This document shows positions 1-64,000 of a stretch of DNA of 64,000 nt, piece by piece. The stretch's first letter is position 1, and each line of letters opens with the position of its first letter. The notes under the pieces were generated by a model that worked only from the letters and a program-made list of their open reading frames with translations, did no database searches and was not told where the DNA came from. Position numbers and translations under genes: made by a program. Origin of the DNA: Pseudomonadota bacterium (GTDB taxonomy: Bacteria > Bdellovibrionota_B > Oligoflexia > Oligoflexales > CAIMVM01). The stretch spans positions 1-64,000 of the forward strand of contig JBAXBA010000007.1 of the NCBI GenBank assembly GCA_037142195.1. The letters are read 5' to 3'.

Positions 1-249
1 AATTTTATCAGCAGTAATTAAAAAGACGAATCTCTTTTTCGCGGGAATGTGGGAGTCATCATCCAAGCCTGCCTCCATGACAGGCCGCGCGGGCTATGGG
101 TCCCGTGTTGTACCTGCGGTTCTTAAAGCGGACATTTTGACATGGTCAAGTTCACATGAGGCTCGATTTGGAAAGAAAACTCCCTGTCAGAATTTCTTCG
201 TGCCAGGGAGATAAAATACGATCTAAAATCAATAACAAGTTAAATCCCG

Positions 250-2523
250 TTAAGGTGCTAGGACCACAACCCATTCTAAATTGCTCGTCTGTGCAAACAT
301 ATCAAAACCAATAATTTGTTTAACCTTAAAACCACCACTCGTCAAATCAACTAAGTCACGCGCTAATGTGTCAACTTCGCAAGAAACATAGATCAAAGTG
401 CAATTGCGTTCAGTGGGTAGGTTTGCCAGTGTCTTTCTAGTGATCTCAGCCATTCCCCGTCTTGATGGATTTGCGACGATGAAGCTTGGTGATTTTGACC
501 ATTTCGGTAGATCCCACTGAGAGTCTTCCACACGTCCTTCTATAAATTCCACTTTCAGGCCATTACGAGTTGCGTTGGCGCGTGCGTCTATGATGGCCTC
601 TGGAACTTCTTCGATCCCCAAAGTTCGGTAGCCTGCCCTAGCTAACAATAATGCAATTTGCCCACATCCCGAGTAGAGATCCCAAGCGACAGAATCATCT
701 GAAGGCGTTCCAGCATAACGTTCAATAGTGCGGTACAAATTCTCAGTTTGCCAAGGGTTGACCTGAAAGAAGGACAGCGGGCTAACTTCAAACTTTAAGC
801 CACAAAGGGATTCTGAAAGCGAATCAGCTCCTCCAATATGGATCGTCTGTTTGCCAAAAATGACATTTCCAGGCTCGGCATTAATATTAAAGTGCAAACT
901 TGCAAATTTTTCTTCATTTTTTCGAAGAAACTGATGAATTTTTCGCGCTAATGGTTCGTCATGGGCAGTAATAACCAAAGTTATCATGAGTTCACCACTA
1001 AAGTGTGACGACCTTATCGCTATATAGCGAAGCCAACCACTTCCATCAGTCTCGTCATAGGGCTTGATATCAAGTGTTGTGATGAGCTCTCGAAACTTTC
1101 TGACAAAGTGATTGATATTACCTGTTTGTACTGGGCATCTTTCTAAATTTACTACTTGATGAGTGCCAGGTTGAAAGAGACCTATGTCGACGCCACCATC
1201 AGCATTTCGCCTTACGGCTAGTTTTACATGGCTTCTGTAGCCGAGGGGTCTGGAAGATGGAACAACGGCATGTACCTTCGCTTTAGGCGTAAAAGCCGAC
1301 AATTTGGCTAAACCAGACTCATATTTGGTTTGAAGAGAAGACTCATAGGGAAGATTAATCAAACTACAAGAGCCGCACTCCTTCTTAATCTTACAAGTTT
1401 CCTCTAGTGGTCCTTTATTAAGGGCTTGAGATTTGTCGACAAATGTAGATGGGGATTGTAGCCTTTCTTTCGGAAAGGCCTTTCCAGCGCGGGCGTTTTG
1501 GGATTTCGCACGAGGCTGGTCCGCGTACGAGGACTCTTGACCCTTTACTGCCCTGCTTCTTGGATTTGATTCTTTCGCCCTCGAAGGAGCGTCTTCTCTT
1601 TTTCGGTCATAAGCACTTTTAAAGCTATTTCTTGGCGCGTTTCGACTTTCCATCTTAGAATCAGATTCTCTGGGACTTACAAAATTTTGACGAAAACTGC
1701 CTTCTTCTTTGAATTTAGCATCTCTAGCGAAAGGCTTTCTCTTTGGCGCCCCAGCGGGACCCCGGTAGTCTGCAATCGCTTTCCCTCGATGAGTTGACGG
1801 GCGTTTATCTTGATCTGAAAAACCCGTGTTTCCAAAACGGTGATCGCCGCGGTCATCTGAAGACTGCCTTGGCTTTGGGTCTTCTCTAAAAGTCTTTTTT
1901 GGCACGTAAGGTCTTATGGATTCCATTTTATGATCTTCTCGCTTGCGCGGCGTGGGAGCAGAACCTCTTCTTTGACTTTGAGCTTCGTTTCTCTCGCCTC
2001 TTGGCTTGCGGTCTTCTCGAGGCCTATCGCCATAAAATGTGGGTTTTGATTCTCTATCCTTATGAGCCTCGCGGGGACGCCAAGAGGAAGGCGTCTCGCT
2101 ACGGCTTCTCGTCTCATCTCTTTCTCTAGGGCCGTCTGGAACTCTTTTTTTAAATGACGATCTGGAAGGTTCACCATGCGCAGAAGATTTTTCTTTAGAT
2201 CCCCAATCCCTAGAGTTAGGTTTTGACTCGAACCTAGAATTTGGTGTCTGCCTTCTTATTCCCTCAGGTCTCTGATCATGAGTGGAGGCTCTCTTCTCGC
2301 TATAATTACCAGGTCTACGCGAGGGCGGAGCATTTCGGGTGTCCGGTGACGAGCTTCGTCTTCTAAAATCGACGTCTGATTTGGAATGATCAACTGAGTC
2401 CCTCTTCGTTGAAGGACGGTTATTTTTGCGGCCTTCTATATCTTCTTCATCCCCATGGGAGGATTTAGAGTTCGTTCGATTTCTAGGCGAATGCCGTCCC
2501 TTGGGCGTCTTGTCTGCCGTCAT
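250..2523 (-). CDS. rlmD: 23S rRNA (uracil-1939-C5)-methyltransferase with ~370-aa charged low-complexity N-terminal extension
   Basis: C-terminal half has CxxxxxCGSC Fe-S motif, SFFQVN, DLYSGCG, NPSRRG, YVSC and FDMFAQT motifs of the RlmD/TrmA family. Confidence 0.88.
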   Translation of the reverse strand: MTADKTPKGRHSPRNRTNSKSSHGDEEDIEGRKNNRPSTKRDSVDHSKSDVDFRRRSSSPDTRNAPPSRRPGNYSEKRASTHDQRPEGIRRQTPNSRFESKPNSRDWGSKEKSSAHGEPSRSSFKKRVPDGPRERDETRSRSETPSSWRPREAHKDRESKPTFYGDRPREDRKPRGERNEAQSQRRGSAPTPRKREDHKMESIRPYVPKKTFREDPKPRQSSDDRGDHRFGNTGFSDQDKRPSTHRGKAIADYRGPAGAPKRKPFARDAKFKEEGSFRQNFVSPRESDSKMESRNAPRNSFKSAYDRKREDAPSRAKESNPRSRAVKGQESSYADQPRAKSQNARAGKAFPKERLQSPSTFVDKSQALNKGPLEETCKIKKECGSCSLINLPYESSLQTKYESGLAKLSAFTPKAKVHAVVPSSRPLGYRSHVKLAVRRNADGGVDIGLFQPGTHQVVNLERCPVQTGNINHFVRKFRELITTLDIKPYDETDGSGWLRYIAIRSSHFSGELMITLVITAHDEPLARKIHQFLRKNEEKFASLHFNINAEPGNVIFGKQTIHIGGADSLSESLCGLKFEVSPLSFFQVNPWQTENLYRTIERYAGTPSDDSVAWDLYSGCGQIALLLARAGYRTLGIEEVPEAIIDARANATRNGLKVEFIEGRVEDSQWDLPKWSKSPSFIVANPSRRGMAEITRKTLANLPTERNCTLIYVSCEVDTLARDLVDLTSGGFKVKQIIGFDMFAQTSNLEWVVVLAP

Positions 2524-2558
2524 GTTTCATTCCAAACTTTTCAAAGAGGATAGGTCGC

Positions 2559-3650
2559 CTAGAACAGCTCTTGAACAACCAGCGGGATGTCTCTAACATT
2601 TTTAAATGCCCTGCGGAAGACTTTTACGCCTAATAGGGTCGAGTCACGCTCCCAATGCGCCCACTCTTCAGTTAAAGGTCTGATTATATAAGGAGAATTT
2701 GCACTTTTAGATCCTTTGGAAAACATATACCCATCAAATAGGTAGGTGGAAGCGTGTTTAATGCGTCTAAAATCAAAAGGCGCATCCTCTCGATTCTTAT
2801 CTAGTTCTGAAAAAACTAGAATATCTCCATACTTAAGTTCAGATTTCCCGGGATTAACCTCATAAAATGCGTTTTGAAGCGCCGTCCAAAGCTCATCATG
2901 ATTGATCATTGCAGAATCATAGCCCTCCTCTCTCTTTGCATTTACAAAGGGAAGCCTCGAGAACTTTTCGCCTTGGAAAGACAGAGCAGCATGAAAGCAA
3001 TTAGGGCCTTTTACTATATTGAATTGCCCGACATTTTTTTTGGCAAATTCGGGCAGCAAATCCTGGTCGACAAGTATGGACTTACCATCTTTGATCATTT
3101 GCTTTAAGGAAAGTCTCTTTTTAATACTAAGGTAGCCATCCGTCTGTTGGATAAGATTGTTAAGTGCTGTAGCAGAGGCTTCAGACTTAGGGGGTGGAAT
3201 GGTCAGCTGATAATGTTTCGTCGCAAAATAGGCGAGAACTTTTTTAGAGTCAACTAAGGGCAGCACATCTTTACTGATTTCCGCAGTGTAACGCTTTGTC
3301 TCTGGGTCGAGAACGAGTTTTTCAACCATTTTCTGCATGAGTTTAGCTTCGGAGCCTTTTAAGGCGATTTTTAAGATTCGAGGCCCGACATTTTTAAGGC
3401 TATTTTCAGAAAAATATAAGCCGACTTTTTCTACTGTCTGATCTCTTTGACTCAGATAGATGCGCATGAGGATTTGATCCCAGGTCGGCGTTATCACTTC
3501 TAGGTTGGTATCTATAGCTACGCTGTTAAGAGAGTAACGAAGCTCGGTTTGCTTTAGAGTCCAAGGAATAATCGGGCGATCGACTACTACCCCTAAGGAA
3601 GTCGATTGATAGAGAAAAATGCCGAAGAGTGTCTTTCGAATCATGGTCAC
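2559..3650 (-). CDS. Hypothetical secreted protein, possible papain/NlpC-like C-terminal domain
   Basis: 363-aa ORF with N-terminal signal-like segment; GPNCF...GDILVF...HASTY Cys/His arrangement. Confidence 0.5.
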   Translation of the reverse strand: MTMIRKTLFGIFLYQSTSLGVVVDRPIIPWTLKQTELRYSLNSVAIDTNLEVITPTWDQILMRIYLSQRDQTVEKVGLYFSENSLKNVGPRILKIALKGSEAKLMQKMVEKLVLDPETKRYTAEISKDVLPLVDSKKVLAYFATKHYQLTIPPPKSEASATALNNLIQQTDGYLSIKKRLSLKQMIKDGKSILVDQDLLPEFAKKNVGQFNIVKGPNCFHAALSFQGEKFSRLPFVNAKREEGYDSAMINHDELWTALQNAFYEVNPGKSELKYGDILVFSELDKNREDAPFDFRRIKHASTYLFDGYMFSKGSKSANSPYIIRPLTEEWAHWERDSTLLGVKVFRRAFKNVRDIPLVVQELF

Positions 3651-3774
3651 CTCAAATTCTCATTCGGTCAGTGAGCACTTAAGCCAAGAGGTAAAATATG
3701 CCTAGGCGTCACCCCTTCTTGAACAGCATAATTAGCGATAGAATGAAAATGGATTGATTTAAGGAGATGAAGCT

Positions 3775-4512
3775 ATGACTACAGTGTTGATCGTGGACAC
3801 GAACAAATCAAGTGTTGTAATGACTTCTGAGGCCTTTAAAGACAAGGTTCCTGGTATCACAGTGGTTCTAGCTGCAAATGGAAAAGATGCTTTAGAGATG
3901 CTCCCAAAAACTAAGCCAGATATTATTGTCACAGATTTCGATCTTCCAGATGCCGATGGAATCACACTTACTAAGCTTATGCGTAAGAGTTTCTCTGGAC
4001 CAATATTAATTACAGCTCTTCCTGATGCCATTGCTAGTGACGCTATAAAAAATGAACTTCATTGCTATAATGATTCTTGCGCCTGGCTTCCTAAGCCCGT
4101 TCGGCTGGATGTCATTGCAGAAAAAATAGAAATGTTCCTGGTAAAAAATCGACGCATAAACAAACGCTACAAATCGAGTCTTGCAGCAACGCTTATAGGC
4201 AAAGGTGAAGGTAGAGGGAAGCGAGCTCCCAAGATCGTGGGTAAAATGATCAATCTCGGGGTTGGTGGAGCTATGTTTGAAAGTAAGACCGTATTCAAGG
4301 CCAGCAAAGGTGACGAGTTCTCTTTTGCCCTTGACCTCAACCGACCCAGCAATCGACTAGATACTTCAGTTAAACTTAAAGCAACCATTCAATGGCAGAC
4401 AAAAATGCGGTTGGGACTAAAATTTGTAGGCCTGACAGAGCAGCAAAGAAAGTATTTTGAAGACTTTCTTAAGGATGCCAAAGAGGAAAAAGACCAATAT
4501 TCGGCAAAGTAG
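3775..4512 (+). CDS. Response regulator, REC + PilZ-like domain
   Basis: VLIVD...TDFDLPDADG...KP receiver; RRINKR and NLGVGGA resemble PilZ RxxxR and D/NxSxxG motifs; AAGGAG RBS. Confidence 0.8.
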   Translation: MTTVLIVDTNKSSVVMTSEAFKDKVPGITVVLAANGKDALEMLPKTKPDIIVTDFDLPDADGITLTKLMRKSFSGPILITALPDAIASDAIKNELHCYNDSCAWLPKPVRLDVIAEKIEMFLVKNRRINKRYKSSLAATLIGKGEGRGKRAPKIVGKMINLGVGGAMFESKTVFKASKGDEFSFALDLNRPSNRLDTSVKLKATIQWQTKMRLGLKFVGLTEQQRKYFEDFLKDAKEEKDQYSAK

Positions 4513-4619
4513 GAATATTTAAGTACCAATAAACTATGCCTTTTTTTAAAATATTTTGGACCCTTACTTCATAACTCCCAGGATTCTTCCGAAAGCTCTG
4601 GGGCAGGAGGTAGGCCAAC

Positions 4620-5630
4620 ATGTTTGATCGCATCAAAATGGGCGAAAACATTTTTGAACTCATAGAGTTTGCTTTAGCGCGTCATCTTAAAGATGGGTCG
4701 ACTATTGTGGGCCGCTATGGTGTTAACGTCGCGAAAGTCAGAGAAGTGGTGAGGATGCCTAAAATCAATCCCTTGGCGTCAGGTATTCCAGGAGTGGCTG
4801 GTGTATTTGAGCTAAGAGGAGTTCCCATTCCTGCTATTCACTTGAGTCAAATGTTAGGTGACAAAAGCGCAACTATAAACTCTACCGATCAAATCATTGT
4901 GGTAGAGTTTTCCAGGCGAAGAGCAGGATTTATTGTCGACCGAACGGAAAAAATACGACGTATTTCTTGGGACCAAGTATTGCCCGTTGGCGCAGAGAAA
5001 GCTGCCAATATTAGTGGAATGACCTTGCTTGAAGACAATGAATTTCTATTCATTGTAGACTTAGAAAGGATCGTGCAATTTATTGAAAGTGCAGTCGAAG
5101 GCGGCAGTGAAATGAAACCATCATTCGCCCCATTGCCTTTCTCCAGTCCTCAGCCGAGTTTTGCAAATGCAGGTCCGAAATCTTCCAGTGCATCAGAAGC
5201 AATATCCTCAAAAGTGGGAATTCTCTTAATTGACGACTCCAAATTCATTTTGGACCATGTTGGTCCTTTGCTTGAAAGGGCAGGGTTTCGCGTGATTACG
5301 GCTCGTGATGGCGCAGAAGCCAAATCTATTTTATCGGAATTTGCTAATGGCAACTCTAAGAATGGCCCCATTGATGTCGTCGTAACCGACGTGGAAATGC
5401 CAAAAATGGATGGATTGACCTTGACTAAGTGGGTCAAAGAGCATGAGCGCCTCTCTGTATTGCCCGTGATCATACACTCGTCACTTTCTAGCAAAGCAAA
5501 TGTCGAAGCAGGGTTAAAGCTCGGTATTAATGGCTATGTTGTTAAAAATGACGTCAGAAAGCTCAGTGATCTGATAGCCGAGATTCTAGGTAAAGACTTC
5601 AAAACCGGACAATTTTTTAATGCCTCTTGA
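4620..5630 (+). CDS. cheV: Chemotaxis protein CheV (CheW + REC)
   Basis: YGVNVAKVREV and GVFELRG CheW motifs; C-terminal TDVEMPKMDG receiver; AGGAGG RBS. Confidence 0.9.
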   Translation: MFDRIKMGENIFELIEFALARHLKDGSTIVGRYGVNVAKVREVVRMPKINPLASGIPGVAGVFELRGVPIPAIHLSQMLGDKSATINSTDQIIVVEFSRRRAGFIVDRTEKIRRISWDQVLPVGAEKAANISGMTLLEDNEFLFIVDLERIVQFIESAVEGGSEMKPSFAPLPFSSPQPSFANAGPKSSSASEAISSKVGILLIDDSKFILDHVGPLLERAGFRVITARDGAEAKSILSEFANGNSKNGPIDVVVTDVEMPKMDGLTLTKWVKEHERLSVLPVIIHSSLSSKANVEAGLKLGINGYVVKNDVRKLSDLIAEILGKDFKTGQFFNAS

Positions 5631-6237
5631 GTCTAGAAGTTTAGGCGTAGCAACGTTTAAGAGTTTCGTTTTTGTAATTCTAATGGCTCAAATATATAGC
5701 CATATTGGCGGATCTGGGAATCCGATAGTGGTCCCATTTTTGGTAAATAGTTTGCTTGCCCTTTGCGTTTTGTTGCATTTTTCAAGCTATGGGTTTCCGT
5801 TTTCGTTACTCCCCAAAAGACGGACTTGGCTTTTTGTGCCGCTGTTTTTTTTGTTAGGAGCCTTAGTCCTTGGCCTGTTGAGCTCAGAAAAGGTGCAAAT
5901 TCCTGATCTTAGGGCGTTTATACTTCCTGTCATGTTGGTGCCTATCGTGGAAGAGATCATCTTTCGAATGGGTCTTTGGTCTTTTTTTGGCCGGATTCCT
6001 CCAGGAGCTAAACTCTATCTAACTGCAGCAAGCTTTGCGTGCTTGCATACAAATGGTAGCCAGATTCCCTTAGGTCCGTTTCTGCTGGGGTTAGTGTCTC
6101 AGTGGATGCTTTTACAAGGCGCGGGCTTAGTAACAGTGATTTTACTTCATATGGCATCTAATGCCACGATTGTGATATTCTTGACTCTGGATCCTAGATG
6201 GCTAGATTGGTTACGGATTTTCTATATTAACAATTAG
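5620..6237 (+). CDS. CPBP/CAAX family intramembrane protease
   Basis: Hydrophobic protein with EEIIFR, FACLH and HMASN motifs. Confidence 0.85.
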   Translation: MPLESRSLGVATFKSFVFVILMAQIYSHIGGSGNPIVVPFLVNSLLALCVLLHFSSYGFPFSLLPKRRTWLFVPLFFLLGALVLGLLSSEKVQIPDLRAFILPVMLVPIVEEIIFRMGLWSFFGRIPPGAKLYLTAASFACLHTNGSQIPLGPFLLGLVSQWMLLQGAGLVTVILLHMASNATIVIFLTLDPRWLDWLRIFYINN

Positions 6238-6255
6238 AGTAGTAGTAAGTTTAGG

Positions 6256-6483
6256 ATGGAAGACGCTGCAAAAAAAGAAGAATTACAGAAGCAATTGATG
6301 CAGGTCATTTGTATATGCAAGGGAATTCCCTTGTACAGAGTTTTAAAGGGCCTTGAAAATTCTAAAACTGTGCATGATGTGAATATGAAGACAGGATGCG
6401 GGAGTGGCGGCTGCAAGGGCGAAAGATGTGGACCGCGTATAAAGATTTTATTGGCAAAAAAAAATAAAGAAAAACAAGAATAG
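6256..6483 (+). CDS. BFD-like (2Fe-2S) protein
   Basis: ICIC...TGCGSGGC...C pattern. Confidence 0.8.
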   Translation: MEDAAKKEELQKQLMQVICICKGIPLYRVLKGLENSKTVHDVNMKTGCGSGGCKGERCGPRIKILLAKKNKEKQE

Positions 6484-6512
6484 ATTTTAAGAATTTCTTT
6501 CTCTTACATGTT

Positions 6513-7058
6513 TCAAGCCCAGTTGAAGCCGCTTAATTCCTCTAACTCTTCGACGACTTGAAAAGCATTTGGGTGCCGCTCATATTTTCCACTAGACACT
6601 TGAATTCCTCTGATGCCGACAGCTCGTGCTAGATCGATATCAGAAGCTTTATCGCCAATGAGAAAGCTTCGCGAAAGATCAATGGAATCAGCCTTCATAG
6701 CCTGTTCGATTAGTCCAGTCTTAGGTTTGCGGCAGGAACAATCAACGGCATATTTGGCGACAACTCCATCGGGATGGTGGGGGCAAATATAGAATCTATC
6801 TAGTTGAACTCCTGCAGCTAAAGACAACTCGGCCTGAATTTTTTGATGAAATAACAGAACATCGTCTTCACTAAAATACCCACGCGCAACTCCTGACTGG
6901 TTCGTAACGACGATGAGCAGAAAATCTAAAGATTTAAGTTTGCTGGCAAGAGCAGGAAAGCCCGCAACGAATGAGAAATCAGATGGTTTATAAACATAAC
7001 CAAAGTCGTTATTGATAACCCCATCACGATCCAAAAAGACCGCTTTTCTAGATTTCAT
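6513..7058 (-). CDS. gmhB: D-glycero-D-manno-heptose 1,7-bisphosphate phosphatase
   Basis: FLDRDGVIN, TNQSG, CPHHP...CSCRKP and IGDKASD motifs. Confidence 0.92.
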   Translation of the reverse strand: MKSRKAVFLDRDGVINNDFGYVYKPSDFSFVAGFPALASKLKSLDFLLIVVTNQSGVARGYFSEDDVLLFHQKIQAELSLAAGVQLDRFYICPHHPDGVVAKYAVDCSCRKPKTGLIEQAMKADSIDLSRSFLIGDKASDIDLARAVGIRGIQVSSGKYERHPNAFQVVEELEELSGFNWA

Positions 7059-7345
7059 AATTCTTTGCCAAAATCATAGAGCCAAGTTCTATCCTTATCA
7101 TTCTTTGCATAAAAGGCTAGACCCCTTAATATCTCCCTTTGGAGTTCAGGTATCTTATAGGTCTCGCTGCCCTCACGGGAAAGTAGTTCCATATGATGGA
7201 TACGTTCAAGAGTTTTAGTATGAACGTCCATGGGTAGCAGTACTTCTAAGATTTTATATCCAGAGTCGTCGTCAAATTCACTACGGGTGGCCGATAGAAA
7301 AATCTTCCCCTTTTCTTTCAATACGACCACATACCGCTGAATCAT
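7055..7345 (-). CDS. Hypothetical protein
   Basis: 96-aa ORF whose stop overlaps the gmhB start. Confidence 0.6.
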   Translation of the reverse strand: MIQRYVVVLKEKGKIFLSATRSEFDDDSGYKILEVLLPMDVHTKTLERIHHMELLSREGSETYKIPELQREILRGLAFYAKNDKDRTWLYDFGKEL

Positions 7346-7422
7346 GACGAGATCCTTATTCCAATAAAGTCAAAGAGTCCAAAGAAAAGGTCTGCTTTCA
7401 ACAGACCTACACTTCTAAAAAT

Positions 7423-7809
7423 TTAAACAGCGGGGCTTTTTTTCGTTTTTTTAGCCGTAGGCTTAGGGGAAGGAGCTTCGTCAGCAGGGGGTTGTGCAAC
7501 CACTTTTTCTGATTCCTTTTTGGCCATGGCAAGGGCAATAGGATTGTCTTCCAGATTCACTTTTTCCATGCCTTTGTGGACTTTGTGATAGATTTTTTTC
7601 CAAAGCTCAAGGTCTTTTCTGAGCCATGAGTCGAATAGTTTACGTGCGGGACGATTTACTAAGGCTTCACTTAAAAAGAATTTGGCAAACTCTTTTGGCT
7701 CACCAGTATTTTGCAATGTGTGGACAAAGTTTGGAAGAATAATCAATTCTGATCCGCGAGCCCTCAGAACTAAGGCACCTTGATAATCGATAATCTCTAC
7801 TGGAGTCAT
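7423..7809 (-). CDS. Hypothetical protein with Lys/Pro-rich tail
   Basis: 128-aa ORF with AAGGA RBS, co-oriented with neighbours. Confidence 0.6.
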   Translation of the reverse strand: MTPVEIIDYQGALVLRARGSELIILPNFVHTLQNTGEPKEFAKFFLSEALVNRPARKLFDSWLRKDLELWKKIYHKVHKGMEKVNLEDNPIALAMAKKESEKVVAQPPADEAPSPKPTAKKTKKSPAV

Positions 7810-7882
7810 AATTGTCCTTAAAATATACAGTTGCTATAGACTATGAAAATAGATAGGTTGCGTGAATTCAGCAAGGAAAAAA

Positions 7883-8644
7883 CTACGTAGCTACCCTAGA
7901 TCTGCACTGGGCATCATCGCCGGCTGTTAGGCCTTCGGCCTCTAGCGCGGCGGCCGCGCGATGGCGGGATCTAAATACGTCAAAAGGATAGGTGGATTCC
8001 GGCAGGTGGGGGCTGTAACCCAAAAGCTTTTTTAAATAAAATCCCTTCAAATACCTTTGCATATTTGCCCATGGGATATCCATTGCCGGATCGATTTGAA
8101 GATGGGTGCAATCAATCAATAGATTCCATTTGGAATGCCACTGCATAAGGTTGTTGGTCAATTTAGACTTTAAAATTTTTATGTGTTCGGGGGTCTCAAT
8201 GGCAGATAGCGTGCGAAAACTTAACTCGACCGTATGGGTTTGGAAATGGTTCTCAATGGAAATCTGAGAGCGAAAATCACTCGCCTCAACCTGGGTGTGT
8301 TTCCTAATTCCTAATGAATTTTCTGCTTCCTCTCGCGATTCAAATACTGAAAACGGAAGTTCAAGACGAGTCTTACCAAAACCCACGGCCTCTCTTAGAA
8401 AGAGACCTTTAAGAAACTTAAACATGATATTTAAAGCTCTTTGGGACTCTTCAGGGAGAGGCATTGGGATGTTAAGTAAGCTCATATCAATAAAAGCTTT
8501 GTAGGGAGAGTGCCAAGACTTAAGGGCTAAAGTCCACTGTCGTCTAAACTCAAGAACATCGTCCTTAGAAGAAAGAGTGCTCCCCTCCCCAAAACTTACA
8601 TATAGAATTTTCAATCGATAGTCAGACTCGAAATTTATATTCAT
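7883..8644 (-). CDS. Hypothetical protein with internal duplication (tandem STAS/SpoIIAA-like domains)
   Basis: Two halves share WHSxxxxxID...LKGxxL...G...PFxVFxSR. Confidence 0.6.
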   Translation of the reverse strand: MNINFESDYRLKILYVSFGEGSTLSSKDDVLEFRRQWTLALKSWHSPYKAFIDMSLLNIPMPLPEESQRALNIMFKFLKGLFLREAVGFGKTRLELPFSVFESREEAENSLGIRKHTQVEASDFRSQISIENHFQTHTVELSFRTLSAIETPEHIKILKSKLTNNLMQWHSKWNLLIDCTHLQIDPAMDIPWANMQRYLKGFYLKKLLGYSPHLPESTYPFDVFRSRHRAAAALEAEGLTAGDDAQCRSRVAT

Positions 8645-8645
8645 G

Positions 8646-9851
8646 TTACTTTTTTAGCTCGCTTTCAATTGCCTGCTTCAACTGGATGGCAGAAAATGCT
8701 CCATTGTACTTCCGTCCATTGATAAATATGGCAGGAGTTCCTGTAACCCCAGCTTGGTCGCCTTGGGCAATGTCGTCCTTAACCTTGGCTAGCACATCAT
8801 TGGAAGCTAGACACTGATCCATTTGAGCTTCCGTTAGTCCTGCTCCTTTGCCCCATGCTTTTATATTGGTAAGGGAGATATTACTTTGTTCCGCGAAGGC
8901 TTTGTCATGAAACGCCCAAAAATTACCAAACTGACCAGCGCAACGGCCCACGATGGCCGCCTGGCAGGCAAACTTATGGAGGTCTCCCTTCATGGAAGCA
9001 TTGCATGATTTATCTAGTGGATAATTTTTAAACACGAACAAAATTCTATTGCCAAACTCAGCAGTCACTTCCCGTAGGAGAGGCTCAGCCCTGCCGCAAG
9101 CCGGACATTCAAAATCAGAAAATTCCGTAACGGTTACTTTTGCTTCATCGCCGCCTTTGCGGTAGTCCTCACCTAGACCAGAAAAGGCAGACTTCGATAC
9201 TACGATCGAATTCGTCTTGGCTCCCAAGATCTGACTCTCTAATGCGGCTTCCGAGGCACTATCAACGGCAGGGCTATTTTTAGCTGAAGGCTTGAGAAAG
9301 TTGTAGCCAACCAGGGCCATGGCAACAACCATAGCAGCGGTAGTTAAGCCGTTGAATAGCACCTTAATGGTAAGTTCCGGCTTAACCTCAGACTTCTTTT
9401 TGAGAACCCAAAAGAGCTGCAAAAAAGTCAGAATATAAACCCCAATACAACTTAAACAAAAGGCCCCAACTCCAAGCCATGCAATTAAGCCTAGAACAAT
9501 CGAGGAAACGGCGCCTATAACACTTAAGCCGTAGATTCCCGCGATTTGCTCAGATTTGTTCTTACCCGAAAATAGAGCTAACAAGGCTAAAGTAGTCAGG
9601 GCTCCGAAAAATCCGATGCCTAACAAAGCAATAGGGAATCCAAAGAGTTCACTATATGCGGAACTCGATACGGCATCGCAAGAAAAGGTCTGATTGATAT
9701 TGCATATAGCACCGCTAGCGCCCGTTGCCTTAACGGCCAAATGGTTCTTCAAGGAATAGCCAGATAGTCCGATGCCTAATAGGCCGATGACCGTTGAAAA
9801 TCCCAAAAGCTCGACTTCATGACGTTGTGATTCACCTGCCTGTTGATTCAT
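8646..9851 (-). CDS. VKOR-DsbA (thioredoxin) fusion, disulfide bond formation
   Basis: C-x7-SC, membrane CLSC, then EFSDFECPAC and GVTGTP. Confidence 0.9.
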   Translation of the reverse strand: MNQQAGESQRHEVELLGFSTVIGLLGIGLSGYSLKNHLAVKATGASGAICNINQTFSCDAVSSSAYSELFGFPIALLGIGFFGALTTLALLALFSGKNKSEQIAGIYGLSVIGAVSSIVLGLIAWLGVGAFCLSCIGVYILTFLQLFWVLKKKSEVKPELTIKVLFNGLTTAAMVVAMALVGYNFLKPSAKNSPAVDSASEAALESQILGAKTNSIVVSKSAFSGLGEDYRKGGDEAKVTVTEFSDFECPACGRAEPLLREVTAEFGNRILFVFKNYPLDKSCNASMKGDLHKFACQAAIVGRCAGQFGNFWAFHDKAFAEQSNISLTNIKAWGKGAGLTEAQMDQCLASNDVLAKVKDDIAQGDQAGVTGTPAIFINGRKYNGAFSAIQLKQAIESELKK

Positions 9852-9899
9852 AATTAGTAAATCCCCCGTTAGAAATCAAATTGGACCTGAATACTAAAT

Positions 9900-11765
<1,866 letters not shown>

Positions 11766-12019
11766 GTCGGAACTCCTTATAACAATTGTTGGAGTCCCGG
11801 CTGGGTGGAATGGGATAAATCCCTTTTATGAGAAGCGGTCTGGCAAAGAGAAGCATACAGAATTCGCGCGATATCTGCAAGCTGATGATCGCTTTCGGTT
11901 GGTTCAATGTGCTCAAGGACCGAGCGGATGTTAGAGATTTCCCAGCGCGGCATAAGTACTCCTTAAAAAAAGGGAATCTGCCCCGGGAAACCGGAGCAGA
12001 CGCCCAAAGGCTCGGTACG

Positions 12020-12445
12020 TCAAGCGATAGCTTCGGGGCCGTTGGCAGTAGTCGCTACTTTTGCGGCGACTTTTGGTTTTGTTGTCCTTTTGGGATTCGG
12101 CGTTTTTTGAGGACCACCCTTTGCTAAGATTTCCGCCAGACTAACATTCTCTCCCCGCGCCTTCTTCAAGCGTAGTTCATGGATCGCGTCTTTCAAAAAC
12201 CGTTCTTCATCATAAAATTGCTCCGCGATTGTCTTGATGTCAGCGCTTGGCAATTCGTTGGGATAAGAGCTGATGAGCCATTCAATCATATTGTTTCTGG
12301 TTAGCCGGACACCGCGATGTCTATCCGTGATGTGCTTCATCCATGCATCTAGTTTTGAAATAAGCTCAGGAGGCAGCGTTACACGATCCGGATGTCGAAT
12401 CTTTGACTTTTCTTGCGGGTGCTTTTCCATTAGTTGGTCGTCCAT
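12020..12445 (-). CDS. Hypothetical protein, possible ribbon-helix-helix DNA-binding protein
   Basis: RVTLPPELISKLDAW...LTRNNMIEWLI pattern; Lys-rich tail; overlaps upstream gene. Confidence 0.55.
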   Translation of the reverse strand: MDDQLMEKHPQEKSKIRHPDRVTLPPELISKLDAWMKHITDRHRGVRLTRNNMIEWLISSYPNELPSADIKTIAEQFYDEERFLKDAIHELRLKKARGENVSLAEILAKGGPQKTPNPKRTTKPKVAAKVATTANGPEAIA

Positions 12446-12825
12446 TTTCCAGTGTCCTCAATAATAAATATTCTGTGTCCTTGGATGTAACGGTCACCTT
12501 CAATTTTGTCAGGCACCCAAATAGACCTGTAGCGTGGCTCAGAAATCTTTGGATCTTTTGGCTTTTCGGTTCCGTTGGTGGTCGCTTGTCGCAATCCTTC
12601 TTTTTGTTGGTAGTCCTTGTGTCCTAGATAGCCGAATGCTGCACCGAGGCCGGCACCAATGACGGCGCCAATCGCAGTTCCTCTAGGACTGTGCTCCGTC
12701 GAGAGATTTCCCATGCTGCCGCCAGCTGCAGCTCCCATACTCGCCCCAAGGAGCATGCTATCTCTAGCGGTAGCGCAACCTACGAAGAGGAATGGAATGA
12801 TAATGAGTGATATAAATAATTTCAT
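12430..12825 (-). CDS. Glycine-zipper lipoprotein (candidate VirB7/TraV-like)
   Basis: Lipobox FVGC, Gly-zipper, C-terminal YRSIWVPDKIEGDRYIQGH resembling the TraV tail. Confidence 0.65.
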   Translation of the reverse strand: MKLFISLIIIPFLFVGCATARDSMLLGASMGAAAGGSMGNLSTEHSPRGTAIGAVIGAGLGAAFGYLGHKDYQQKEGLRQATTNGTEKPKDPKISEPRYRSIWVPDKIEGDRYIQGHRIFIIEDTGKWTTN

Positions 12826-12919
12826 ATAAGGTCCTTAAAGTGGAATGATGAATGGAGTCGTGTTTGGAATGGGCTCCGTATAGGAGCCTATCGGGAATTG
12901 AGTCGATTTCGCAGGGGCG

Positions 12920-13786
12920 TTAAAGCGCGATTCTCGCTTGGCTTTTTCGTGCATCCAACAGATGCTGGGTCGTCAACGTAGATGAGCTGTTGACCGGCGG
13001 TTGACTACCCTCCCGATGCATTAAAAGATGCAGTGTATCCCGAATGGATTTTCCTGATTCAGGGCCAGTACAAAACTTTGCAGACCAACCATGCTTAGTG
13101 AATTGATCCGCGGATACGAAATTGTGGATATCGCCGCGATAGGAAACCAACTTCGTGATCTGCTTTTGGATCGATCGCGCTTGCGATTCGAGTTCTACAA
13201 GCCAAAGGACCCTAAAAACTGTTTGTTCTTCGCTGTAGTAATCACCAACTGTTTGATAAAATGCCGAGGCTTTCTGGTTCAGCTCTACTTCTACACCCAC
13301 AGGAAAAATCTTTTCATTGCTAGGAATTCCCCAGTAACCATCGGGGCGGTGTATTTCTGGACTCGGCACCCATGATGGCAGTGATTCTGTCGCGTATCGA
13401 CGCAGTTGCTGTTCTGAAAACAATTGAACGTTTTCGGGACGATCAATCAGCCACTCGCCGAGATGGAATGCGCTGACAAGTCCGTCGTGACGGGTATGTT
13501 CCGAGCCAAAGCCTTCTTCGCGCAAGGCAGGAAGAAATGATCGGATAGCCTCGAAACCTTTTTTTGAAAGGGTCCAATGAAAATTTTGTGCCCTTTCGTC
13601 CGATACGCCTTTAATAATTCCTGCTCGCTCTAACCGATTCAGCCGATGATAGGCTACCACGAGCGAAGTCTTAGGGAAGAACTTCAAGTGCAGAGCCCGT
13701 GTCGTGACTACTTTCCAACGCCAGAGAAAACCAAGCAAAGGAATATCCCGCTCACTTGATAGTTTCACTTTAATCTTTTGCTTCAT
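12920..13786 (-). CDS. Replication-relaxation (Replic_Relax-like) protein, candidate relaxase
   Basis: N-terminal wHTH (ERD...RLNRLE), H...E, RPDG...VEVE...K PD-(D/E)xK-like core; GAGGTG RBS. Confidence 0.7.
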   Translation of the reverse strand: MKQKIKVKLSSERDIPLLGFLWRWKVVTTRALHLKFFPKTSLVVAYHRLNRLERAGIIKGVSDERAQNFHWTLSKKGFEAIRSFLPALREEGFGSEHTRHDGLVSAFHLGEWLIDRPENVQLFSEQQLRRYATESLPSWVPSPEIHRPDGYWGIPSNEKIFPVGVEVELNQKASAFYQTVGDYYSEEQTVFRVLWLVELESQARSIQKQITKLVSYRGDIHNFVSADQFTKHGWSAKFCTGPESGKSIRDTLHLLMHREGSQPPVNSSSTLTTQHLLDARKSQARIAL

Positions 13787-13796
13787 TTCGGACACC

Positions 13797-15266
13797 TCAC
13801 GCCATTTCAAAAGGAGACGATTCTGGAATTGAATCCTCTTGGTGCATATCAGTGGATTCTTCGCTATGAGTTTTAGAAAGGGAGTCGACGGATTTTCTCA
13901 AGGGTGCAAGCAGTGCCTCAGAGGTTTCGATCGTTAGGAAAGGTGTTTGAACTTCAGTCATTTCAATTCCCGATTTCCAAAGGGCACGCCCTGGAATGAC
14001 TGGAAGATCGGTGGCTCTGCCATTTCCCAGAACTGTCATGCTTGAGGCATCGTTTGACATAGGAAAACAAAGCACTCCAGTTAAGTTGGCCTTGATCTGC
14101 GGATCAAGGGCTCGTACATCAGGCCTCTGTGTTGCAATTATTAGATGAACCCCAACTGCGCGTCCTTGCCTTGCAACTTGGCTCATAATGCGTCTAGCTT
14201 TTTGAATTTCCGTTGCTGATGCATGGCTACCCGCAAGAAACATTTCGGTCGCCTCATCAATGACAAGGAGCATCCTATTTAGAGACTTAGGCTTCATTTC
14301 CTGGGCGTTGGTCCCAGTCTTTTTTGTTGCAAGTGCATCGATGTCTTTGACCTTGTTCTCTTTCAGAATACCCATTCGGTCGTTCATCATTTTTTCAACT
14401 CGCTTAAGATCATTGATTGCCGAGGCAACACTAGGGACGACTTTGACTCTTTCCAAGTTTTCAAAAAGCTGGAACTCCAGACCACCTTTAAGATCGATCA
14501 GAATAAAATCCATCTTTTCATTCTTGAGATATAGCGTTGTAATCATCTGTCTTAGAAAGGTTGATTTACCGCCACCGGTTTGACCAGCGACTAATAAGTG
14601 TGGCGTATCGCGAAGGTTTCCTTTGATATCCTTTGATCTTGTTTTCCCGATTCGAAATTGAATACCTCTAAGGCCGTTAATACCAGCCCATTCGACCGAG
14701 GAAGGCATAGGAAACTTAGAGTAGATGATATCAAAGCAACCTTGCCCTCGATCTTCTTTGATTTCGTCGATATACACTTGAAGCCCCGTCTCAAGAGCTG
14801 GCTTTGCGGCTTCAAAGTCTTTCTTTGGGAAATTGGCGCTAGTGATACGTAACTTGCGCGTATTCACATCGATTGGGAAGTCTCTAAGAATCCGTGGTGT
14901 TCTACCAAGTCGATTCTTAAGACCCGATGTCAGCAAAGCTGTTTCGAGCTTTCGCTCAAATTGATTGAATAGTGTGGCTCGATATGTCGCCCAAGCGACA
15001 AATCCAAACGAGATCGCACCAATCGAATAGATGGAAAAGAGAATGGTTCCTCGTGGGTAGAAGAATTCTATTCCCATCCGATGGAACATAAAGCTGTCCC
15101 AGCGAAACAGAATAAGCAGCGCCGCCAATAGCCCAACAAACCCGCATGCTGCCCACGGAATGGAATTGCTACGAAAACCAAACCACAGTTCGCGAACTGG
15201 CCGCAGCATCAGTCGAGCATTGGTTAGTGCGGCTTGGAGCCTGTCAGGTTGAAACTTGCTAGACAT
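13797..15266 (-). CDS. FtsK/SpoIIIE-domain membrane ATPase (TcpA-like coupling protein candidate)
   Basis: Two N-terminal TM segments; PHLLVAGQTGGGKST, IDLKGG, VIDE, GRAVGVHLIIATQRP. Confidence 0.88.
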   Translation of the reverse strand: MSSKFQPDRLQAALTNARLMLRPVRELWFGFRSNSIPWAACGFVGLLAALLILFRWDSFMFHRMGIEFFYPRGTILFSIYSIGAISFGFVAWATYRATLFNQFERKLETALLTSGLKNRLGRTPRILRDFPIDVNTRKLRITSANFPKKDFEAAKPALETGLQVYIDEIKEDRGQGCFDIIYSKFPMPSSVEWAGINGLRGIQFRIGKTRSKDIKGNLRDTPHLLVAGQTGGGKSTFLRQMITTLYLKNEKMDFILIDLKGGLEFQLFENLERVKVVPSVASAINDLKRVEKMMNDRMGILKENKVKDIDALATKKTGTNAQEMKPKSLNRMLLVIDEATEMFLAGSHASATEIQKARRIMSQVARQGRAVGVHLIIATQRPDVRALDPQIKANLTGVLCFPMSNDASSMTVLGNGRATDLPVIPGRALWKSGIEMTEVQTPFLTIETSEALLAPLRKSVDSLSKTHSEESTDMHQEDSIPESSPFEMA

Positions 15267-16150
15267 CAGCCGCCTTCCTTTCCGAACAGCACATAGAACG
15301 ATGTTCCCTCGGGGACTTCGATAACGGGTTTTTCGTTTTTCAGGGACGACATCATCTCGCGGGATTGATCCAATGCAGCACGATTTGTGCCATTTAACAT
15401 CGCGTTTCGCACTGTGGACTTGTTCACCACTGCTGGACCCTGAACTTCCTTTTCCTGAAGACCTTCAGACAATCCGGAAATGAAGTTGAGACCAATGCTT
15501 CCCCCAAGGCGTAAGGCATACTGACCTGCCTTTGATCCCTTTAAGCCTGGAGTTTTATCGCTGCTGTCAGCGGCGTCTGCCTGAATTGCAGCCATTGATC
15601 CATCTTTAAAGACGACCTTGTCGAATCGGATGAAAAGCCTTTCCTCAGATGATTGTCCTGTACCGAGCAATACTGCTTCTGGCTCGATAAGTTCTTCGCC
15701 ATTAACGACAAGGCCATCAGTAAGAATTGCTTTGACAGGCCCGTTGGAAGCGCCAATTGCTAAGGAGGCCATCGCCAAAGCTCCCGGAGTGATAGAAATG
15801 TCTCGCGGGCGTTTTAAAAGCTTGGGGCCATTTAGCTTCAATGGCATTCCTTGTGTCCTCAACTTAGGCAGTTGATCCACGTCCTGAGAACCAGAAAGGG
15901 CGTCATAAATAGGTAGATTCAAACCGCTACTATCATCAGAAGGAGTAAAGTCATTTGGCAAAGCTACCGCTTTTGTAGCCTCTGATGACTCCTCAGGAGG
16001 TCCTCCGACAATAACAGCCACGGCAACAATCCCTAGTACAATGGCAACGATGAGACCGAACTTTCTGGTGCGCGCGAATTCCATGAGACGATCTGACCGA
16101 CTTTGCAGCCGGTCCTTTAGAATTCTTGGAGTGTCAGTGTTTTTTTCCAC
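15266..16150 (-). CDS. TrbI/VirB10-like (TraM/TraB-like) T4SS protein
   Basis: Single TM, linker, C-terminal beta domain ERLFIRFDK...DG...PGLKG...VIEVPEGT; GTG start with GGAGG RBS. Confidence 0.75.
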   Translation of the reverse strand: MEKNTDTPRILKDRLQSRSDRLMEFARTRKFGLIVAIVLGIVAVAVIVGGPPEESSEATKAVALPNDFTPSDDSSGLNLPIYDALSGSQDVDQLPKLRTQGMPLKLNGPKLLKRPRDISITPGALAMASLAIGASNGPVKAILTDGLVVNGEELIEPEAVLLGTGQSSEERLFIRFDKVVFKDGSMAAIQADAADSSDKTPGLKGSKAGQYALRLGGSIGLNFISGLSEGLQEKEVQGPAVVNKSTVRNAMLNGTNRAALDQSREMMSSLKNEKPVIEVPEGTSFYVLFGKEGG

Positions 16151-16526
16151 GTGCGGTTCCTCCCTGTGGTGCTTCGATGGCATCGCGCACAACGACGATG
16201 CTTTGGCCCCCCGATTCTGTTGCCCGGAGATCAAAGGTGAATCGACGCCCAAGCATGTAGACAAAAAGATTTGATCTGGCATTTGTTTTTAGAGGTGAAA
16301 TCGCCAGGTCATTTTCGACGTACTCAATTCCAAAAGATCCGGTGTTGCCTAAAATTACTTTGGTCGCCTTGGTCGGGAGGCTTAAGACAGTGCCTCTAAT
16401 CAGAACGGGAATCGCGGCAACCTGAGTATCTTTCAGATAAACCGTTTTCACTTCCTGACCGTAGGCGTTACAACTAGCTATCAAAACAACAAACAGCACG
16501 TTAGTCCCTAGGTTTGCAATTTTCAT
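16134..16526 (-). CDS. TrbG/VirB9-like T4SS protein (short)
   Basis: Signal peptide; VILGN...LAISP...SNLFVY..GRRFTFDL resembles the VirB9 N-domain; operon position. Confidence 0.65.
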   Translation of the reverse strand: MKIANLGTNVLFVVLIASCNAYGQEVKTVYLKDTQVAAIPVLIRGTVLSLPTKATKVILGNTGSFGIEYVENDLAISPLKTNARSNLFVYMLGRRFTFDLRATESGGQSIVVVRDAIEAPQGGTARGKKH

Positions 16527-17062
16527 TTGCCAATTTCCTTTCTATCGACGTTGTCAACTTTGCTAAGGAGGAGGCCGTAGGGGTTATCTTCGGTGCGTGT
16601 GGTGCGAGACACTAAAACCTCAAGTATGATGGGAAATGCTGATCTAATCTTATCGATGGATACTAGTCGATCAGCATCTACTCGAATGGCATCACCCTTG
16701 ATGGTTACGGAGTTAACGACCAGTTTTTGACCCATTCCCTTCTTTCTAAGGTCTTCCATTTCGATAGCGCGGGCTTTTAACTGTGGTAACGATAGATAGG
16801 CTGATTTTGCATCAATGCCTGTGCCAAAACGCTGAGGAAGCACTTCCTCGACAAAACCTTTAATCTCAACATCTGTGACATTGACCGACACCTTTTTGGC
16901 AGATTTGGAAATGCATCCTCGTTCGATGACAAGGGGATCTTTAAGAGCAAGTTTGGCGACTATGGTCGCAGTCGTGACTAACGAAATCGACAGCGCGCCA
17001 ATTACAAACTTTAAGGTTACGTTTTGGGCTGCGATATCGGCCCATGCAGTTGGAAATCTCAT
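16523..17062 (-). CDS. VirB8/TraE-like T4SS protein
   Basis: Single N-terminal TM and C-terminal RTEDNPYGL motif. Confidence 0.75.
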   Translation of the reverse strand: MRFPTAWADIAAQNVTLKFVIGALSISLVTTATIVAKLALKDPLVIERGCISKSAKKVSVNVTDVEIKGFVEEVLPQRFGTGIDAKSAYLSLPQLKARAIEMEDLRKKGMGQKLVVNSVTIKGDAIRVDADRLVSIDKIRSAFPIILEVLVSRTTRTEDNPYGLLLSKVDNVDRKEIGK

Positions 17063-17063
17063 A

Positions 17064-18050
17064 TTACTTTTCCTTCCAGGAAATTTTTAAACCAGAGTCG
17101 GTATTCTTGTGCTTGCGATTCTTTAAAGGAGAGCGCACGACACCGCTGCTGTAGTTCTTTGCTTCTTCCCGTTTTGCCTCAAAATGCGCCCGCGCCCGAG
17201 CGATAGGCATGGTTGTGATGCGGCGCGCGCCAGTAATTAAAGTCTGAGCTGGAGCCGTCGCTAAAGCGGAAAGGCTTGCTGGACCAGCAGCGCTCGCAAT
17301 AAGAGCGGTACCCGCGCCGCCACTTAAAGTTCCTGCGAGTCCGGCGACACCCTTATTGATAAGAGCACGTACTACCAATGGTGTGAAAATAACTGACAGT
17401 GACAGCATGATAGTATAGGTGAGTATTGTGATGAAATTAGTTTGCTCGTTTACGTTTTCAAAATTGTGGATTGCCGAACTCCACAGGAGTGTGCCGAGGA
17501 CAGACCATACGATTTTCCAGCCGGAAATCTCAAAAATGGAACGAAATAGGGCGGATGTAGCCGCCGCAGTTTGGGGCAAAATGAAGAACGCAATCAATAG
17601 TGGCGAAAAGACATAGAGGACCACCCATGCGTAGGCAATGGCAGCATCGAAAAAATAGACCGTGACATGAAGGATATAGAAGGCCAGGTACGAAATGACG
17701 AAAATAAATGAATCCCCAATTGAGGCCCAGGACCACGAAAGAGATTTAAGAGCTGCACCGGCTTTGCCCAAGACTAGTTTGTAGGAATTGAGATCTCCGA
17801 TGCGATTTGCAAGAGCATCAGCAACATCCGCTACGGCGTTGGCAATTTCTGGATAGCTGATGAGCAGTACCGCTGCAATGAGAGTCCTACCCACCAATTG
17901 TGAGAATCCAGGCATCCCTCCAAGGGGAATCTTGAAATACTCGATCACAACTCCGATCAGCAAAAACACAACTGCCAGAGAGAAGAAAATCGATACAAAA
18001 ATACTGTGAATATTTTGTGCCTCTTGAGTGACCCATGCGTAGTCCATCAT
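17064..18050 (-). CDS. VirB6/TrbL-like polytopic membrane protein
   Basis: Multiple TM helices, SPLLIAFFILP, Gly/Ala-rich tail; operon position. Confidence 0.72.
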   Translation of the reverse strand: MMDYAWVTQEAQNIHSIFVSIFFSLAVVFLLIGVVIEYFKIPLGGMPGFSQLVGRTLIAAVLLISYPEIANAVADVADALANRIGDLNSYKLVLGKAGAALKSLSWSWASIGDSFIFVISYLAFYILHVTVYFFDAAIAYAWVVLYVFSPLLIAFFILPQTAAATSALFRSIFEISGWKIVWSVLGTLLWSSAIHNFENVNEQTNFITILTYTIMLSLSVIFTPLVVRALINKGVAGLAGTLSGGAGTALIASAAGPASLSALATAPAQTLITGARRITTMPIARARAHFEAKREEAKNYSSGVVRSPLKNRKHKNTDSGLKISWKEK

Positions 18051-18052
18051 AG

Positions 18053-18757
18053 TTAGAGCCTCGGAAATTTGAATTCGGGTCGCATAGAGGTCATCGCTGC
18101 GTTGAGTTTGTCCGATGTGCTGCGAACCTGATCACTATAGACTTTGTCTTTCCGGTTTTGAATTGCCATGGATTGCGCTTGAAGCTTAAGGCCGGTTGCT
18201 TGAGCACGAAGAGACTGATTCATCACATGAAGCATGATGCCTAAAGATTGAGCTGTGATCTTTTGCGCTCCCTTTGGAGATGCAACGTTGCTATTGCGCT
18301 TGATTTTCTCGCCAATTTGATCGATTTCTCGCGCGTAACCGTAGATCGAATTGTTGAGAGAAATCGCCTCTGCGGCAGTCTGATCGGCGTCTTGTTGAAC
18401 TTTAAGTTCTGACGAGTCCACTGAGTTTCCATAGACATTCTTCACATACCTAAGGGCATCTTGGGCGCGAAGCAGCTCGCGGTACAAACCAGGGTCAAGG
18501 GCAGCACCTACGGAATTAACGAGACCAAGGGCGTCGTTTAAACCACGGTTTACATCCTGCATAAGGCTAAGTGTGTCCTGTCCCGTAGAAAGAAGTTGCC
18601 TCAATTGTAGAAGTTGCTGAATGGCATTCGCAAGGATCTGAGTTAGCACAACGACATCGCCGCCAAAAACATCAGCTCGGGATGTTTTTGGCGCTATCAT
18701 CAGAGAGCAGGCAACGATCCCTGATATTACCCTACTTTTGACGTTCCTAGATTTCAT
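18053..18757 (-). CDS. VirB5/TrbJ-like secreted helical protein
   Basis: Signal peptide, Gln-rich helical protein between VirB4 and VirB6 homologues. Confidence 0.6.
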   Translation of the reverse strand: MKSRNVKSRVISGIVACSLMIAPKTSRADVFGGDVVVLTQILANAIQQLLQLRQLLSTGQDTLSLMQDVNRGLNDALGLVNSVGAALDPGLYRELLRAQDALRYVKNVYGNSVDSSELKVQQDADQTAAEAISLNNSIYGYAREIDQIGEKIKRNSNVASPKGAQKITAQSLGIMLHVMNQSLRAQATGLKLQAQSMAIQNRKDKVYSDQVRSTSDKLNAAMTSMRPEFKFPRL

Positions 18758-18768
18758 AGTTTTCCCCT

Positions 18769-21174
18769 TTACCCGGCAGAGGAGACTCCGCGCGGGTATA
18801 ATTCAGAAAGCTCTTTGAGAATTTCCTGATGAGACTTTTGTGGGTGAATCTCCCGGTAAGCATCGATTGCCGCTAGATCGCGGGGATCGGTGGTTGCAAT
18901 CCATAGTTCTAGCGGCGCTGCTTCAATAACAGCAAGTGTTCGATTAGCACCCGCAATCAGAAAGGCTTCTGAAAAGACGCCCTTTTTCTGGTGCAGCGAA
19001 CTAACCAGCGCCACTTCGTTGTCGTTAAGTGCTAGAACCTCTTTGAGCCTGGTCTTGTCACCTTGAGGCTGGAGCAGTACCCACTTGACAGCACAGTTAG
19101 GCATAATGGCGCTCGCAATCTTTGACCTGGCAAAGTCGTCAATATCTTGAGAGATTGCGATAGCAGAGGCGTAGTATTTGCGAAAGGTACGGAATACTTC
19201 TTCAATGAAAACGAGTCCTGCATCACTTTTTAGGAGCTTCCAGCATTCATCAAAAACTAGAAACTTCATCGTCTTTCTATCGCGCTGGACCTCACGCCAA
19301 ACTAGGTCTGTGATGATGAATAGACAAATGGCTTGAAGATCAGGATAAGATTCCAATCCCTTTAGGTCGAAGGCTACAACATGAGAGTCAAGCTTGACGT
19401 TTGTAGGGCGATCTACAAACCTGCCGTATGGAGTATCGCCACACCAGGAATTTAGAATACGACCATAGCGGACTATCGACGCATCGGGGTGGGCAAGCAA
19501 TAAGTCCCTCAGTTCACTTAGACGCGGAGATACGCTCTTTTCATAGAGGCGTTGAATAGCCTCTTCGATTTCTGAGCGTTCAAGACGCGGGAGCCGCTCT
19601 TGTTCGTCTTCTTTGGTCATCAGTTCAATAAGCCCCAAGAGAAATTTTATCTTTTGACTTGAAGGCACCGTTTCTCCAGGCGCGAGGTCGAAAGGGTTAA
19701 TGGCGATACCCTCAGTCAGCGACAAGTCCACATATTGGCCCGATAGGTTCTCGCAGAGCTTTTTGTAGGAACCGCCGATGTCTACAAAAAAGACACGCGG
19801 ATTTTCCTTCAGCATCTGAAGCAAAAGCACGTTAGTGAGGAATGACTTGCCTGCGCCCGATGCGCCGCTGACAAGTTGATTGGCGTTGGTTAGCCCAGGA
19901 TCGAACGGATCTATTGAGAGTAGATTACCCATTCGCGTTCTAAGTAGTATACGCGGCTCTCGATGCCCTCGCCACGGACCATAAAGAGGCACTAAGTCAC
20001 AAAGATTTGATGTTTTCATGCGCTTTGATCGATCATTGACTCGTGAGTTAGGCAAAGAAAATTGCGTGAACAAGTCAAAAGCAGCAAGACTTTCTTCGAG
20101 CCCTTCGGCTCTTCCCATTTCTCTCATGACAGAAAGCGTTTGCGCGACTTGCATTCGTAAGTGCTCCTCGTCATGGCTACGAAGTAAAACATTCATGCTG
20201 CCGTGGAATACCTTTTCACCCTGGGCGATCATTTGTTCCAAAAGGCGTTCAAGATCCGTAAACTTCGCCGTGCTCTCAATGTCCGAGACACCAGACTTTT
20301 TGCCGAAAGCCATGGAATAGGCGATTCGCCTCTGGGTTTGAAGGCTTTCTAGCTCCTTCGTTTGATCGGGGACATGAATAGTAAAAAAAAGTCTGGAGTC
20401 GAATGGCATCTCTCGAAGTACCGACGCCATGGACGAATAGGATTGATCTGGCAAAAGCTTCAGTGAAATCACACGATGGTGCATCCCGCCAATGGCAAAT
20501 CCTCGATCTGAAATGCCAACGTCGGAAAATAGGAGAGACGTACGTACCGACTCCGGATCAAAACCTTTTAGCTCAATAGGTCTATTTGGATTCCACTGCT
20601 GGTAAATCAGATTCATCATCGCTTCAACAGCGATAATCTTAGGCTCCATACCTAAGGCCATAAGCTGCGTTGTCATCTCCTCTTTTAGTCGTTCCGCATC
20701 CGCAAGTTCGCGATGAAACGCCGCTTCATTCATCTCGTTGAAACTTGCTTGTCTTGTGAATATCTTAGGCTTACGGAGACGACTGCCTGACCAAGCGCGC
20801 CGGGCTAAGAGAAACAAGGAATGATGGGGCAAACTACCCTCGCCATCCAGTTGCTCGAGTTGCTTGCATCGTTGTTCTGTCATTGAAGCAGCTAACGATT
20901 GTTTGTTCGCAACAGACAACTTGCCGTGATTCTCAATAATAAAACTATTCCCACCTTTGATATCCTGTATAAATTGAAGATCCAGACCGCTTGGGAGGCT
21001 GTTTAGAAACTGTTTTGTGCGCTCGGAAAAATCGTTGATCATTTCGTCCGATGAACACGAGACGTCTAAGGGTGCAAGCTCAAATCCGAACCCTATGGAA
21101 CCATCAGCAAAAACTACATTTCCATCTTCAATTCCCCAAATTTGGAGATAGTCAGCGAGTGTCTCACTCATCAT
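18769..21174 (-). CDS. virB4: VirB4/TraC conjugative ATPase
   Basis: GASGAGKS Walker A, VDIGGSY, INPFD, VFDECW, FRKY...ISQ; start at the ATGA overlap with the upstream gene. Confidence 0.92.
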   Translation of the reverse strand: MMSETLADYLQIWGIEDGNVVFADGSIGFGFELAPLDVSCSSDEMINDFSERTKQFLNSLPSGLDLQFIQDIKGGNSFIIENHGKLSVANKQSLAASMTEQRCKQLEQLDGEGSLPHHSLFLLARRAWSGSRLRKPKIFTRQASFNEMNEAAFHRELADAERLKEEMTTQLMALGMEPKIIAVEAMMNLIYQQWNPNRPIELKGFDPESVRTSLLFSDVGISDRGFAIGGMHHRVISLKLLPDQSYSSMASVLREMPFDSRLFFTIHVPDQTKELESLQTQRRIAYSMAFGKKSGVSDIESTAKFTDLERLLEQMIAQGEKVFHGSMNVLLRSHDEEHLRMQVAQTLSVMREMGRAEGLEESLAAFDLFTQFSLPNSRVNDRSKRMKTSNLCDLVPLYGPWRGHREPRILLRTRMGNLLSIDPFDPGLTNANQLVSGASGAGKSFLTNVLLLQMLKENPRVFFVDIGGSYKKLCENLSGQYVDLSLTEGIAINPFDLAPGETVPSSQKIKFLLGLIELMTKEDEQERLPRLERSEIEEAIQRLYEKSVSPRLSELRDLLLAHPDASIVRYGRILNSWCGDTPYGRFVDRPTNVKLDSHVVAFDLKGLESYPDLQAICLFIITDLVWREVQRDRKTMKFLVFDECWKLLKSDAGLVFIEEVFRTFRKYYASAIAISQDIDDFARSKIASAIMPNCAVKWVLLQPQGDKTRLKEVLALNDNEVALVSSLHQKKGVFSEAFLIAGANRTLAVIEAAPLELWIATTDPRDLAAIDAYREIHPQKSHQEILKELSELYPRGVSSAG

Positions 21175-21494
21175 CGGGCACCTCTTGCATTTTTGTTTGG
21201 TGGCAGTGGCCACTCGGAGGGTTCGTTGAACGCAAAGAGTTGCTTGCGACGGAGCTGGAAGCGCACCAAGTGAATCAAATAATTGTCTGGTTTGCCGCGC
21301 TTTCCGATTCTTAAAGTCACAGCTAGAAAGATAGTTGGCAGCCAAACTAAGACCATCTTCATGTCCGTCCGACCAAACATGAAGTTCAGAAGGGAAAGTA
21401 AAAAGAAGATTGCGAGCAAGTCAGGAATCTCATAGCCAGCAATCTGCAGTTTTTTGTCGAGGCAGCGGCTAATTTGGGCTGTTTTAAGTGCCAT
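21171..21494 (-). CDS. VirB3/TraL-like membrane protein
   Basis: Small 2-TM protein with KRGKPDNYL, directly upstream of virB4; AAGGAG RBS. Confidence 0.72.
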   Translation of the reverse strand: MALKTAQISRCLDKKLQIAGYEIPDLLAIFFLLSLLNFMFGRTDMKMVLVWLPTIFLAVTLRIGKRGKPDNYLIHLVRFQLRRKQLFAFNEPSEWPLPPNKNARGAR

Positions 21495-21518
21495 GGAACT
21501 CCTTTTGACAGATGATAA

Positions 21519-21555
21519 TCGGCGAGTCCCCTGCCTTGAGGCTGGGGCCCGCCGA
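21519..21555 (-). other. GC-rich stem-loop after the pilin gene
   Basis: TCGGCGAGTCCCCTGCC-TTGA-GGCTGGGGCCCGCCGA imperfect dyad with no U-tract on the coding strand. Confidence 0.55.
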
Positions 21556-21565
21556 AAACTTTCGG

Positions 21566-21853
21566 CTAGTTGATCATGCCGCGTATGAACGCGATGATGC
21601 TGGGTGCGCCAAAACCGATTACGGCGCCCATCATGGCAAGAAAGAGATGCGACCTTGCATTGGCGTTGCCAGTAAAGAAGGAAAATGCGGCAAATACTAA
21701 CCCTAGAATTCCGGCTAGCGGCAGAATGACGTTGATTAGTTTATTCTGTACTGCCATCAAGCTAGACTCTACGCTACCCAAAGCAAGCGATGAGGCGAAA
21801 ACCAAACAAACGGTCAAAAACGACAAACCAAATCGTTTACTTGCAATAGACAT
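21566..21853 (-). CDS. TrbC/VirB2 family pilin
   Basis: 95 aa, signal peptide plus two hydrophobic helices ending GFGAPSII; GGAGG RBS; upstream of VirB3/VirB4. Confidence 0.82.
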   Translation of the reverse strand: MSIASKRFGLSFLTVCLVFASSLALGSVESSLMAVQNKLINVILPLAGILGLVFAAFSFFTGNANARSHLFLAMMGAVIGFGAPSIIAFIRGMIN

Positions 21854-21931
21854 TTATAGACCTCCACAAAGGCGGAAACATTGGCGGCGTGCTACTCAGA
21901 GGTAGATTCGGAGCCGTGATTTTGTGGAACA

Positions 21932-22276
21932 CTACTCAGCCGGAAAAAGGCTCATGAACACCCGACGGTCAATAAGATTAAATCGAATCTCAAGATGCGT
22001 CTTTAAATCCATGCGAAGACGGGCAGCCCCTACCGGATTCTGAAACCGAACTCCCTCTTCGTCTCGGAGAATTTTGCTAAAGAGGGTGTAGTTTGGATTT
22101 TCTCCAAAGTTTCTATTAAGGAAGTATGTCACCCCCGGAAACATGTGCAGCCTGAGACTATAGAATGACTCATCTCCCTTGCGAATGGCTAGTCCAGCAT
22201 TTTTTGGAAGCAGTAGCTTTCCAGCTTCAAAGCGGCCAACTAGTAGTTCGTGTTTCAGTTCATTCACGTCATTCAT
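21932..22276 (-). CDS. Hypothetical beta-rich protein (weak DUF736-like resemblance)
   Basis: 114-aa ORF with AAGGAG RBS in the tra operon. Confidence 0.6.
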   Translation of the reverse strand: MNDVNELKHELLVGRFEAGKLLLPKNAGLAIRKGDESFYSLRLHMFPGVTYFLNRNFGENPNYTLFSKILRDEEGVRFQNPVGAARLRMDLKTHLEIRFNLIDRRVFMSLFPAE

Positions 22277-22288
22277 CTTGGGAGCTCC

Positions 22289-22531
22289 TTAACCATTTAA
22301 TTTAAGTTCGTCAGATACGTGATCGAACAGTTCTTGATCTCTTTCTCTATTCGCCAGATCATTCCCATTGGCAAACGCTTCGCGACGTTGTTCGGCACGG
22401 TGTAGTTCACGGCAATTGACCCGTATTCTTTCAATTAGACTCCGGCAGTTTCCTAACACTTCAACTGGAAACTGGTCCAAAGCTAACAACAAAGGTTTAA
22501 TTGACATACTGATGCGGCCACTCAAGGCCAC
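22289..22531 (-). CDS. Hypothetical protein
   Basis: Short co-oriented ORF ending 12 nt before the next gene; start uncertain (ATG near 22507). Confidence 0.4.
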   Translation of the reverse strand: MALSGRISMSIKPLLLALDQFPVEVLGNCRSLIERIRVNCRELHRAEQRREAFANGNDLANRERDQELFDHVSDELKLNG

Positions 22532-22855
22532 GTCAATTTTGCCGATCTGTGCTCGTCTCGACGGCTGCTGATAATCGCGGACAGAGCTCGGTCTATACGC
22601 CTTAAAATGCCTTTGCTTCGGTGACTATTCGTGGGCATTTCACCACGAAGTTTGATCAAATCGGCGCGCAATTCTTCGAGCATGTGTGTCACTTACTGAC
22701 TCCTTCTTGAAGCTAAAACCCAACGTGTCGTGCCCTTTGAACACGCGAATAGTGCTCGCGCTGATACTTAGCCGATTGTGCGTGATCCCACCAGACCGCT
22801 TCGTGTGATCTCCAGAGCGAGCGCAGAGCACGGCGAACGGATTTGAGTTTGATTT

Positions 22856-23035
22856 TCATGGGCCGGTCCTCCTGATACACGCCTTGTTTCGCAGGCTGGA
22901 TTGCTGCCGACGGGAGGTGGGCATATTAAGCTGTGGATCAAACTCAGGGCAGTAATTGCAGTTCACGCAATAGCAGTGGGTCTTTAGTACTTCGTAGGCC
23001 GCCTCCCAACATCGGGGGCATCTGTAAAATGGCAT
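22856..23035 (-). CDS. Small Cys-rich zinc-ribbon protein, first gene of the tra operon (not in ORF track)
   Basis: MPFYRCPRCWEAAYEVLKTHCYCVNCNYCPEF..., 59 aa, AGGAGG RBS. Confidence 0.7.
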   Translation of the reverse strand: MPFYRCPRCWEAAYEVLKTHCYCVNCNYCPEFDPQLNMPTSRRQQSSLRNKACIRRTGP

Positions 23036-23089
23036 GTTCTTAACCTCCTACTTGTGAGTCTCAGAGTCGATTCTCTACATGTAGGTAGT

Positions 23090-23105
23090 TGCAAGAGCGT
23101 GCCAA
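23090..23105 (-). promoter_or_regulatory. Sigma54-like -24/-12 promoter facing the tra operon (spacer 1 nt shorter than canonical)
   Basis: TTGGCACG-CTC-TTGCA on the minus strand, 55 nt upstream of the first ATG. Confidence 0.5.
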
Positions 23106-23167
23106 CGCATAGGATTAGCGCAAATGATAGGAAGTATCTGTATTAATTTGGAATTTTTCTTGGATTA

Positions 23168-23217
23168 GAGTCTCAATGTGATACTGAGTCTCAGAGAGTA
23201 TCTATCTTGGAGTCTCA
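23168..23217. promoter_or_regulatory. Three GAGTCTCA boxes (candidate activator binding sites)
   Basis: Exact GAGTCTCA at 23168, 23186 and 23210; fourth copy at 23056; dyad GTCTCA-N3-TGATAC. Confidence 0.6.
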
Positions 23218-23703
23218 GATTTCTTGGTATTTTTCTCCAAACTCGATAGGCTTGATTTCTCCTCGCACATAAAGTGGATGTCTGGGGTGACCGTGTTTTG
23301 TAATTCCTAAGCAGTAAGGTGAGTCCAATAATTTTAATACTGCTTTATTTCTTTCGTTGAGTGCTCCGTTTGTTCCCCAAGCAATCAACACTAGTTTACA
23401 ACGGGACTGGAGTTTTATAATCCAGTCATTATTTTCTGGCCCGATAGGGTCATTATTTGGGGCTGAATTAAGTTTACTTGGATCTTTTGATCGATATGCA
23501 AATAGGTTAGCCATGATTAAGCCGCCATACCCCCAGCTCTTTGAAAAATTGATACATCGACATATAGTTCGGTCGTCTTCTACTTCATCTGCGGTCGAGG
23601 GGTTTAGGCCGACGAACATTGCCAAAGGCAAGGCCTCATCCCAAACACGGTAGAGAGCGTATCTATAGACCCTGTCGGCCGAAAAATCAGCTGATTTTTT
23701 CAT
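23215..23703 (-). CDS. DUF1643 family protein
   Basis: YRYALYRVW, FVGLNPSTAD, NLFAYRS, AWG and GHPRHPLY motifs. Confidence 0.88.
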   Translation of the reverse strand: MKKSADFSADRVYRYALYRVWDEALPLAMFVGLNPSTADEVEDDRTICRCINFSKSWGYGGLIMANLFAYRSKDPSKLNSAPNNDPIGPENNDWIIKLQSRCKLVLIAWGTNGALNERNKAVLKLLDSPYCLGITKHGHPRHPLYVRGEIKPIEFGEKYQEI

Positions 23704-23899
23704 AAATATATGCCAATTGAAGTGACAACTAACATTTTATACTCTTAAGCTTCTTCTAATATGGCAAGCTTAGTTCAAAAAGTCTTCATCTATCTTTTAT
23801 GGCGGATTCTTTCAATAGGGTTATATAGCGCCTTAGGCATTCCAAACTGTATTTAGCTATCTCTCTCCCAGTCGACTATGCAAAAAAGGATCTCTTTTT

Positions 23900-25771
23900 C
23901 CCGACTTCGACGGTGAAATGAACAAAAATATATAATATCAGCATGTTAAGTTGTTGCTGGGCACTACATTCTAGATTTTGTAAGGTGTGCTGCTTCTTTC
24001 TAGGTCAAATGCTGCATATATTTCGAGCTGACTTTTGTCGGTTGCGGAGGGAATGACATAGCGATTCTGGGTTGGCTTGTCGATGATCTTGCTAGCTTCT
24101 ACTCTGCGGAGTCGATGCCTCATTTCGTCAATACTGATTACTAGTCCCTTTTTCTTGAGTCTATGAACACTGTGCTTAGCCACAGCATAGGTGAGGTAGC
24201 AAAGACTTATATGAGAGCGAATTCTACGGGGACTCCAGTGATATATGGGTCTCATTTTTAGACTATGTTTGTTGACGCGGAATGCTTCCTCAATTTGCCA
24301 AAGCCCTCGGTAGCGCTCAAGGATCTTTGCAGAATGATCTTCTGAAATATTAGTGATAACACCGTGAAGGCCATCCCAGTTTGCATCATTTTCTACTTTA
24401 TTGAAGTCGATTTCAGCGGATCCGGACTTAATTTTTAAGTACTTTTTTGTTCCGCTGTTGGAAATGACATCCCCGATTTTGATGTCTTCTTTTCCAGGAC
24501 TAACTTTCTTTAATAGACGATCCACCAGTCTTTGACGGTCTGAAGCGTCTTTTTTGGCCCGACTGCTGCTGTAGCTTACAACGAGGGTCTACCTTCATTT
24601 TCAAAATCTCGAACCAAATGAAATTCATTATTTACACAAGTTGCCTTAAACTCAGAGATTAAGATTTCATCCTTTTTCGCTTTTGAAAAGCTCTTGAGCT
24701 TGGCCGCCACAACATACTTGATTTCATGTCTTTCAAGCTCTTCTAAGTTATCCGGTGTAAACATCCCTCGATCAGCAACCAGAGCAATTTGAGAGACTTT
24801 AAAGCTTTCTTTCAACTCTTTAACCACGTGAAGAAGGGTGTGTCCTTCAAAAGTATTGCCTGGAAACAACTGATAGGAAATAGGAAGGCCGTCATGCGTT
24901 GTCACTGGAGCCTACATGACTTGCGACTGATTAAACTTACAGTCCGTGCTAAATTCAAAGTTTCGAAGCTCATCTCGTTCAATGCTTTCGAAGTACAGAG
25001 TAGTGACATCAAAAAACAAAACATCAACTTCTTGGTCAATTATCGCCAAAGTCTTCTGAGCTACCGTTTGTTTGATCTTGCCTTCAATATCTGAAAGTAG
25101 ATCCATCATTCGATAGATCTTTTTTACTGGGATCTTTATATCAAACTCTTCATTCATAAATCGCGAAGTTGCTCTTTTGCTATCGGGCTCGGCAATGCGA
25201 GCAAGTACAGAGGACTGTAAAATATCATTCCACTCTCGGTCTTTTGATGTGCCCTGAACCAATTTATCAAAGCCTAAGTCTTCATAGACCTTGCCGAAAA
25301 TGTCAGAAATCCCTTCATTAAAGCGCTTTTCTTCTTTTAAATTAAATGGATAGACCATTTCATCCCCTAGAGGTAGTTGCCTCTTGCTTGAAGAGTGGAA
25401 TTCAGCAGATTCTAAAATAGGTAGAACAGGCTTAGCGGCATTTTTATTTCTACAATCGCCACTTCGCCTATCCTTTTAAACTCAGCAACCTTTTTTTCCG
25501 AGTAAGGAGTGCCTATATTTCTAACGATTTTCTGACGAACGCTTTTGCCTTCACGAACAGATTAAACAATCTGCACCTGCCAACGCTTTTCATCTTTTTT
25601 CTTTGCTAATACATAAATGCATACATGCATACAAGCTATCGCAGGCCTAAAACAAAGGTCACCCGGGGCAGGACAAAACGCCTGTTTTTGAAAATAAATT
25701 TTTACTCTAAAAATTACAGAAAGTTGCCCAGTCTAAATCACTCAAAAGTTGGGTTGGCTGTCGAAGTCAGG
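23900..25771 (-). mobile_element. IS1634-family insertion sequence, degenerate
   Basis: Terminal IRs CCCGACTTCGACGG / CTGTCGAAGTCAGG enclosing transposase fragments. Confidence 0.85.
23971..25625 (-). pseudogene. IS1634 transposase broken by stops and frameshifts
   Basis: Fragments with FFDVTTLYFE, VADRGM and YRGLWQIEEAFR..K...RPIYHW in different ORFs. Confidence 0.88.
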
Positions 25772-25941
25772 AAAATCACCGGAAGATATTAAAGAAGTTT
25801 GTGATGCTTATGCAGATATGGGCGGAATCAAGACAGAGCTTTCTGGGGTAAATTGTCCTTAGGGATTTGCGATTTTTTTAGATCAAAAACAAAGCCCTCT
25901 GATTAAGAGGGCCTTGCTTTGAAATAAGTTTTAAAATAAAT

Positions 25942-26391
25942 TTAAAAAACAGGTTCGTCATCATTAGCACCCCGACCGATTTTTCGGGATTTTTCCAATT
26001 TTTCTTTGTGCTTAACCGAGTAGCGTGTCCAAGGAGAAAGCTCCAAACGGCGTTTAGGGATAGGTTCTCCAGTTCCTTCGCATAGACCAAATTCCCCGTT
26101 GCCGATTTTGGCAATGGCGTGTTCAATTTCTGCAAGCTGCTGGTTATCCCTGTCAAGTAGGCGTAACGATAAGTTTTGCTCAACTGTAGCTGCTGCCAAA
26201 TCAACTTCGTCCATCATTTCGTTGGAATCGAGTTGAATCGTTCCAGCATTAAGAGTGGATTTAGTTTTTTCCAACAATTTATCTTTTTCGTCCACTAAGA
26301 CTTTCAAGAAAGCTATGAGTTCTTCTTTAGAAAAAAACTCGTTTTCAGCGATATCAAAGTCGGTAGAATCAAATTCTTTTTTGTTACCCAA
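25942..26391 (-). CDS. dksA: DksA/TraR family transcription factor, single-Cys variant
   Basis: DEVDLA coiled-coil tip; GEFGLCEGTGEPIPKRRLELSPWTRYS; probable TTG start after GGAG. Confidence 0.85.
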   Translation of the reverse strand: MGNKKEFDSTDFDIAENEFFSKEELIAFLKVLVDEKDKLLEKTKSTLNAGTIQLDSNEMMDEVDLAAATVEQNLSLRLLDRDNQQLAEIEHAIAKIGNGEFGLCEGTGEPIPKRRLELSPWTRYSVKHKEKLEKSRKIGRGANDDEPVF

Positions 26392-26629
26392 GGCAAACTC
26401 CAAAAATTTTCCCCGGCCCTTACTTGGCCAAGCCAAGGCCAAAACCTTGAGCAAAGTGACCAGGCACTATATCTCTAGGGAAAGGTTATTACAAGTGCCA
26501 AAGGGAGACGAAATTAGAGCCCGCATAGAATCACTATTTGGTTTTTATATCAGTTGGTTGCAGCCAATTTTTTTCCTCTAGCGTACATGTTTTTAAGCAT
26601 TCGTGGCAGGATATCGAGCGCTAAATTAT

Positions 26630-26796
26630 CCCGACTTCGACGGTGAAATGAACAAAAATAAAGTCAGCTCGAAATATATACAGCAATTGAGCTAGAAAGA
26701 AGCAGCACACCTTACAAAATCTAAAATGTAGTGCCCCAGCAAAAACTTAACTTACTGATATTATTTATTTTTGTCCATTTCACTGTCGAAGTCGGG
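26630..26796. mobile_element. MITE-like element built from two copies of the IS1634 right end
   Basis: ~31-bp terminal IRs; 26661-26796 is a diverged reverse complement of 23900-24035. Confidence 0.8.
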
Positions 26797-27001
26797 AGGT
26801 ACTTTCCGTCCTTTTTTTCGGCGAGACGATATTTTTTTCCTGATTTGCATACACCCATAACATCATAGTCACTGAATTTGGTTTATGTGCCAGCCGCCCT
26901 TGAACCATAGGGAAAAACTGTGTGGCAGCGATAGGTCGTGACTAGCTTTTCTACAAGAAAGCACAGAACTGGATTTGAAGAATAAGATTCATTGTGTTTC
27001 A

Positions 27002-28381
27002 TTAGGTCAGCTCCTGACTGTTGATTCGAGATTTCACCAAGCCAAGATCTTTTGCTCGGCGAAAGAAAGTGGCTCTTGAAATACCGAGCAATTTGGCTGC
27101 TTCAACGCGACTCCCTCGGGTTTTAATAATTGCCTTTTCGTATCGCTCACGCTCGCTCATTACGATTGAAGCACCATAGCTACCAACAAGTGCTCTCGCC
27201 GCTGCGGCGGTGAATATGGTGTTAGCCTCAGGAAGTGTATGATAGATATCCTTCTCGCGAATAACTGCACTGTCACTATTCGCTAAACTCTCAACGACTG
27301 CCTTGAGTTGTCGAACATTTCCTGGCCAGGAATATGACTGAAGTAGTCTCATTGCCTCAGGAGTAACCATAGGTCGCTTGGGTTTTGATATCATGCCAAG
27401 AAAATAGTGAACTAACTCGGGAATGTCTTCGACCCGCTCGCGCAGGGATGGAATACGAATGATGTCTTTGGCAACGCGGTAATATAAATCCTCGCGAAAT
27501 TTGCCGCCTTTTACTGCTTCTTCAAGATTTACATGGGTCGCGGCGATACATCGGAAACTTACGTCCTTTTCCTTGTGAGTGCCAACAGGCTGAACTTTGC
27601 GTTCTTGTAAAACTCTCAACAATTTAGCTTGTTGCGCAAGTGGTAACTCTCCGATTTCATCGAGAAACACAAAACCACCGCCGGCAGCTTCAAATGCTCC
27701 AACTCGATCCCTTTCTGCCCCTGTGAATGCGCCTCTGACATGGCCAAAGAATTCAGACTCGGCCAAGCCATCACTAACCGCTCCACAGTGAATGACGACA
27801 AAACGTCTTGCAGGGTCCGCTTCAAAGGCAATACTTTGGGCAACCAGCTCCTTTCCGGTGCCGGTCTCGCCTTGGAGCAGCACATCTTTAGTGCCGCCCT
27901 TAATTGCGCGAGCGATGTCACTACGGAGCTTCTGCATTTGGGGTGAGCCCCCAATCAAGGGGGTTTTACTTTTTTGAGTAAGATGCTCTGAAGCACGACG
28001 ACGAGTCTCTCGATCCTGCAAGGCTCGATCGACAGCCTGCCGAATCTCTTCTACGCTAGACATTTTTGGGACAAACTGGGCAACACCTGCATTAAATATC
28101 TCTATTAGCCGCTTGTGATCGGTTTCACCGCTGATTACAATCACATCCGTTTCGCGATCGATAGAGTGTATCTTTCGGAAAATGTCCAAGCCACTCCGTG
28201 AATCTCCTTCGAAATTCAAGTCTAATAGAACTACATCATAGAAATGGCTGCTGACAGCTTGGAGCCCTTGATCAATCGTTTCATAGGTATCTACATCGCA
28301 GGAGCCTTCCAGAATCATCGGAACTTGCTCTAGCCATGTGGGATCGTCATCAATCACAAGAATTCGTGGTTTTCTGTTCAT
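27002..28381 (-). CDS. NtrC-family sigma54-dependent response regulator
   Basis: REC domain, [39 protein letters not shown]-terminal Fis-type HTH. Confidence 0.95.
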
Positions 28382-28794
28382 ATTTCACCACCAGGCGGCA
28401 TGAAGGGACGTCTCCAATAGTGTGGGCTAAGGTTATCCAAAGTAATAGTCATGGCCTTAGTACTATCGCTCCCTTGAGGAACTGCTACCTCGACACCGCC
28501 TCCCCAAAACCAAAGCCGTTCTTGGCAGACCCCACAAGGGCTTAAAATATGACACTTCTCTTTGTCATCAAAAGAAATGCAAACAGAAAGCGCAACTTGC
28601 TTTCCCTTTTTATAAGCTTCGCAAATTCCACCGGTTTCATGGCATAGAGAAACCGATTCATTGACTGTTTCAGGAGAGGTTGAAATCAATATCTCTCCAT
28701 CCTTGCAAAGGATGGCGGCAGCGCCTTTCCAGGTGGTGTCGGCAAATCTGCTTTTGACAAATGACTTCGCTTCACTGATCAAATTCTCAATCAT
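28378..28794 (-). CDS. Cytidine deaminase-like protein
   Basis: SLCHE...LSPCGVCQERL zinc motifs of the tetrameric CDA/blasticidin-S deaminase type. Confidence 0.85.
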   Translation of the reverse strand: MIENLISEAKSFVKSRFADTTWKGAAAILCKDGEILISTSPETVNESVSLCHETGGICEAYKKGKQVALSVCISFDDKEKCHILSPCGVCQERLWFWGGGVEVAVPQGSDSTKAMTITLDNLSPHYWRRPFMPPGGEI

Positions 28795-30145
28795 ATATCA
28801 CTCCATCTCCCTGAAACCTTTTTGGTAGTCCAAATACAAAATTGGCTCCTCCCAAATCTTTTGACTGCCCTGCTTGGATGTAACCGCCATGCCCGCGAAC
28901 TATTTTGCCGGTAATATAGAGGCCAAGACCTGCCCCATTCGCTTTGGTCGATCTTGTAGGCTTAAAGAGGGGCTCGATGTCAGCGGGCAGGCCGGGGCCG
29001 GAATCTTCTACACAGACCTGGACTAGTCTCTCATCTGTCCTAAGCACTGAAACCCGCACTTCTCGAACGGCTTCTGACTCAATGCTTACAGGAATTGCAT
29101 CAATACCGTTTCGGATCAGATTGGCTAGTGCCCTTTCTAATTGAACAGGATCGTGAGGAACGTCTATTTTTTCACCACGTAGGCGAAAATCGATATTAAC
29201 TCCCTTATTTTTTGCCTGGTCGCGATTCGCATCAATGGCCCCTTCAATTGTCTGGCTTAAATTATTAGAAGCTGAGTGAATAGGAATTTCTCTGCTGCCA
29301 TCGAGTGTAAGTTCAATAATTCGCTTCATTTTTGGAAGGTTAGTTGCACTCGCTCGGTAGAGAGCCTCTAGTCGCTCACTTCTTTTCTCAAGATCGTTTT
29401 GCTTTTCCTTCACCAACTCGGTAGCGGTTAGCAAGGAGTGCAGAAATGTCCTGATGTCGTGAACTACACCTTTTGCAAGCATCGCAAAGACAGCCTGCTC
29501 GCGTGCATCAAATGACTCTGCAAGGCTTCTTGCTATCTCTTTTAACTCATCGGGCCAATGGTCAGGGATGTTGCTTCTTCGCTCAGCGGCATTGACCAGG
29601 GAATTGATTGGTTCAATAACAAATCGCCGCAAAAACATTCGTTGAAGGATAAGTCCAGTTACCAGGGCGAGGAATATAGGAATTGCGCTCCACATGAGCA
29701 AGAATAGATTTAGAAACGACCATAGCGGCCTCAATGGCTGTCCTAAAGCGATATACGCCCCTGTATCTGTGTGGGGAACTTTCCGATAGAACTCAATCTT
29801 ACCAGCTCGCAAATGATAGCAGCTCTCTTCTTTCGGTGCCCCGCATGTAGCCTGGTCGCTTACAATCTGAATTGAATCCAATGTCAATTGTTGCTTAAGA
29901 AGCTGAAGTACGGGCTCTAAAGAGCCGTTTTCAGCCAATATAATTTCGGCAGAAGCACGACGCGCAGCGATTATTGATTTCTGCTCTAGATCTGACGCCA
30001 GCCGCTCTTTGCTATTTTGGTAGTCAAGCCAGCCAAGCAGGACAAAAACGATTAAACTCGCAACGATGGCGAGAACACCTGGTCCTATCCAGGAAAGAAG
30101 GACATAGTCGCGAAGGCGGCGACGATATTTGCGGATTCCTATCAC
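28787..30145 (-). CDS. Sensor histidine kinase
   Basis: Two TM segments, HDIR H-box, NLIRNG, EDSGPG, GAGLGL. Confidence 0.93.
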   Translation of the reverse strand: MIGIRKYRRRLRDYVLLSWIGPGVLAIVASLIVFVLLGWLDYQNSKERLASDLEQKSIIAARRASAEIILAENGSLEPVLQLLKQQLTLDSIQIVSDQATCGAPKEESCYHLRAGKIEFYRKVPHTDTGAYIALGQPLRPLWSFLNLFLLMWSAIPIFLALVTGLILQRMFLRRFVIEPINSLVNAAERRSNIPDHWPDELKEIARSLAESFDAREQAVFAMLAKGVVHDIRTFLHSLLTATELVKEKQNDLEKRSERLEALYRASATNLPKMKRIIELTLDGSREIPIHSASNNLSQTIEGAIDANRDQAKNKGVNIDFRLRGEKIDVPHDPVQLERALANLIRNGIDAIPVSIESEAVREVRVSVLRTDERLVQVCVEDSGPGLPADIEPLFKPTRSTKANGAGLGLYITGKIVRGHGGYIQAGQSKDLGGANFVFGLPKRFQGDGVIYD

Positions 30146-31294
30146 CTATAGACCCCTACTTGTTTTAAGAAATGAAATGTTTCCATTTTCAAGGTTGTAA
30201 ATACTGGTTCCCCAGGGCGCGGAATAAAGCTTCCGTCCCACTTTCTTGAAGCCAGCAACAAACTCAGTGCTATTTTCTGGCTTAGAGTCGCACAATAGTT
30301 GAGCAGTCGAATCAAAGACTCGAAGAATCGCGATGGCAGAGCTGCTGCCGTAAGTGTCTGCCGGGCCAGCTTTCAAAATCTCTTTGCCTATTGAGAAAGT
30401 TTTCAAAGAAGCATCAATCGACGGATTTCCCCGAACAGTGAAACCAGCAGTACTTCCGATGTCCTCGCGATTTTGAACAAATCCAAACCTAGAATTGCCC
30501 CAGCCATCGCCCCCAACAAAAAAAGCATTGGGTAAAGCAAGATGAATTGCGGAGATTAGATGACTTGTGACGATTGAGTAGTTAGGTAAAAGAACGAATG
30601 ACGGTTTGTATTTTGAAAGTTCAGCAATGATAGGAGCCATATTCGGAGCATCGCCCACAATAGAAATTTCTCCGGATTTCTTTAAACCTAAAGAAGTAGC
30701 TCGCACGTCGAAATGCTTTGCGAAGTCCTTGCATGAAAGGCAGTCCGCGCTGACTATCGAAACATAGGCTTTAGAAGATTTGGGGTTAATACGAATCGCA
30801 GCTTCTTCAGCGGCCGTGTGCGCCATTGCCGAGTTGGGTGGTGCTAGGCTAAGATGAAGACTTCCCAAGGTGGATACTTCATCCGAGGAAGCCATAAGAC
30901 TAACTGACGGCACATTTGGCGCACCTTTAGCAAGTAGCAGATAGTGGTTGCTCCGGCGGGGGCCAACAATCATCCAAGCACCTTCCTTTGTCGATTTTTC
31001 GGCGTGCTCTCTTGCCTGAATGGGGTCACTTGCGCCGTAGAACGAAGCTGTTGGCGAGATCTCAAATCCACATGAGCTTAATCTTTGGGCTGTAAGTTCT
31101 TTGCCCTTAGCAATCGCAGATTCGTATTCTTGCTGGAATCTTTGAGACGAGGTTGTATCTTTTGGATCCAAGGCTTCTATAAAAACTAGCTTTACTTTCG
31201 TAGGAGTTTGCAAATTAGCCAAAGCTCTTTTGCCGAAATAACAGGTGGCTAGAAGGATCAATCCAAGACTTTTAATCATGAAATTTTCCGCCAT
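30146..31294 (-). CDS. Type I periplasmic binding protein (LIV-like)
   Basis: Signal peptide; IVGPRRS, SLMASS and VGGDGWG motifs; no ABC permease nearby. Confidence 0.8.
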   Translation of the reverse strand: MAENFMIKSLGLILLATCYFGKRALANLQTPTKVKLVFIEALDPKDTTSSQRFQQEYESAIAKGKELTAQRLSSCGFEISPTASFYGASDPIQAREHAEKSTKEGAWMIVGPRRSNHYLLLAKGAPNVPSVSLMASSDEVSTLGSLHLSLAPPNSAMAHTAAEEAAIRINPKSSKAYVSIVSADCLSCKDFAKHFDVRATSLGLKKSGEISIVGDAPNMAPIIAELSKYKPSFVLLPNYSIVTSHLISAIHLALPNAFFVGGDGWGNSRFGFVQNREDIGSTAGFTVRGNPSIDASLKTFSIGKEILKAGPADTYGSSSAIAILRVFDSTAQLLCDSKPENSTEFVAGFKKVGRKLYSAPWGTSIYNLENGNISFLKTSRGL

Positions 31295-31656
31295 ACGATA
31301 GTAGCTTTACCGTAAGACTCCTGCGGAGTGGTGATGGTCAACAGGTCGCCGTTTAGGGAAGCGAAGCGAACCATCTGTTTACCCACTCGGGATGAATTTG
31401 AAGCCAAGGTCACCTGATGGCGGATGCAGTTCTCTTCTAGCAAGTAGGTACCGGCGTAAAACAGGATTGAATCAATAAGATCATTTTCGGGGTTCCCGGT
31501 GCTGACGATGTCTTTATTGATTGCGACACTGACATGGCCGGTCGCCGAGTAAATTAACAGGCCGCGAGCATTAGTGCCCCACGGACGCTTCCCTTTTTCG
31601 GGGCTGTCGATCTCGAACGACTCAAGCTCCCAAGATCCGATTGGATTCAGATTCAT
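31276..31656 (-). CDS. Lipocalin-like domain protein (Lipocalin_5 type)
   Basis: IGSWELESF...GLLIYSATG...FYAGTY...H...VGKQMVR...IVWRK; no signal peptide. Confidence 0.82.
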   Translation of the reverse strand: MNLNPIGSWELESFEIDSPEKGKRPWGTNARGLLIYSATGHVSVAINKDIVSTGNPENDLIDSILFYAGTYLLEENCIRHQVTLASNSSRVGKQMVRFASLNGDLLTITTPQESYGKATIVWRKIS

Positions 31657-31742
31657 TCTATTGCTCCGTATAAAAGTCTCGACACGCTATGTATATTTGA
31701 TATCTTACACTTGTCAAGTCCCAGTATTTATATGAGATTCAA

Positions 31743-31767
31743 GTATCGTCTTGAGACTTGAGTCTCA
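31743..31767. promoter_or_regulatory. TGAGAC/GTCTCA dyad cluster upstream of the signalling operon
   Basis: GTATCG-TCT-TGAGAC-TTGA-GTCTCA; same motif as 23168-23217. Confidence 0.55.
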
Positions 31768-31849
31768 TAGCTCTAAACCAGTCAATTACTTCGTGTTTAC
31801 TTGTCATTGATTGTCGTGGACAATAACTCATAGGCCCTCGCTGGAGATA

Positions 31850-32080
31850 ATGATGGCACCTGAAGAGCGCTGGCTTTCGGGCGAGGAAATTGCTGTGCAC
31901 ATGGGCGTTTCTAAGGAAACTGTCTATCGCTGGCTGGATTGTGGAACGATCCGCGCTCTCACCGCATTGGGAAGCTGTGGGGGTTCAAAACTTCAGAAAT
32001 GGGCGAGTGGGTCAGGAATGGCGGCGCCGCAGAACCCGCTAGTCGCAGTGAGAAAGGAGGTGGGCGTAAATGGTTCTTAA
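31850..32080 (+). pseudogene. Excisionase-like HTH_17 protein, frameshifted
   Basis: RWLSGEEIAVHMGVSKETVYRW continues as HRIGKLWGFKTSE in another frame near 31957. Confidence 0.78.
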
Positions 32081-35039
32081 TGAAGCAAAAATTGAAGAGT
32101 CTCTCATCGAACGGCTCCAAGATTTGAAATACACCTACCGCCCGGACATACGAGATCGGGAATCACTTGAAAGAAACTTTCTTGAAAAGTTTGAAGCTCT
32201 CAATCAAGTCAAACTTTCCAACTCTGAGTTTGAGCGACTCAAAGAAGAGATTGTTACCGCGGATGTCTTTAAGGCAGCCAAGACATTGCGCGAGCGAAAT
32301 ACCTTCATCCGTGAAGACGGCACGCCCCTTCAATATACGCTGGTTAACATTAAGGACTGGTGCAAAAACGAGTTTGAAGTCATTAACCAACTTCGCATCA
32401 ATACAGCTAATAGCCATCATCGCTACGACGTAGTACTTTTGATCAACGGGGCTCCTATAACTCAGATTGAGCTAAAGACACTTGAAATCAATCCCCGTCG
32501 AGCGATGGAGCAGATCGTTGAATATAAAAACGATACGGGCAATGGGTACTCTAACACACTTCTGTGCTTTCTTCAGATTTTCATCGTCAGTAACAAGAAC
32601 AACACTTATTACTTCGCGAACAATCATAAACAACATTTTGCATTTAACGCAGAAGAACGATTTCTGCCCATCTATCAACTTGCAGATGAAGCGAATAACA
32701 AAATCACGCACCTTCATGACTTCGCCGAAAAGTTTCTTTCCAAATGTAAATTGGGCGAACTGATAAGTCGGTACATGGTTCTCGTGGTAAGCGAACAAAA
32801 GCTCATGATCATGCGTCCGTACCAAATCTATGCTGTGAAGGCGATCATTGAGTGCATCAAACAGAATCGCGGCAATGGTTACATCTGGCACACGACGGGA
32901 TCAGGTAAAACTCTAACTTCGTTTAAGACTTCGACCCTCCTAAAAGAGAACAATGACATTCACAAATGCTTGTTCGTTGTGGACCGAAAAGACTTGGACC
33001 GCCAAACGCGCGAGGAATTCAATAAATTTCAAGAAGGCTGCGTTGAGCAAAACACCAACACGGGCGCTTTGGTTAAGAGACTTTTATCCGATGATCATGC
33101 CGACAAAGTCATCGTCACCACAATTCAGAAGCTTGGAATCGCGCTTAGCGAAAGCAAATGGAAGGATAAACTCGCGTCTTTGAGCGACAAGCGCATGGCA
33201 ATCATTTTCGATGAATGTCACCGCTCTCAATTTGGCGAAAACCATAAAGCCATTAAGACTTTCTTTCCAAATGCGCAGCTCTTTGGATTTACCGGCACGC
33301 CGATCTTCTCAGAAAATGCTAACTACAAGCAGATCGATGGCACTGAGGCTACCTACAGAACAACGCAAGATATTTTCGAAAAAGAACTTCACGCCTATAC
33401 CATCACCAACGCCATTGATGATCGGAACGTTCTTCGATTTCATATTGATTACTTTAAGCCGGAAATCGAAAGCGAGCTAAAATCAAAACGGAAGATTGAA
33501 CCGAGCGAGACAGTGACAAAAGAAGCCGTTGTCCGAGCTGTTTTGGAAAAGCACGACAAGGCGACGAACGACCGCAGATTCAACGCGATTCTTGCTACCT
33601 CATCCATCAATGACGCCATTGATTACTACAACCTTTTCACTGAGCTGGAAGATGAGAGACGAAAAGTCGATGATTCTTACTTTCCTCTCAATGTGGCCTG
33701 TGTATTTTCACCGCCAGCCTACGGCAATCAAGATGTAAGGCAGCTCCAAGAAGATCTACCCCAGGAGAGCCAAGACAATCAGATCGATCCTGATAAGAAG
33801 TATGCAGCAATCGCACACATCATGGATGATTACAACGCTCTCTTCGGCACGAATCATCGTGTTGAAGAATTTGACCTCTATTTCCAAGACGTCCAGAAGC
33901 GAATCAAAGATCAACGATTTTCAAATCAAGACTACCCTCGCCGGAACAAAATCGACATTGTGATTGTCGTCGATATGTTGCTAACTGGCTTTGACTCCAA
34001 GTATCTCAATACTCTCTATGTTGATAAAAATCTAAAATACCACGGCCTAATTCAGGCATTTTCGCGAACAAATCGCGTTCTAAACGACATCAAGCCTTAC
34101 GGAAACATACTTGACTTCAGGAGCCAGCAATCGGCAGTCGATGGGGCGATTAAACTCTTCTCTGGAAAGAAAGGCGAGCAGGCCAAAGAGATTTGGCTTG
34201 TAGAATCAGCGCCAAAAGTGATCAAAAAACTGAACTCGGCAGCAAAATCTTTGGAAGACTTCCTGAAGGAGCAAAACCTGCCATGCTCACCTGACTCCGC
34301 ACACAAACTAAAAGGCGACGAGGCCAGAGCTGAGTTTTTAAACAAGTTTAAAGAAGTCCAGCGCCTCAAGACTCAGCTTGACCAGTACACAGACCTCACA
34401 CCAGAGCAAAAGACGACTGTTGAAAAGGCAGTGCCGGAAGAAGAACTGCGCGGATTTCGAGGGGCTTATCTTGAGATTGCCAGAAATTTTAAAGACAAGA
34501 GAGGAAAAGACGATTCTGGCGGTGCGATAGAGCAGCTTGATTTTGAATTTGTTCTTTTTAGTTCAGCGATCATTGATTACGACTACATCATGAAACTGAT
34601 TGCCCAATATTCGCAGGGCAAGTCAAAGCACAAGATGACTCGTGATCAATTGATTGGTCTTCTCGCCGCTAATTCCAACTTCATGGAAGAGCGTGACGAT
34701 ATCATTTCCTATATCAATACGCTCAAGGCGGGAGAAGGCTTGACGGAGGAACAGGTTAGCGAAGGATTCAAGAGGTTCAAAGATCAGAAAACATGGACAG
34801 TCATTGCGGGTATCGCCACAAAGCACGGCCTTGATGCGGGCGTGCTGTATGAGTTTGTGGAAAGCATCATAGATCGCATGATTTTTGATGGTGATAAGCT
34901 GAGCGATCTAATGGAGCCGTTTGATCTTGGATGGAAAGAGCGCACTGAAAAAGAAGTTGCATTGATGAGAGATTTGATTCCGCTCTTCAAGAGGCTTGCG
35001 AATGGACGGGAAATTTCAGGGTTGGCAGCTTATGAGTAG
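32070..35039 (+). CDS. hsdR: Type I restriction endonuclease subunit R
   Basis: D...QIELK nuclease, HTTGSGKT, DECHR, FTGTP, MLLTGFD, QAFSRTNR. Confidence 0.96.
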   Translation: MVLNEAKIEESLIERLQDLKYTYRPDIRDRESLERNFLEKFEALNQVKLSNSEFERLKEEIVTADVFKAAKTLRERNTFIREDGTPLQYTLVNIKDWCKNEFEVINQLRINTANSHHRYDVVLLINGAPITQIELKTLEINPRRAMEQIVEYKNDTGNGYSNTLLCFLQIFIVSNKNNTYYFANNHKQHFAFNAEERFLPIYQLADEANNKITHLHDFAEKFLSKCKLGELISRYMVLVVSEQKLMIMRPYQIYAVKAIIECIKQNRGNGYIWHTTGSGKTLTSFKTSTLLKENNDIHKCLFVVDRKDLDRQTREEFNKFQEGCVEQNTNTGALVKRLLSDDHADKVIVTTIQKLGIALSESKWKDKLASLSDKRMAIIFDECHRSQFGENHKAIKTFFPNAQLFGFTGTPIFSENANYKQIDGTEATYRTTQDIFEKELHAYTITNAIDDRNVLRFHIDYFKPEIESELKSKRKIEPSETVTKEAVVRAVLEKHDKATNDRRFNAILATSSINDAIDYYNLFTELEDERRKVDDSYFPLNVACVFSPPAYGNQDVRQLQEDLPQESQDNQIDPDKKYAAIAHIMDDYNALFGTNHRVEEFDLYFQDVQKRIKDQRFSNQDYPRRNKIDIVIVVDMLLTGFDSKYLNTLYVDKNLKYHGLIQAFSRTNRVLNDIKPYGNILDFRSQQSAVDGAIKLFSGKKGEQAKEIWLVESAPKVIKKLNSAAKSLEDFLKEQNLPCSPDSAHKLKGDEARAEFLNKFKEVQRLKTQLDQYTDLTPEQKTTVEKAVPEEELRGFRGAYLEIARNFKDKRGKDDSGGAIEQLDFEFVLFSSAIIDYDYIMKLIAQYSQGKSKHKMTRDQLIGLLAANSNFMEERDDIISYINTLKAGEGLTEEQVSEGFKRFKDQKTWTVIAGIATKHGLDAGVLYEFVESIIDRMIFDGDKLSDLMEPFDLGWKERTEKEVALMRDLIPLFKRLANGREISGLAAYE

Positions 35040-36219
35040 AGAAGCAGGAAAGTTTGCAGCACCAAGACTGAGGTTTCCCGAATTCTCCAATGCGGGGAAT
35101 TGGCAGGAAAAAAACTTTCAAGATTTGTTCGAGATCGGGAGTGGAAAGGACTACAAGCATTTAAATGTGGGCGACATCCCCGTTTATGGATCTGGCGGCT
35201 ACATGCTCTCCGTTGATTACTATTTGCACGAAGGTGAGAGTGCTTGCATTGGTCGAAAAGGAACTATCGATAATCCGATTTTTCTTACTGGCAAATTTTG
35301 GACTGTAGATACACTTTTCTACACGCACTCCTTTAAGGGGTGCTTGCCAAAATATATCTTTTACATCTTCCAAAGGATTGAATGGCGCAAGCACAATGAG
35401 GCGGGCGGAATTCCTAGCTTATCTAAAGAAATCATAAACAAGATTAAAACTTTTGTACCTCCCAAAATTGAGGAGCAGAAAAAAATCACTGACTGCCTTT
35501 GCTCCATCGACGAGCTAATCACCGCTCAAAACGATAAAGTCGCCGCGCTCAAAGCTCATAAAAGAGGGATTCTGCAACAACTTTTCCCTCAAGAGGGCGA
35601 GGCAATCCCGAGACTGCGGTTTCCTGAGTTCGCGAAAGATGGTGATTGGAGCTTGTATACGCTTGGTGAGATTTCTAGTTATGAAAATGGCAAGGCTCAT
35701 GAGCAGGATATTACTGATGACGGCAAGTATATTGTGGCTAATTCAAAGTTCATTTCGACTGATGGTGAAGTCAGAAAGTTCACAAACACACCTTTCCTCG
35801 TTGCAAACCAGAACGATATCCTGATGGTGTTAAGCGACGTCCCGAATGGACGAGCAATTGCACGATGCTACTACGTTGAAAGAAATGACTATATAACTAT
35901 CAATCAACGCATTTGTAGAATTATTGCGGAGGAAGTTGAAAGTTATTTTCTGTTCTACGTCCTCAATAGAAATCCTTACTTTTTGAAATACGATGATGGC
36001 GTTAAACAAACTAATTTGAGCAAGGGTGATGTTCTAAATTGCCCAGTCTTTGTACCCGCAAGTAAGGATGAACAACGAAAGATTGTGGGCACACTTTCAT
36101 CTATTGATTCTTTAATTTTGGCGGAAACTGAAAAAGCTGCGTCGCTTGTCGCGCACAAACGAGGTCTTCTCCAACAACTCTTTCCGGTTTTGCAACGCGA
36201 ATTTCAAGGGGGTGACTAA
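35032..36219 (+). CDS. hsdS: Type I R-M specificity subunit
   Basis: Two TRDs with repeated PRLRFPEF and EQxKI...QQLFP conserved regions. Confidence 0.95.
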   Translation: MSREAGKFAAPRLRFPEFSNAGNWQEKNFQDLFEIGSGKDYKHLNVGDIPVYGSGGYMLSVDYYLHEGESACIGRKGTIDNPIFLTGKFWTVDTLFYTHSFKGCLPKYIFYIFQRIEWRKHNEAGGIPSLSKEIINKIKTFVPPKIEEQKKITDCLCSIDELITAQNDKVAALKAHKRGILQQLFPQEGEAIPRLRFPEFAKDGDWSLYTLGEISSYENGKAHEQDITDDGKYIVANSKFISTDGEVRKFTNTPFLVANQNDILMVLSDVPNGRAIARCYYVERNDYITINQRICRIIAEEVESYFLFYVLNRNPYFLKYDDGVKQTNLSKGDVLNCPVFVPASKDEQRKIVGTLSSIDSLILAETEKAASLVAHKRGLLQQLFPVLQREFQGGD

Positions 36220-37295
36220 TGTCACTCGACCGAATAGCAGAGGAGGTAAAGAGCATAAATAAGAACATCACTCTGATTTATGCCTTCAATACAACCGGAA
36301 AAACACGTCTCTCAATAGCGTATAAAAACCTTACAAAGGACGCGAGTTCTGGTGTTCACGCAGGAGTTTATTACAACGCCTTCAGCGAAGACTTGTTCAC
36401 CTGGGACAATGACATCGAAAACGATGAAGCCAACATACGATTGCTTGTCAAGAGTAGCAGTCTAAGCAGGCTACACTCTTCATTTACCGAAGAAAATGTC
36501 ATGAGGAAGCTGGAACAATACAAACCCAGATTTAACTTCTTTTTTGACTATCACGACGATGTTCAGTTGGGAATCAAATCGATTTCATTCCATTTGCCCG
36601 AGAGTGAAAATCAAACAATCAAGATATCAAGGGGTGAAGAAAGAATTTTTATCTGGTGCCTTTTCCTAGCTATGTTTGAAGTTGAGGGATGGACTGATGT
36701 GCAAAACAGCCATTTTTTTATTGATGACCCAGTTTCAAGTCTCGACCATCACAATATTTTCATTACCGCAGCCACTTTATACCAATTGATCGAGCGCTAT
36801 TACGAAAAAAGAAAAATCATTATCACTACCCATCACATCGGTCTCTTTTCGATTTTAGCGGATTGGCTCACAAAGGGCGAAAAGAGTGATCGTTACAAAC
36901 CCGTCACCGCGCTGAGGATTTTGTCTCGGAAAGACGGTACGCTCGCCCTTGAAACCAATAAAAGCGACGTTTTTCTTCACCATCTTCATTTAATCCAGAT
37001 CCTAAACAATGCGGTTAAAACGGGGTTGGAGTCTTATCACTTCGCGCTTTTAAGGCAGATACTTGAAAACATTTCATCATTTCTTGGCGTTGGCCGCATA
37101 AGCTACGTTCTTGAGCAAATTGGGATAGAAAATCCGGGTGAAAATTTGCGAATCGTAAACAACCTCTCCCACGAGAATGTTTACAGATTGAAACCAGTAA
37201 GAATGCATCCTGACAACGAGGAACTATTTTTTAACATTTTTATCAAACTGAAAGAGAAGTATCAGTTTGTTACCCATTCGGAGTCTAATTCATGA
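36219..37295 (+). CDS. prrC: PrrC-family anticodon nuclease
   Basis: IYAFNTTGKTRLS, YYNAFSEDLFTWDND, SRGEE, FIDDPVSSLD, LLRQILE...SFLG, RIVNNLSH; inside a type I hsd locus. Confidence 0.9.
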   Translation: MSLDRIAEEVKSINKNITLIYAFNTTGKTRLSIAYKNLTKDASSGVHAGVYYNAFSEDLFTWDNDIENDEANIRLLVKSSSLSRLHSSFTEENVMRKLEQYKPRFNFFFDYHDDVQLGIKSISFHLPESENQTIKISRGEERIFIWCLFLAMFEVEGWTDVQNSHFFIDDPVSSLDHHNIFITAATLYQLIERYYEKRKIIITTHHIGLFSILADWLTKGEKSDRYKPVTALRILSRKDGTLALETNKSDVFLHHLHLIQILNNAVKTGLESYHFALLRQILENISSFLGVGRISYVLEQIGIENPGENLRIVNNLSHENVYRLKPVRMHPDNEELFFNIFIKLKEKYQFVTHSESNS

Positions 37296-38905
37296 CGAGA
37301 CAGAAACTCAATCAACTTGGGAAAACACTATGGGATATCGCGGATGATTTGCGCGGAGCAATGAATGCGGACGATTTCCGTGACTATATGCTCTCATTCC
37401 TGTTCCTGCGCTATCTCTCGGATAACTACGAAGCAGCGGCTCAAAAAGAGCTGGGGAAGGATTACCCTAAGCCAAAAAACGGTAGCAAGGAAGCTCCGCT
37501 GGCAATTTGGCACCAAGAAAATAAGAAAGATGTCGACGCTTTTGAAAAGCAAATGCGCCGCAAGGTTCATTATGTAATCAAACCTGAATATCTCTGGACG
37601 AACATCGCAGAACTCGCTCGAACCCAGCACCATGATCTTCTTCAAATACTTGAAAAGGGTTTCAAATATATCGAGAACGAGTCATTTGAGAGCACCTTCC
37701 AGGGCTTATTCTCAGAAATAAATCTGAATTCGGACAAGCTCGGTAGGAAATACGACGATCGAAACAAAAAACTCTGTACGATCGTGCAAAAGATTGCTGA
37801 GGGCATCTCTAAATTCTCCGCTGATAGCGACACTTTAGGTGACGCGTATGAGTATTTGATCGGGCAATTTGCGGCGGGATCAGGAAAAAAGGCCGGGGAA
37901 TTCTATACTCCGCAAACTTTGTCCACCATTTTGTCTGAGATTGTTTCCCTGGATAGCCAAGATCCTTCGCGCGGACCTAAGAAAAAACTCGACAAGGTTT
38001 TGGACTTTGCTTGCGGTTCAGGTTCCTTGCTCTTAAACGTCAGGCGCCGCACCCAGGAATACAAGGGCAGTATCGGTAAAATATTTGGGCAAGAGAATAA
38101 TATCACTACTTACAACCTTGCGCGCATGAACATGCTTCTGCATGGACTGAAAGATACTGAGTTCGAAATTCATCATGGTGACTCGCTCTTAAACGACTGG
38201 GACTTGTTGAATGAAATGAACCCATCCAAGAAGTTGGAGTGCGATGCAATAGTCGCTAATCCACCGTTTAGCCTCCGGTGGGAACCCACAGATGCTTTGG
38301 GTGATGATTTTAGATTCAAAAACTACGGTCTCGCTCCTAAGTCTGCTGCTGATTTTGCGTTCCTCCTACACGGATTTCACTTTCTTTCTGACGAAGGAAC
38401 CATGGCAATCATCTTACCTCACGGAGTTTTGTTCCGAGGAGGGGCTGAACTAGAGATCCGAAAAAAACTATTGAAGGATAACCACATCGATACGGTTATC
38501 GGCCTACCTTCAAACCTGTTCTATTCAACTGGCATCCCTGTTTGCATACTAGTTCTGAAAAAATGCAAAAAATTTGATGACGTTCTCTTCATCAATGCTA
38601 GCGAGCATTTCGAAAAGGGCAAGCGCCAAAACTCTTTGCGTGAAGAGGATATTTCAAAGATCGTTGATGCATATAGAGATCGCAAGGAAGAACCTCGATA
38701 CTCCAGGCGAGTTTCGCTCGATGCAATCGAGAAGAAACACGATTTTAACCTAAACATCTCACGTTATGTAGTAACGGCTAAGCCGGACGAAGATGTCGAA
38801 CTTTCAGAAGTTCATAAGCAGATTGTGGCCATCAATCAGCGAGCTGAAGAAGCTAGAGCCAAGCACAATGTTTTTTTGAAAGAACTTGGTTTGAGGGAGA
38901 TTTGA
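37292..38905 (+). CDS. hsdM: Type I R-M methyltransferase
   Basis: GEFYTP, DFACGSGSLL, NPPF, FNLNISRY. Confidence 0.96.
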   Translation: MTRQKLNQLGKTLWDIADDLRGAMNADDFRDYMLSFLFLRYLSDNYEAAAQKELGKDYPKPKNGSKEAPLAIWHQENKKDVDAFEKQMRRKVHYVIKPEYLWTNIAELARTQHHDLLQILEKGFKYIENESFESTFQGLFSEINLNSDKLGRKYDDRNKKLCTIVQKIAEGISKFSADSDTLGDAYEYLIGQFAAGSGKKAGEFYTPQTLSTILSEIVSLDSQDPSRGPKKKLDKVLDFACGSGSLLLNVRRRTQEYKGSIGKIFGQENNITTYNLARMNMLLHGLKDTEFEIHHGDSLLNDWDLLNEMNPSKKLECDAIVANPPFSLRWEPTDALGDDFRFKNYGLAPKSAADFAFLLHGFHFLSDEGTMAIILPHGVLFRGGAELEIRKKLLKDNHIDTVIGLPSNLFYSTGIPVCILVLKKCKKFDDVLFINASEHFEKGKRQNSLREEDISKIVDAYRDRKEEPRYSRRVSLDAIEKKHDFNLNISRYVVTAKPDEDVELSEVHKQIVAINQRAEEARAKHNVFLKELGLREI

Positions 38906-39174
38906 TGTATCAGAGACGAGAATCGTACAGCGCGAGGTGTTGGCTAATCATTCATGACTGCATTGCCTCTATCGAGGGACCGACTCGCATTGGAAATAAT
39001 TAGGCATGCGAGGTAAGATCAGCAGCGCTGCGCAGATTCAGGATATTTAAATTAAAGCTCGCGAAAATTATGTAGAAAAATTGTAAGATGCACGGATTTG
39101 TCACACGGCAATTATATAAGCAGGGAAAATAGTTTTGAACCAACATGTAACAGACATTTGCCTAAGGGGTCCAA

Positions 39175-40995
39175 ATGGAATTTTGTCAAAAAGCTCAAGC
39201 AAACGCTTTTGGCGACTGGAAGGTACCAGAGAAGCTTAAGTCCGAGTACTGCTATCTGGAACTTAGGGATGCCTTTCGTTATCTTTCTTGTCTGGTAGAA
39301 AGTCAAGGTCAAGAAGCTCTCGCTGATAATATCGCAGTTCTCGCAAAAATATGCGAGATGGTTTTATCATTGAGCGATGCTGCCACTCCTTTTAGGGCTT
39401 TGGAAACTTTGCAGAATTGTTCAAGCACCGATTCACTTGATGACTTCGTTGATGTTCATTTTGAGGTTCTTGAATCGGCATTGTCCCTCACATCAAACTT
39501 TGCAATTTTAGCAAGGATTTTAGATGTTATTTGGACAAGAAAGCAACCGAGTAATAGAAATTATGCAATAGGCGCGATCAAGAACTATGTTGCGTTGGCA
39601 GCAGAAATTCGCATTAATCAAACTGATAAGCTTGTTTATGCAAGCAAGTACCTAGAACGATCAATTCAGCTTTGGAAACTAATTAGGTCTGACCCACAAA
39701 TCCGCAAGAGCATTGAAGATGAAATTGAAATGAGTTTGATGAGCAGCAATTCAGATTCCAGTAGTTTTATCCATTATTATTATTTCAAATTGCTTCCTTC
39801 TATAGCGCAGCATTCAGGCCTTGAGAAATGGAAAGTAATCGGAGAAAAGTTTGTTGACGAAAGCATAAAGCAAAAGAATTTTGAGAAAGCACGAGGATAC
39901 ATTGCTACAATTCGCTTGCTTTACAAGAACGGAAAAGACCTTTCTAATGCAGAGCTATTTAGAGGAATGCAAACAGATCTTTTTGTCGACGAGGCAAGAG
40001 AGATGCGTCATGCGGGAGGAGAGCCTGTTGCCTTGCAGTATTTTTTTAGCAAAGCAATCGCGGAATGTCGTAATACGAAAGGAAAAAATTCCATTTCTAA
40101 GGAACTCCACAAAGAATTGCTGGAGATTCAGAAACTGATTCCTGGACAACTTAAAGGATATCCCATGAATTTTGACTTATCATCGGAGATAGATTATTTG
40201 TTTGAAGTCCTTGACAAGCAAAACTTTGGAAGTGTTTTCAAGATTATCGCCAGAGAAGTCAGCCCCGCTTCAAAGATGAAGTTGTTTTCCGAAGCTGAGT
40301 GCCAATTGGAAGAATTCAGCATTCAGAGTGGCAAAAGGTCGATGGTAGATGAAAAAGGCAAAATCATTGCGAAAAGATCGGGACGAGGAGCAACACTTCA
40401 AGAACTAGCTGCGGCAGTCCGCTCGAGAGCAAGTCAGAACCTTTTAGTGACATTTAGAAAAAAAGGGTTTGTGTTGTTACGGGCGCAATTACAAATTGTT
40501 AATCGTTCAGATTTTGACGAGTCGTTGATCGACTCTCTTGTTTGTACAAGCTCATTTGTGCCGGCATCTCGTCGCGAACAGATTAAGCGAGGAATTCTCA
40601 CTGGTCTGCAAGGAGATTGGATTTCTTGTGTCTCGATTTTAACACCGCAACTTGAAAATTCGTTGCGGCATATCATGCAGAATGCCGGGCACAATATGGC
40701 CTGCATCGACCATTTTGGGATTCAGAAAGAAAAAGATTTGAATGATTTCATTGAAACAGAAGAATTTAGAAATTTGGTAGGCGAAGATATGCAGTTTCAG
40801 CTTCAAGTCCTTCTATGTGATAGGGCAGGTTTAAATTTGAGAAACAACGTGGCGCATGGGCTGCTTACGGATAATGCAGCACTTTCTGGGACTTCTGCAT
40901 TCCTTTGGGCACTAACAATATTGCTTTGCGATAATTTTCAAGAAGGCTCCAATGCTGTACCTGCGTCCTTACATAATACGGACGATCCAAACTAA
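39175..40995 (+). CDS. DUF4209-domain protein with C-terminal HEPN-like motif
   Basis: PQLENSLR...GLNLRNNVAHG (RxxxxH); helical N-terminus. Confidence 0.72.
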   Translation: MEFCQKAQANAFGDWKVPEKLKSEYCYLELRDAFRYLSCLVESQGQEALADNIAVLAKICEMVLSLSDAATPFRALETLQNCSSTDSLDDFVDVHFEVLESALSLTSNFAILARILDVIWTRKQPSNRNYAIGAIKNYVALAAEIRINQTDKLVYASKYLERSIQLWKLIRSDPQIRKSIEDEIEMSLMSSNSDSSSFIHYYYFKLLPSIAQHSGLEKWKVIGEKFVDESIKQKNFEKARGYIATIRLLYKNGKDLSNAELFRGMQTDLFVDEAREMRHAGGEPVALQYFFSKAIAECRNTKGKNSISKELHKELLEIQKLIPGQLKGYPMNFDLSSEIDYLFEVLDKQNFGSVFKIIAREVSPASKMKLFSEAECQLEEFSIQSGKRSMVDEKGKIIAKRSGRGATLQELAAAVRSRASQNLLVTFRKKGFVLLRAQLQIVNRSDFDESLIDSLVCTSSFVPASRREQIKRGILTGLQGDWISCVSILTPQLENSLRHIMQNAGHNMACIDHFGIQKEKDLNDFIETEEFRNLVGEDMQFQLQVLLCDRAGLNLRNNVAHGLLTDNAALSGTSAFLWALTILLCDNFQEGSNAVPASLHNTDDPN

Positions 40996-41602
40996 GAGCC
41001 GTGCAACTAATCCAGACAATTTAGTTTCAATAAACGAATTTTCCACGAATTGTGAATAATAGTCTCTACTTTGCCAACTTCAATGCATTTCAAATGTCCC
41101 AAGGGCCAATCATCTCAGAAGTCTAGAAAATTGCCCATAATAGAACGCAGCCAGGAACATCATGCCACCAATCATCCTTCTATTTTCAATGACTGCAAAG
41201 GCCCGTCTGGCAGCGCTATACTATAAATGGGAAAGGCAAATGCAAAATTTAGCCTAAGATATTCGAAAGATTTAAGAAAGAGTTTGAACGCCAATCAAAG
41301 TCCATAGAATTCTTGCTCGAAAAGAATCCACATACAGACTGGTAAGTTTTGGCGCTCTGAAAGTGCGGCTCAATTGGAGGAGTTGACCTTATGGAAAAAA
41401 CATAATATTGCTATTTGAGGCAAAAAATTTGCACATTTAAATTGACACTACCGGCATTCGAGGAAGAGATTTTATGTGTGGACGCAAAACGCAAAGAGGA
41501 GCTACCGCGATGAATGCTTGAGTACTACAAGAAGGATGGGTGTTTCATTGTCGAGTTGTTTAGGTGACTTTTCAATATTTATGGAAGATAGGAGGTGAAA
41601 TC

Positions 41603-42451
41603 ATGGACCCAATAACAACATTGGCCATTTCGAGCGCGATTGGGGGTGCCGCCGGATCTTTTGTTAAAGAAATTTCTACGAACGGTGTGAAGTGGCTCAT
41701 TGAGTTGGTGACGACTCAGTCTACCGAGATGCAGGAAATTGCTAAAAGGAATATGGAAAACTTTGTGATTCGCCTTGCTCAAAGGGTGGAAAGGCTGGAG
41801 AAAGATATTGATCCAAGCCAAGCATTTGTTTTTGAGGATGCTCTGAAACACCCGAGCAGCGCACTTCTCATAAAAGGAGCGATGATTGATGCGGCGGCCA
41901 CCGAAAATCAGGACAAGCACGAGATTTTGTCTGAGCTGATTGCACAGCGCCTAACGGCCGGTGCTGATGATATGATCGCGTTAGCTGGTGCAGCCGCATG
42001 CAATGTTGTGACGTCATTATCCAGTCGCCAAATTAAAGCTTTAGCCGTCCTTGTAACTACTCATGCGGTGCGTCCTCTTGTCCCACCGACGATAAATGAC
42101 GGCGCTCAAGCTGCCGTCGTAGTCGAAAAATGGTGGTCAGATAATCTAGGTCCCTTACTCGCGAATTCGGATTTTGCGGCAAGTAATAATTTGGACTTCG
42201 AACATTTGGCCGCCATGGGGTGTATCCGCATAAGCATCGGATTACAGAATTTTTCTGAAGTTCTGGTTAGTGGAATAGTTCAGCCGAATCCAGCCGCCAA
42301 TGTAGATTCCTTTAAGGGTAAGGCATGGTTTGACAGCATTAACTCAAAATGGGAGTTACTGGGTCACGCTACTCCAACGTCCATCGGGCAGCTAATCGGT
42401 ATTTTGCATAGAGACGCTAAGTTGGGGTCTTCTACCAAGATTAACTGGTGA
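41603..42451 (+). CDS. Hypothetical protein (LPO_1073/Vpar_1526-like resemblance)
   Basis: ATG after AGGAGG; AAAT...HEILSELIAQRL and FEHLAAMGCI segments. Confidence 0.6.
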   Translation: MDPITTLAISSAIGGAAGSFVKEISTNGVKWLIELVTTQSTEMQEIAKRNMENFVIRLAQRVERLEKDIDPSQAFVFEDALKHPSSALLIKGAMIDAAATENQDKHEILSELIAQRLTAGADDMIALAGAAACNVVTSLSSRQIKALAVLVTTHAVRPLVPPTINDGAQAAVVVEKWWSDNLGPLLANSDFAASNNLDFEHLAAMGCIRISIGLQNFSEVLVSGIVQPNPAANVDSFKGKAWFDSINSKWELLGHATPTSIGQLIGILHRDAKLGSSTKINW

Positions 42452-42473
42452 CATACTATTTGAAAATCTAGTC

Positions 42474-42647
42474 CTACATCCCTAGCCGGGCATTCAGCAT
42501 CTTCAAGCTGACCAGTCCTTTTGGTAAGGACTGACAGGCCTTCTTGGCGGCTTTTTCCATGCAGGCTGCTGAAATTGCTCCAGCCGTTACTAGGACGACC
42601 AGACCTTTGAGAATCGCACCATAGAGAGACGTGATACTTCGAATCAT
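42474..42647 (-). CDS. Small 57-aa membrane-associated protein at the element's right end (not in ORF track)
   Basis: MIRSITSLYGAILKGLVVLVTAGAISAACMEKAAKK...; lies just downstream of the integrase in the circular form. Confidence 0.45.
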   Translation of the reverse strand: MIRSITSLYGAILKGLVVLVTAGAISAACMEKAAKKACQSLPKGLVSLKMLNARLGM

Positions 42648-42742
42648 GCGTAAACCACCGTTTTTTCTTGCTTTTCATCGATTGCCAGACCGACTACTCG
42701 TCTATTTTTTCCACCGAACCAGGCACGTTTCCCCCACTTGAA

Positions 42743-42774
42743 GGGGTTCGACTACTATAGCGTCACCTCCACCA
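42743..42774 (+). repeat. attR (P arm GGGGTTCGACTACT plus core ACCTCCACCA)
   Basis: Core identical to the last 10 nt of the tRNA; arm is an inverted copy of 10068-10081 at identical 8-nt spacing. Confidence 0.9.
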
Positions 42775-42968
42775 GTACCTACAATAAACGAACCACGGAC
42801 CGATTGTGTACCGCTTGGACCGTTTGAAAAAAAGGACTGGTTTGTAGATTTAAAAGGCAAGGCCCCGGGAGATGACTACGGAGCCCGGCAGTAATTCAGG
42901 CCATTTTATTCATTCATCATCCAAAATTCGTTTAGTCGATTTTAGATTGTCCGAATTCAGTGCACGGC
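42769..42968 (+). repeat. ~200-bp repeat, blocks in order A-B
   Basis: Shares CGAACCACGGACCGATTGTGTACCG and TTTTAGATTGTCCGAATT with 45805-46005. Confidence 0.85.
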
Positions 42969-43022
42969 GAATATTCATCAGGACATTGCTAAATTCGTTT
43001 GACCCGGCGCACTGCGCAATAT

Positions 43023-43298
43023 TTAACATGACGATTTATAATTAGATGCTCTGCGACCAGAAACAATGGAATCAACAGAAAGATCTTCATCTAAATCTTC
43101 CCAGTGAATTCCCGTGCCGCTACCAAGCAACCTAAAATTTCCGAGCTGCTTTTTTGTAGCTTTAGCAAGGCGAGGATAAAACTCAAGTGGCGTTTTGACT
43201 TTGCGCCCATCATCTAAAACGAGACAAATCATATCATCTGTGAAGCTCACTTCAACAGCTACAGACTCTCTATCAATTTTTAATGCCGAAGTAGTCAT
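43023..43298 (-). CDS. DUF2442 protein (putative antitoxin)
   Basis: LDDGR...PLEFYPRL...GIHWEDLDEDLS. Confidence 0.88.
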   Translation of the reverse strand: MTTSALKIDRESVAVEVSFTDDMICLVLDDGRKVKTPLEFYPRLAKATKKQLGNFRLLGSGTGIHWEDLDEDLSVDSIVSGRRASNYKSSC

Positions 43299-43513
43299 AC
43301 AATTCTTTCCTAATTTGATCGCTATTGACTTCCAAAATCGTTCGAGCTTTCTTTAGGTCTTTCGCCTTCATTTTATAGCTCGAGTCTAACGCGATGGGGT
43401 TCATCCAAAATTTTGCCAGGCCGTCACCATATTCAATATGCACATGAACCGCTTTTTCCATCAGCACTATAGAAAAAAATGCGAAACCCATCTTTTGTAG
43501 GTACTGTCGGCAT
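43273..43513 (-). pseudogene. DUF4160 protein (putative toxin), frameshifted
   Basis: MPTV..KDGFRIFFYS in one frame, HVHIEYGDGLAKFW in another. Confidence 0.78.
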
Positions 43514-43909
43514 GACAACTCTTCATCGGATGTTATTATATCCAGAATCACAACTCATTTTAAATTAAATTTCAACTAAAGAGAAACTAAATCGCTATTC
43601 GCACGCTATCACTTAACTAGGAGTCCAATATTCTATACAACTCAGCAACCAGCACATATTTAAGCAACTATTTAATCAATTGCGATACTTGAAGCTGGTT
43701 CAGAAATGTAAATAGCCATCAAAAATTGAGCACGCAACCAGATTTTGCTTAATTATTGCCGCGCGCCTCTTCAAACCATTTATTAGAATTGTTGATGAAA
43801 TTTGATTTAAAGGCCCATAGAATTAAAATTGTTGGCGCGGTTGGCAATATCTATTGAGGAACAAGCCAATCATGAAACACAATCGTCGTAATCATGGCGT
43901 CAACTTTGA

Positions 43910-44254
43910 TTAATGATTTGATATCAACACATCTTCCTCCTCATGGCGTTTTATAATTCTTGATACAATTCCTTTGGCCCAACGTTTGCCACCTCGGATT
44001 AGAATTTTTTGGTCGTTAAGTGTGTTGGCAATGGCTGAGCATCCTTTACCAGTTTGCCAGAGACTTTGAATTTGAAGGACGACTTTATATTCCTTTGGTT
44101 CCTTTACAGGCCTTCCCTCCAGGTAGGCGGAGCCATATGGGTCGGCACCATGCGCCAAATCAATTCATTTTATCGCTTGTTTACCGAAAATTCGTTTATT
44201 CAGGTCAAAATTATCTGGTTCGGAGCAGTGCGACTTATTTTTAAGGACAACTAG
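43910..44254 (-). pseudogene. Isolated serine-recombinase DNA-binding (recombinase) domain remnant
   Basis: PYG...EYKVV...G.GCSAIANTLN...RGGKRW...VSRII; no catalytic domain; 5' limit approximate. Confidence 0.6.
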
Positions 44255-44291
44255 ACAGGCGTGTTTGAAGTGGCTCCTTCCTACCATTTTC

Positions 44292-45680
44292 TCATTTCAA
44301 CCGTTTCCACTTCTCCCATTCTGACGGCCTTATACGGAATCGTGCAAAGTTTCCGTCGTGCAAAGTATCGACTTCGTTTGTTGTGATTTTGGAGAATTGC
44401 TCGACGTCAGAAAGTGTTACGTTATTTTTGAGTGACCAATCCAAAAGGCCTTTCGAATCCAGCGCGCCTCTCACTATCATTCCAACGGCTTGAATAAGCT
44501 GCTCACGATAGCGAGCGCGAAACGGATCTGGTTGCCCTATTTGTGTGCGCAAGGCTCGGTACAATAGGGCCGATTTTTCATATGCCCAAACAAAAAGCTC
44601 TTCGAGTGGTTCAGTTCTTTGAAATTCATAGACCGCAAGCATGGCATCTACGTATGCATCTTCTGGAACATCCGTAAACGACAATGGATAAAGGTTCGAA
44701 CGTATAAGGGGAATGTTTGCGACCAAGCGAGATGTACGTTTATTTACATCAATAAATGGTTGCAGGTAAGGCAGATGTACCATTATAAAAAATGCTTGCT
44801 CAAAAGGCTCCTTAATTGCCGCAGCCTTTTGAATCAAGACTTCGAAAAGCTCTTCGATGGCCCAACGATTTGACAATGGAATGTAGACAGATCCTCCAAT
44901 GGCAACTGCTTCTTTACGCAACGCGCCAGAAAGTTCAGGGGGGTCAAGAAGGTTGTCGGAGAGAATTGCATGGATATTTCGAATCGTCATGGCATTCATG
45001 CCGGTTTCAAAAGCAGAATCGACAATGAACTCGATAGCCGATTTGTGATTCAGGATCATCTGTGTATCTTGGGCATCTTTCCCTTGTGCAATGATTCCTT
45101 TTTCGATGAGCCGCTGCGTGTCCAGAAAAGTATAGGTGTTCCCTTCCAGTCTCGAAGAATTCCACGAAAGTTCGATAAGAAGTCGACTTAGTACTTGTTT
45201 TGCATAAGTCCCCGCAGGTGCCTGTTCGTTTGGGCTAATAGCAGTTCCAATGGTATGCAATCGGACAAGATTATTTTTGCTCAGATACGTTGATATATTT
45301 GGAATGTAGCTTTCAAGAAATTCACGTATGTAGCCCACAGGAGTTCGTGATGTGATTGTTTGGTGCAGGAGTCCTCTAATTTCTGCGGATGTTTTCGAGA
45401 ATGAAATGACATTTTGATTTTGGTTTGAAAGTTCCTTTGAAATCTCTGGAGGCGCTAGGCGATCGGTGGACTCTCGAGCTTCAACAAGCAGGTACTCTGT
45501 TCTTTTGCCTCTCCCTTCGACCGTGATGCTACCTTGGCTAACAAGAACACTAATATGTCGCAGAAGCGTCGACCGAGTTTCGCCTGGCTTCAAGATAGCG
45601 GAAAGAGTGGCTCGGCCACCGCAATTTTTGAGTCTGTCTGCAACATCCCTGAGCGCATTATTTGATATGATTCGACTCAT
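44292..45680 (-). CDS. Fic family protein with N-terminal wHTH
   Basis: SSRLEGN inhibitory-helix motif and YLQPFIDVNKRTSR Fic-variant motif. Confidence 0.9.
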   Translation of the reverse strand: MSRIISNNALRDVADRLKNCGGRATLSAILKPGETRSTLLRHISVLVSQGSITVEGRGKRTEYLLVEARESTDRLAPPEISKELSNQNQNVISFSKTSAEIRGLLHQTITSRTPVGYIREFLESYIPNISTYLSKNNLVRLHTIGTAISPNEQAPAGTYAKQVLSRLLIELSWNSSRLEGNTYTFLDTQRLIEKGIIAQGKDAQDTQMILNHKSAIEFIVDSAFETGMNAMTIRNIHAILSDNLLDPPELSGALRKEAVAIGGSVYIPLSNRWAIEELFEVLIQKAAAIKEPFEQAFFIMVHLPYLQPFIDVNKRTSRLVANIPLIRSNLYPLSFTDVPEDAYVDAMLAVYEFQRTEPLEELFVWAYEKSALLYRALRTQIGQPDPFRARYREQLIQAVGMIVRGALDSKGLLDWSLKNNVTLSDVEQFSKITTNEVDTLHDGNFARFRIRPSEWEKWKRLK

Positions 45681-45699
45681 TTATCCCTCATAAAATAAC

Positions 45700-45769
45700 G
45701 ATTCGAAGCATTATATCATATTTTTAGGTATTTATAGCGCTTCGAAGCAAGAAATAACGCTTCGAAGCG
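45700..45769. promoter_or_regulatory. Three GCTTCGAAGC-type palindromes upstream of the Fic gene
   Basis: GATTCGAAGC at 45700; GCTTCGAAGC at 45739 and 45759. Confidence 0.6.
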
Positions 45770-45804
45770 ATGTGTCTAGGAAGTCCGCTGGGTAAGAAAG
45801 TCAA

Positions 45805-46005
45805 GCCCGGCAGCAACTCCGAATTGTTTATACATTCATAATCGAAAATTCATTTAGTCAATTTTAGATTGTCCGAATTGGGTGCGCGGCCACCAGTACG
45901 AAGTCTAGGCGAACCACGGACCGATTGTGTACCGTCGAGACCGTCCGAAAATATAGATGGGATTGTAGATTTAAAATGCAAGGCCCGGGGAATGACTCCG
46001 GAGCC
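45805..46005 (+). repeat. ~200-bp repeat, blocks in order B-A, with att-like CCACCA junction at 45890-45895
   Basis: Permuted copy of 42769-42968. Confidence 0.85.
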
Positions 46006-46014
46006 TTTTTGCTT
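45980..46014 (+). terminator. Probable intrinsic terminator
   Basis: AAGGCCCGGGG-AATGA-CTCCGGAGCCTT followed by a T-rich tract. Confidence 0.55.
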
Positions 46015-46400
46015 TGGGGCGCTGGCAGAACTGGCTCTACATCTTTGGCAGTCACATAGAGGGTTTTCCGTCCTTGAGGGGGTGTAAACTAAGGATTCAG
46101 TAAGGGGCCCTGCGAGCTGCCATGGTATTCTATTGCTTTGCCACTCAATGTTCGTTTAGTAATTGTTTAAATGGTTTGAGTTGACGCATTGCTCCAAGTT
46201 TAGAGCATAAGATTTCTCAAGCGCTCTAGTTTTAAATTATAATTCATGGTTTTATACTTTTGAGCATTTTTACTTTTTCAAATTATAGTGGAACATTAGA
46301 ATTGTATTTCTATTAAAATAGCCATTTAGATTTTCATCGCTGTAATCAACTGCATGAAGAGAGAACTCCAAAGAGATTTACTTAAAAAGGGCTGTTAATA

Positions 46401-46859
46401 ATGAATATGAAGCAATGGAAAACCTATACTATGATGAAGCTTATAGGCTTCTGGCCTCCCTACTTCGGCACTGGAATAAGCGTGTCCCATTTTTCACCAG
46501 ATTTGACGGAGATAGACGTGGAAATGCGTTTGAGGCCGTGGAATCGAAACTATATGGGGACTCACTTTGGTGGATCAATTTATGCTATGGTAGATCCCTT
46601 CTTAATGCTCATGTTGATACATCAGCTTGGTCCCAATTATGTCGTTTGGGATAAATCTGCACTTATAAAATTCAAAAAACCAGGACTTGGAAGAATTTAT
46701 GCACAATTCAGACTCTCTGTTTCGGAAGTGAATCAAATCAAGAAAAATCTAGAGACGACTCGTAAAATAGAACCCGTTTTCCAGGTCTTAATAAAGAATG
46801 ACCTGGGAGAGATCGTTTCTGAAGTTGAGAAAGTTCTATACATTAGAAACAAAAACTAA
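46401..46859 (+). CDS. Hotdog-fold thioesterase (DUF4442/YiiD-like)
   Basis: NRNYMGTHFGGSIYAMVDPF...VVWDK...FKKPG. Confidence 0.88.
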   Translation: MNMKQWKTYTMMKLIGFWPPYFGTGISVSHFSPDLTEIDVEMRLRPWNRNYMGTHFGGSIYAMVDPFLMLMLIHQLGPNYVVWDKSALIKFKKPGLGRIYAQFRLSVSEVNQIKKNLETTRKIEPVFQVLIKNDLGEIVSEVEKVLYIRNKN

Positions 46860-46988
46860 ATAAATTAGCACTAGAGAAATTCAACTCTCAAACATAGAAC
46901 AAACTGCCCCAAAGTTCGCAATAATGAATTCTTACAACAAGGATTTGTGGCAAAGGCATCCCGATCTTTCGATTGCAGTAACTGCGAG

Positions 46989-47432
46989 TTAGTTGGCCTG
47001 TTTTAATTCCTTTTCTAATGCAGACAATAGATACTTGGCATCGGAAGCGCTAATGTTGCACTCAGTCATGTCTTCCATCGTAATAGCCGTTAGCGCCTCT
47101 TTTTGAATGACCCATTTTTCACCAAATTTGCGGAGAATGATGTACTTCGGTGAGCTTTGGCGCACATCTCGTTCTTCCCTTCCGTGGAGTGTTGTGATGG
47201 ATGCAAGCGCCGAATCTCCCTTGTAAACAATTGTATTCCCGTAAGGGTTATAGTTTGCAGATAGGACGAAATAGATGTCTCTTTCAGTGGAATCCGTTTC
47301 CCTAAAACCACCCTTTTGCTGGGATTCATCCGCTAAGGCTTGGGACGAACTAGCGCCTTCTCCTTTGTGTAATGGAGAATTGCAGGCGCTTAATACGATT
47401 CCCATTAAAATTGTAAAACAAACTCTCTTCAT
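46989..47432 (-). CDS. Hypothetical lipoprotein
   Basis: Lipobox LSAC; GAGGAG RBS. Confidence 0.7.
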   Translation of the reverse strand: MKRVCFTILMGIVLSACNSPLHKGEGASSSQALADESQQKGGFRETDSTERDIYFVLSANYNPYGNTIVYKGDSALASITTLHGREERDVRQSSPKYIILRKFGEKWVIQKEALTAITMEDMTECNISASDAKYLLSALEKELKQAN

Positions 47433-47468
47433 CGAAAATCTCCTCGATATTTGGAATTTAAAGCGATG

Positions 47469-48914
47469 TCAAAGCGTTTTCAGGAGCTCTCGGTGCGCCT
47501 GAATGCCTTGACGAAAACGTTCGACCCATAGTTTTTCCCCCAAGAGAATATCTTCTCCAGCCCACTGAATAGAATGGGGGATGTCTTGACGCGCGAGTGC
47601 CCAAACGCCGAGGACTGTGCAACTTCGTCCATTTCCGTCGCCAAAAGGATGAATTGTAATACATCGCCTAACCATTCGCGCTATCGCGGCTATTTTGTCA
47701 TTTTCGTTCTTGGCAGCAGCTAGCTCGCTAGTAAATTGAACGTTCATTTTTTCCAACATTGCCGATACTTGGATTCCAGATGGATAGTAGATGAATTTTC
47801 CGGTAACCATTTTTCCGTAGGCATTTTTAAAAGGGGTCGTGATTTCGTGAACACTCAGATAGCCGTCATTTGCGAGGTCATTGGCGGCACCGAGCTGCTG
47901 GGGGGTCAAAGGTACTGAGTGCATCACTTCGTGACCGCTTCCCCGAAATTCGCCACTGATGTTACTGACGAGTTTTTTGTTGATCGTACGGAGTATTGCA
48001 AGAAGAGGATATTTCTTTTCGTCGCGAATCGGATCCAACAAATGAGTTCCTCTAGGCATCGGCGCGAGGCCTCCTCGGGCGGGAGATGAGTAGGCTGAAG
48101 TGACGGCAGACCCTAACCTTTCGAATGAGTCATCCCCATATTTAAAAATGTCACCAGATATGAAACTTTCTTTACCCATTCCTAAGGGTGAAACAGCCCT
48201 CAAGAGCCACTGCTTGTATTTGCTTGCGTTGCTAGAAAAGACTCCACCAGCGACTTGGCTATAGTCTGCTGAGATAGCAATTTTTTGCAGGAGGGCGGCC
48301 CTATGAGTCTCATCTACCGATTTCGTGAATTGGGCGGCCAACGGTAGCGAAGCTAATACGTTCTCAGATGTCAGGCCAGATGGGCGAGGTCGTGGGGAAG
48401 CTCTAATTATCAAATACGTTGGGCGGAGGTCATTTTTGCCCATGACGACGAGTCTTCTCGGCGCGCCAGCCGTTTCTGGCAGAAGCCTTTTCCCAACTTT
48501 GGCAACGGCTTTAATAAGCTTTGCGATCTGCTGCGGACTTGTCAGCCCTATGGCTACGCTTTCACTGCCGTTAGAAGTGTTGTTGGGCACCAACGCAGAT
48601 GCTTGTTCTCCTAGCTCAGGAGAGCAGGGCTCCACTTCGAGAGCGCTGATCCATTCTCCTAGTTCTGAGTCACTTATGCTAGTTTCGCCATTCCATTCGC
48701 CAGAAACTTCATTCTTTAAGCAAACCAAATCGGGAAGTTGATCATAGTTATCGAAGTACCCGACATCATTTGAAGAGATACTTTCCGTTTGTGACGGGTC
48801 TAGGTTTGAGTGAGATGCTTTGCATGAAAGCCCAAAGAATATGGTCGCTAATAGCGTGAAGCTCAGCGTTGATGAAAAAAAATGTATGCGAAATTTTGAG
48901 AAGACAGGGTTCAA
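47469..48914 (-). CDS. Fic-domain protein with predicted lipoprotein signal
   Basis: Hydrophobic N-terminus ending GLSC; C-terminal HPFGDGNGRSCT. Confidence 0.8.
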   Translation of the reverse strand: MNPVFSKFRIHFFSSTLSFTLLATIFFGLSCKASHSNLDPSQTESISSNDVGYFDNYDQLPDLVCLKNEVSGEWNGETSISDSELGEWISALEVEPCSPELGEQASALVPNNTSNGSESVAIGLTSPQQIAKLIKAVAKVGKRLLPETAGAPRRLVVMGKNDLRPTYLIIRASPRPRPSGLTSENVLASLPLAAQFTKSVDETHRAALLQKIAISADYSQVAGGVFSSNASKYKQWLLRAVSPLGMGKESFISGDIFKYGDDSFERLGSAVTSAYSSPARGGLAPMPRGTHLLDPIRDEKKYPLLAILRTINKKLVSNISGEFRGSGHEVMHSVPLTPQQLGAANDLANDGYLSVHEITTPFKNAYGKMVTGKFIYYPSGIQVSAMLEKMNVQFTSELAAAKNENDKIAAIARMVRRCITIHPFGDGNGRSCTVLGVWALARQDIPHSIQWAGEDILLGEKLWVERFRQGIQAHRELLKTL

Positions 48915-49294
48915 GAGATCTCCAATTTTCTGTATTCTGACTAGATTGAGCTCCGATAAGCTTTAGAATCCATCATCACACAAAATAAGCCCCAGCAAAT
49001 AGGCAAAATAGGCTTCTTTTGCCAAGGTAGCATTCCTTCGCCCACAATGAGCCTCATGGGAAGGTTTCTGTGGTCTTCCTTTTTAATCATAAGGGTTTTA
49101 GCTAGTTGAAAAATTCAAAATCATCATTTGCTACAGACGGCCTTGTAAAATCCTGGAGTGCTTAAAATTCCTTAGAGAATTTCACCTTTGTCCTTAATTA
49201 TATAGAGTTGGCCTTATGTCCCCTTTACAAAAAAGCTTTTGTGGGTAAAAAGTTTCCCAGTTGGACATCAAAGGTAGTGTATTTACAATAGTAG

Positions 49295-50887
49295 TTGCAG
49301 ATCAAATTGGTACTGTGCCATTTTGACGGCTGGCATCGTGTCGAGATGCCATGCTATACCTCAGGTAAGAGGGAACGGCGTCTCAAACTCACGAGGAATA
49401 ACAAAATCATAGATAGCAAATTATTTCGAGTAACGCTTATGTATCTCATGGGAACAGCAGGATGTGGCGTGGACGGCTTGGATCATACTTCTTCAATTTC
49501 TGGAATCGGCCTTAACTCACGCTTGAGTCGAGATCGCGTTGGAGTCAATACTCATCGCCCCATGGGTGACGATGCTCGGTTCCTCTTCGGCAAAGCAAAA
49601 GAATTGGGATTGGGCTGGGTTCGCATTGATGTAAGCTGGGACGATATTGAAATTGCAAAAGGGCAATACAACTGGAATCGCTCTGATGAGCCCATCAAAG
49701 AAGCAGCTTCTCGGGGCTTAAAAATTCTTGCAAATTTACATGGGACACCTAAGTGGGCCAATAATGGAAACGATTCAGTCGTCATTCCTAATCGTACTGA
49801 GGATTGGGAAGACTTTTGTGACAAGGCATCCCGGCGCTACGACGGCGCTTCCGAGGGACTCCCGCGAATCGAGGTGTTTGGCATATGGAATGAGCCGGAC
49901 GGGAGTGGGCTTAAAGAGAAGCCCAACGATTCAGGGCATAGCAATCCTCAAGTCTATGTGGATCGGATTCTAAAGCCCTGCGCAAATGCTATTCGTCTAG
50001 CGCGTCCTGACGCTAAAACTGCTGGACCAGAATTAGCTTCGGAAACAGATTACCTAAAAAAAATAGTTGCATCTGCGGGTCAAAGTCTAGATATCATCAC
50101 GATACATAAATACAGTGAAGACCCCAATCGCGTCATGTCTCACATGGACAGTGTTCGTTCTATTGTGGAAGGTTCATCTTCTACCAAAGGGAAAGCAATC
50201 TGGCTAACAGAAACAGGATGGTCGAAACCATCTAAGTCTAAATGCTGGTTTCCAGTTGTTGACGACAAAACTCAAGCTGCAAAATCAAGATCTCTGCTTA
50301 GCCTTATCGAAAGCAAGGGTTGGATTCAAAAAGTCTTTTTCTATGAACTTCGTGATGACGACGGAGAAGGCGCATGCCAATGGGGAATGTTGCGCAGCAA
50401 TGGGAGTGAAAAACCTTGGTTTGGGGAACTGAAAAGCTATTTGCAAAAACAACCATCCCCGGATCCCGGCCCAGATCATCCTCCTTCGAAAGTCCCCAAC
50501 GGTTCGTATCGCTCCACTTGCCGAAATGAGCGCATCGCAGATGGCGCCCTATTAGCGGATTGCAAAGACAAGAGAGGCAAATACATCTCTTCCAAGTTAG
50601 CTCCCTATCAGCCATGTTCAGACATTCGAAACGATAACGGCAGACTGGTTTGCGTTCCAGTGGGAGAGATACCTTCCTCGCAGCCGCTTCCTCCAATTCC
50701 CGACAATCATGAAGGAAGTCCGCCATGGGGGTCGTATCGAAATTCCTGCCATAACGAAGAAATTCGCAATGGAGTCTTGTATGAAAAATGCCAAAATCGG
50801 GAAGGGAGTTGGAACGATACCCAGTTGGAATCCTATGGGCAATGCAGGGACATTCTCAATGACAATGGCAATCTCAAATGCAACTGA
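49295..50887 (+). CDS. Clan GH-A glycoside hydrolase (GH5/GH39-like) with two CVNH-like Cys repeats
   Basis: WVRID..W, GTPKWA, IWNEPD, WLTETGW; two GSYRxxC...C...C.DI.NDNG.L.C repeats; true start uncertain. Confidence 0.82.
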   Translation: MQIKLVLCHFDGWHRVEMPCYTSGKRERRLKLTRNNKIIDSKLFRVTLMYLMGTAGCGVDGLDHTSSISGIGLNSRLSRDRVGVNTHRPMGDDARFLFGKAKELGLGWVRIDVSWDDIEIAKGQYNWNRSDEPIKEAASRGLKILANLHGTPKWANNGNDSVVIPNRTEDWEDFCDKASRRYDGASEGLPRIEVFGIWNEPDGSGLKEKPNDSGHSNPQVYVDRILKPCANAIRLARPDAKTAGPELASETDYLKKIVASAGQSLDIITIHKYSEDPNRVMSHMDSVRSIVEGSSSTKGKAIWLTETGWSKPSKSKCWFPVVDDKTQAAKSRSLLSLIESKGWIQKVFFYELRDDDGEGACQWGMLRSNGSEKPWFGELKSYLQKQPSPDPGPDHPPSKVPNGSYRSTCRNERIADGALLADCKDKRGKYISSKLAPYQPCSDIRNDNGRLVCVPVGEIPSSQPLPPIPDNHEGSPPWGSYRNSCHNEEIRNGVLYEKCQNREGSWNDTQLESYGQCRDILNDNGNLKCN

Positions 50888-50982
50888 TGCGATTGGAATC
50901 TTGGCAATTTAAATTGTAAATTTTAGTTACTATCATAATTAGGAAAAGAATTTGAGCCACTTCTGGAAGGGGTCATAGGAAG

Positions 50983-51812
50983 CTATAAGTTTTTTTTCAC
51001 CCATGAAGCCAGGTGGTTATCCGCCTTTTCATCAATGCGTACAAAAATGCTTTGCATGATGCCTGGGTGAAAACTGCTCGCCACACCCCAGATCGTCAAT
51101 TCATTGCCGATTTTAAACCATAACGGCCACCCGAATCCCCAGGGCAGAGAGCGGGGCCAGTAACTTGAACATCACCCATCATGGACTTTGAATTTGATTT
51201 TATATAGAGAAATTTTCCTATTTCCATTTGTGGAAATGTTCCCTCTCCTGCAATTGTAGCTGAAACAGTGGTCATTTCTGAAGCTCGTTCGCCTTGCATC
51301 AATTGTCCTTCGGAGACAAACATTTCTGTACACCCATATCCGGAAATGGCGAAAGTTTGCAATCCAGGATTTTGACCCCCAAAAACTTTAGCAATAGGAA
51401 CAGCAGGAGTCTGGTCAGCTATTTTTATCACAGCCACATCTAACGTCTCATGACGAGCTACCGCGATGATTCGCGTAGAAAGGGTCCAAGGTGAGTGATG
51501 TGGAATTTTTTGGGCAATGGTAATCTTTCCTCCTACTTTCCATTCTCCATTAACCACACAATGCCTTGCGGTTACAAATGAGTTAGTAGAAAGTTTAGTT
51601 CCAGTACAAGCACCTTCAAAAGACTGCACAAAATCTGCACTAGATGGCGGATTATCATTAGTTTTCTGTCCCAGTAACACAGCTGCTGCATGTCCAGATT
51701 CCGCTTTAGCCCCTACCCCGACAGCAAATGGAGTCGACTCTATAGGGCCTGAACCTGGTCGGCAGCCGCACAAGAGGAGGCAAACTAAAAAAAGTCTATT
51801 CATTGTAGTCAT
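50983..51812 (-). pseudogene. Trypsin-like serine protease lipoprotein with a 1-nt frameshift after GDSGG
   Basis: LCGC lipobox, TARHC, DVAVI, GDSGG; alternative frame continues PLWFKIGNELTIWGVASS...SWVKKNL. Confidence 0.8.
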
Positions 51813-52031
51813 ATTTTAAAGCACTCCTTAATGTTTCGAAATATTCAATCATTGCAGCAACTCAAGATAAACAAGAATTCTTTAGATGGCAAGGTAGTGG
51901 ATTCAAATCTACTAAACTACTTCCTTGCAGGTAGAACTAATAGTTAATGGGTTGAGCAAGCATGAAAAATCGATATTTTGAAGACAATGAAAAACAGATA
52001 ACATAAGTTGATCCTTTTGTTTTAGCCGCAT

Positions 52032-54080
52032 TCAAGTTGCAACTTCTTTCATAGCCTCTAAGATCAGCCGAATTAAGTGTTCTTTTGCCATCGGCTTTGG
52101 AACAAACGCCTGTGCCCCTGATTGATAGGCTTTCTTTGAGTCCATTTCTGAAATTCGGTTGGAATGTATGCACAGAAAACTCTTTTTTGGATTCAATGCC
52201 CGATACTTTCTAACAATTTCATATCCATCAGAGCTCTTTAGGCCAAGGTCAATATCAGTAATAACAAGATCATAGTTACTTGTTGCTAACTCTTTGTCTG
52301 CCTCTGTTGAATCAGAAACTTCTTTGACTTCGATCATTTGACTTACGGCACTGCCGAGGTTATCAATGAGATGATTTATGGATGTTCTATATAGGGACTC
52401 ATCGTCAATCAAAAGAATCTTAATGGGTTTATCTCTCTTTAAGAATAGATCAGTTAGTTTTATTAAATCTTCTGAGCTACTTAATGACGGCTTAATCGTC
52501 TCCTGATTCACAGAAAGTCCAGCCATTTTGTCGCAGTACCACTTAGAATTTTGTGGGAGCGATACTTCTTTCTCCGTGGCGGATTCAGCGAGTGGCAATG
52601 TCAGAGTAAATTTCACTCCCACGTTGGGGATAGAACTACATGAAATGTCACCACCATGGGCACGAACGATTTTCCGAGTAATTGCTAACCCTAGTCCTGT
52701 TCCGCTGTCCTTCCCTTTTGTAAAGAAAGCCTCAAAAATGTGCGGCAGATCTTCTTCAGAAATGGAAGATCCAGCATTAAAGAACTCAATTTGAGCATGG
52801 GATTGATTCAAATCAGATTTCAAATCATGATGACTTTGAGTTAGCTCATGGCCCGTAATGAGTATTTTTCCTTTCCAATGCATGGCGTCTGCAGCGTTTG
52901 AAATCAAATTAGTGAAAACGCGAATGACTTTGAAGGCATCTACATTTAAAAGTCTTTTCAGCGAGATTTGATATTCAAGATCAATATCTGAATTAACACC
53001 ATGTGAAAAAACTTGGTTTAAGCTTTGATCTAGCAGAGAACCAAAGTCTACCAGACTTTTGGTGAGTTTTGTATCGGCTCCGACCTCCATAACCTCAGAA
53101 AGCATTACATTCACGGTAGCCATGGCTCGATCAATGTCAGGGCCTAGCCGATTCAGTAAAGTTTGTGACGCCTCAAAACTCTTTGCTGATCGTAGTAATT
53201 TGATCATGATTTGCATCATAGAAAATGGTTTTCTTATGTCATGAGCAAGCATTTGTGTGGTTTTTGAAATTGCTTCGTAGACTTTGAATTTTTCTTGAAG
53301 AAGTATATTCGATTGCAATACGGAAGCGGCGGCCTCAAGTTCGATGAGTTCATAGTAATTTTCAAAATATCTTCTTTTTTTATGAATAAAAATACGTGAG
53401 TGTGACTTGCTTCCAGAGGCTACGAGCTTCATCTGGTTTGTAAGGTCACTAATGGGATAAATAGCTGCGCCAATTATCGAGTATATGAAAAATCCGACCA
53501 GAAAAGCAATTGAGAGGGATCCTATAATAGAGTATTTCTGAATTAGAGCCAACATTTGGTGTGCATTTTTAAAATACACGCCTAGAGAAATGTATCCGCA
53601 AATTCTTTTTTGATTTTCACATTTAATCTCTTTTTTAACCAGAATAATCTCTGAGGGAATAGGCTCGCCTTTCAATTCAATTTTTTCGAACTGCGGTTTG
53701 ATTCTATTTGTATAATTGGCCTTTCTAGCAATTACTGGCAGATCTTCCCATGGTAGCTTTACTTGGCCAATTTCTGGAGAGTCTAGGCCTTTTGTTCCTA
53801 GAACTATTGCGCCATCTGGGTCTGTAATATAGGAGTAGAGTATATTTGGCGATGTTCCAATTAGCTTTTGTCGTTCCTCAAGGTGTAGCCAATTGTTTAC
53901 TTCATAAAAATAGCTCAGGATGCTAGTAGACTTATCCATGCCTTCCATTAAGTCTGTTAGAAGCGTTTCTCTTTGCATTATGAATGCGATTTGACTTATT
54001 CCCATGAATAAGCTGACTGTCAGTAAGAAGGCTACGCCGCCTGAGGCAAGAGCTGTTTTATAGGAGAGCCGCGAACCCAT
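52032..54080 (-). CDS. Hybrid sensor histidine kinase/response regulator
   Basis: Two TM segments, AHDIRKP, NLISNA, GTGLGL, C-terminal REC. Confidence 0.93.
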   Translation of the reverse strand: MGSRLSYKTALASGGVAFLLTVSLFMGISQIAFIMQRETLLTDLMEGMDKSTSILSYFYEVNNWLHLEERQKLIGTSPNILYSYITDPDGAIVLGTKGLDSPEIGQVKLPWEDLPVIARKANYTNRIKPQFEKIELKGEPIPSEIILVKKEIKCENQKRICGYISLGVYFKNAHQMLALIQKYSIIGSLSIAFLVGFFIYSIIGAAIYPISDLTNQMKLVASGSKSHSRIFIHKKRRYFENYYELIELEAAASVLQSNILLQEKFKVYEAISKTTQMLAHDIRKPFSMMQIMIKLLRSAKSFEASQTLLNRLGPDIDRAMATVNVMLSEVMEVGADTKLTKSLVDFGSLLDQSLNQVFSHGVNSDIDLEYQISLKRLLNVDAFKVIRVFTNLISNAADAMHWKGKILITGHELTQSHHDLKSDLNQSHAQIEFFNAGSSISEEDLPHIFEAFFTKGKDSGTGLGLAITRKIVRAHGGDISCSSIPNVGVKFTLTLPLAESATEKEVSLPQNSKWYCDKMAGLSVNQETIKPSLSSSEDLIKLTDLFLKRDKPIKILLIDDESLYRTSINHLIDNLGSAVSQMIEVKEVSDSTEADKELATSNYDLVITDIDLGLKSSDGYEIVRKYRALNPKKSFLCIHSNRISEMDSKKAYQSGAQAFVPKPMAKEHLIRLILEAMKEVAT

Positions 54081-54919
54081 TAATTAGCCTTTAAAGTAAT
54101 ATTGTCGGCAAAAAAAAGACAAGATTTTAGATCGTTTTCTTGACATATTTGGATGGGGCCACCCAAGTGTCGAGGGATAGACTCTTTTCTGCCAAAAATC
54201 ATATAATAGTCAGGCACTTCTGAAGGCAAAAGAGTCTTTGTTTCGAAAATGGTTTCAATGGAAAGTCCCTTTCCAGAAACATTTATTAATTCTTTCAAGC
54301 GTACCTTTGAAAGGTCCATGCGAAATTCGTCGCGGTCATTTAGGTGTTTGCCTGGTGGATGAGCAATTAAAACAAGTGAAGCATTAGTTTTACTTTTAAT
54401 TTCTGAGAGGTTGATTGTCTTTTGCGTGTTTTCATAGCTAAAAGTCACCAAGGGCTTAGTTGGCCCAATGTGAATTGATTTAATATTCCAAACCCAAACT
54501 GCAGAGGTGGTGGAGAACTTTGAGGCAGAGGGGAAAATTGTATGTATTCCCCCCTTTTTTTCAGAGATTTTTTGTTCGTTAAGAATATATGCAAATATTG
54601 GTGTTCCACTTTTAAAATCGGAAAATTTAAATTCAGCGAGATATTTATCTGCTCCTATAATTGTAACTTCGTCGGAATCATTGGGGCGGATTTTTGCAGT
54701 TTTTAATATTTCCTGTAGATTTACTCCAGACCATTTTTGGGGTGGTTGATTTGCATAGACATCGTCGGGATGTTTGGTCTCTATGTGCTCAGTCGTTAGT
54801 TTTGAAAGGTCGATATCCTGATATAGCATTTTTTTATTTTTAAAGTGGCTTACCGTTAGTGATTGCCCGAAAGAGTAGACAGATGAAACAGATACCAGGA
54901 GAAAAAGTGCGAATTTCAT
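54080..54919 (-). CDS. Periplasmic protein with molybdopterin-oxidoreductase-like fold, coupled to the kinase
   Basis: Signal peptide, WSGVNLQEIL...GADKY...GG...IFP...VW pattern; stop overlaps the kinase start. Confidence 0.6.
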   Translation of the reverse strand: MKFALFLLVSVSSVYSFGQSLTVSHFKNKKMLYQDIDLSKLTTEHIETKHPDDVYANQPPQKWSGVNLQEILKTAKIRPNDSDEVTIIGADKYLAEFKFSDFKSGTPIFAYILNEQKISEKKGGIHTIFPSASKFSTTSAVWVWNIKSIHIGPTKPLVTFSYENTQKTINLSEIKSKTNASLVLIAHPPGKHLNDRDEFRMDLSKVRLKELINVSGKGLSIETIFETKTLLPSEVPDYYMIFGRKESIPRHLGGPIQICQENDLKSCLFFADNITLKAN

Positions 54920-55554
54920 ATGACGTATTCCTAATGGAAGTTTGAACTTATAAAAAAAGAGTAAATGCATTGAGCAGATCCTGCTCATTCAACGTCTCTT
55001 GCTTTAAGAGTTTTTGTAGATGCTGGGTAGATCTATTTGACATTTCAACACAGATGCCTTCTATTACTCCCGACTCTCGAATAATTTAGCCCCAACGAGT
55101 TTTTAAAAAAGTTTCCATAGTATGAAGATTGTGTGTCTTTACAATAGACATAGGAAATAGGTAAATCAAGCATGATTTACATTATGCTCACGTTAATTGC
55201 ATGCTCCTATCGCTGCGATCGTGTGTGGTTGAATTCACATTATGAAGTGAAGAATGGCGTTTCAACTAGTGGTGATTTTTTACAAGCTATCTGCCAACCG
55301 GGGGACTTTCAATTAGTCAGGTAGAGTAGGAACCTAGAAATTCCAGAACAAGCAACTCTATTTCGTAAACGAATGCCCTAGAGTCGATTTTTGAACCCAT
55401 GAGATTAACGCTCAGGCTGCGCCTCTCAGGGCTTTCTAGTCCCGTGTTTCAATGACTTCTAATTCTAAAAGTCAGAAGTGTGCCAAAATAGAGAGTAGCC
55501 ATTTCTTAAGCATAAAGAGCTTAGAATGAATCAAATCACCTTCAAGGAATTGTC

Positions 55555-56727
55555 TTAAACAGCCTTTCGTTGGTCTGCCACGGTACGAATGACTCTAACG
55601 ATCTCCTGAACATCGTCATCTGTAGTGCTAGCCCCTAGGCTGATGCGTATAGAGTTTGCGGCTTCAAAGTCAGAAAATCCCATTGATTTTAAAACATGAC
55701 TAGGTTTGGGAGTGCCAGAGCTACAGGCACTACCCGTAGAAACTGCAATTCCAGCGGCATCTAGTTTGAGCATAAGGATTTCACCTTGTATGCCAGACAT
55801 GTGGAAATTTACCGTATTTCTAGTGGAGCATGTGGGGTCACCATGTAGGCTGATACCTGATATGGAACTGAGCTCATCCCAAAGTATCTTCCATAGCCGT
55901 CCTATGCGTGACAGTGCTTCTGAGTTATCTCGGAGGTCATCAGATCGCAATCCGAGGGAAAAAATACCGGGCATATTCTCTGTTCCGGCGCGTCGTCCTC
56001 GTTCTTGTCCCCCGCCAACGATGATGGTACCTAAGCGTACGGACTTCTTCAGATAAAGAGCCGCGATTCCCTTCAAAGCGCCCACTTTGTGACCACTTAC
56101 CACTGCGGAATCAACTCCTGAGGGCCCCATCCAGCGCATGTCAATTTTGCCAAAAGCTTGAACGGCATCGATATGAATATGGCAAATAGGAGACTTTTTT
56201 CTTATCTGGGCGACGATTTCTTGTAAATTTGAGATGACCCCAGTTTCATTATTTACATAAATCAAAGATACAAGAGAGGTTTTATCTGAAATTAATGGTA
56301 GGAGTTGCTTGAGGCAAATTTCACCCGAAGCAAGTAGTGGTGCGACTTCCAAGTGAACTTGATTCCTTTTCTTCAAGAGCTCACATGTCGCAAAGACCGA
56401 GGGATGCTCACCAGCTGAAACTATAAAATGGCTAACGCTCGCCTTAGAAGCTTCCTGGCAATCAGGAAAAAAATGATGACATGCGATACCTTGCAAAATA
56501 AAATTATTAACTTCAGTCGCACCTGACATAAAAATAATTTCAGATGGTTCTGCAGAAAAATGCCAAGCCACTGATTTTCTTGCGGATTCTAATGCAACTT
56601 TTGCCCGTCGACCTTGGTAGTGAATACTCGATGGATTTCCATCTTTCTGTAAAATCAATTCAGTAACTTTTGCTAAATGCTCGGGTGTACAGGGAGCCGT
56701 TGCATTATAGTCGGCATATATCATCAT
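55555..56727 (-). CDS. iscS: Cysteine desulfurase (IscS/NifS type)
   Basis: YADYNAT, GNPSS, NNETG, HIDAVQ, SGHK, STGSACSS. Confidence 0.9.
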   Translation of the reverse strand: MMIYADYNATAPCTPEHLAKVTELILQKDGNPSSIHYQGRRAKVALESARKSVAWHFSAEPSEIIFMSGATEVNNFILQGIACHHFFPDCQEASKASVSHFIVSAGEHPSVFATCELLKKRNQVHLEVAPLLASGEICLKQLLPLISDKTSLVSLIYVNNETGVISNLQEIVAQIRKKSPICHIHIDAVQAFGKIDMRWMGPSGVDSAVVSGHKVGALKGIAALYLKKSVRLGTIIVGGGQERGRRAGTENMPGIFSLGLRSDDLRDNSEALSRIGRLWKILWDELSSISGISLHGDPTCSTRNTVNFHMSGIQGEILMLKLDAAGIAVSTGSACSSGTPKPSHVLKSMGFSDFEAANSIRISLGASTTDDDVQEIVRVIRTVADQRKAV

Positions 56728-59225
56728 GTTTCCTTTGATTTGCCAGGTTGCTGGGTCCATTCGGAAATTCTTTCTGGATGCCAATCTTTAAGAGGAATGC
56801 GGACTTTTTGGGAGGTTTTGATGTACTTTCTAAACACAGGTAAATGGCCTATTTTCATTCCCCCGGTTAGCCCCGCCACTGCCAAGGCATCACTCATTCT
56901 TACCAACGGAACAAAGGACATTTTCTCCAGAACGCTTTCCGGAAGACCATCTAGATCAAACCAATTCGCCGCAGGTAGCATAATTCTATAAACTCCAGCG
57001 CGATGGGCGCCAAGTACTTTCTCTTTTATACCACCCACAGGAAGCACATCGCCTCGCAGCGTGATTTCTCCTGTCATCGCTAAGCCCGTAGGCATAGATT
57101 TATTAAGCAGCAAACTAGTCAAGGCACAAAGTAGTGCTACGCCAGCGCTGGGACCATCTTTAGGAATACCGCCTTCAGGGAAGTGGATATGAAACTTAGA
57201 TTCATCGATTTCAGAGAGACTGATACCTAGTTCGTCGCTATGCGCGCCTAACCATGTCAGCACTGCCGACGCAGACTCCTTCATCACCTCACCGAGCCGT
57301 CCCGTGAGCTTAAGGCCTCCTCCCTTGAAAGGGTGGCGAATCGTCTCTACATACAATATGTCGCCACCGAAAGGGGTATATGCGAGTCCAATGGAAACTC
57401 CTGGGACAAGCTTTTGCACAGGAGCATCGGCCATGACCAGAGGCTTTCCAAGCCATTCAGAAAGATTTTCAGAAGTCAATTCACGCACCATTCCCTTGTT
57501 CTCGAGCAAGTGTCGAACCTGCTTTCTGGCAATGGATGAAATGACTTGCTTTAAAAAGCGCACACCAGCTTCTCTTGTGTAGTATCTTATGATCAGCTTT
57601 AAGATCGGCAATGAAATACGAAGTTGACTACTTTTTAATCCAAAATCTTCACGAATGCTTGGGATAAGATGAGTTTTAGCAATAGACAGTTTCTCTTCTT
57701 CAGAATAACCGCTTAAATTGATAATTTCCATGCGATCTAAAAGTGGAGCAGATAGGTTCTCTAGAGAATTTGCAGTCGCTATAAACGTCACTTTAGAAAG
57801 ATCGTAGGGGACTCCTATATAATGATCCGTAAAGCTGCGATTTTGTTCTGGGTCTAGAACTTCTAAGAGTGCCGAAGACAAATCCCCTCGATGGCTTGTA
57901 CCCACTTTATCAATTTCATCCAACAAGAGAATCGCATTGGCTTGCTTTACTTTTTTGAGCGCTTGAATAATACGACCAGGCATAGCACCAATATAAGTTC
58001 TACGATGCCCTCTGATTTCAGCTTCGTCATGCACTCCGCCTAATGAAATCCTTGTGAATGGCCTAGACATGGCTTCAGATAACGTTTTTACAAGCGATGT
58101 TTTGCCGACTCCAGGAGGACCTACAAAAAGCAAAATCTGTCCAGACTCCTTGGCCTGATGTTTCTTTACAGCCAGATACTCTAAGAGCCTCTCTTTGACA
58201 TCAAAAAGCCCATAGTGGCCTTTGTCCATTATTTTTCTGGCTTCGATCAAGTCAATTTCACCGTCATCCTTTTTGGATTCCCAAGGGATATCGAGGAGCC
58301 ATGAGACATAGTTATAGGAAACCATATATTCTGGTGAGCCGGGAGGCATCATTTCCATGCGGTGAAGTTCTTTTTGCATGGCTTCAAAAGTCTCTGCCGG
58401 GAAGTTACCCAACTCAGAGCGTTGACGCAAATTTCCAATTTCCCCACGGTCGCCTTCGAGATCGCCGAGCTCTCTCTTAATCGCATGCATCTGTTCTTTA
58501 AGAAAGGATCGACGCATGTGGTCATTCATGTCGCCTCTGACTCTCTCGTGAATCGAAAGCGATAAGTCAAGAAGCTCTTTTTCTTTGATGAGTAAAGTGG
58601 TGACTCGGGTTATGAGATCTGCCGGATCTACAATTTCAAGAAGGTCCTGCCTCTCGTCCATCGTCAGCGTTAAGTAGGGTATCAATAGATTTGCTAGAAC
58701 TAGAGGATCATCGGTACTTTGAACTAAAGTTAGGGACTCTTGACTGGCGAGGGGAGAACTTTTGATCAAATCAAAGACTAAAGTTCGAATTAGGCGAATC
58801 GATGCTCGTGTCTCTGGCTGCATTTTGATATCTAGAATCGGCAGCCATTCGATGGAAGCCATCGGGCGAGCTCCTTCAAAGTCGATGGAGAGAACTTTAA
58901 ATCGTCTGCGCCCCTTTAACAGGAGCCCTATCTGGCCATTTGGTAATTTGGTAACACCGGTTATAGTGGCTTCAGTGCCGATGCTGGCTATTCCTGCATC
59001 TGGCTCGAAGGGGTTAGGCCCCGGAAATAAAGGGCCTGTACCTCGCGCTAAAACACCAACGCGAAACTTCCCCGGCTCTGAACTTTGCACATCTTCAATG
59101 CGAATCCCTTCCATGGAAGGGATCGGTAGGGTTTGATTGGGAAAAAGCACCCCTCCTTCGAGAAAAATGACCCCAAGTAGTGTGCCGTCGGTTTCCTTGG
59201 CCATTAGCTTTTCAACTTTCGCCAT
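56724..59225 (-). CDS. lon: ATP-dependent Lon protease
   Basis: GPPGVGKTS, RGHRRTYIGAMPG, PKDGPSAG, GGIKEK. Confidence 0.96.
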   Translation of the reverse strand: MAKVEKLMAKETDGTLLGVIFLEGGVLFPNQTLPIPSMEGIRIEDVQSSEPGKFRVGVLARGTGPLFPGPNPFEPDAGIASIGTEATITGVTKLPNGQIGLLLKGRRRFKVLSIDFEGARPMASIEWLPILDIKMQPETRASIRLIRTLVFDLIKSSPLASQESLTLVQSTDDPLVLANLLIPYLTLTMDERQDLLEIVDPADLITRVTTLLIKEKELLDLSLSIHERVRGDMNDHMRRSFLKEQMHAIKRELGDLEGDRGEIGNLRQRSELGNFPAETFEAMQKELHRMEMMPPGSPEYMVSYNYVSWLLDIPWESKKDDGEIDLIEARKIMDKGHYGLFDVKERLLEYLAVKKHQAKESGQILLFVGPPGVGKTSLVKTLSEAMSRPFTRISLGGVHDEAEIRGHRRTYIGAMPGRIIQALKKVKQANAILLLDEIDKVGTSHRGDLSSALLEVLDPEQNRSFTDHYIGVPYDLSKVTFIATANSLENLSAPLLDRMEIINLSGYSEEEKLSIAKTHLIPSIREDFGLKSSQLRISLPILKLIIRYYTREAGVRFLKQVISSIARKQVRHLLENKGMVRELTSENLSEWLGKPLVMADAPVQKLVPGVSIGLAYTPFGGDILYVETIRHPFKGGGLKLTGRLGEVMKESASAVLTWLGAHSDELGISLSEIDESKFHIHFPEGGIPKDGPSAGVALLCALTSLLLNKSMPTGLAMTGEITLRGDVLPVGGIKEKVLGAHRAGVYRIMLPAANWFDLDGLPESVLEKMSFVPLVRMSDALAVAGLTGGMKIGHLPVFRKYIKTSQKVRIPLKDWHPERISEWTQQPGKSKET

Positions 59226-59623
59226 AGCGTACCTCTTTTTGAGCCGAGAATGGCCTAAGATATACCTATATTAGGCAAATCCCATTGGGTCAAGCAGAGC
59301 ATTTAGCTTGAACCGTAGCGGCCGCCAAAAGGGCAGTTTTAAGACTTCATGGCAACTAAATAGCTATTTGATATTATGAACTTAGAGTAACTCTTGCGAC
59401 AAGTCTGGAAACCAATGCCTAGAATGCAAGCGAAGTATTTTCTGACCAAATCAATCACTGCTTAGAAACGAATCAGGTTGGTGTTGTACCTAAAAAAGAT
59501 CAAAACCCCCTAAAAGTAAGAAAATACGGCCGATAGAGCCTTAAATTTGTTAATTTTCTCAATTTTCAATCATTCAACGACCGTACAGATTGTTTTCGCC
59601 GCTTTCCATGGGAGCGGCCGATG

Positions 59624-60877
59624 CTAGTCTAGATTTTTGAGAACATCATTGAGAACGCGTTTCCTAGCTGCTTTTAGCTGTGAAGATTTGTAGGCCTCAT
59701 GGGAAGCTGCTCGCGAGACGCGTATTTGCCTAGCCGTCTCAGCGTCGAAAATCTGGATTTCAAACGGAAAGAACACCTTAATTTCCTGCTCTTCACCTAT
59801 GACTTGATATTGTTTGATTGCGAGATCTACGACTGCCTCCAGGACTTTCTTCCGATCTTCATCAATGCTTGAATCGTTAGTTTTTAAATAATTTGTTATG
59901 CTTTGAGTCCACTCCGTCAATGGGTCATTGTAACGTAGAAGGTGCCTACATGTTATTTGTATACTTTTGAAATTGGAGCCAGAATGCGGATTCACAGCTT
60001 TGCCTTTGGGTGAAGGTCCATCCGGATCCAGCTTATTGATTTGCTCCACAAAATCCTCTGGAGTCATCAATCCCTTGGCAAGCATATTATCAAGTATTTC
60101 TACCTGCTTTCTAAAGGACGCAAGATCGACAAGGCTATTTCTAGCCCGTTGCGGGTTTGCGTTGGGAAATGAAATGAGATTCATTTGTCGCAGCAATTTA
60201 ATGACCATCATCACTTCTGCGTAGGTTTTGGTTACAATGCGAACGCCTATCAAGTCATAGATATTTTCCGCTACGTTTGCAGGCTTATGAAGTAGTTTTA
60301 AAATTACCGATTCTCGACTTTTTCTCAGCTTCCAGTCTACGTTTTCGAGTTCAACGGCATCGCCTTCCCTTCCCAGCCAAATCTTCCCTTCGCTCGTCCT
60401 AAACAGAGCTTTCTCAAATCGCTCAATAATCTGCTTTCTAGCGACTTCCAGGCTAACAGGACGATGAATACCATCAATATGAGCGATGGTATGCATTAGG
60501 CGTAAAACTGCACAGGACCAGAGTCGTCGACGTTTTGAGCTTGCTTTTCTATCTGATGCCCAGATCAAGAGTTTTAATGGTTCAGTTAAATGAATCAACT
60601 CGTCAGGAGGGCGAATCCCCTGCTGCCATTCTTGACGCATGAGTACTCTCTCTAGAAAAAGAAGGGACTCGACAAAAACCGTATAGATAAATTTTGCATG
60701 CGCCACAATTTCTATGTCATACCCATAGCCTTTGAGAAACTCTTTTGCTTTTGTTTCGGTTTCGATTTCTAAATGGGGTAAGTCTATAGGAGACCTCCCG
60801 CCTAAAAGGACATCCATCATTTCCCAGCGAAATGTCCACCTCTCTACTAACTTTGCCTTATCTCTAAGCTGTTCCAT
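59624..60877 (-). CDS. TIGR04552-like protein (RelA/SpoT-type nucleotidyltransferase fold)
   Basis: KLLHKP...IYDLIGVRIVT, NPHS...IQITCR, FPFEIQI. Confidence 0.75.
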   Translation of the reverse strand: MEQLRDKAKLVERWTFRWEMMDVLLGGRSPIDLPHLEIETETKAKEFLKGYGYDIEIVAHAKFIYTVFVESLLFLERVLMRQEWQQGIRPPDELIHLTEPLKLLIWASDRKASSKRRRLWSCAVLRLMHTIAHIDGIHRPVSLEVARKQIIERFEKALFRTSEGKIWLGREGDAVELENVDWKLRKSRESVILKLLHKPANVAENIYDLIGVRIVTKTYAEVMMVIKLLRQMNLISFPNANPQRARNSLVDLASFRKQVEILDNMLAKGLMTPEDFVEQINKLDPDGPSPKGKAVNPHSGSNFKSIQITCRHLLRYNDPLTEWTQSITNYLKTNDSSIDEDRKKVLEAVVDLAIKQYQVIGEEQEIKVFFPFEIQIFDAETARQIRVSRAASHEAYKSSQLKAARKRVLNDVLKNLD

Positions 60878-60928
60878 CTCAAATTCCCAAATTCATGATA
60901 TGATTAATTTGCTAAAGGGGAGTTGCTC

Positions 60929-61549
60929 ATGGGAATTATACCACTATTGTTCTTAACATTACTTGAATTTGCTATGGCTCCCGCGGCGTTTTCTAATGAA
61001 GCTCCCAAAAAAGACGAGCATGGCAATGCTGGCGAGCATGGCGGAAAAGCTGAAAGTGGCGGCGAAGCTGCTCAGGACTCATATTCCAAGTTAAAGAGCT
61101 TTCCAGGGGGCTATGTTCATAAATGGACGAAGATTCCATCATTAAAAGGGTATGATTTGAGTGGAGGCACGATACTATTAGAGCCAAAACCTGGAAAATT
61201 GACGGTCATCCTATTTATGGCCTCTTGGTGCATTCCTTGTCAAGATATGGTAGCGGAAGTGCGCACACTAGATAAAAAATATACCCCCTACGGAGTCAAT
61301 TTCTATTATGCATTCAGCCATGATATGCAAACTGATGTCAGAGGTTTTGTGCGAGAAAGAAAGATTTCACCTGAGCGAACTTTATCCATTACGGATGAGT
61401 CCATGAAAGATTTCCGTGATCCACTTCTGCCGACCCTATTCCTTGCTGACCGCAAAGGCTGGATTATTGATAGATTTAGCTTTCAAGGCGACTCTCGCCC
61501 AGATTTGTCAAAGTTCAAGGAGAAGCTTCAAAGCATACTTCTATTTTAG
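60929..61549 (+). CDS. TlpA-like thioredoxin-fold protein
   Basis: Signal peptide, FMASWCIPC, PTLFLAD. Confidence 0.85.
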   Translation: MGIIPLLFLTLLEFAMAPAAFSNEAPKKDEHGNAGEHGGKAESGGEAAQDSYSKLKSFPGGYVHKWTKIPSLKGYDLSGGTILLEPKPGKLTVILFMASWCIPCQDMVAEVRTLDKKYTPYGVNFYYAFSHDMQTDVRGFVRERKISPERTLSITDESMKDFRDPLLPTLFLADRKGWIIDRFSFQGDSRPDLSKFKEKLQSILLF

Positions 61550-61568
61550 GTTCTTTGGGCGCTTGATT

Positions 61569-61859
61569 TTACAAAGAAGAGGCGCTCTGTATCATTTCAG
61601 AATGCCATTCCGTTCTAAGCTTCACAAAACCGCCATCTTTGTTGGCTCTCGTTTGATTGATACTTGATCCCAATGGAAGTTTACGTTCTCCTGAAATATC
61701 GACGGCTTCAAAGTCAATTTTGGTGGAAGCGGAGCCTTTTTTAGATTTGATCATCTTCTCTTGAGTGATTATTTTTTTTCTCGAACCTGCTTTAGATGCA
61801 GCAAGAGAGGACTCACTTGCGACAAGTAGTACCATTGCTAAAAAAAAGTAGAGTTTCAT
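61569..61859 (-). CDS. CglF/GltF-like small secreted protein
   Basis: Signal peptide; TKIDFEAVDISGERKLPLG...FVKLR..W..EM..S pattern. Confidence 0.6.
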   Translation of the reverse strand: MKLYFFLAMVLLVASESSLAASKAGSRKKIITQEKMIKSKKGSASTKIDFEAVDISGERKLPLGSSINQTRANKDGGFVKLRTEWHSEMIQSASSL

Positions 61860-61972
61860 ATTCCGCATCTCCCGCATTTGGTTTTTCCTATCGGCAGTTC
61901 TATCCTTTAGCTTTAAGATTGCTTTTAGTAGTCGTAATTTTGGCAAGTTAGCGATTCCAATTCAGCTTTGCG

Positions 61973-62000
61973 ATGTAACAAGGTAAATGTAACAAGGTAA
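61973..62000. repeat. 14-bp tandem direct repeat
   Basis: ATGTAACAAGGTAA x2. Confidence 0.85.
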
Positions 62001-62419
62001 ATTGACGTTAAGTGTCCATCTTTATGGCGATCTTTATCTAAGTTGGCCGATTTCTCAAAAACCCATTCTTTCGATCTGCTAAAGTATGTCCATTTTCAAA
62101 GATTAGACCACTCTATAGAACTCAATCAATTGGAATTCCAAACAAAAGCTGCTCAATTAGCATAGCCACATCGCAAGATGCTGAGGCTTGCGATCTAAGA
62201 ATTTATGAGACTTCAAATGGACTGATTTATATTTCTTGTTTTTTAGGTCTTTGTTTATATTTGTGAGGGAGTATCCCAGATTAGCTTTTTTATTTCTGGG
62301 GTTCAAATTTTGCGATTTATTCAATAGACTCATGAAGTCAATGACTTCGGGAATCAAGGGAAAGTTGCATGCTGTTTCTGATCAATTCATAAAGGGAACG
62401 GACTCTTAAAAATGCTCTT

Positions 62420-63727
62420 CTATTGATCTTCATTATCATAGCTAATCTTGCTATCACTGTAGAAACGCCATGTCCTTTGAGTTATGAGTCTTGCCCCATG
62501 GCCCAACTCAAAATAGGCCCACATCCATTGGAAAAAGACGAAAACTCGGTTTTTAAATTTCATCAAATAGACAACATGAATGAGAACCCAAATGAACCAG
62601 GCAATTGTCCCCGTAAGTCTAAATTTGGGAGCGCTAACGACGGCACGGGAACGGCCAATTGTGGCCATAATTCCTTTGTCCCAGTAGACAAATTCAGGTC
62701 TCTTTTTTCCTGCCATTTCACTTCGAATGAGACGAGCGAGGAATTGCCCTTGCTGAGTAGCCACTGGAGCTATTCCTGGTAGGGCTTTTCCGTTATGACT
62801 TTCAAAGAAAGCCATGTCACCAATGGCAAATACATTCTTTGCATTCGGTAAGCTCAAATCTCTGCCGACAACGAGGCGTCCCCCAGGACCTTTTGTGGAC
62901 TTTCCCTTTTCTGCAAGTGAGGATGGCTTTACTCCTGCAGCCCAGATTATCGTTTTACAATTAATCCACGTGTTTCCTGCCATCAAACCATTAGAACTGA
63001 GTTTACTTGCTTTCGTATTCTTTAGAACATGGACCCCTAAGTCTTTGAGGTCTCTTTCAGCCCGAATGGAAAGTTCCTCAGGAAAAGCTTCTAAAATCCT
63101 TGGACCAGCCTCGATGAGATGTACTGAGGTTTGGCTTAAGTTTGCGTTTCTATATTCCTTTTTAAGCGTCGTTCTAGCCAATTCTGAAATAGCTCCTGCA
63201 ATTTCAACGCCAGTTGGGCCTCCGCCTACAATTGCGAAAGTGAGATGCGCATTTTGCAAGGCTTTGTCGTCCGTCTTTTCAGCCAATTCAAAAGCTGTTA
63301 ATACTCGTCTACGAATTTCGATTGCTTGTTCCAAAGTCTTTAATCCGGGTGCTACATGTTCCCATTCGTCGTTGCCAAAATAGGAATGTTTGGCTCCAGT
63401 TGCCAAAATTAAATAGTCATAATAGTGCCATCTTTCATCGAAATGCACTCCGATATCTTGAAGATTTACATCGTCAATTTCGGCTAAAAGAACACTTACA
63501 TTTTTGCTTCGAGAGAAAAATGACCTAATCGGAATTGCAATATCAGAAGGATTTAGGCCTGCCATGGCTACTTGGTAGAGAAGAGGCTGAAAAAGGTGGT
63601 GATTTTTGCGATCGATAATGTCGATGTAAACGTCTGGAGATTGAGATAACGCCAATGCAGCGGTTATGCCACCAAAGCCTGCACCCACGATACCAATTCT
63701 CACTCGATCTTTTTTGGGGCTAGTCAT
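62420..63727 (-). CDS. ndh: Type II NADH dehydrogenase
   Basis: GAGFGG, HLFQPLLYQVA, GGGPTGVE, IWAAGV, AIGD, A.QQG. Confidence 0.93.
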   Translation of the reverse strand: MTSPKKDRVRIGIVGAGFGGITAALALSQSPDVYIDIIDRKNHHLFQPLLYQVAMAGLNPSDIAIPIRSFFSRSKNVSVLLAEIDDVNLQDIGVHFDERWHYYDYLILATGAKHSYFGNDEWEHVAPGLKTLEQAIEIRRRVLTAFELAEKTDDKALQNAHLTFAIVGGGPTGVEIAGAISELARTTLKKEYRNANLSQTSVHLIEAGPRILEAFPEELSIRAERDLKDLGVHVLKNTKASKLSSNGLMAGNTWINCKTIIWAAGVKPSSLAEKGKSTKGPGGRLVVGRDLSLPNAKNVFAIGDMAFFESHNGKALPGIAPVATQQGQFLARLIRSEMAGKKRPEFVYWDKGIMATIGRSRAVVSAPKFRLTGTIAWFIWVLIHVVYLMKFKNRVFVFFQWMWAYFELGHGARLITQRTWRFYSDSKISYDNEDQ

Positions 63728-64000
63728 GTATTTTATCCTTGCGACTATTACGTCGATAGATACTCAATCATTTCCTTGCTAACAATACACCAAAGCGGAT
63801 ATTCAAGGTAGAGTATCTCGATTTCTTTCCCAGTTGTGAGGGCGCTAACTACGCCGATTTAAGTCGAGCTTGAGCGGGCAACGGGCCCTATGAGGTGACC
63901 AGGATTTTTGGTGACGTAACTTGCAGTAATTGCATGGATTTTTCCAGAATTATGCAAACTTGCACATTCAGGCTTGCATAACTCTTATGCGGCTGAAGCT

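Follow-up and report, generated by a model that had tools for sequence, protein, structure and literature searches.

A predicted integrative and conjugative element of Bdellovibrionota with a TcpA-like ATPase, a putative divergent MOB_C-type relaxase and a minimal double-membrane type IV secretion system

The stretch of DNA analysed here (64,000 nucleotides, referred to as the window) belongs to the genome of a freshwater member of the Bdellovibrionota (4.02 Mb, 94.3% complete). Towards its left end is a tRNA-Ala(GGC) gene (positions 9984–10059, plus strand; ARAGORN), the integration target of a 32.7-kb integrative and conjugative element (ICE) lying between two att sites. The left site, attL (10050–10081), is composed of the direct repeat ACCTCCACCA (10050–10059), which coincides with the last 10 nt of the tRNA gene, then 8 nt and an inverted-repeat arm (10068–10081); attR (42743–42774) is composed of the arm (42743–42756), 8 nt and the second copy of ACCTCCACCA (42765–42774). 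The repeats are exact, and neither motif has any copy in the 64 kb beyond these two, against chance expectations of 0.03 and 0.17. Homology between the window and a same-genus genome, G001, ends at 10062, the flank 3′ of attR is that found 3′ of tRNA-Ala in G001, and the ICE is missing both from G001 and from a second same-genus genome, G002. Contigs of four runs, screened for excision joints, yielded none.

Inserted at the 3′ end of tRNA-Ala by a large serine recombinase, the element encodes this enzyme at its left edge (9900–11765, minus strand; Pfam domains Resolvase, 106.6 bits, Recombinase, 51.6 bits, and Zn_ribbon_recom, 29.5 bits, all above their cut-offs). Its conserved residues span approximately 17–533, blastp similarity to homologues stops near residue 530, and the tail of the reading frame crosses attL into the tRNA gene in antisense. 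The right part of the element (23215–42742) carries cargo: DUF1643, IS1634/IS4-type transposase fragments (23971–25358), a DksA-like protein, an NtrC-type regulator with a kinase, a type I restriction–modification system accompanied by an AAA_13 gene, and a protein with DUF7380/DUF4209. Recombinase, att sites, putative relaxase, putative coupling protein and type IV secretion system (T4SS) all lie inside this one bounded insert, the set of parts that identifies an ICE. The interval of the initial annotation, 12020–23035, does hold the transfer genes, but it covers the transfer module only, whereas the att sites span 32.7 kb.

The transfer module is a single operon of about 11 kb (12020–23035), in which 16 ORFs, all of them open, are tightly packed or overlapping on the minus strand, as the description of one co-oriented, largely overlapping operon had it; every gene named below lies on this strand. 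Closing the operon is a terminator-like hairpin (11976–12001, minus strand) with an 11-bp stem and a T run. At the promoter-distal end are two genes with conserved positions. The last, encoding a 141-aa protein (12020–12445), possibly specifies an RHH relaxosome accessory factor, a lead only: no Pfam model matched the window copy or 15 homologues, and among named atlas clusters the closest is MetJ (0.82, a level often due to chance). The other, conserved 3′ of the nuclease gene described below, encodes a glycine-zipper lipoprotein (12430–12825; Gly-zipper_YMGG, 31.5 bits), for which an outer-membrane anchor or an exclusion function would be guesses. The opposite end of the operon comprises three small conserved ORFs (21932–23035) for proteins of 114 aa, 80 aa and 59 aa, the last with a CxxC..CxxC pattern. 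Upstream of these are four copies of the near-palindrome GAGTCTCA (23056–23217) within 160 nt, out of six in the window, which form a candidate operator or relaxase binding site; the cluster was not seen in the five related loci in which it was looked for. A search for an oriT found none, and neither the hairpins nor the repeats between genes are conserved in relatives.

Following the small ORFs are the genes of the T4SS. The first encodes a VirB2/TrbC-type pilin (21566–21853), with a weak TrbC match in the window protein (20.8 bits) and TrbC matches in all 10 homologues scanned, four of them above the cut-off. Next to it is a VirB3/TraL-like protein with two transmembrane (TM) segments (21171–21494), matched by DUF3487, TIGR03750 and TraL, in each case below the cut-off. 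Overlapping its stop codon is the ATG of an 801-aa VirB4/TraC-type ATPase (18769–21174; the longest ORF extends to 21345), which matches Pfam P-loop_TraG (E = 2.3e-40), TraC_F_IV and TIGR02746 (E = 5e-84). Position suggests a VirB5-like role for a secreted helical protein of 234 aa (18053–18757), and topology together with position points to VirB6 for a 328-aa polytopic membrane protein (17064–18050; weak TrbL match in one of 17 homologues) and to VirB8 for a 179-aa bitopic protein (16523–17062). The latter has one N-terminal TM segment and atlas neighbours at 0.88 that are all of the VirB8/TraE/DotI type, with Pfam VirB8 matching none of its 18 homologues. The VirB10/TrbI homologue (15266–16282) has one TM segment and scores 52.9 bits to TrbI against a cut-off of 35; its real start is probably internal, at Met34 or Met67.

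Between the VirB8-like and VirB10 genes is a VirB9 N-terminal-domain protein of 130 aa (16134–16526). Its sequence match is weak (CagX, 20.4 bits); the AlphaFold model (pLDDT 86.6) retrieved VirB9 N-terminal-domain homologues as all of its top ten Foldseek matches, and TrwF (N-terminal domain, E = 1.2e-7), DotH, CagX and TraK are among the matches. It lacks the C-terminal domain, from which solved systems form their outer layer, and this leaves the outer-membrane channel unexplained. The VirB9 and VirB10 assignments of the initial annotation hold; among its labels from VirB2 to VirB10, those of VirB2, VirB4, the VirB9 N-terminal domain and VirB10 are firm, as are those of the FtsK-domain ATPase, the wHTH nuclease and the lipoprotein, that of VirB3 is a lead, and those of VirB5, VirB6, VirB8 and the RHH-like protein are positional.

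The short VirB9, the transposase fragments and a recombinase ORF that reads into the tRNA without a stop codon of its own could be taken as marks of a decaying remnant that has lost transfer. We consider this extremely unlikely: none of the 16 ORFs of the module is interrupted, a VirB9 of this size is the family norm (121–162 aa in 17 homologues aligned with the window protein), the att repeats are intact, and the run-on of the recombinase into the tRNA is also found in relatives. The element is probably active.

By its VirB4, the operon stands outside the mating-pair formation (MPF) classes F, T, G, B and FA/FATA. In a VirB4 phylogeny, which had been proposed as a check and has no reference for MPF_G, MPF_I or MPF_C, the window protein falls in a clade of its own, apart from MPF_F, MPF_T, MPF_B and the monoderm references, and it scores below every NCBIfam class cut-off. 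Its nearest relatives, on Myxococcus stipitatus pYRE (266 bits) and Thermus thermophilus plasmids (219 bits), join it at 86/83. MPF_F was rejected on TIGR02746 (282.7 bits, where 567 are required) and on a position outside the 100/99 MPF_F clade, and the F-specific TraU, TraW, TraN, TraH and TraF families are absent from the 40 ORFs scanned. MPF_T was rejected on TIGR00929 (189 against 643 bits), a position outside the 100/100 MPF_T clade and the lack of a VirB11-type ATPase; MPF_G on TIGR03744 (70.3 against 520.6 bits), in a tree that lacks an MPF_G reference; MPF_B on TIGR03783 (84.5 against 261.55 bits) and separation from Hymenobacter TraG; and MPF_FA/MPF_FATA on the CD1110 model (157 against 325 bits), the presence of VirB9 and VirB10, and separate tree clades. 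For the cyanobacterial class MPF_C, the window VirB4 matched nothing on the model plasmid, Nostoc pCC7120alpha, where the AAA_10 control matched nothing either. VirD4, VirB11, VirB1, HUH and MOB_T families had been reported missing, and none was found in the 40 ORFs (21 plus 19 picked from the 33 that are 90 aa or longer); the VirD4-type models PF02534 and PF10412 have no match across the 4.02-Mb genome at its 94.3% completeness.

Linked to VirB4 and the putative relaxase, in a system without VirD4, is a TcpA-like ATPase (13797–15266). It comprises two N-terminal TM segments (hydrophobic at residues 34–61 and 73–93) and an FtsK/SpoIIIE motor (PF01580, E = 1.9e-25, 90.1 bits, cut-off 24). The best solved relative in a PDB search is TcpA of Clostridium perfringens pCW3 (PDB codes 6o1z/6o1x/6o1w; E = 3.3e-30, 108.6 bits, query residues 122–441); FtsK reaches E = 1.2e-16, and there is no TrwB or VirD4 chain among the matches listed at E ≤ 0.01. 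By blastp, TcpA of pCPF4969, whose gene adjoins tcpM in the tcp locus, aligns over 419 aa with the TM region included (125 bits), compared with 87 bits over 227 aa for the host FtsK and 35 bits for TrwB. The ATPase is thus much more like pCW3 TcpA than FtsK, and barely like VirD4/TrwB; among 8000 candidates scored, 862 are relatives at E ≤ 1e-10. In a coupling-ATPase tree of 26 rows, likewise proposed earlier, the split between this family and VirD4 is moderately supported (85/67), and a basal polytomy leaves TcpA and FtsK unseparated as sister. On these comparisons, the ATPase is likely to be the coupling protein.

Adjoining the ATPase gene is that of a protein with a winged helix–turn–helix (wHTH) and a PD-(D/E)xK nuclease core (12920–13786), a putative relaxase. 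Its structure model (pLDDT 91) has an N-terminal winged helix; whole-model fold searches are dominated by the wHTH, and restriction enzymes appear only at E of about 0.01. The window protein scores 19.8 bits to Replic_Relax (PF13814) against a cut-off of 25.3, matches at E ≤ 0.01 occur in 13 of 48 family members, and two of nine members rescanned exceed the cut-off at 28.0 and 28.3 bits; even a typed MOB_C protein, that of pAM373, reaches only 27.1 bits. Single-sequence hhalign runs are weak. With profiles of the 48 family members and of 31 enterococcal TraX-like MOB_C proteins, hhalign gives a probability of 88.5% (E = 2.7e-6, 190 columns) and pairs E125, D149, E166xE168 and K172 of the family with E132, D155, E173xE175 and K179 of MOB_C. 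In the 48 sequences D149, E166 and E168 are invariant and the conservation of K172 is 90% or higher; the partners D155, E173, E175 and K179 are invariant in the MOB_C profile. The initial reading of a Replic_Relax protein stands, as a distant member by profile alignment; the class, though, is already described, PF13814 being the Pfam model of relaxase class MOB_C in the portions of text available (PMC5357655 Table 1; PMC12857230), and the element is therefore not relaxase-less. The nuclease probably nicks rather than cutting both strands, and single-stranded DNA is likely what is transferred.

The motor, which within its superfamily falls with FtsK, TcpA and TraB, could instead pump double-stranded DNA, as Streptomyces TraB does, with the nuclease double-cutting or only marking a site and the T4SS serving mainly as mating junction or channel. 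PD-(D/E)xK is the fold of double-strand cutters, and a review mentions, in the part available, that no covalent DNA intermediate was detected for the MOB_C protein TraX and that the structure of TcpA prompted its authors to suggest double-stranded transfer (PMC12857230). Tn916 and ICEBs1-type elements with TcpA are nevertheless treated as single-stranded systems in the corresponding passages of another (PMC3548315). The locus, moreover, yielded no clt-like repeats for a TraB-type motor. VirB4/VirB2 pilus machines are not known to move anything but single-stranded DNA or protein, and we regard the double-stranded alternative as unlikely.

The same arrangement of operon genes is found in 67 loci, with few exceptions from Bdellovibrionota, and is shared between orders of the phylum whose proteins are 30–60% identical. 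Of the 56 loci with room, 51 have the ATPase next to the nuclease; 34 of 44 carry VirB10, and 21 of 26 carry VirB4. Related elements are integrated at tRNA-Leu, Val, Pro and Ala and at tmRNA. The nuclease is present in 24 of 131 genomes of the phylum, and Bdellovibrionota bacterium FG-1, which may be culturable (its record is not labelled as a MAG), has two complete clusters (L011 and L024). Versions without a T4SS also occur (ATPase, nuclease, recombinase, then tRNA; for example, L016), a layout that is that of a mobilisation module. The Bdellovibrionota include predators. A T4SS for effector delivery or killing in predation, or for DNA release or uptake, might accordingly neighbour an independent mobilisable cassette of ATPase, nuclease and recombinase, which does stand alone in some loci (L016, L021, L025) and resembles a trio of FtsK-like, Replic_Relax and serine-recombinase genes in a record of Bacillus velezensis. 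This is very unlikely in our view, given that both sets of genes share one overlapping operon with a single terminator, that their joint order is maintained at such divergence, and that the T4SS has no other coupling protein and is always found inside a tRNA-integrated element.

We therefore consider it probable that the locus is an ICE in which a TcpA-like ATPase and a divergent MOB_C-type relaxase feed a minimal double-membrane T4SS; the compact hybrid transfer system proposed in the initial annotation is supported as far as sequence analysis reaches, and probably represents an undescribed ICE family of this lineage. The serine recombinase would excise the element by attL × attR recombination at the tRNA-Ala 3′ end, and the wHTH nuclease would bind and cut the circular form at a putative oriT. 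Anchored in the membrane as a hexamer in VirD4's place, the ATPase would take the DNA and drive it into a pilus-forming T4SS spanning both membranes, predicted to consist of VirB2, VirB3-like, VirB4, VirB6/VirB8-like, VirB9 N-terminal-domain and VirB10 proteins, and to work without VirB11 and VirB1.

More tentatively, and possible rather than likely, these elements may constitute an unclassified conjugation class spanning the Bdellovibrionota, in which an FtsK/TcpA-branch translocase displaced VirD4 at a pilus-bearing double-membrane T4SS lacking VirB11 and the VirB9 C-terminal domain. A coupling protein and MOB_C-like nuclease module of the Bacillota kind appears to have been grafted onto a Myxococcota/Thermus-like T4SS; with such a motor and nuclease, DNA may enter the channel without a covalent pilot protein, or as double strands.

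What sets the ICE apart is that MOB_C is combined with a coupling protein of the TcpA type and with a diderm T4SS. Reviews state, in the passages available, that all T4SSs of Gram-negative bacteria rely on VirD4-family coupling proteins and that only some of the Firmicutes MPF_FA systems have TcpA-type proteins (PMC12857230, PMC3548315, PMC4027160); measured against these statements, the combination is new. A motor of the FtsK/TcpA type paired with a restriction-enzyme-like nickase, described so far only in Gram-positive bacteria, seems here to feed an outer-membrane T4SS. The family would be a natural counter-example to the VirD4-only view, and would show that an FtsK-branch motor is able to dock on a VirB4/VirB10 machine with an outer-membrane core. 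It bears on how coupling proteins recognise channels, and on whether TcpA-type/MOB_C systems move single-stranded DNA without a covalent pilot or double-stranded DNA. The module is common in a phylum for which a literature search found no published conjugation system, and its very small size recommends it for reconstitution and structural studies.

Among known systems, pCW3 TcpA and the Tn916/ICEBs1 and streptococcal IME types share with the window ATPase the two N-terminal TM segments and FtsK/SpoIIIE motor, a nearly full-length alignment (identity about 27%), a gene directly upstream of a non-HUH relaxase, and a setting with VirB4 and no VirD4. They differ in that the window host is a diderm, that its T4SS has pilin, VirB9 and VirB10, and that the relaxase encoded beside it resembles MOB_C, not MOB_T or MOB_M. 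The MOB_C proteins TraX of pAD1 and MobC of CloDF13 share the N-terminal wHTH, the PD-(D/E)xK core with aligned E..D..ExE..K, and a gene adjoining that of the coupling protein; the window nuclease is very distant from them, with no tblastn match in 72,556 plasmids, and the MOB_C protein of pAM373 is paired with a VirD4-type coupling protein. So is MOB_C in streptococcal class-8 IMEs, and TcpA was never found together with MobC in streptococcal IMEs, in the available text of that survey (PMC5357655). In class 8, genes for coupling protein, MOB_C relaxase and serine integrase follow one another just as compactly (PMC5357655, as far as available), an order corresponding to that of the T4SS-less Bdellovibrionota elements, but with VirD4-type coupling proteins and monoderm hosts. 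ICEth1/TdtA of T. thermophilus (transjugation), likened by description only, is a tRNA-integrated element of a diderm in which, in the available account, an FtsK/HerA-family ATPase and nucleases export DNA (PMC5365140). Closest by VirB4 are M. stipitatus pYRE and the T. thermophilus plasmids, which share the order of pilin, small protein, VirB4 and downstream genes at an identity of only about 25%, and differ in their VirD4-type coupling proteins and, for the Thermus plasmid, in having a VirB11-type ATPase and a transglycosylase.

Transcribed from the minus strand between 12020 and 23035 is a compact transfer operon in which all sizeable ORFs share one orientation and adjacent ORFs abut or overlap, confirming the co-oriented, overlapping type IV secretion system (T4SS) operon of the initial annotation. 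First in transcription order are three small ORFs (59 aa with a CxxC..CxxC pattern, 80 aa and 114 aa), followed by a VirB2/TrbC pilin, a VirB3/TraL-like protein with two transmembrane segments, and VirB4. Next are 234-aa secreted, 328-aa polytopic membrane and 179-aa bitopic proteins, a 130-aa VirB9-like protein, VirB10, a 489-aa FtsK/SpoIIIE ATPase (13797–15266), a 288-aa protein with a winged helix-turn-helix (wHTH) and a nuclease domain (12920–13786), a lipoprotein with a glycine zipper and a protein of 141 aa. At the end of the operon lies a strong terminator-like hairpin (12001–11976).

The VirB4 and VirB10 assignments hold at the level of sequence (P-loop_TraG, E 2.3e-40; TrbI, 52.9 bits, cut-off 35). 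By sequence, the weakest call is that of the VirB9-like protein (CagX, 20.4 bits); in Foldseek, the ten highest-ranked matches to its AlphaFold model (18 sequences, pLDDT of 86.6) are all N-terminal domains of VirB9 proteins from T4SSs, with TrwF (E 1.2e-7, TM of 0.72) followed by DotH, Xanthomonas VirB9, CagX and F TraK. The assignment thus stands for the N-terminal domain only, which is the norm for the family (121–162 aa in 17 aligned homologues). The pilin is matched weakly in the window protein itself; TrbC was matched by all ten homologues scanned, four of them above the cut-off, in favour of the VirB2 label. The proposed VirB5, VirB6, VirB8 and ribbon-helix-helix (RHH) proteins are leads from topology, position and sub-threshold matches.

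The ATPase comprises two N-terminal hydrophobic segments and an FtsK/SpoIIIE motor. Its best match among all PDB sequences is the pCW3 TcpA 'DNA translocase coupling protein' (E 3.3e-30, residues 122–441), then FtsK (E 1.2e-16) and EssC/EccC, with no TrwB or VirD4 chain among the matches listed. Near-full-length matches among 72,556 plasmids are TcpA proteins of Clostridium perfringens and Enterocloster tcp loci (26–28% identity over 82–94%), and pairwise blastp scores follow the order TcpA (125 bits), a Bacillus velezensis FtsK-like protein (118), the host FtsK (87) and TrwB (35). In a 26-row tree the family shares a side with FtsK and TcpA that is separated from four VirD4-type proteins (85/67); branching within this FtsK/TcpA side is not resolved. 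The FtsK/TcpA identity originally proposed is therefore upheld, as is the lack of a VirD4 protein: PF02534 and PF10412, both matched in control genomes, have no match in the whole host genome (4.02 Mb, 203 contigs, 94.3% complete), where the sole other FtsK-domain gene encodes the 782-aa chromosomal FtsK. Complex prediction for the soluble ATPase with the nuclease returned a score of 0.00.

The nuclease has 95 homologues, unnamed or annotated as 'hypothetical', whose named carriers are Bdellovibrio, Bacteriovoracia and their allies. Across 48 aligned sequences, H100, D101, D149, G150, Y151, E166 and E168 are invariant and K172 is at least 90% conserved. In the predicted structure (pLDDT of 91.2) an α/β domain follows a MarR-like winged helix, and in Foldseek the model weakly resembles restriction enzymes (BstEII, E 9.7e-3, then FokI, PaqCI and EcoT38I); a wider fold search with the whole model and a profile search of the PDB (E 0.03 or worse) returned wHTH proteins only. 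Replic_Relax (PF13814), the Pfam model of MOB_C relaxases and MobC in CONJscan according to PMC5357655, was matched by 13 of the 48 members, two of them at 28 bits with profile coverage 1–154; the pAM373 protein, typed as MOB_C by MOB-suite, itself scores just 27.1 bits. Aligned by hhalign with 31 enterococcal TraX-like proteins, drawn from 116 homologues of the pAM373 protein, the family matches over 190 columns and both domains (probability 88.5%, E 2.7e-6), with the acidic and lysine residues in register. Alignment with the single pAM373 protein is weak (4.8%), and that with a single B. velezensis protein (38%) covers the wHTH alone. MobC of CloDF13 was left out as a reference because no ORF in the CloDF13 record had a Pfam match. 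MOB_C enzymes are described in PMC12857230 as PD-(D/E)xK-related, TraX having an N-terminal wHTH, with a covalent DNA intermediate not detected. On the strength of these profile, residue and literature matches we file the protein as a distant member of the MOB_C superfamily with putative activity. The Replic_Relax reading of the initial annotation is thus strengthened by the TraX alignment, but it leads to a relaxase class that is already described (MobC/MOB_C). Two candidate oriT features, a hairpin at 12850–12905 flanked by GAnTGGAGTCG-type repeats and a GAGTCTCA cluster at 23056–23217, are not conserved in relatives.

Adjoining tRNA-Ala (9984–10059) is a large serine recombinase gene (9900–11765), the tail of which enters the tRNA antisense. 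The window has exactly two copies of the final ten tRNA bases, ACCTCCACCA, at 10050–10059 and 42765–42774 (chance 0.03), and exactly two copies of a 14-nt sequence, inverted relative to each other, at 10068–10081 and 42743–42756 (chance 0.17); each copy of the latter is 8 nt from a direct repeat. Brought together, the left and right sites would form a symmetric attP of about 54 bp, the typical appearance of a large serine recombinase site. The left flank is 92% identical to that of a same-genus genome (G001) until they diverge at 10062, and the G001 sequence 3′ of the tRNA resumes in the window directly after 42774. From the att repeats and this comparison, the integrative and conjugative element (ICE) spans about 10060–42764 (32.7 kb). 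The transfer module at 12020–23035 remains as first delimited, but the full element is larger; the repeats at 42.7 kb led to rejection of an end at the fall in GC content near 23.1 kb.

The additional 19.6 kb encodes DUF1643, DksA-like and DUF7380/DUF4209 proteins, an NtrC-type regulator, a kinase and a type I restriction–modification (R–M) system, and includes IS fragments; a second recombinase, relaxase or T4SS ATPase is absent from the 19 ORFs that were scanned among the 33 with at least 90 aa. Within the R–M genes (HsdR, HsdS, HsdM; 32070–38905), a 358-aa AAA_13 gene lies between hsdS and hsdM, a position that we take to be reminiscent of PrrC/RloC-type anticodon nucleases. A 35-nt direct repeat (23896–23930 and 26626–26660, 97% identical, spacing 2730 nt) surrounds IS1634/IS4-type transposase fragments (23971–25358) and the DksA-like gene, and may represent the termini of a disrupted insertion sequence. 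Sequence of about 120–300 nt following tRNA-Ala occurs twice in the window (42765–42968 and 45805–46113) and three times in the G001 locus (144–364, 7660–8065 and 12458–12769), flanking short islands with a DUF2442/DUF4160 pair or Fic proteins, which looks like tandem island accretion at a single tRNA hotspot.

Directly upstream of the tRNA-Ala site is a host gene encoding a VKOR–thioredoxin/DsbA fusion (8646–9851), 92% identical in G001. A cyanobacterial origin, suggested by this fusion and an XisF-like recombinase, was dropped as the homologues are from Bdellovibrionota. The stretch is present in one freshwater DNA sequencing run (share 0.78), with no RNA holders listed; joints were looked for in contigs from four sequencing runs and none was seen.

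Scanning a single genome for each species with 14 closer nuclease sequences as the query gave 105 pattern matches and 67 confirmed loci. By record title, 53 carry Bdellovibrionota-type names (Bdellovibrio-, Bacteriovorac-, Oligoflex-, Silvanigrell-, Pseudobacteriovorax); the other 14 have generic 'Proteobacteria' or 'Deltaproteobacteria' labels or are probable mis-binnings (Polynucleobacter twice, Elusimicrobiota, Verrucomicrobiota). Among loci with sufficient upstream DNA, and with exceptions, the nuclease has the ATPase as its neighbour in 51 of 56; VirB10 occurs in 34 of 44, and VirB4 in 21 of 26. At E ≤ 1e-10 the nuclease occurs in 24 of 131 genomes of the phylum and in neither same-genus genome. 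Some loci, such as L016, are reduced to ATPase, nuclease, a small ORF and a recombinase next to a tRNA; host genes follow, and T4SS genes are absent from the 8.5 kb upstream. Such T4SS-less loci have the layout of an integrative mobilisable element (IME). More distant nuclease relatives (E 1e-11 to 1e-20, frames mostly 250–300 aa) are multi-copy in some Bdellovibrionota, including two genomes (G005 and G020) with five matches each, G039 and G040, and may belong to another family of small mobilisable elements. Bdellovibrionota bacterium FG-1 (JBBCAW01), whose record has no MAG label, contains two complete transfer clusters on different contigs (L011 and L024) and is a possible experimental host.

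Where present, the recombinases abut tRNA or tmRNA genes (Leu, Leu, Val, Pro, Leu, Ala, tmRNA), and a GTTCG motif lies at a similar short distance inside the element at all seven tRNA junctions examined, the window included. The recombinase family is serine-type, yet targets tRNA and tmRNA 3′ ends, and its ORF regularly runs across the junction into the tRNA. The element-side GTTCG(A) arm, seen at 10035–10081 and 42743–42794 and in loci L016, L021, L006, L012, L059 and L032, mirrors the tRNA T-loop, which may therefore serve, being conserved, as one half-site. When direct repeats were used to look for the distal ends of six related elements, none turned up within the locus sequences retrieved.

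The interpretation of a compact outer-membrane T4SS combined with an FtsK/TcpA ATPase and a Replic_Relax nuclease is supported. In the most likely mechanism, predicted from gene content, the serine recombinase would excise the element, the MOB_C-like enzyme would cut its DNA, the TcpA-like motor would act in coupling, and DNA would be exported through a minimal VirB4/VirB10 machine.

The window VirB4 falls below every NCBIfam class cut-off (best TraC-F, 282.7 bits against 567). Consistent with the suggestion of an undescribed class, ten Bdellovibrionota sequences in a 22-row VirB4 tree form a 100/100 clade outside MPF_F (100/99), MPF_T (100/100), the MPF_B reference and four monoderm references; the tree holds no MPF_G, MPF_I or MPF_C references and its deeper nodes lack resolution. 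The clade joins Myxococcus stipitatus pYRE and Thermus at 86/83, and the nearest plasmid relatives are likewise pYRE (266 bits, 25.8% identity) and Thermus plasmids, then IncC-type TraC. Both pYRE and the Thermus plasmid have VirD4-type coupling proteins, in contrast to the window, so the TcpA-like gene looks, from sequence comparison, like a replacement within this T4SS lineage. MOB-suite types pYRE and Thermus thermophilus pAA3-7c as 'non-mobilizable', yet each has genes for a VirD4-type protein, VirB4 and a pilin, with a VirB11-type ATPase as well in pAA3-7c; typing tools in current use seem to cover this T4SS lineage poorly.

In earlier reports, TcpA homologues are confined to Firmicutes (PMC3548315), replacement of VirD4 by TcpA to a sub-class of MPF_FA (PMC4027160), and the coupling proteins of all Gram-negative T4SSs belong to the VirD4 family (PMC12857230, 2025). 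Neither a diderm T4SS with a TcpA-type coupling protein nor a Bdellovibrionota conjugative element was found described in the full-text literature, subscription-only papers lying outside the search. In streptococcal IMEs, according to PMC5357655, TcpA never occurs with MobC, which is paired with VirD4 and a serine integrase. In B. velezensis (NZ_CP079100.1, 5728–10749), an FtsK/SpoIIIE-domain gene lies directly upstream of a bona fide Replic_Relax gene (44.3 bits), and a large serine recombinase gene is 1.4 kb distant. These three genes match the set in the Bdellovibrionota elements that lack a T4SS, but the host is a monoderm; thus, the pairing of coupling protein and MOB_C is not confined to Bdellovibrionota.

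Follow-up and report, generated by a model that had tools for sequence, protein, structure and literature searches.

The locus described here raises the question of whether a mobile element can bring its own small-molecule sensor and use it to gate conjugation. In the window, by which we mean the whole 64,000-nt stretch of DNA analysed, the original prediction had recognised a sensor operon of five genes and had connected it to the tra promoter through shared DNA boxes. All five genes were confirmed on the minus strand, abutting or overlapping, in the order lipocalin-like protein, periplasmic binding protein (PBP), histidine kinase, deaminase-like protein and activator. We lean towards the reading that this sensory module, the element's own, switches on the ICE transfer operon via a predicted sigma54-type promoter.

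The sensor operon is located within an ICE, whose borders enclose it, and it is thus encoded by the element as had been proposed. The ICE measures 32.7 kb and is seated in a tRNA-Ala gene (~10060-42770 of the window). This tRNA-Ala(GGC), found with ARAGORN and Rfam, occupies 9984..10059 on the plus strand with attL at its 3' end, and similarity of the window to the same-genus genome G001 ends at 10062. The repeat ACCTCCACCA of the tRNA-Ala 3' end is found again near 42770; together with the G001 comparison, it places attR, a copy of the tRNA 3' end (CACCTCCACCAG), at 42765..42777 as the right ICE junction. In G001 the two flanks are joined without the ICE; other islands follow there, however. 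A large serine recombinase with Resolvase, Recombinase and Zn_ribbon_recom domains is encoded at 9900..11765 (minus strand) by an ORF that spans the tRNA-Ala junction. The features of an ICE found here were therefore this recombinase, VirB4/TraC, an FtsK-like ATPase, direct repeats at the borders and an element-free site in G001; for the relaxase there was only a weak Replic_Relax match (Pfam, E 9e-4, under the cut-off).

The tra/T4SS operon (12020..23035, minus strand) was delineated by Pfam, NCBIfam and synteny with G014 and others. Among its minus-strand genes are a Zn-ribbon ORF (22856-23035), a TrbC-like pilin (21566-21853), VirB4/TraC (18769-21345), TrbI (15266-16282), the FtsK-like coupling ATPase (13797-15266) and the Replic_Relax-like protein (12920-13810). 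The activator gene and the tra promoter are separated by a hotspot of variable cargo, here occupied by a DUF1643 gene (23215..23703, minus strand; Pfam) that has no counterpart at the same place in the relatives compared. An IS-like insertion (23899..26797), recognised by Pfam and by inverted repeats of ~140 nt at both ends, contains DDE transposase ORFs in fragments, along with a gene of DksA/TraR type (25942-26454).

The activator gene (27002..28381, minus strand) encodes an NtrC-type response regulator and sigma54 enhancer-binding protein (EBP), as assigned from Pfam, NCBIfam and the translation. Matches to PF00072 (3e-18), PF00158 (5e-57) and PF02954 (HTH_8, 4e-06) were obtained, and GAFTGA, the Walker A motif GETGTGKE and DEIGE are all readable. 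Judged by sequence, the protein is a member of the NtrC family of sigma54 enhancer-binding response regulators, composed of REC, AAA+ and HTH_8; its best NCBIfam matches, NtrC, GlrR, AtoC and ZraR, all lie under the family cut-offs. One rpoN gene is present in the host genome; among the runs on record as RNA, none was found to contain this stretch of DNA.

At the input end, homologues, a structural model, Foldseek and a complex model mark the second gene (30146..31294, minus strand) as coding for an orphan periplasmic LivJ-type (type I) binding protein, a likely co-sensor. The 382-aa window protein itself has no Pfam match; its homologues contain Peripla_BP_6. Its model adopts a LivJ-type fold (pLDDT 88.7), which Foldseek aligned with binding proteins for Leu/Ile/Val, GABA and aromatic acids, and a Pfam scan found no transporter genes adjoining the PBP gene. 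The neighbouring membrane histidine kinase (28787..30145, minus strand), assigned from Pfam, alignment and the predicted interface, has a periplasmic loop of ~100 aa with a conserved RRxSAE motif. A model of the complex between the PBP and the kinase periplasmic domain reached an ipSAE of 0.82 versus 0.16 for the best control; of 157 solved complexes, 116 attain the ipSAE mark used, as do 2 of 215 mismatched pairs. At least 97% of the contacts were common to three runs, with partner pLDDT of at least 86, and the predicted interface joins the invariant kinase residues R62, R63 and E67 to the conserved PBP residues S89, D90 and N116. The modelling supports contact between PBP and kinase. The nearest PBP folds belong to proteins with amino acids, GABA, aromatic acids or urea as ligands, and for this reason the earlier suggestion of a nucleoside-like signal loses its basis, the LivJ-like PBP lending it no support.

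The original prediction had also allowed that the deaminase and the lipocalin might make, modify or destroy the signal. The deaminase gene (28378..28794, minus strand; NF006155, PDB 3b8f) encodes 138 aa that score 137.1 bits against NF006155 (cut-off 129 bits) and align to PDB 3b8f at E 6e-26, and the zinc motifs H-x-E (CHE) and PCxxC (PCGVC) are readable in the translation. On the profile cut-off and these motifs, its sequence is that of a cytidine/blasticidin-S-deaminase-like protein. It shares family profile and zinc motifs with the blasticidin-S/homotetrameric cytidine deaminases, but here it sits inside a regulatory operon and in one element only: among 81 loci it occurs in the window alone, as an insertion separating the kinase gene from the activator gene, and it is missing from all 80 related loci. 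We therefore regard it as strain-specific cargo and not as a signal-processing part. The first gene of the operon, which encodes a Lipocalin_5 protein (31276..31656, minus strand; Pfam), is by comparison kept with the sensor module in 78 of 81 loci; no signal peptide is evident in the lipocalin-like protein.

The boxes that connect the two operons were examined across the window and the 4.0-Mb genome. All five positions claimed for GAGTCTCA (23056, 23168, 23186, 23210 and 31760) were recovered, and a sixth copy, absent from the earlier list, lies at 48305; six copies in the window compare with 2.0 expected, and 142 occur genome-wide. Pairs less than 150 bp apart, however, are found in the whole genome only at 23056-23217, and elsewhere in the genome only one cluster, on contig C17, has at least three hexamers within 120 bp. 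Dyads of TGAGAC/GTCTCA had been described at both operons. One was found upstream of the sensor operon, whereas the tra promoter has direct repeats. The dyad TGAGACTTGAGTCTCA (31752..31767) is the sole TGAGAC-N4-GTCTCA in the genome, so that box cluster and dyad together are essentially unique there. It stands ~35 bp upstream of the -35 hexamer of a predicted sigma70-like promoter of the sensor operon (31690..31717, minus strand), read from the sequence as TTGACA-16-TATACA.

The TTGGCACG...TTGCA site of the tra promoter was recovered at 23091-23104 on the minus strand and is directed into tra as predicted, within the candidate -24/-12-type promoter TTGGCACGCTCTTGCAA (23090..23106, minus strand; GG-N9-GC spacing). 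Three TGAGACTC boxes (23168..23217, minus strand) form a predicted activator-site array upstream, beginning between 71 bp (nearest) and 113 bp (farthest) before it, at -71, -89 and -113 when counted from the T of TGGCAC. A further TGAGACTC box in the leader (23056..23063, minus strand) lies 41 nt past this T, immediately before the ribosome-binding site.

Related loci show how firmly these parts belong together. A sensor module of lipocalin-like protein, PBP, kinase and EBP recurs in 80 loci from Bdellovibrionota-like genomes and metagenomes; the co-occurrence claimed for five genes in homologous elements thus holds for four of them and fails for the deaminase. The order lipocalin-PBP-kinase-activator was found in 49 of 81 PBP loci and another order in four, while in 28 the contig ends before the order can be judged. 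Each of the 26 stretches that extend into tra genes shows the sensor operon in synteny with the tra operon and has a TGGCAC-N4-TTGC-type site with at least two boxes in the preceding 150 bp; no other promoter spacing occurs among them. All 28 distinct promoter regions, with 23 distinct core sequences, share this spacing. Across these 28 regions boxes recur at -113, -101, -92, -83 and -73, and 24 have a box, in either orientation, at +39 to +41. The proposed boxes and -24/-12-type site are thus conserved at fixed positions in related tra promoters. TGAGAC arrays are absent from T4SS relatives that have another kinase-activator pair or none.

The sensor operon might instead be ordinary cargo beside tra, with the shared boxes serving its own regulation only. 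The region from the activator gene to the tra promoter does take up assorted cargo (genes for metal resistance and UmuDC-like proteins, among others). A point against the circuit as a whole is that 11 class-1 stretches extending 4 kb or more past the activator gene carry no tra gene on the stretch. When four of these cargo-ended stretches were traced further, the same promoter adjoined tra in each, twice on the same contig (11 and ~17 kb on) and twice on other contigs. Four loci with a rearranged module show that other arrangements also exist: in three of them, a promoter of canonical spacing faces large uncharacterised genes with no recognisable T4SS, so that the link between sensor module and transfer is not universal. 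Against the cargo reading, tra synteny holds in every informative stretch (26/26), with VirB4 identity as low as 24-34% among syntenic elements, the box array stays with the tra promoter whatever cargo intervenes, and in locus L087 the boxes of the two promoters have changed in step. We regard it as very improbable, and the concern that the operon might be sporadic in related elements was not borne out.

More serious is the question of whether the tra site is a sigma54 promoter. Classical sigma54 promoters are inactivated by one-base spacer deletions, and an EBP site at +40 is unusual. The consensus is TGGCACG-N4-TTGC (PMC3224663). The window promoter (TGGCAC-N4-TTGC) is one base shorter, a point that the original prediction had passed over: GG-N9-GC replaces GG-N10-GC here and in each of the 28 distinct related promoters. 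Candidate sites of the host itself keep to the canonical spacing: 11 of 20 sites with an N5 spacer are intergenic, as are three of six with an N4 spacer, the tra site included. Hence TGGCACG-N3-TTGCW might not work as a sigma54 promoter and could be the site of another factor or another sigma, with an ordinary activator or repressor bound to the boxes; the leader box near +40 would suit a repressor or roadblock. On the other hand, TGGCACG and TTGCA are both present, all 23 cores retain GG and GC along with the consensus letters that flank them, and the sequence past TTGCW varies in a sigma54-like manner. No sigma70-like site was found on the tra strand in 23036-23214, and a GAFTGA activator is always encoded upstream of the tra promoter. 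The four rearranged loci, moreover, have box-flanked sites with canonical sigma54 spacing, the -12 element being an exact TTGC in three and GTGC in L134. We consider a non-sigma54 site unlikely. It is possible, if rather doubtful, that these sites form a natural class of activator-dependent -24/-12 promoters, one base shorter from GG to GC than sigma54 promoters are supposed to tolerate and functional only within a rigid nucleoprotein frame (activator sites at ~-113 to -72 and +40), where a dedicated activator would load sigma54 holoenzyme in a shifted geometry or another factor of the element would read the site; either way, a small extracellular molecule, sensed through a PBP-kinase pair, would gate conjugation across a whole Bdellovibrionota ICE family.

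The identity of the box-binding protein was approached through covariation. The recognition helix of the activator reads SRATFFRR in the window and most relatives. L087 lacks TGAGAC at its tra array as well as at its sensor promoter; the boxes at these two places, altered together, are TGGGAC/GGGACT/ACTCCC, and the helix reads SKSAYYRQ. This covariation of box and helix comes from one clear lineage; other variant helices, e.g., PRSTFFRK, accompany mixed or standard boxes. Two other element proteins could read the boxes, leaving the activator to regulate something else or its own operon only. One is encoded by an excisionase-family HTH_17 gene (31811..32080, plus strand; Pfam, TIGR01764 and alignment to intact relatives), which lies divergent from the sensor operon beside the dyad in the window and in 20 of 80 related loci. 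However, it is frameshifted in the window near 31945, it was not seen beside the module in most loci with sequence upstream of the lipocalin gene, and it remains unchanged as boxes change, its recognition region being the same in L087, which has variant boxes, as in L092, which has standard ones. The other is the Zn-ribbon protein, whose gene is the first of tra in several elements with a box in its leader; yet the match is absent in 17 of 26 box-keeping elements, e.g., L076, L079, L080, L084, L087 and L089. Box positions 70-115 bp before the -24/-12-type site are also those expected for an enhancer-binding protein, and we judge a different reader to be quite unlikely.

In the circuit that we favour, with the activator on the boxes, the LivJ-type PBP would capture a small ligand in the periplasm and dock on the periplasmic loop of the kinase, which would phosphorylate the NtrC-type activator. 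This would assemble on the TGAGAC(TC) boxes at ~-113 to -72 from the -24/-12-type promoter, with another box at +40, and together with host sigma54 open the promoter of the Zn-ribbon gene and the T4SS/tra operon. By binding the TGAGAC-N4-GTCTCA dyad at its own sigma70-like promoter, the activator would regulate its own synthesis. The perfect 16-bp dyad is conserved upstream of the sensor promoter in 48 of 78 loci, and the promoter's TTGACA keeps its position in relatives, which fits the autoregulation proposed earlier; TGAGACTTGAGTCTCA is a probable autoregulatory site. Many relatives have an additional half-site within the sensor promoter spacer, which points to repression. Small-molecule control of transfer, as originally put forward, is thus in keeping with the ICE location, tra synteny, conserved boxes, PBP-kinase model and host rpoN, and has shed the deaminase and the nucleoside signal. 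If true, a mobile element of a freshwater predatory-type bacterium brings its own small-molecule sensor and would use it to switch on its transfer genes.

RteB of the Bacteroides element CTnDOT is NtrC-like. The statement that this locus matches no described ICE control system has to be narrowed, since the element-encoded two-component system RteA/RteB is required for excision and transfer of CTnDOT (PMC3809561). As far as the part of this source used here goes, RteB works by a cascade through RteC to Xis2c/Xis2d without acting on tra directly, tetracycline induces the system by translational attenuation, no PBP takes part and a sigma54 promoter is not mentioned (PMC3809561). In the portion of the literature covered by our search, no case coupled to sigma54/EBP or to a PBP was found, and to that extent the statement stands.

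Other known systems resemble single parts of the circuit. LuxP-LuxQ and TorT-TorS are binding-protein-assisted kinases and likewise pair an orphan PBP lacking an adjacent ABC transporter with a membrane kinase; the LivJ-like type I PBP is a distant structural relative, and the output here is NtrC-type. VirA/VirG of the Agrobacterium Ti plasmid, a kinase and regulator, activate T4SS operons via repeated boxes, and ChvE docks on the periplasmic domain of the kinase. An element-encoded kinase and regulator, repeated boxes and a PBP co-sensor, in the present case a likely one, are common to both. VirG, however, is OmpR-type and works with sigma70, ChvE is chromosomal and the system exports T-DNA to plants, whereas the regulator here is NtrC-type, the PBP is in the element and the ICE is moved between bacteria. 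NtrB/NtrC-type systems (glnAp2, ZraSR, AtoSC) share the REC, AAA+ (GAFTGA), HTH_8 activator, repeated sites ~70-115 bp before -24/-12 and autoregulatory sites, here a probable one, at their own sigma70 promoter. The present system differs from them in being ICE-encoded and tra-directed, and in its spacer one base short, its +40 site and its PBP and lipocalin-like partner.

The host genome measures 4.0 Mb at 43.8% G+C and contains one rpoN; judging from the names of homologues and related records, its source group is Bdellovibrionales/Oligoflexales-like. The G001 genome, from the same genus, aligns with the window at 91% as far as position 10062 and then resumes with the homologue of 42765 onward. 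The 3' end of tRNA-Ala(GGC) (9984-10059), ACCTCCACCA, has a second copy near 42770. Based on this break and the repeated tRNA end, we place the putative ICE at ~10060-42770 (32.7 kb), with the sensor operon in mid-element. A large serine recombinase (9900-11765, minus strand) is followed by the T4SS/tra operon (12020-23035, minus strand), which encodes an FtsK-like ATPase, TrbI, a CagX-like protein, VirB4/TraC (18769-21345, minus strand), a TrbC-like pilin and, as its first gene, a Zn-ribbon ORF of 59 aa on the same strand. A non-coding region of 180 bp separates this operon from a minus-strand DUF1643 gene, beyond which lie an IS-like insertion with inverted repeats of ~140 nt at its ends (23899-26797) and a five-gene block (27002-31656, minus strand). 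The block comprises the sensor operon, i.e., genes for a lipocalin-like protein, a periplasmic binding protein (PBP), a histidine kinase and an NtrC-type sigma54 activator, together with a deaminase gene; domain searches and translation bore out the predicted gene families. Beyond the block follow a divergent excisionase-family gene (HTH_17) and a type I restriction-modification system.

A search of 60 relatives with the PBP identified close homologues in four, all of which carry lipocalin, PBP, kinase and activator genes and lack the deaminase. Two of them (G014 and G018) have the module upstream of the Zn-ribbon gene and tra operon known from the window, and the boxes (TGAGAC-type hexamers) are conserved there along with an identically spaced promoter. 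Scans with PBP alignment A2 yielded 28 loci from species genomes and 52 from metagenomes, 81 with the window. The order lipocalin-PBP-kinase-activator was found in 49/81 loci, the contig was too short to judge gene order in 28/81, and the activator gene came first in 4/81. Of the stretches extending into tra genes downstream of the activator, all 26 contain a TGGCAC-N4-TTGC-type site preceded, within 150 bp, by two or more boxes, and none of the 26 has another spacer length. Some loci represent the same element present in both collections; removal of identical regions and addition of six separately recovered promoters resulted in 28 distinct promoter regions with 23 distinct core sequences. 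On eleven stretches extending at least 4 kb past the activator gene no tra gene was seen, and five of these bear cargo recognized by Pfam (metal efflux, MerB/MerR, CadD, chromate, UmuDC-like and other genes). In all four genomes examined from this group, the same promoter type adjoins the T4SS, twice on the same contig (11 and ~17 kb further on) and twice on another contig.

A VirB4 of this kind occurs in 18 of 95 genomes of the order, including the window's own. TGAGAC arrays are missing from those genomes that have no lipocalin-PBP module. Three such genomes (G057, G082 and G026) show TGGCACG-N4-TTGA sites and other repeats; a different kinase-activator pair lies alongside in G057, G026 has a different activator gene within which its contig begins, and the G082 stretch is too short to judge the presence of an activator gene. 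This T4SS lineage may thus be subject to enhancer-type control in general. In the plasmid collection, the nearest VirB4, from a Myxococcus plasmid, is just 25.8% identical, and there is no close characterised T4SS from which regulation could be borrowed. Among the T4SS relatives lacking the module, sites upstream of tra at L050 (8436), L053 (676, reverse strand) and L056 (2311) read TGGCACG-N4-TTGA(A/G/T), i.e., canonical spacing with A in place of the -12 C, and each has its own upstream repeats.

The sequence GAGTCTCA was present at all five places where the original prediction had listed it, and an additional copy, which it had not listed, lies at 48305. Closely spaced copies occur genome-wide at the tra promoter only. 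The predicted TGAGAC/GTCTCA dyads hold for the sensor operon, where TGAGAC-N4-GTCTCA has its single genome occurrence (31752); at the tra promoter of the window, the boxes are instead direct repeats. Across the 28 distinct promoter regions, boxes recur at -113, -101, -92, -83 and -73 relative to the T of TGGCAC, and the stretch between array and promoter is AT-rich (median 65% A+T). An extra box at +39 to +41, shortly ahead of the ribosome-binding site, is found in 24/28 regions. An RNA-level role of this leader box was rejected, since its orientation flips among elements while its position stays fixed; it would therefore act as DNA. A search of positions 9000-44000 against Rfam at gathering thresholds returned the tRNA as the sole match and no known leader RNA or riboswitch. 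The sole other cluster of this type in the genome, three GTCTCA hexamers in 27 bp, is located at C17:4901-4921 on another contig, and inspection of 450 bases there revealed no -24/-12-like site.

The -24/-12-like site proposed for the tra promoter is real, but it reads TGGCAC-N4-TTGC. Several observations favor a sigma54-type promoter. The consensus letters on both sides of the site are kept while downstream sequence varies, a GAFTGA activator is encoded upstream in every case, the host possesses rpoN, and no sigma70-like site is found on the tra strand within the non-coding region ahead of tra. Moreover, four rearranged loci have box-flanked sites with canonical spacing, three reading TGGCAC-N5-TTGCT and one (L134) with GTGC at -12. 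Against this stands the spacing itself, which is broken in every main-class promoter: the sigma54 consensus given in PMC3224663, TGGCACG-N4-TTGC, corresponds to TGGCAC-N5-TTGC. One explanation would be a host sigma54 that reads an unusual spacing. This was rejected, as the canonical N5 sites are those enriched ahead of genes in the host: 11/20 are intergenic, with an ORF start within ~200 nt for 9 of the 11, and the intergenic share is 3/6 for N4, 6/20 for N3 and 4/17 for N6. The short spacer is strictly conserved and the boxes hold fixed positions, which suggests that the promoter has a specialised architecture; the non-canonical spacing is a new feature. Deleting one base of the spacer reportedly inactivates classical sigma54 promoters. 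A strictly conserved spacing one base short contradicts textbook sigma54 geometry and provides a natural system in which to examine how the holoenzyme reads DNA. In the rearranged loci (L134, L152, L155 and L156) the module order is activator-lipocalin-PBP-kinase and the sites of canonical spacing are divergent; the L134 site faces a tra operon, and the others face genes of ~180, 740 and 800-900 aa without a Pfam match.

Three proteins were considered as readers of the boxes. The activator is the sole DNA-binding protein found in every complete module, and most loci have SRATFFRR, or a sequence close to it, as the activator's recognition helix. In L087, where the helix is SKSAYYRQ, and there alone, the tra-array boxes read TGGGAC/GGGACT and those of the sensor promoter GTCCCA/ACTCCC, and TGAGAC is missing from both places. 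This covariation amounts to one clear event, and PRSTFFRK-type helices pair with mixed or standard boxes. The HTH_17 neighbor was seen in only 20/80 related loci, is unchanged where boxes change, and is frameshifted in the window. The Zn-ribbon protein was rejected, as 17/26 box-bearing elements gave no Zn-ribbon match. The frameshift in the HTH_17 gene (31811-32127) lies near 31945, and the conserved C-terminal part (HRIGKLWGFKTSE...) runs on in another frame; in relatives the gene is one intact ORF.

At the sensor promoter, a perfect 16-bp TGAGAC-N4-GTCTCA dyad precedes the lipocalin gene by no more than 260 bp in 48/78 loci, ~35-45 bp ahead of a TTGACA hexamer. An additional GTCTCA lies 7-8 nt past TTGACA, within the promoter spacer, in 12 of 27 regions inspected, the window itself being an exception. 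This arrangement suggests autoregulation, which is probably negative.

Pfam returned no match for the 382-aa PBP, although its homologues have Peripla_BP_6. A profile of PBP alignment A2 identified no solved relative, and a fold search was used instead. The AlphaFold model (pLDDT 88.7) matches Leu/Ile/Val-, GABA-, aromatic-acid- and urea-binding proteins. These fold relatives give no reason to favor the nucleoside-like signal that had been proposed. By eye, the kinase has two hydrophobic segments around a loop of ~100 aa with a conserved RRxSAE motif. Modeling the mature PBP with this loop gave an ipSAE of 0.82 (three runs, 0.81-0.83) versus 0.16 for the best control; the ipSAE mark is reached by 116/157 solved complexes and 2/215 mismatched pairs, counts that hold only roughly here, with our own alignments. 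At least 97% of contacts were common to the three runs, partner pLDDT was at least 86, and the predicted interface involves residues that are invariant in the two alignments. The model supports, but does not show, a co-sensor resembling LuxPQ, TorTS and ChvE-VirA(/VirG), the systems used for comparison.

The deaminase scores above the NCBIfam NF006155 cut-off and resembles the putative blasticidin-S deaminase of PDB 3b8f. A possible part in the circuit had been suggested for it and was rejected, as it is present in 1/81 loci. Found in the window alone, the gene is cargo that inserted after the kinase gene and ahead of the activator gene.

To our knowledge, few conjugative elements base transfer on an external chemical cue, and these follow a different logic, relying on pheromones, quorum signals, DNA damage or antibiotics. 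The core of the original prediction, a sensor operon linked to the tra promoter by shared boxes, is the best-supported reading and conserved across a sizeable ICE family (at least 28 distinct promoter regions counted). The account as a whole rests on sequence comparison and models; a search of deposited sequencing runs listed none recorded as RNA that contains this DNA. In this ICE family of predatory-type freshwater bacteria, a periplasmic ligand sensor appears to be coupled directly to the transfer operon via an enhancer-dependent promoter, which makes the natural trigger of gene transfer directly testable. In CTnDOT, by comparison, the element-encoded RteA/RteB pair acts upstream of a cascade (PMC3809561). 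Literature listings and abstracts contained nothing relevant on sigma54- or EBP-controlled conjugation or on shorter sigma54 spacers; a 2017 ICE review has RpoN in its reference list only and never mentions two-component systems.

The sensor-to-tra interval is a cargo hotspot, with metal-resistance genes there in relatives. Cargo downstream of the activator gene and ahead of the tra promoter was observed in L075, L077, L085, L090, L092 and L094 and includes RND and CDF efflux genes, MerB/MerR, CadD, a chromate transporter, FTR1-cytochrome c, UmuDC-like genes and a 1743-aa fibronectin-III repeat protein. The IS-like unit of the window (23899-26797) occupies this site; its inverted repeats are 90-95% complementary, and it contains three DDE transposase fragments as well as a DksA/TraR-type zinc-finger gene that looks intact (25942-26454). 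In the type I restriction-modification system of the ICE (32070-38905), an additional AAA_13/SMC-like ATPase gene (36219-37295) separates hsdS from hsdM, and beyond the system lie genes for a DUF7380-DUF4209 protein (39175-40995) and an LPO_1073/Vpar_1526-family protein (41564-42451). At the other end of the ICE, the recombinase ORF crosses the border (9900-10062) and overlaps the tRNA-Ala gene on the opposite strand, so that its last ~54 codons would be host-derived. A second small island follows the ICE to about 45.9 kb (region 42582-46161), with a Fic gene (44292-45680) and flanking repeats of 90-120 bp at 42769-42968 and 45804-45991. These repeats are present three more times in G001 beyond its tRNA-Ala, and the region after this tRNA looks like a tandem-island hotspot.
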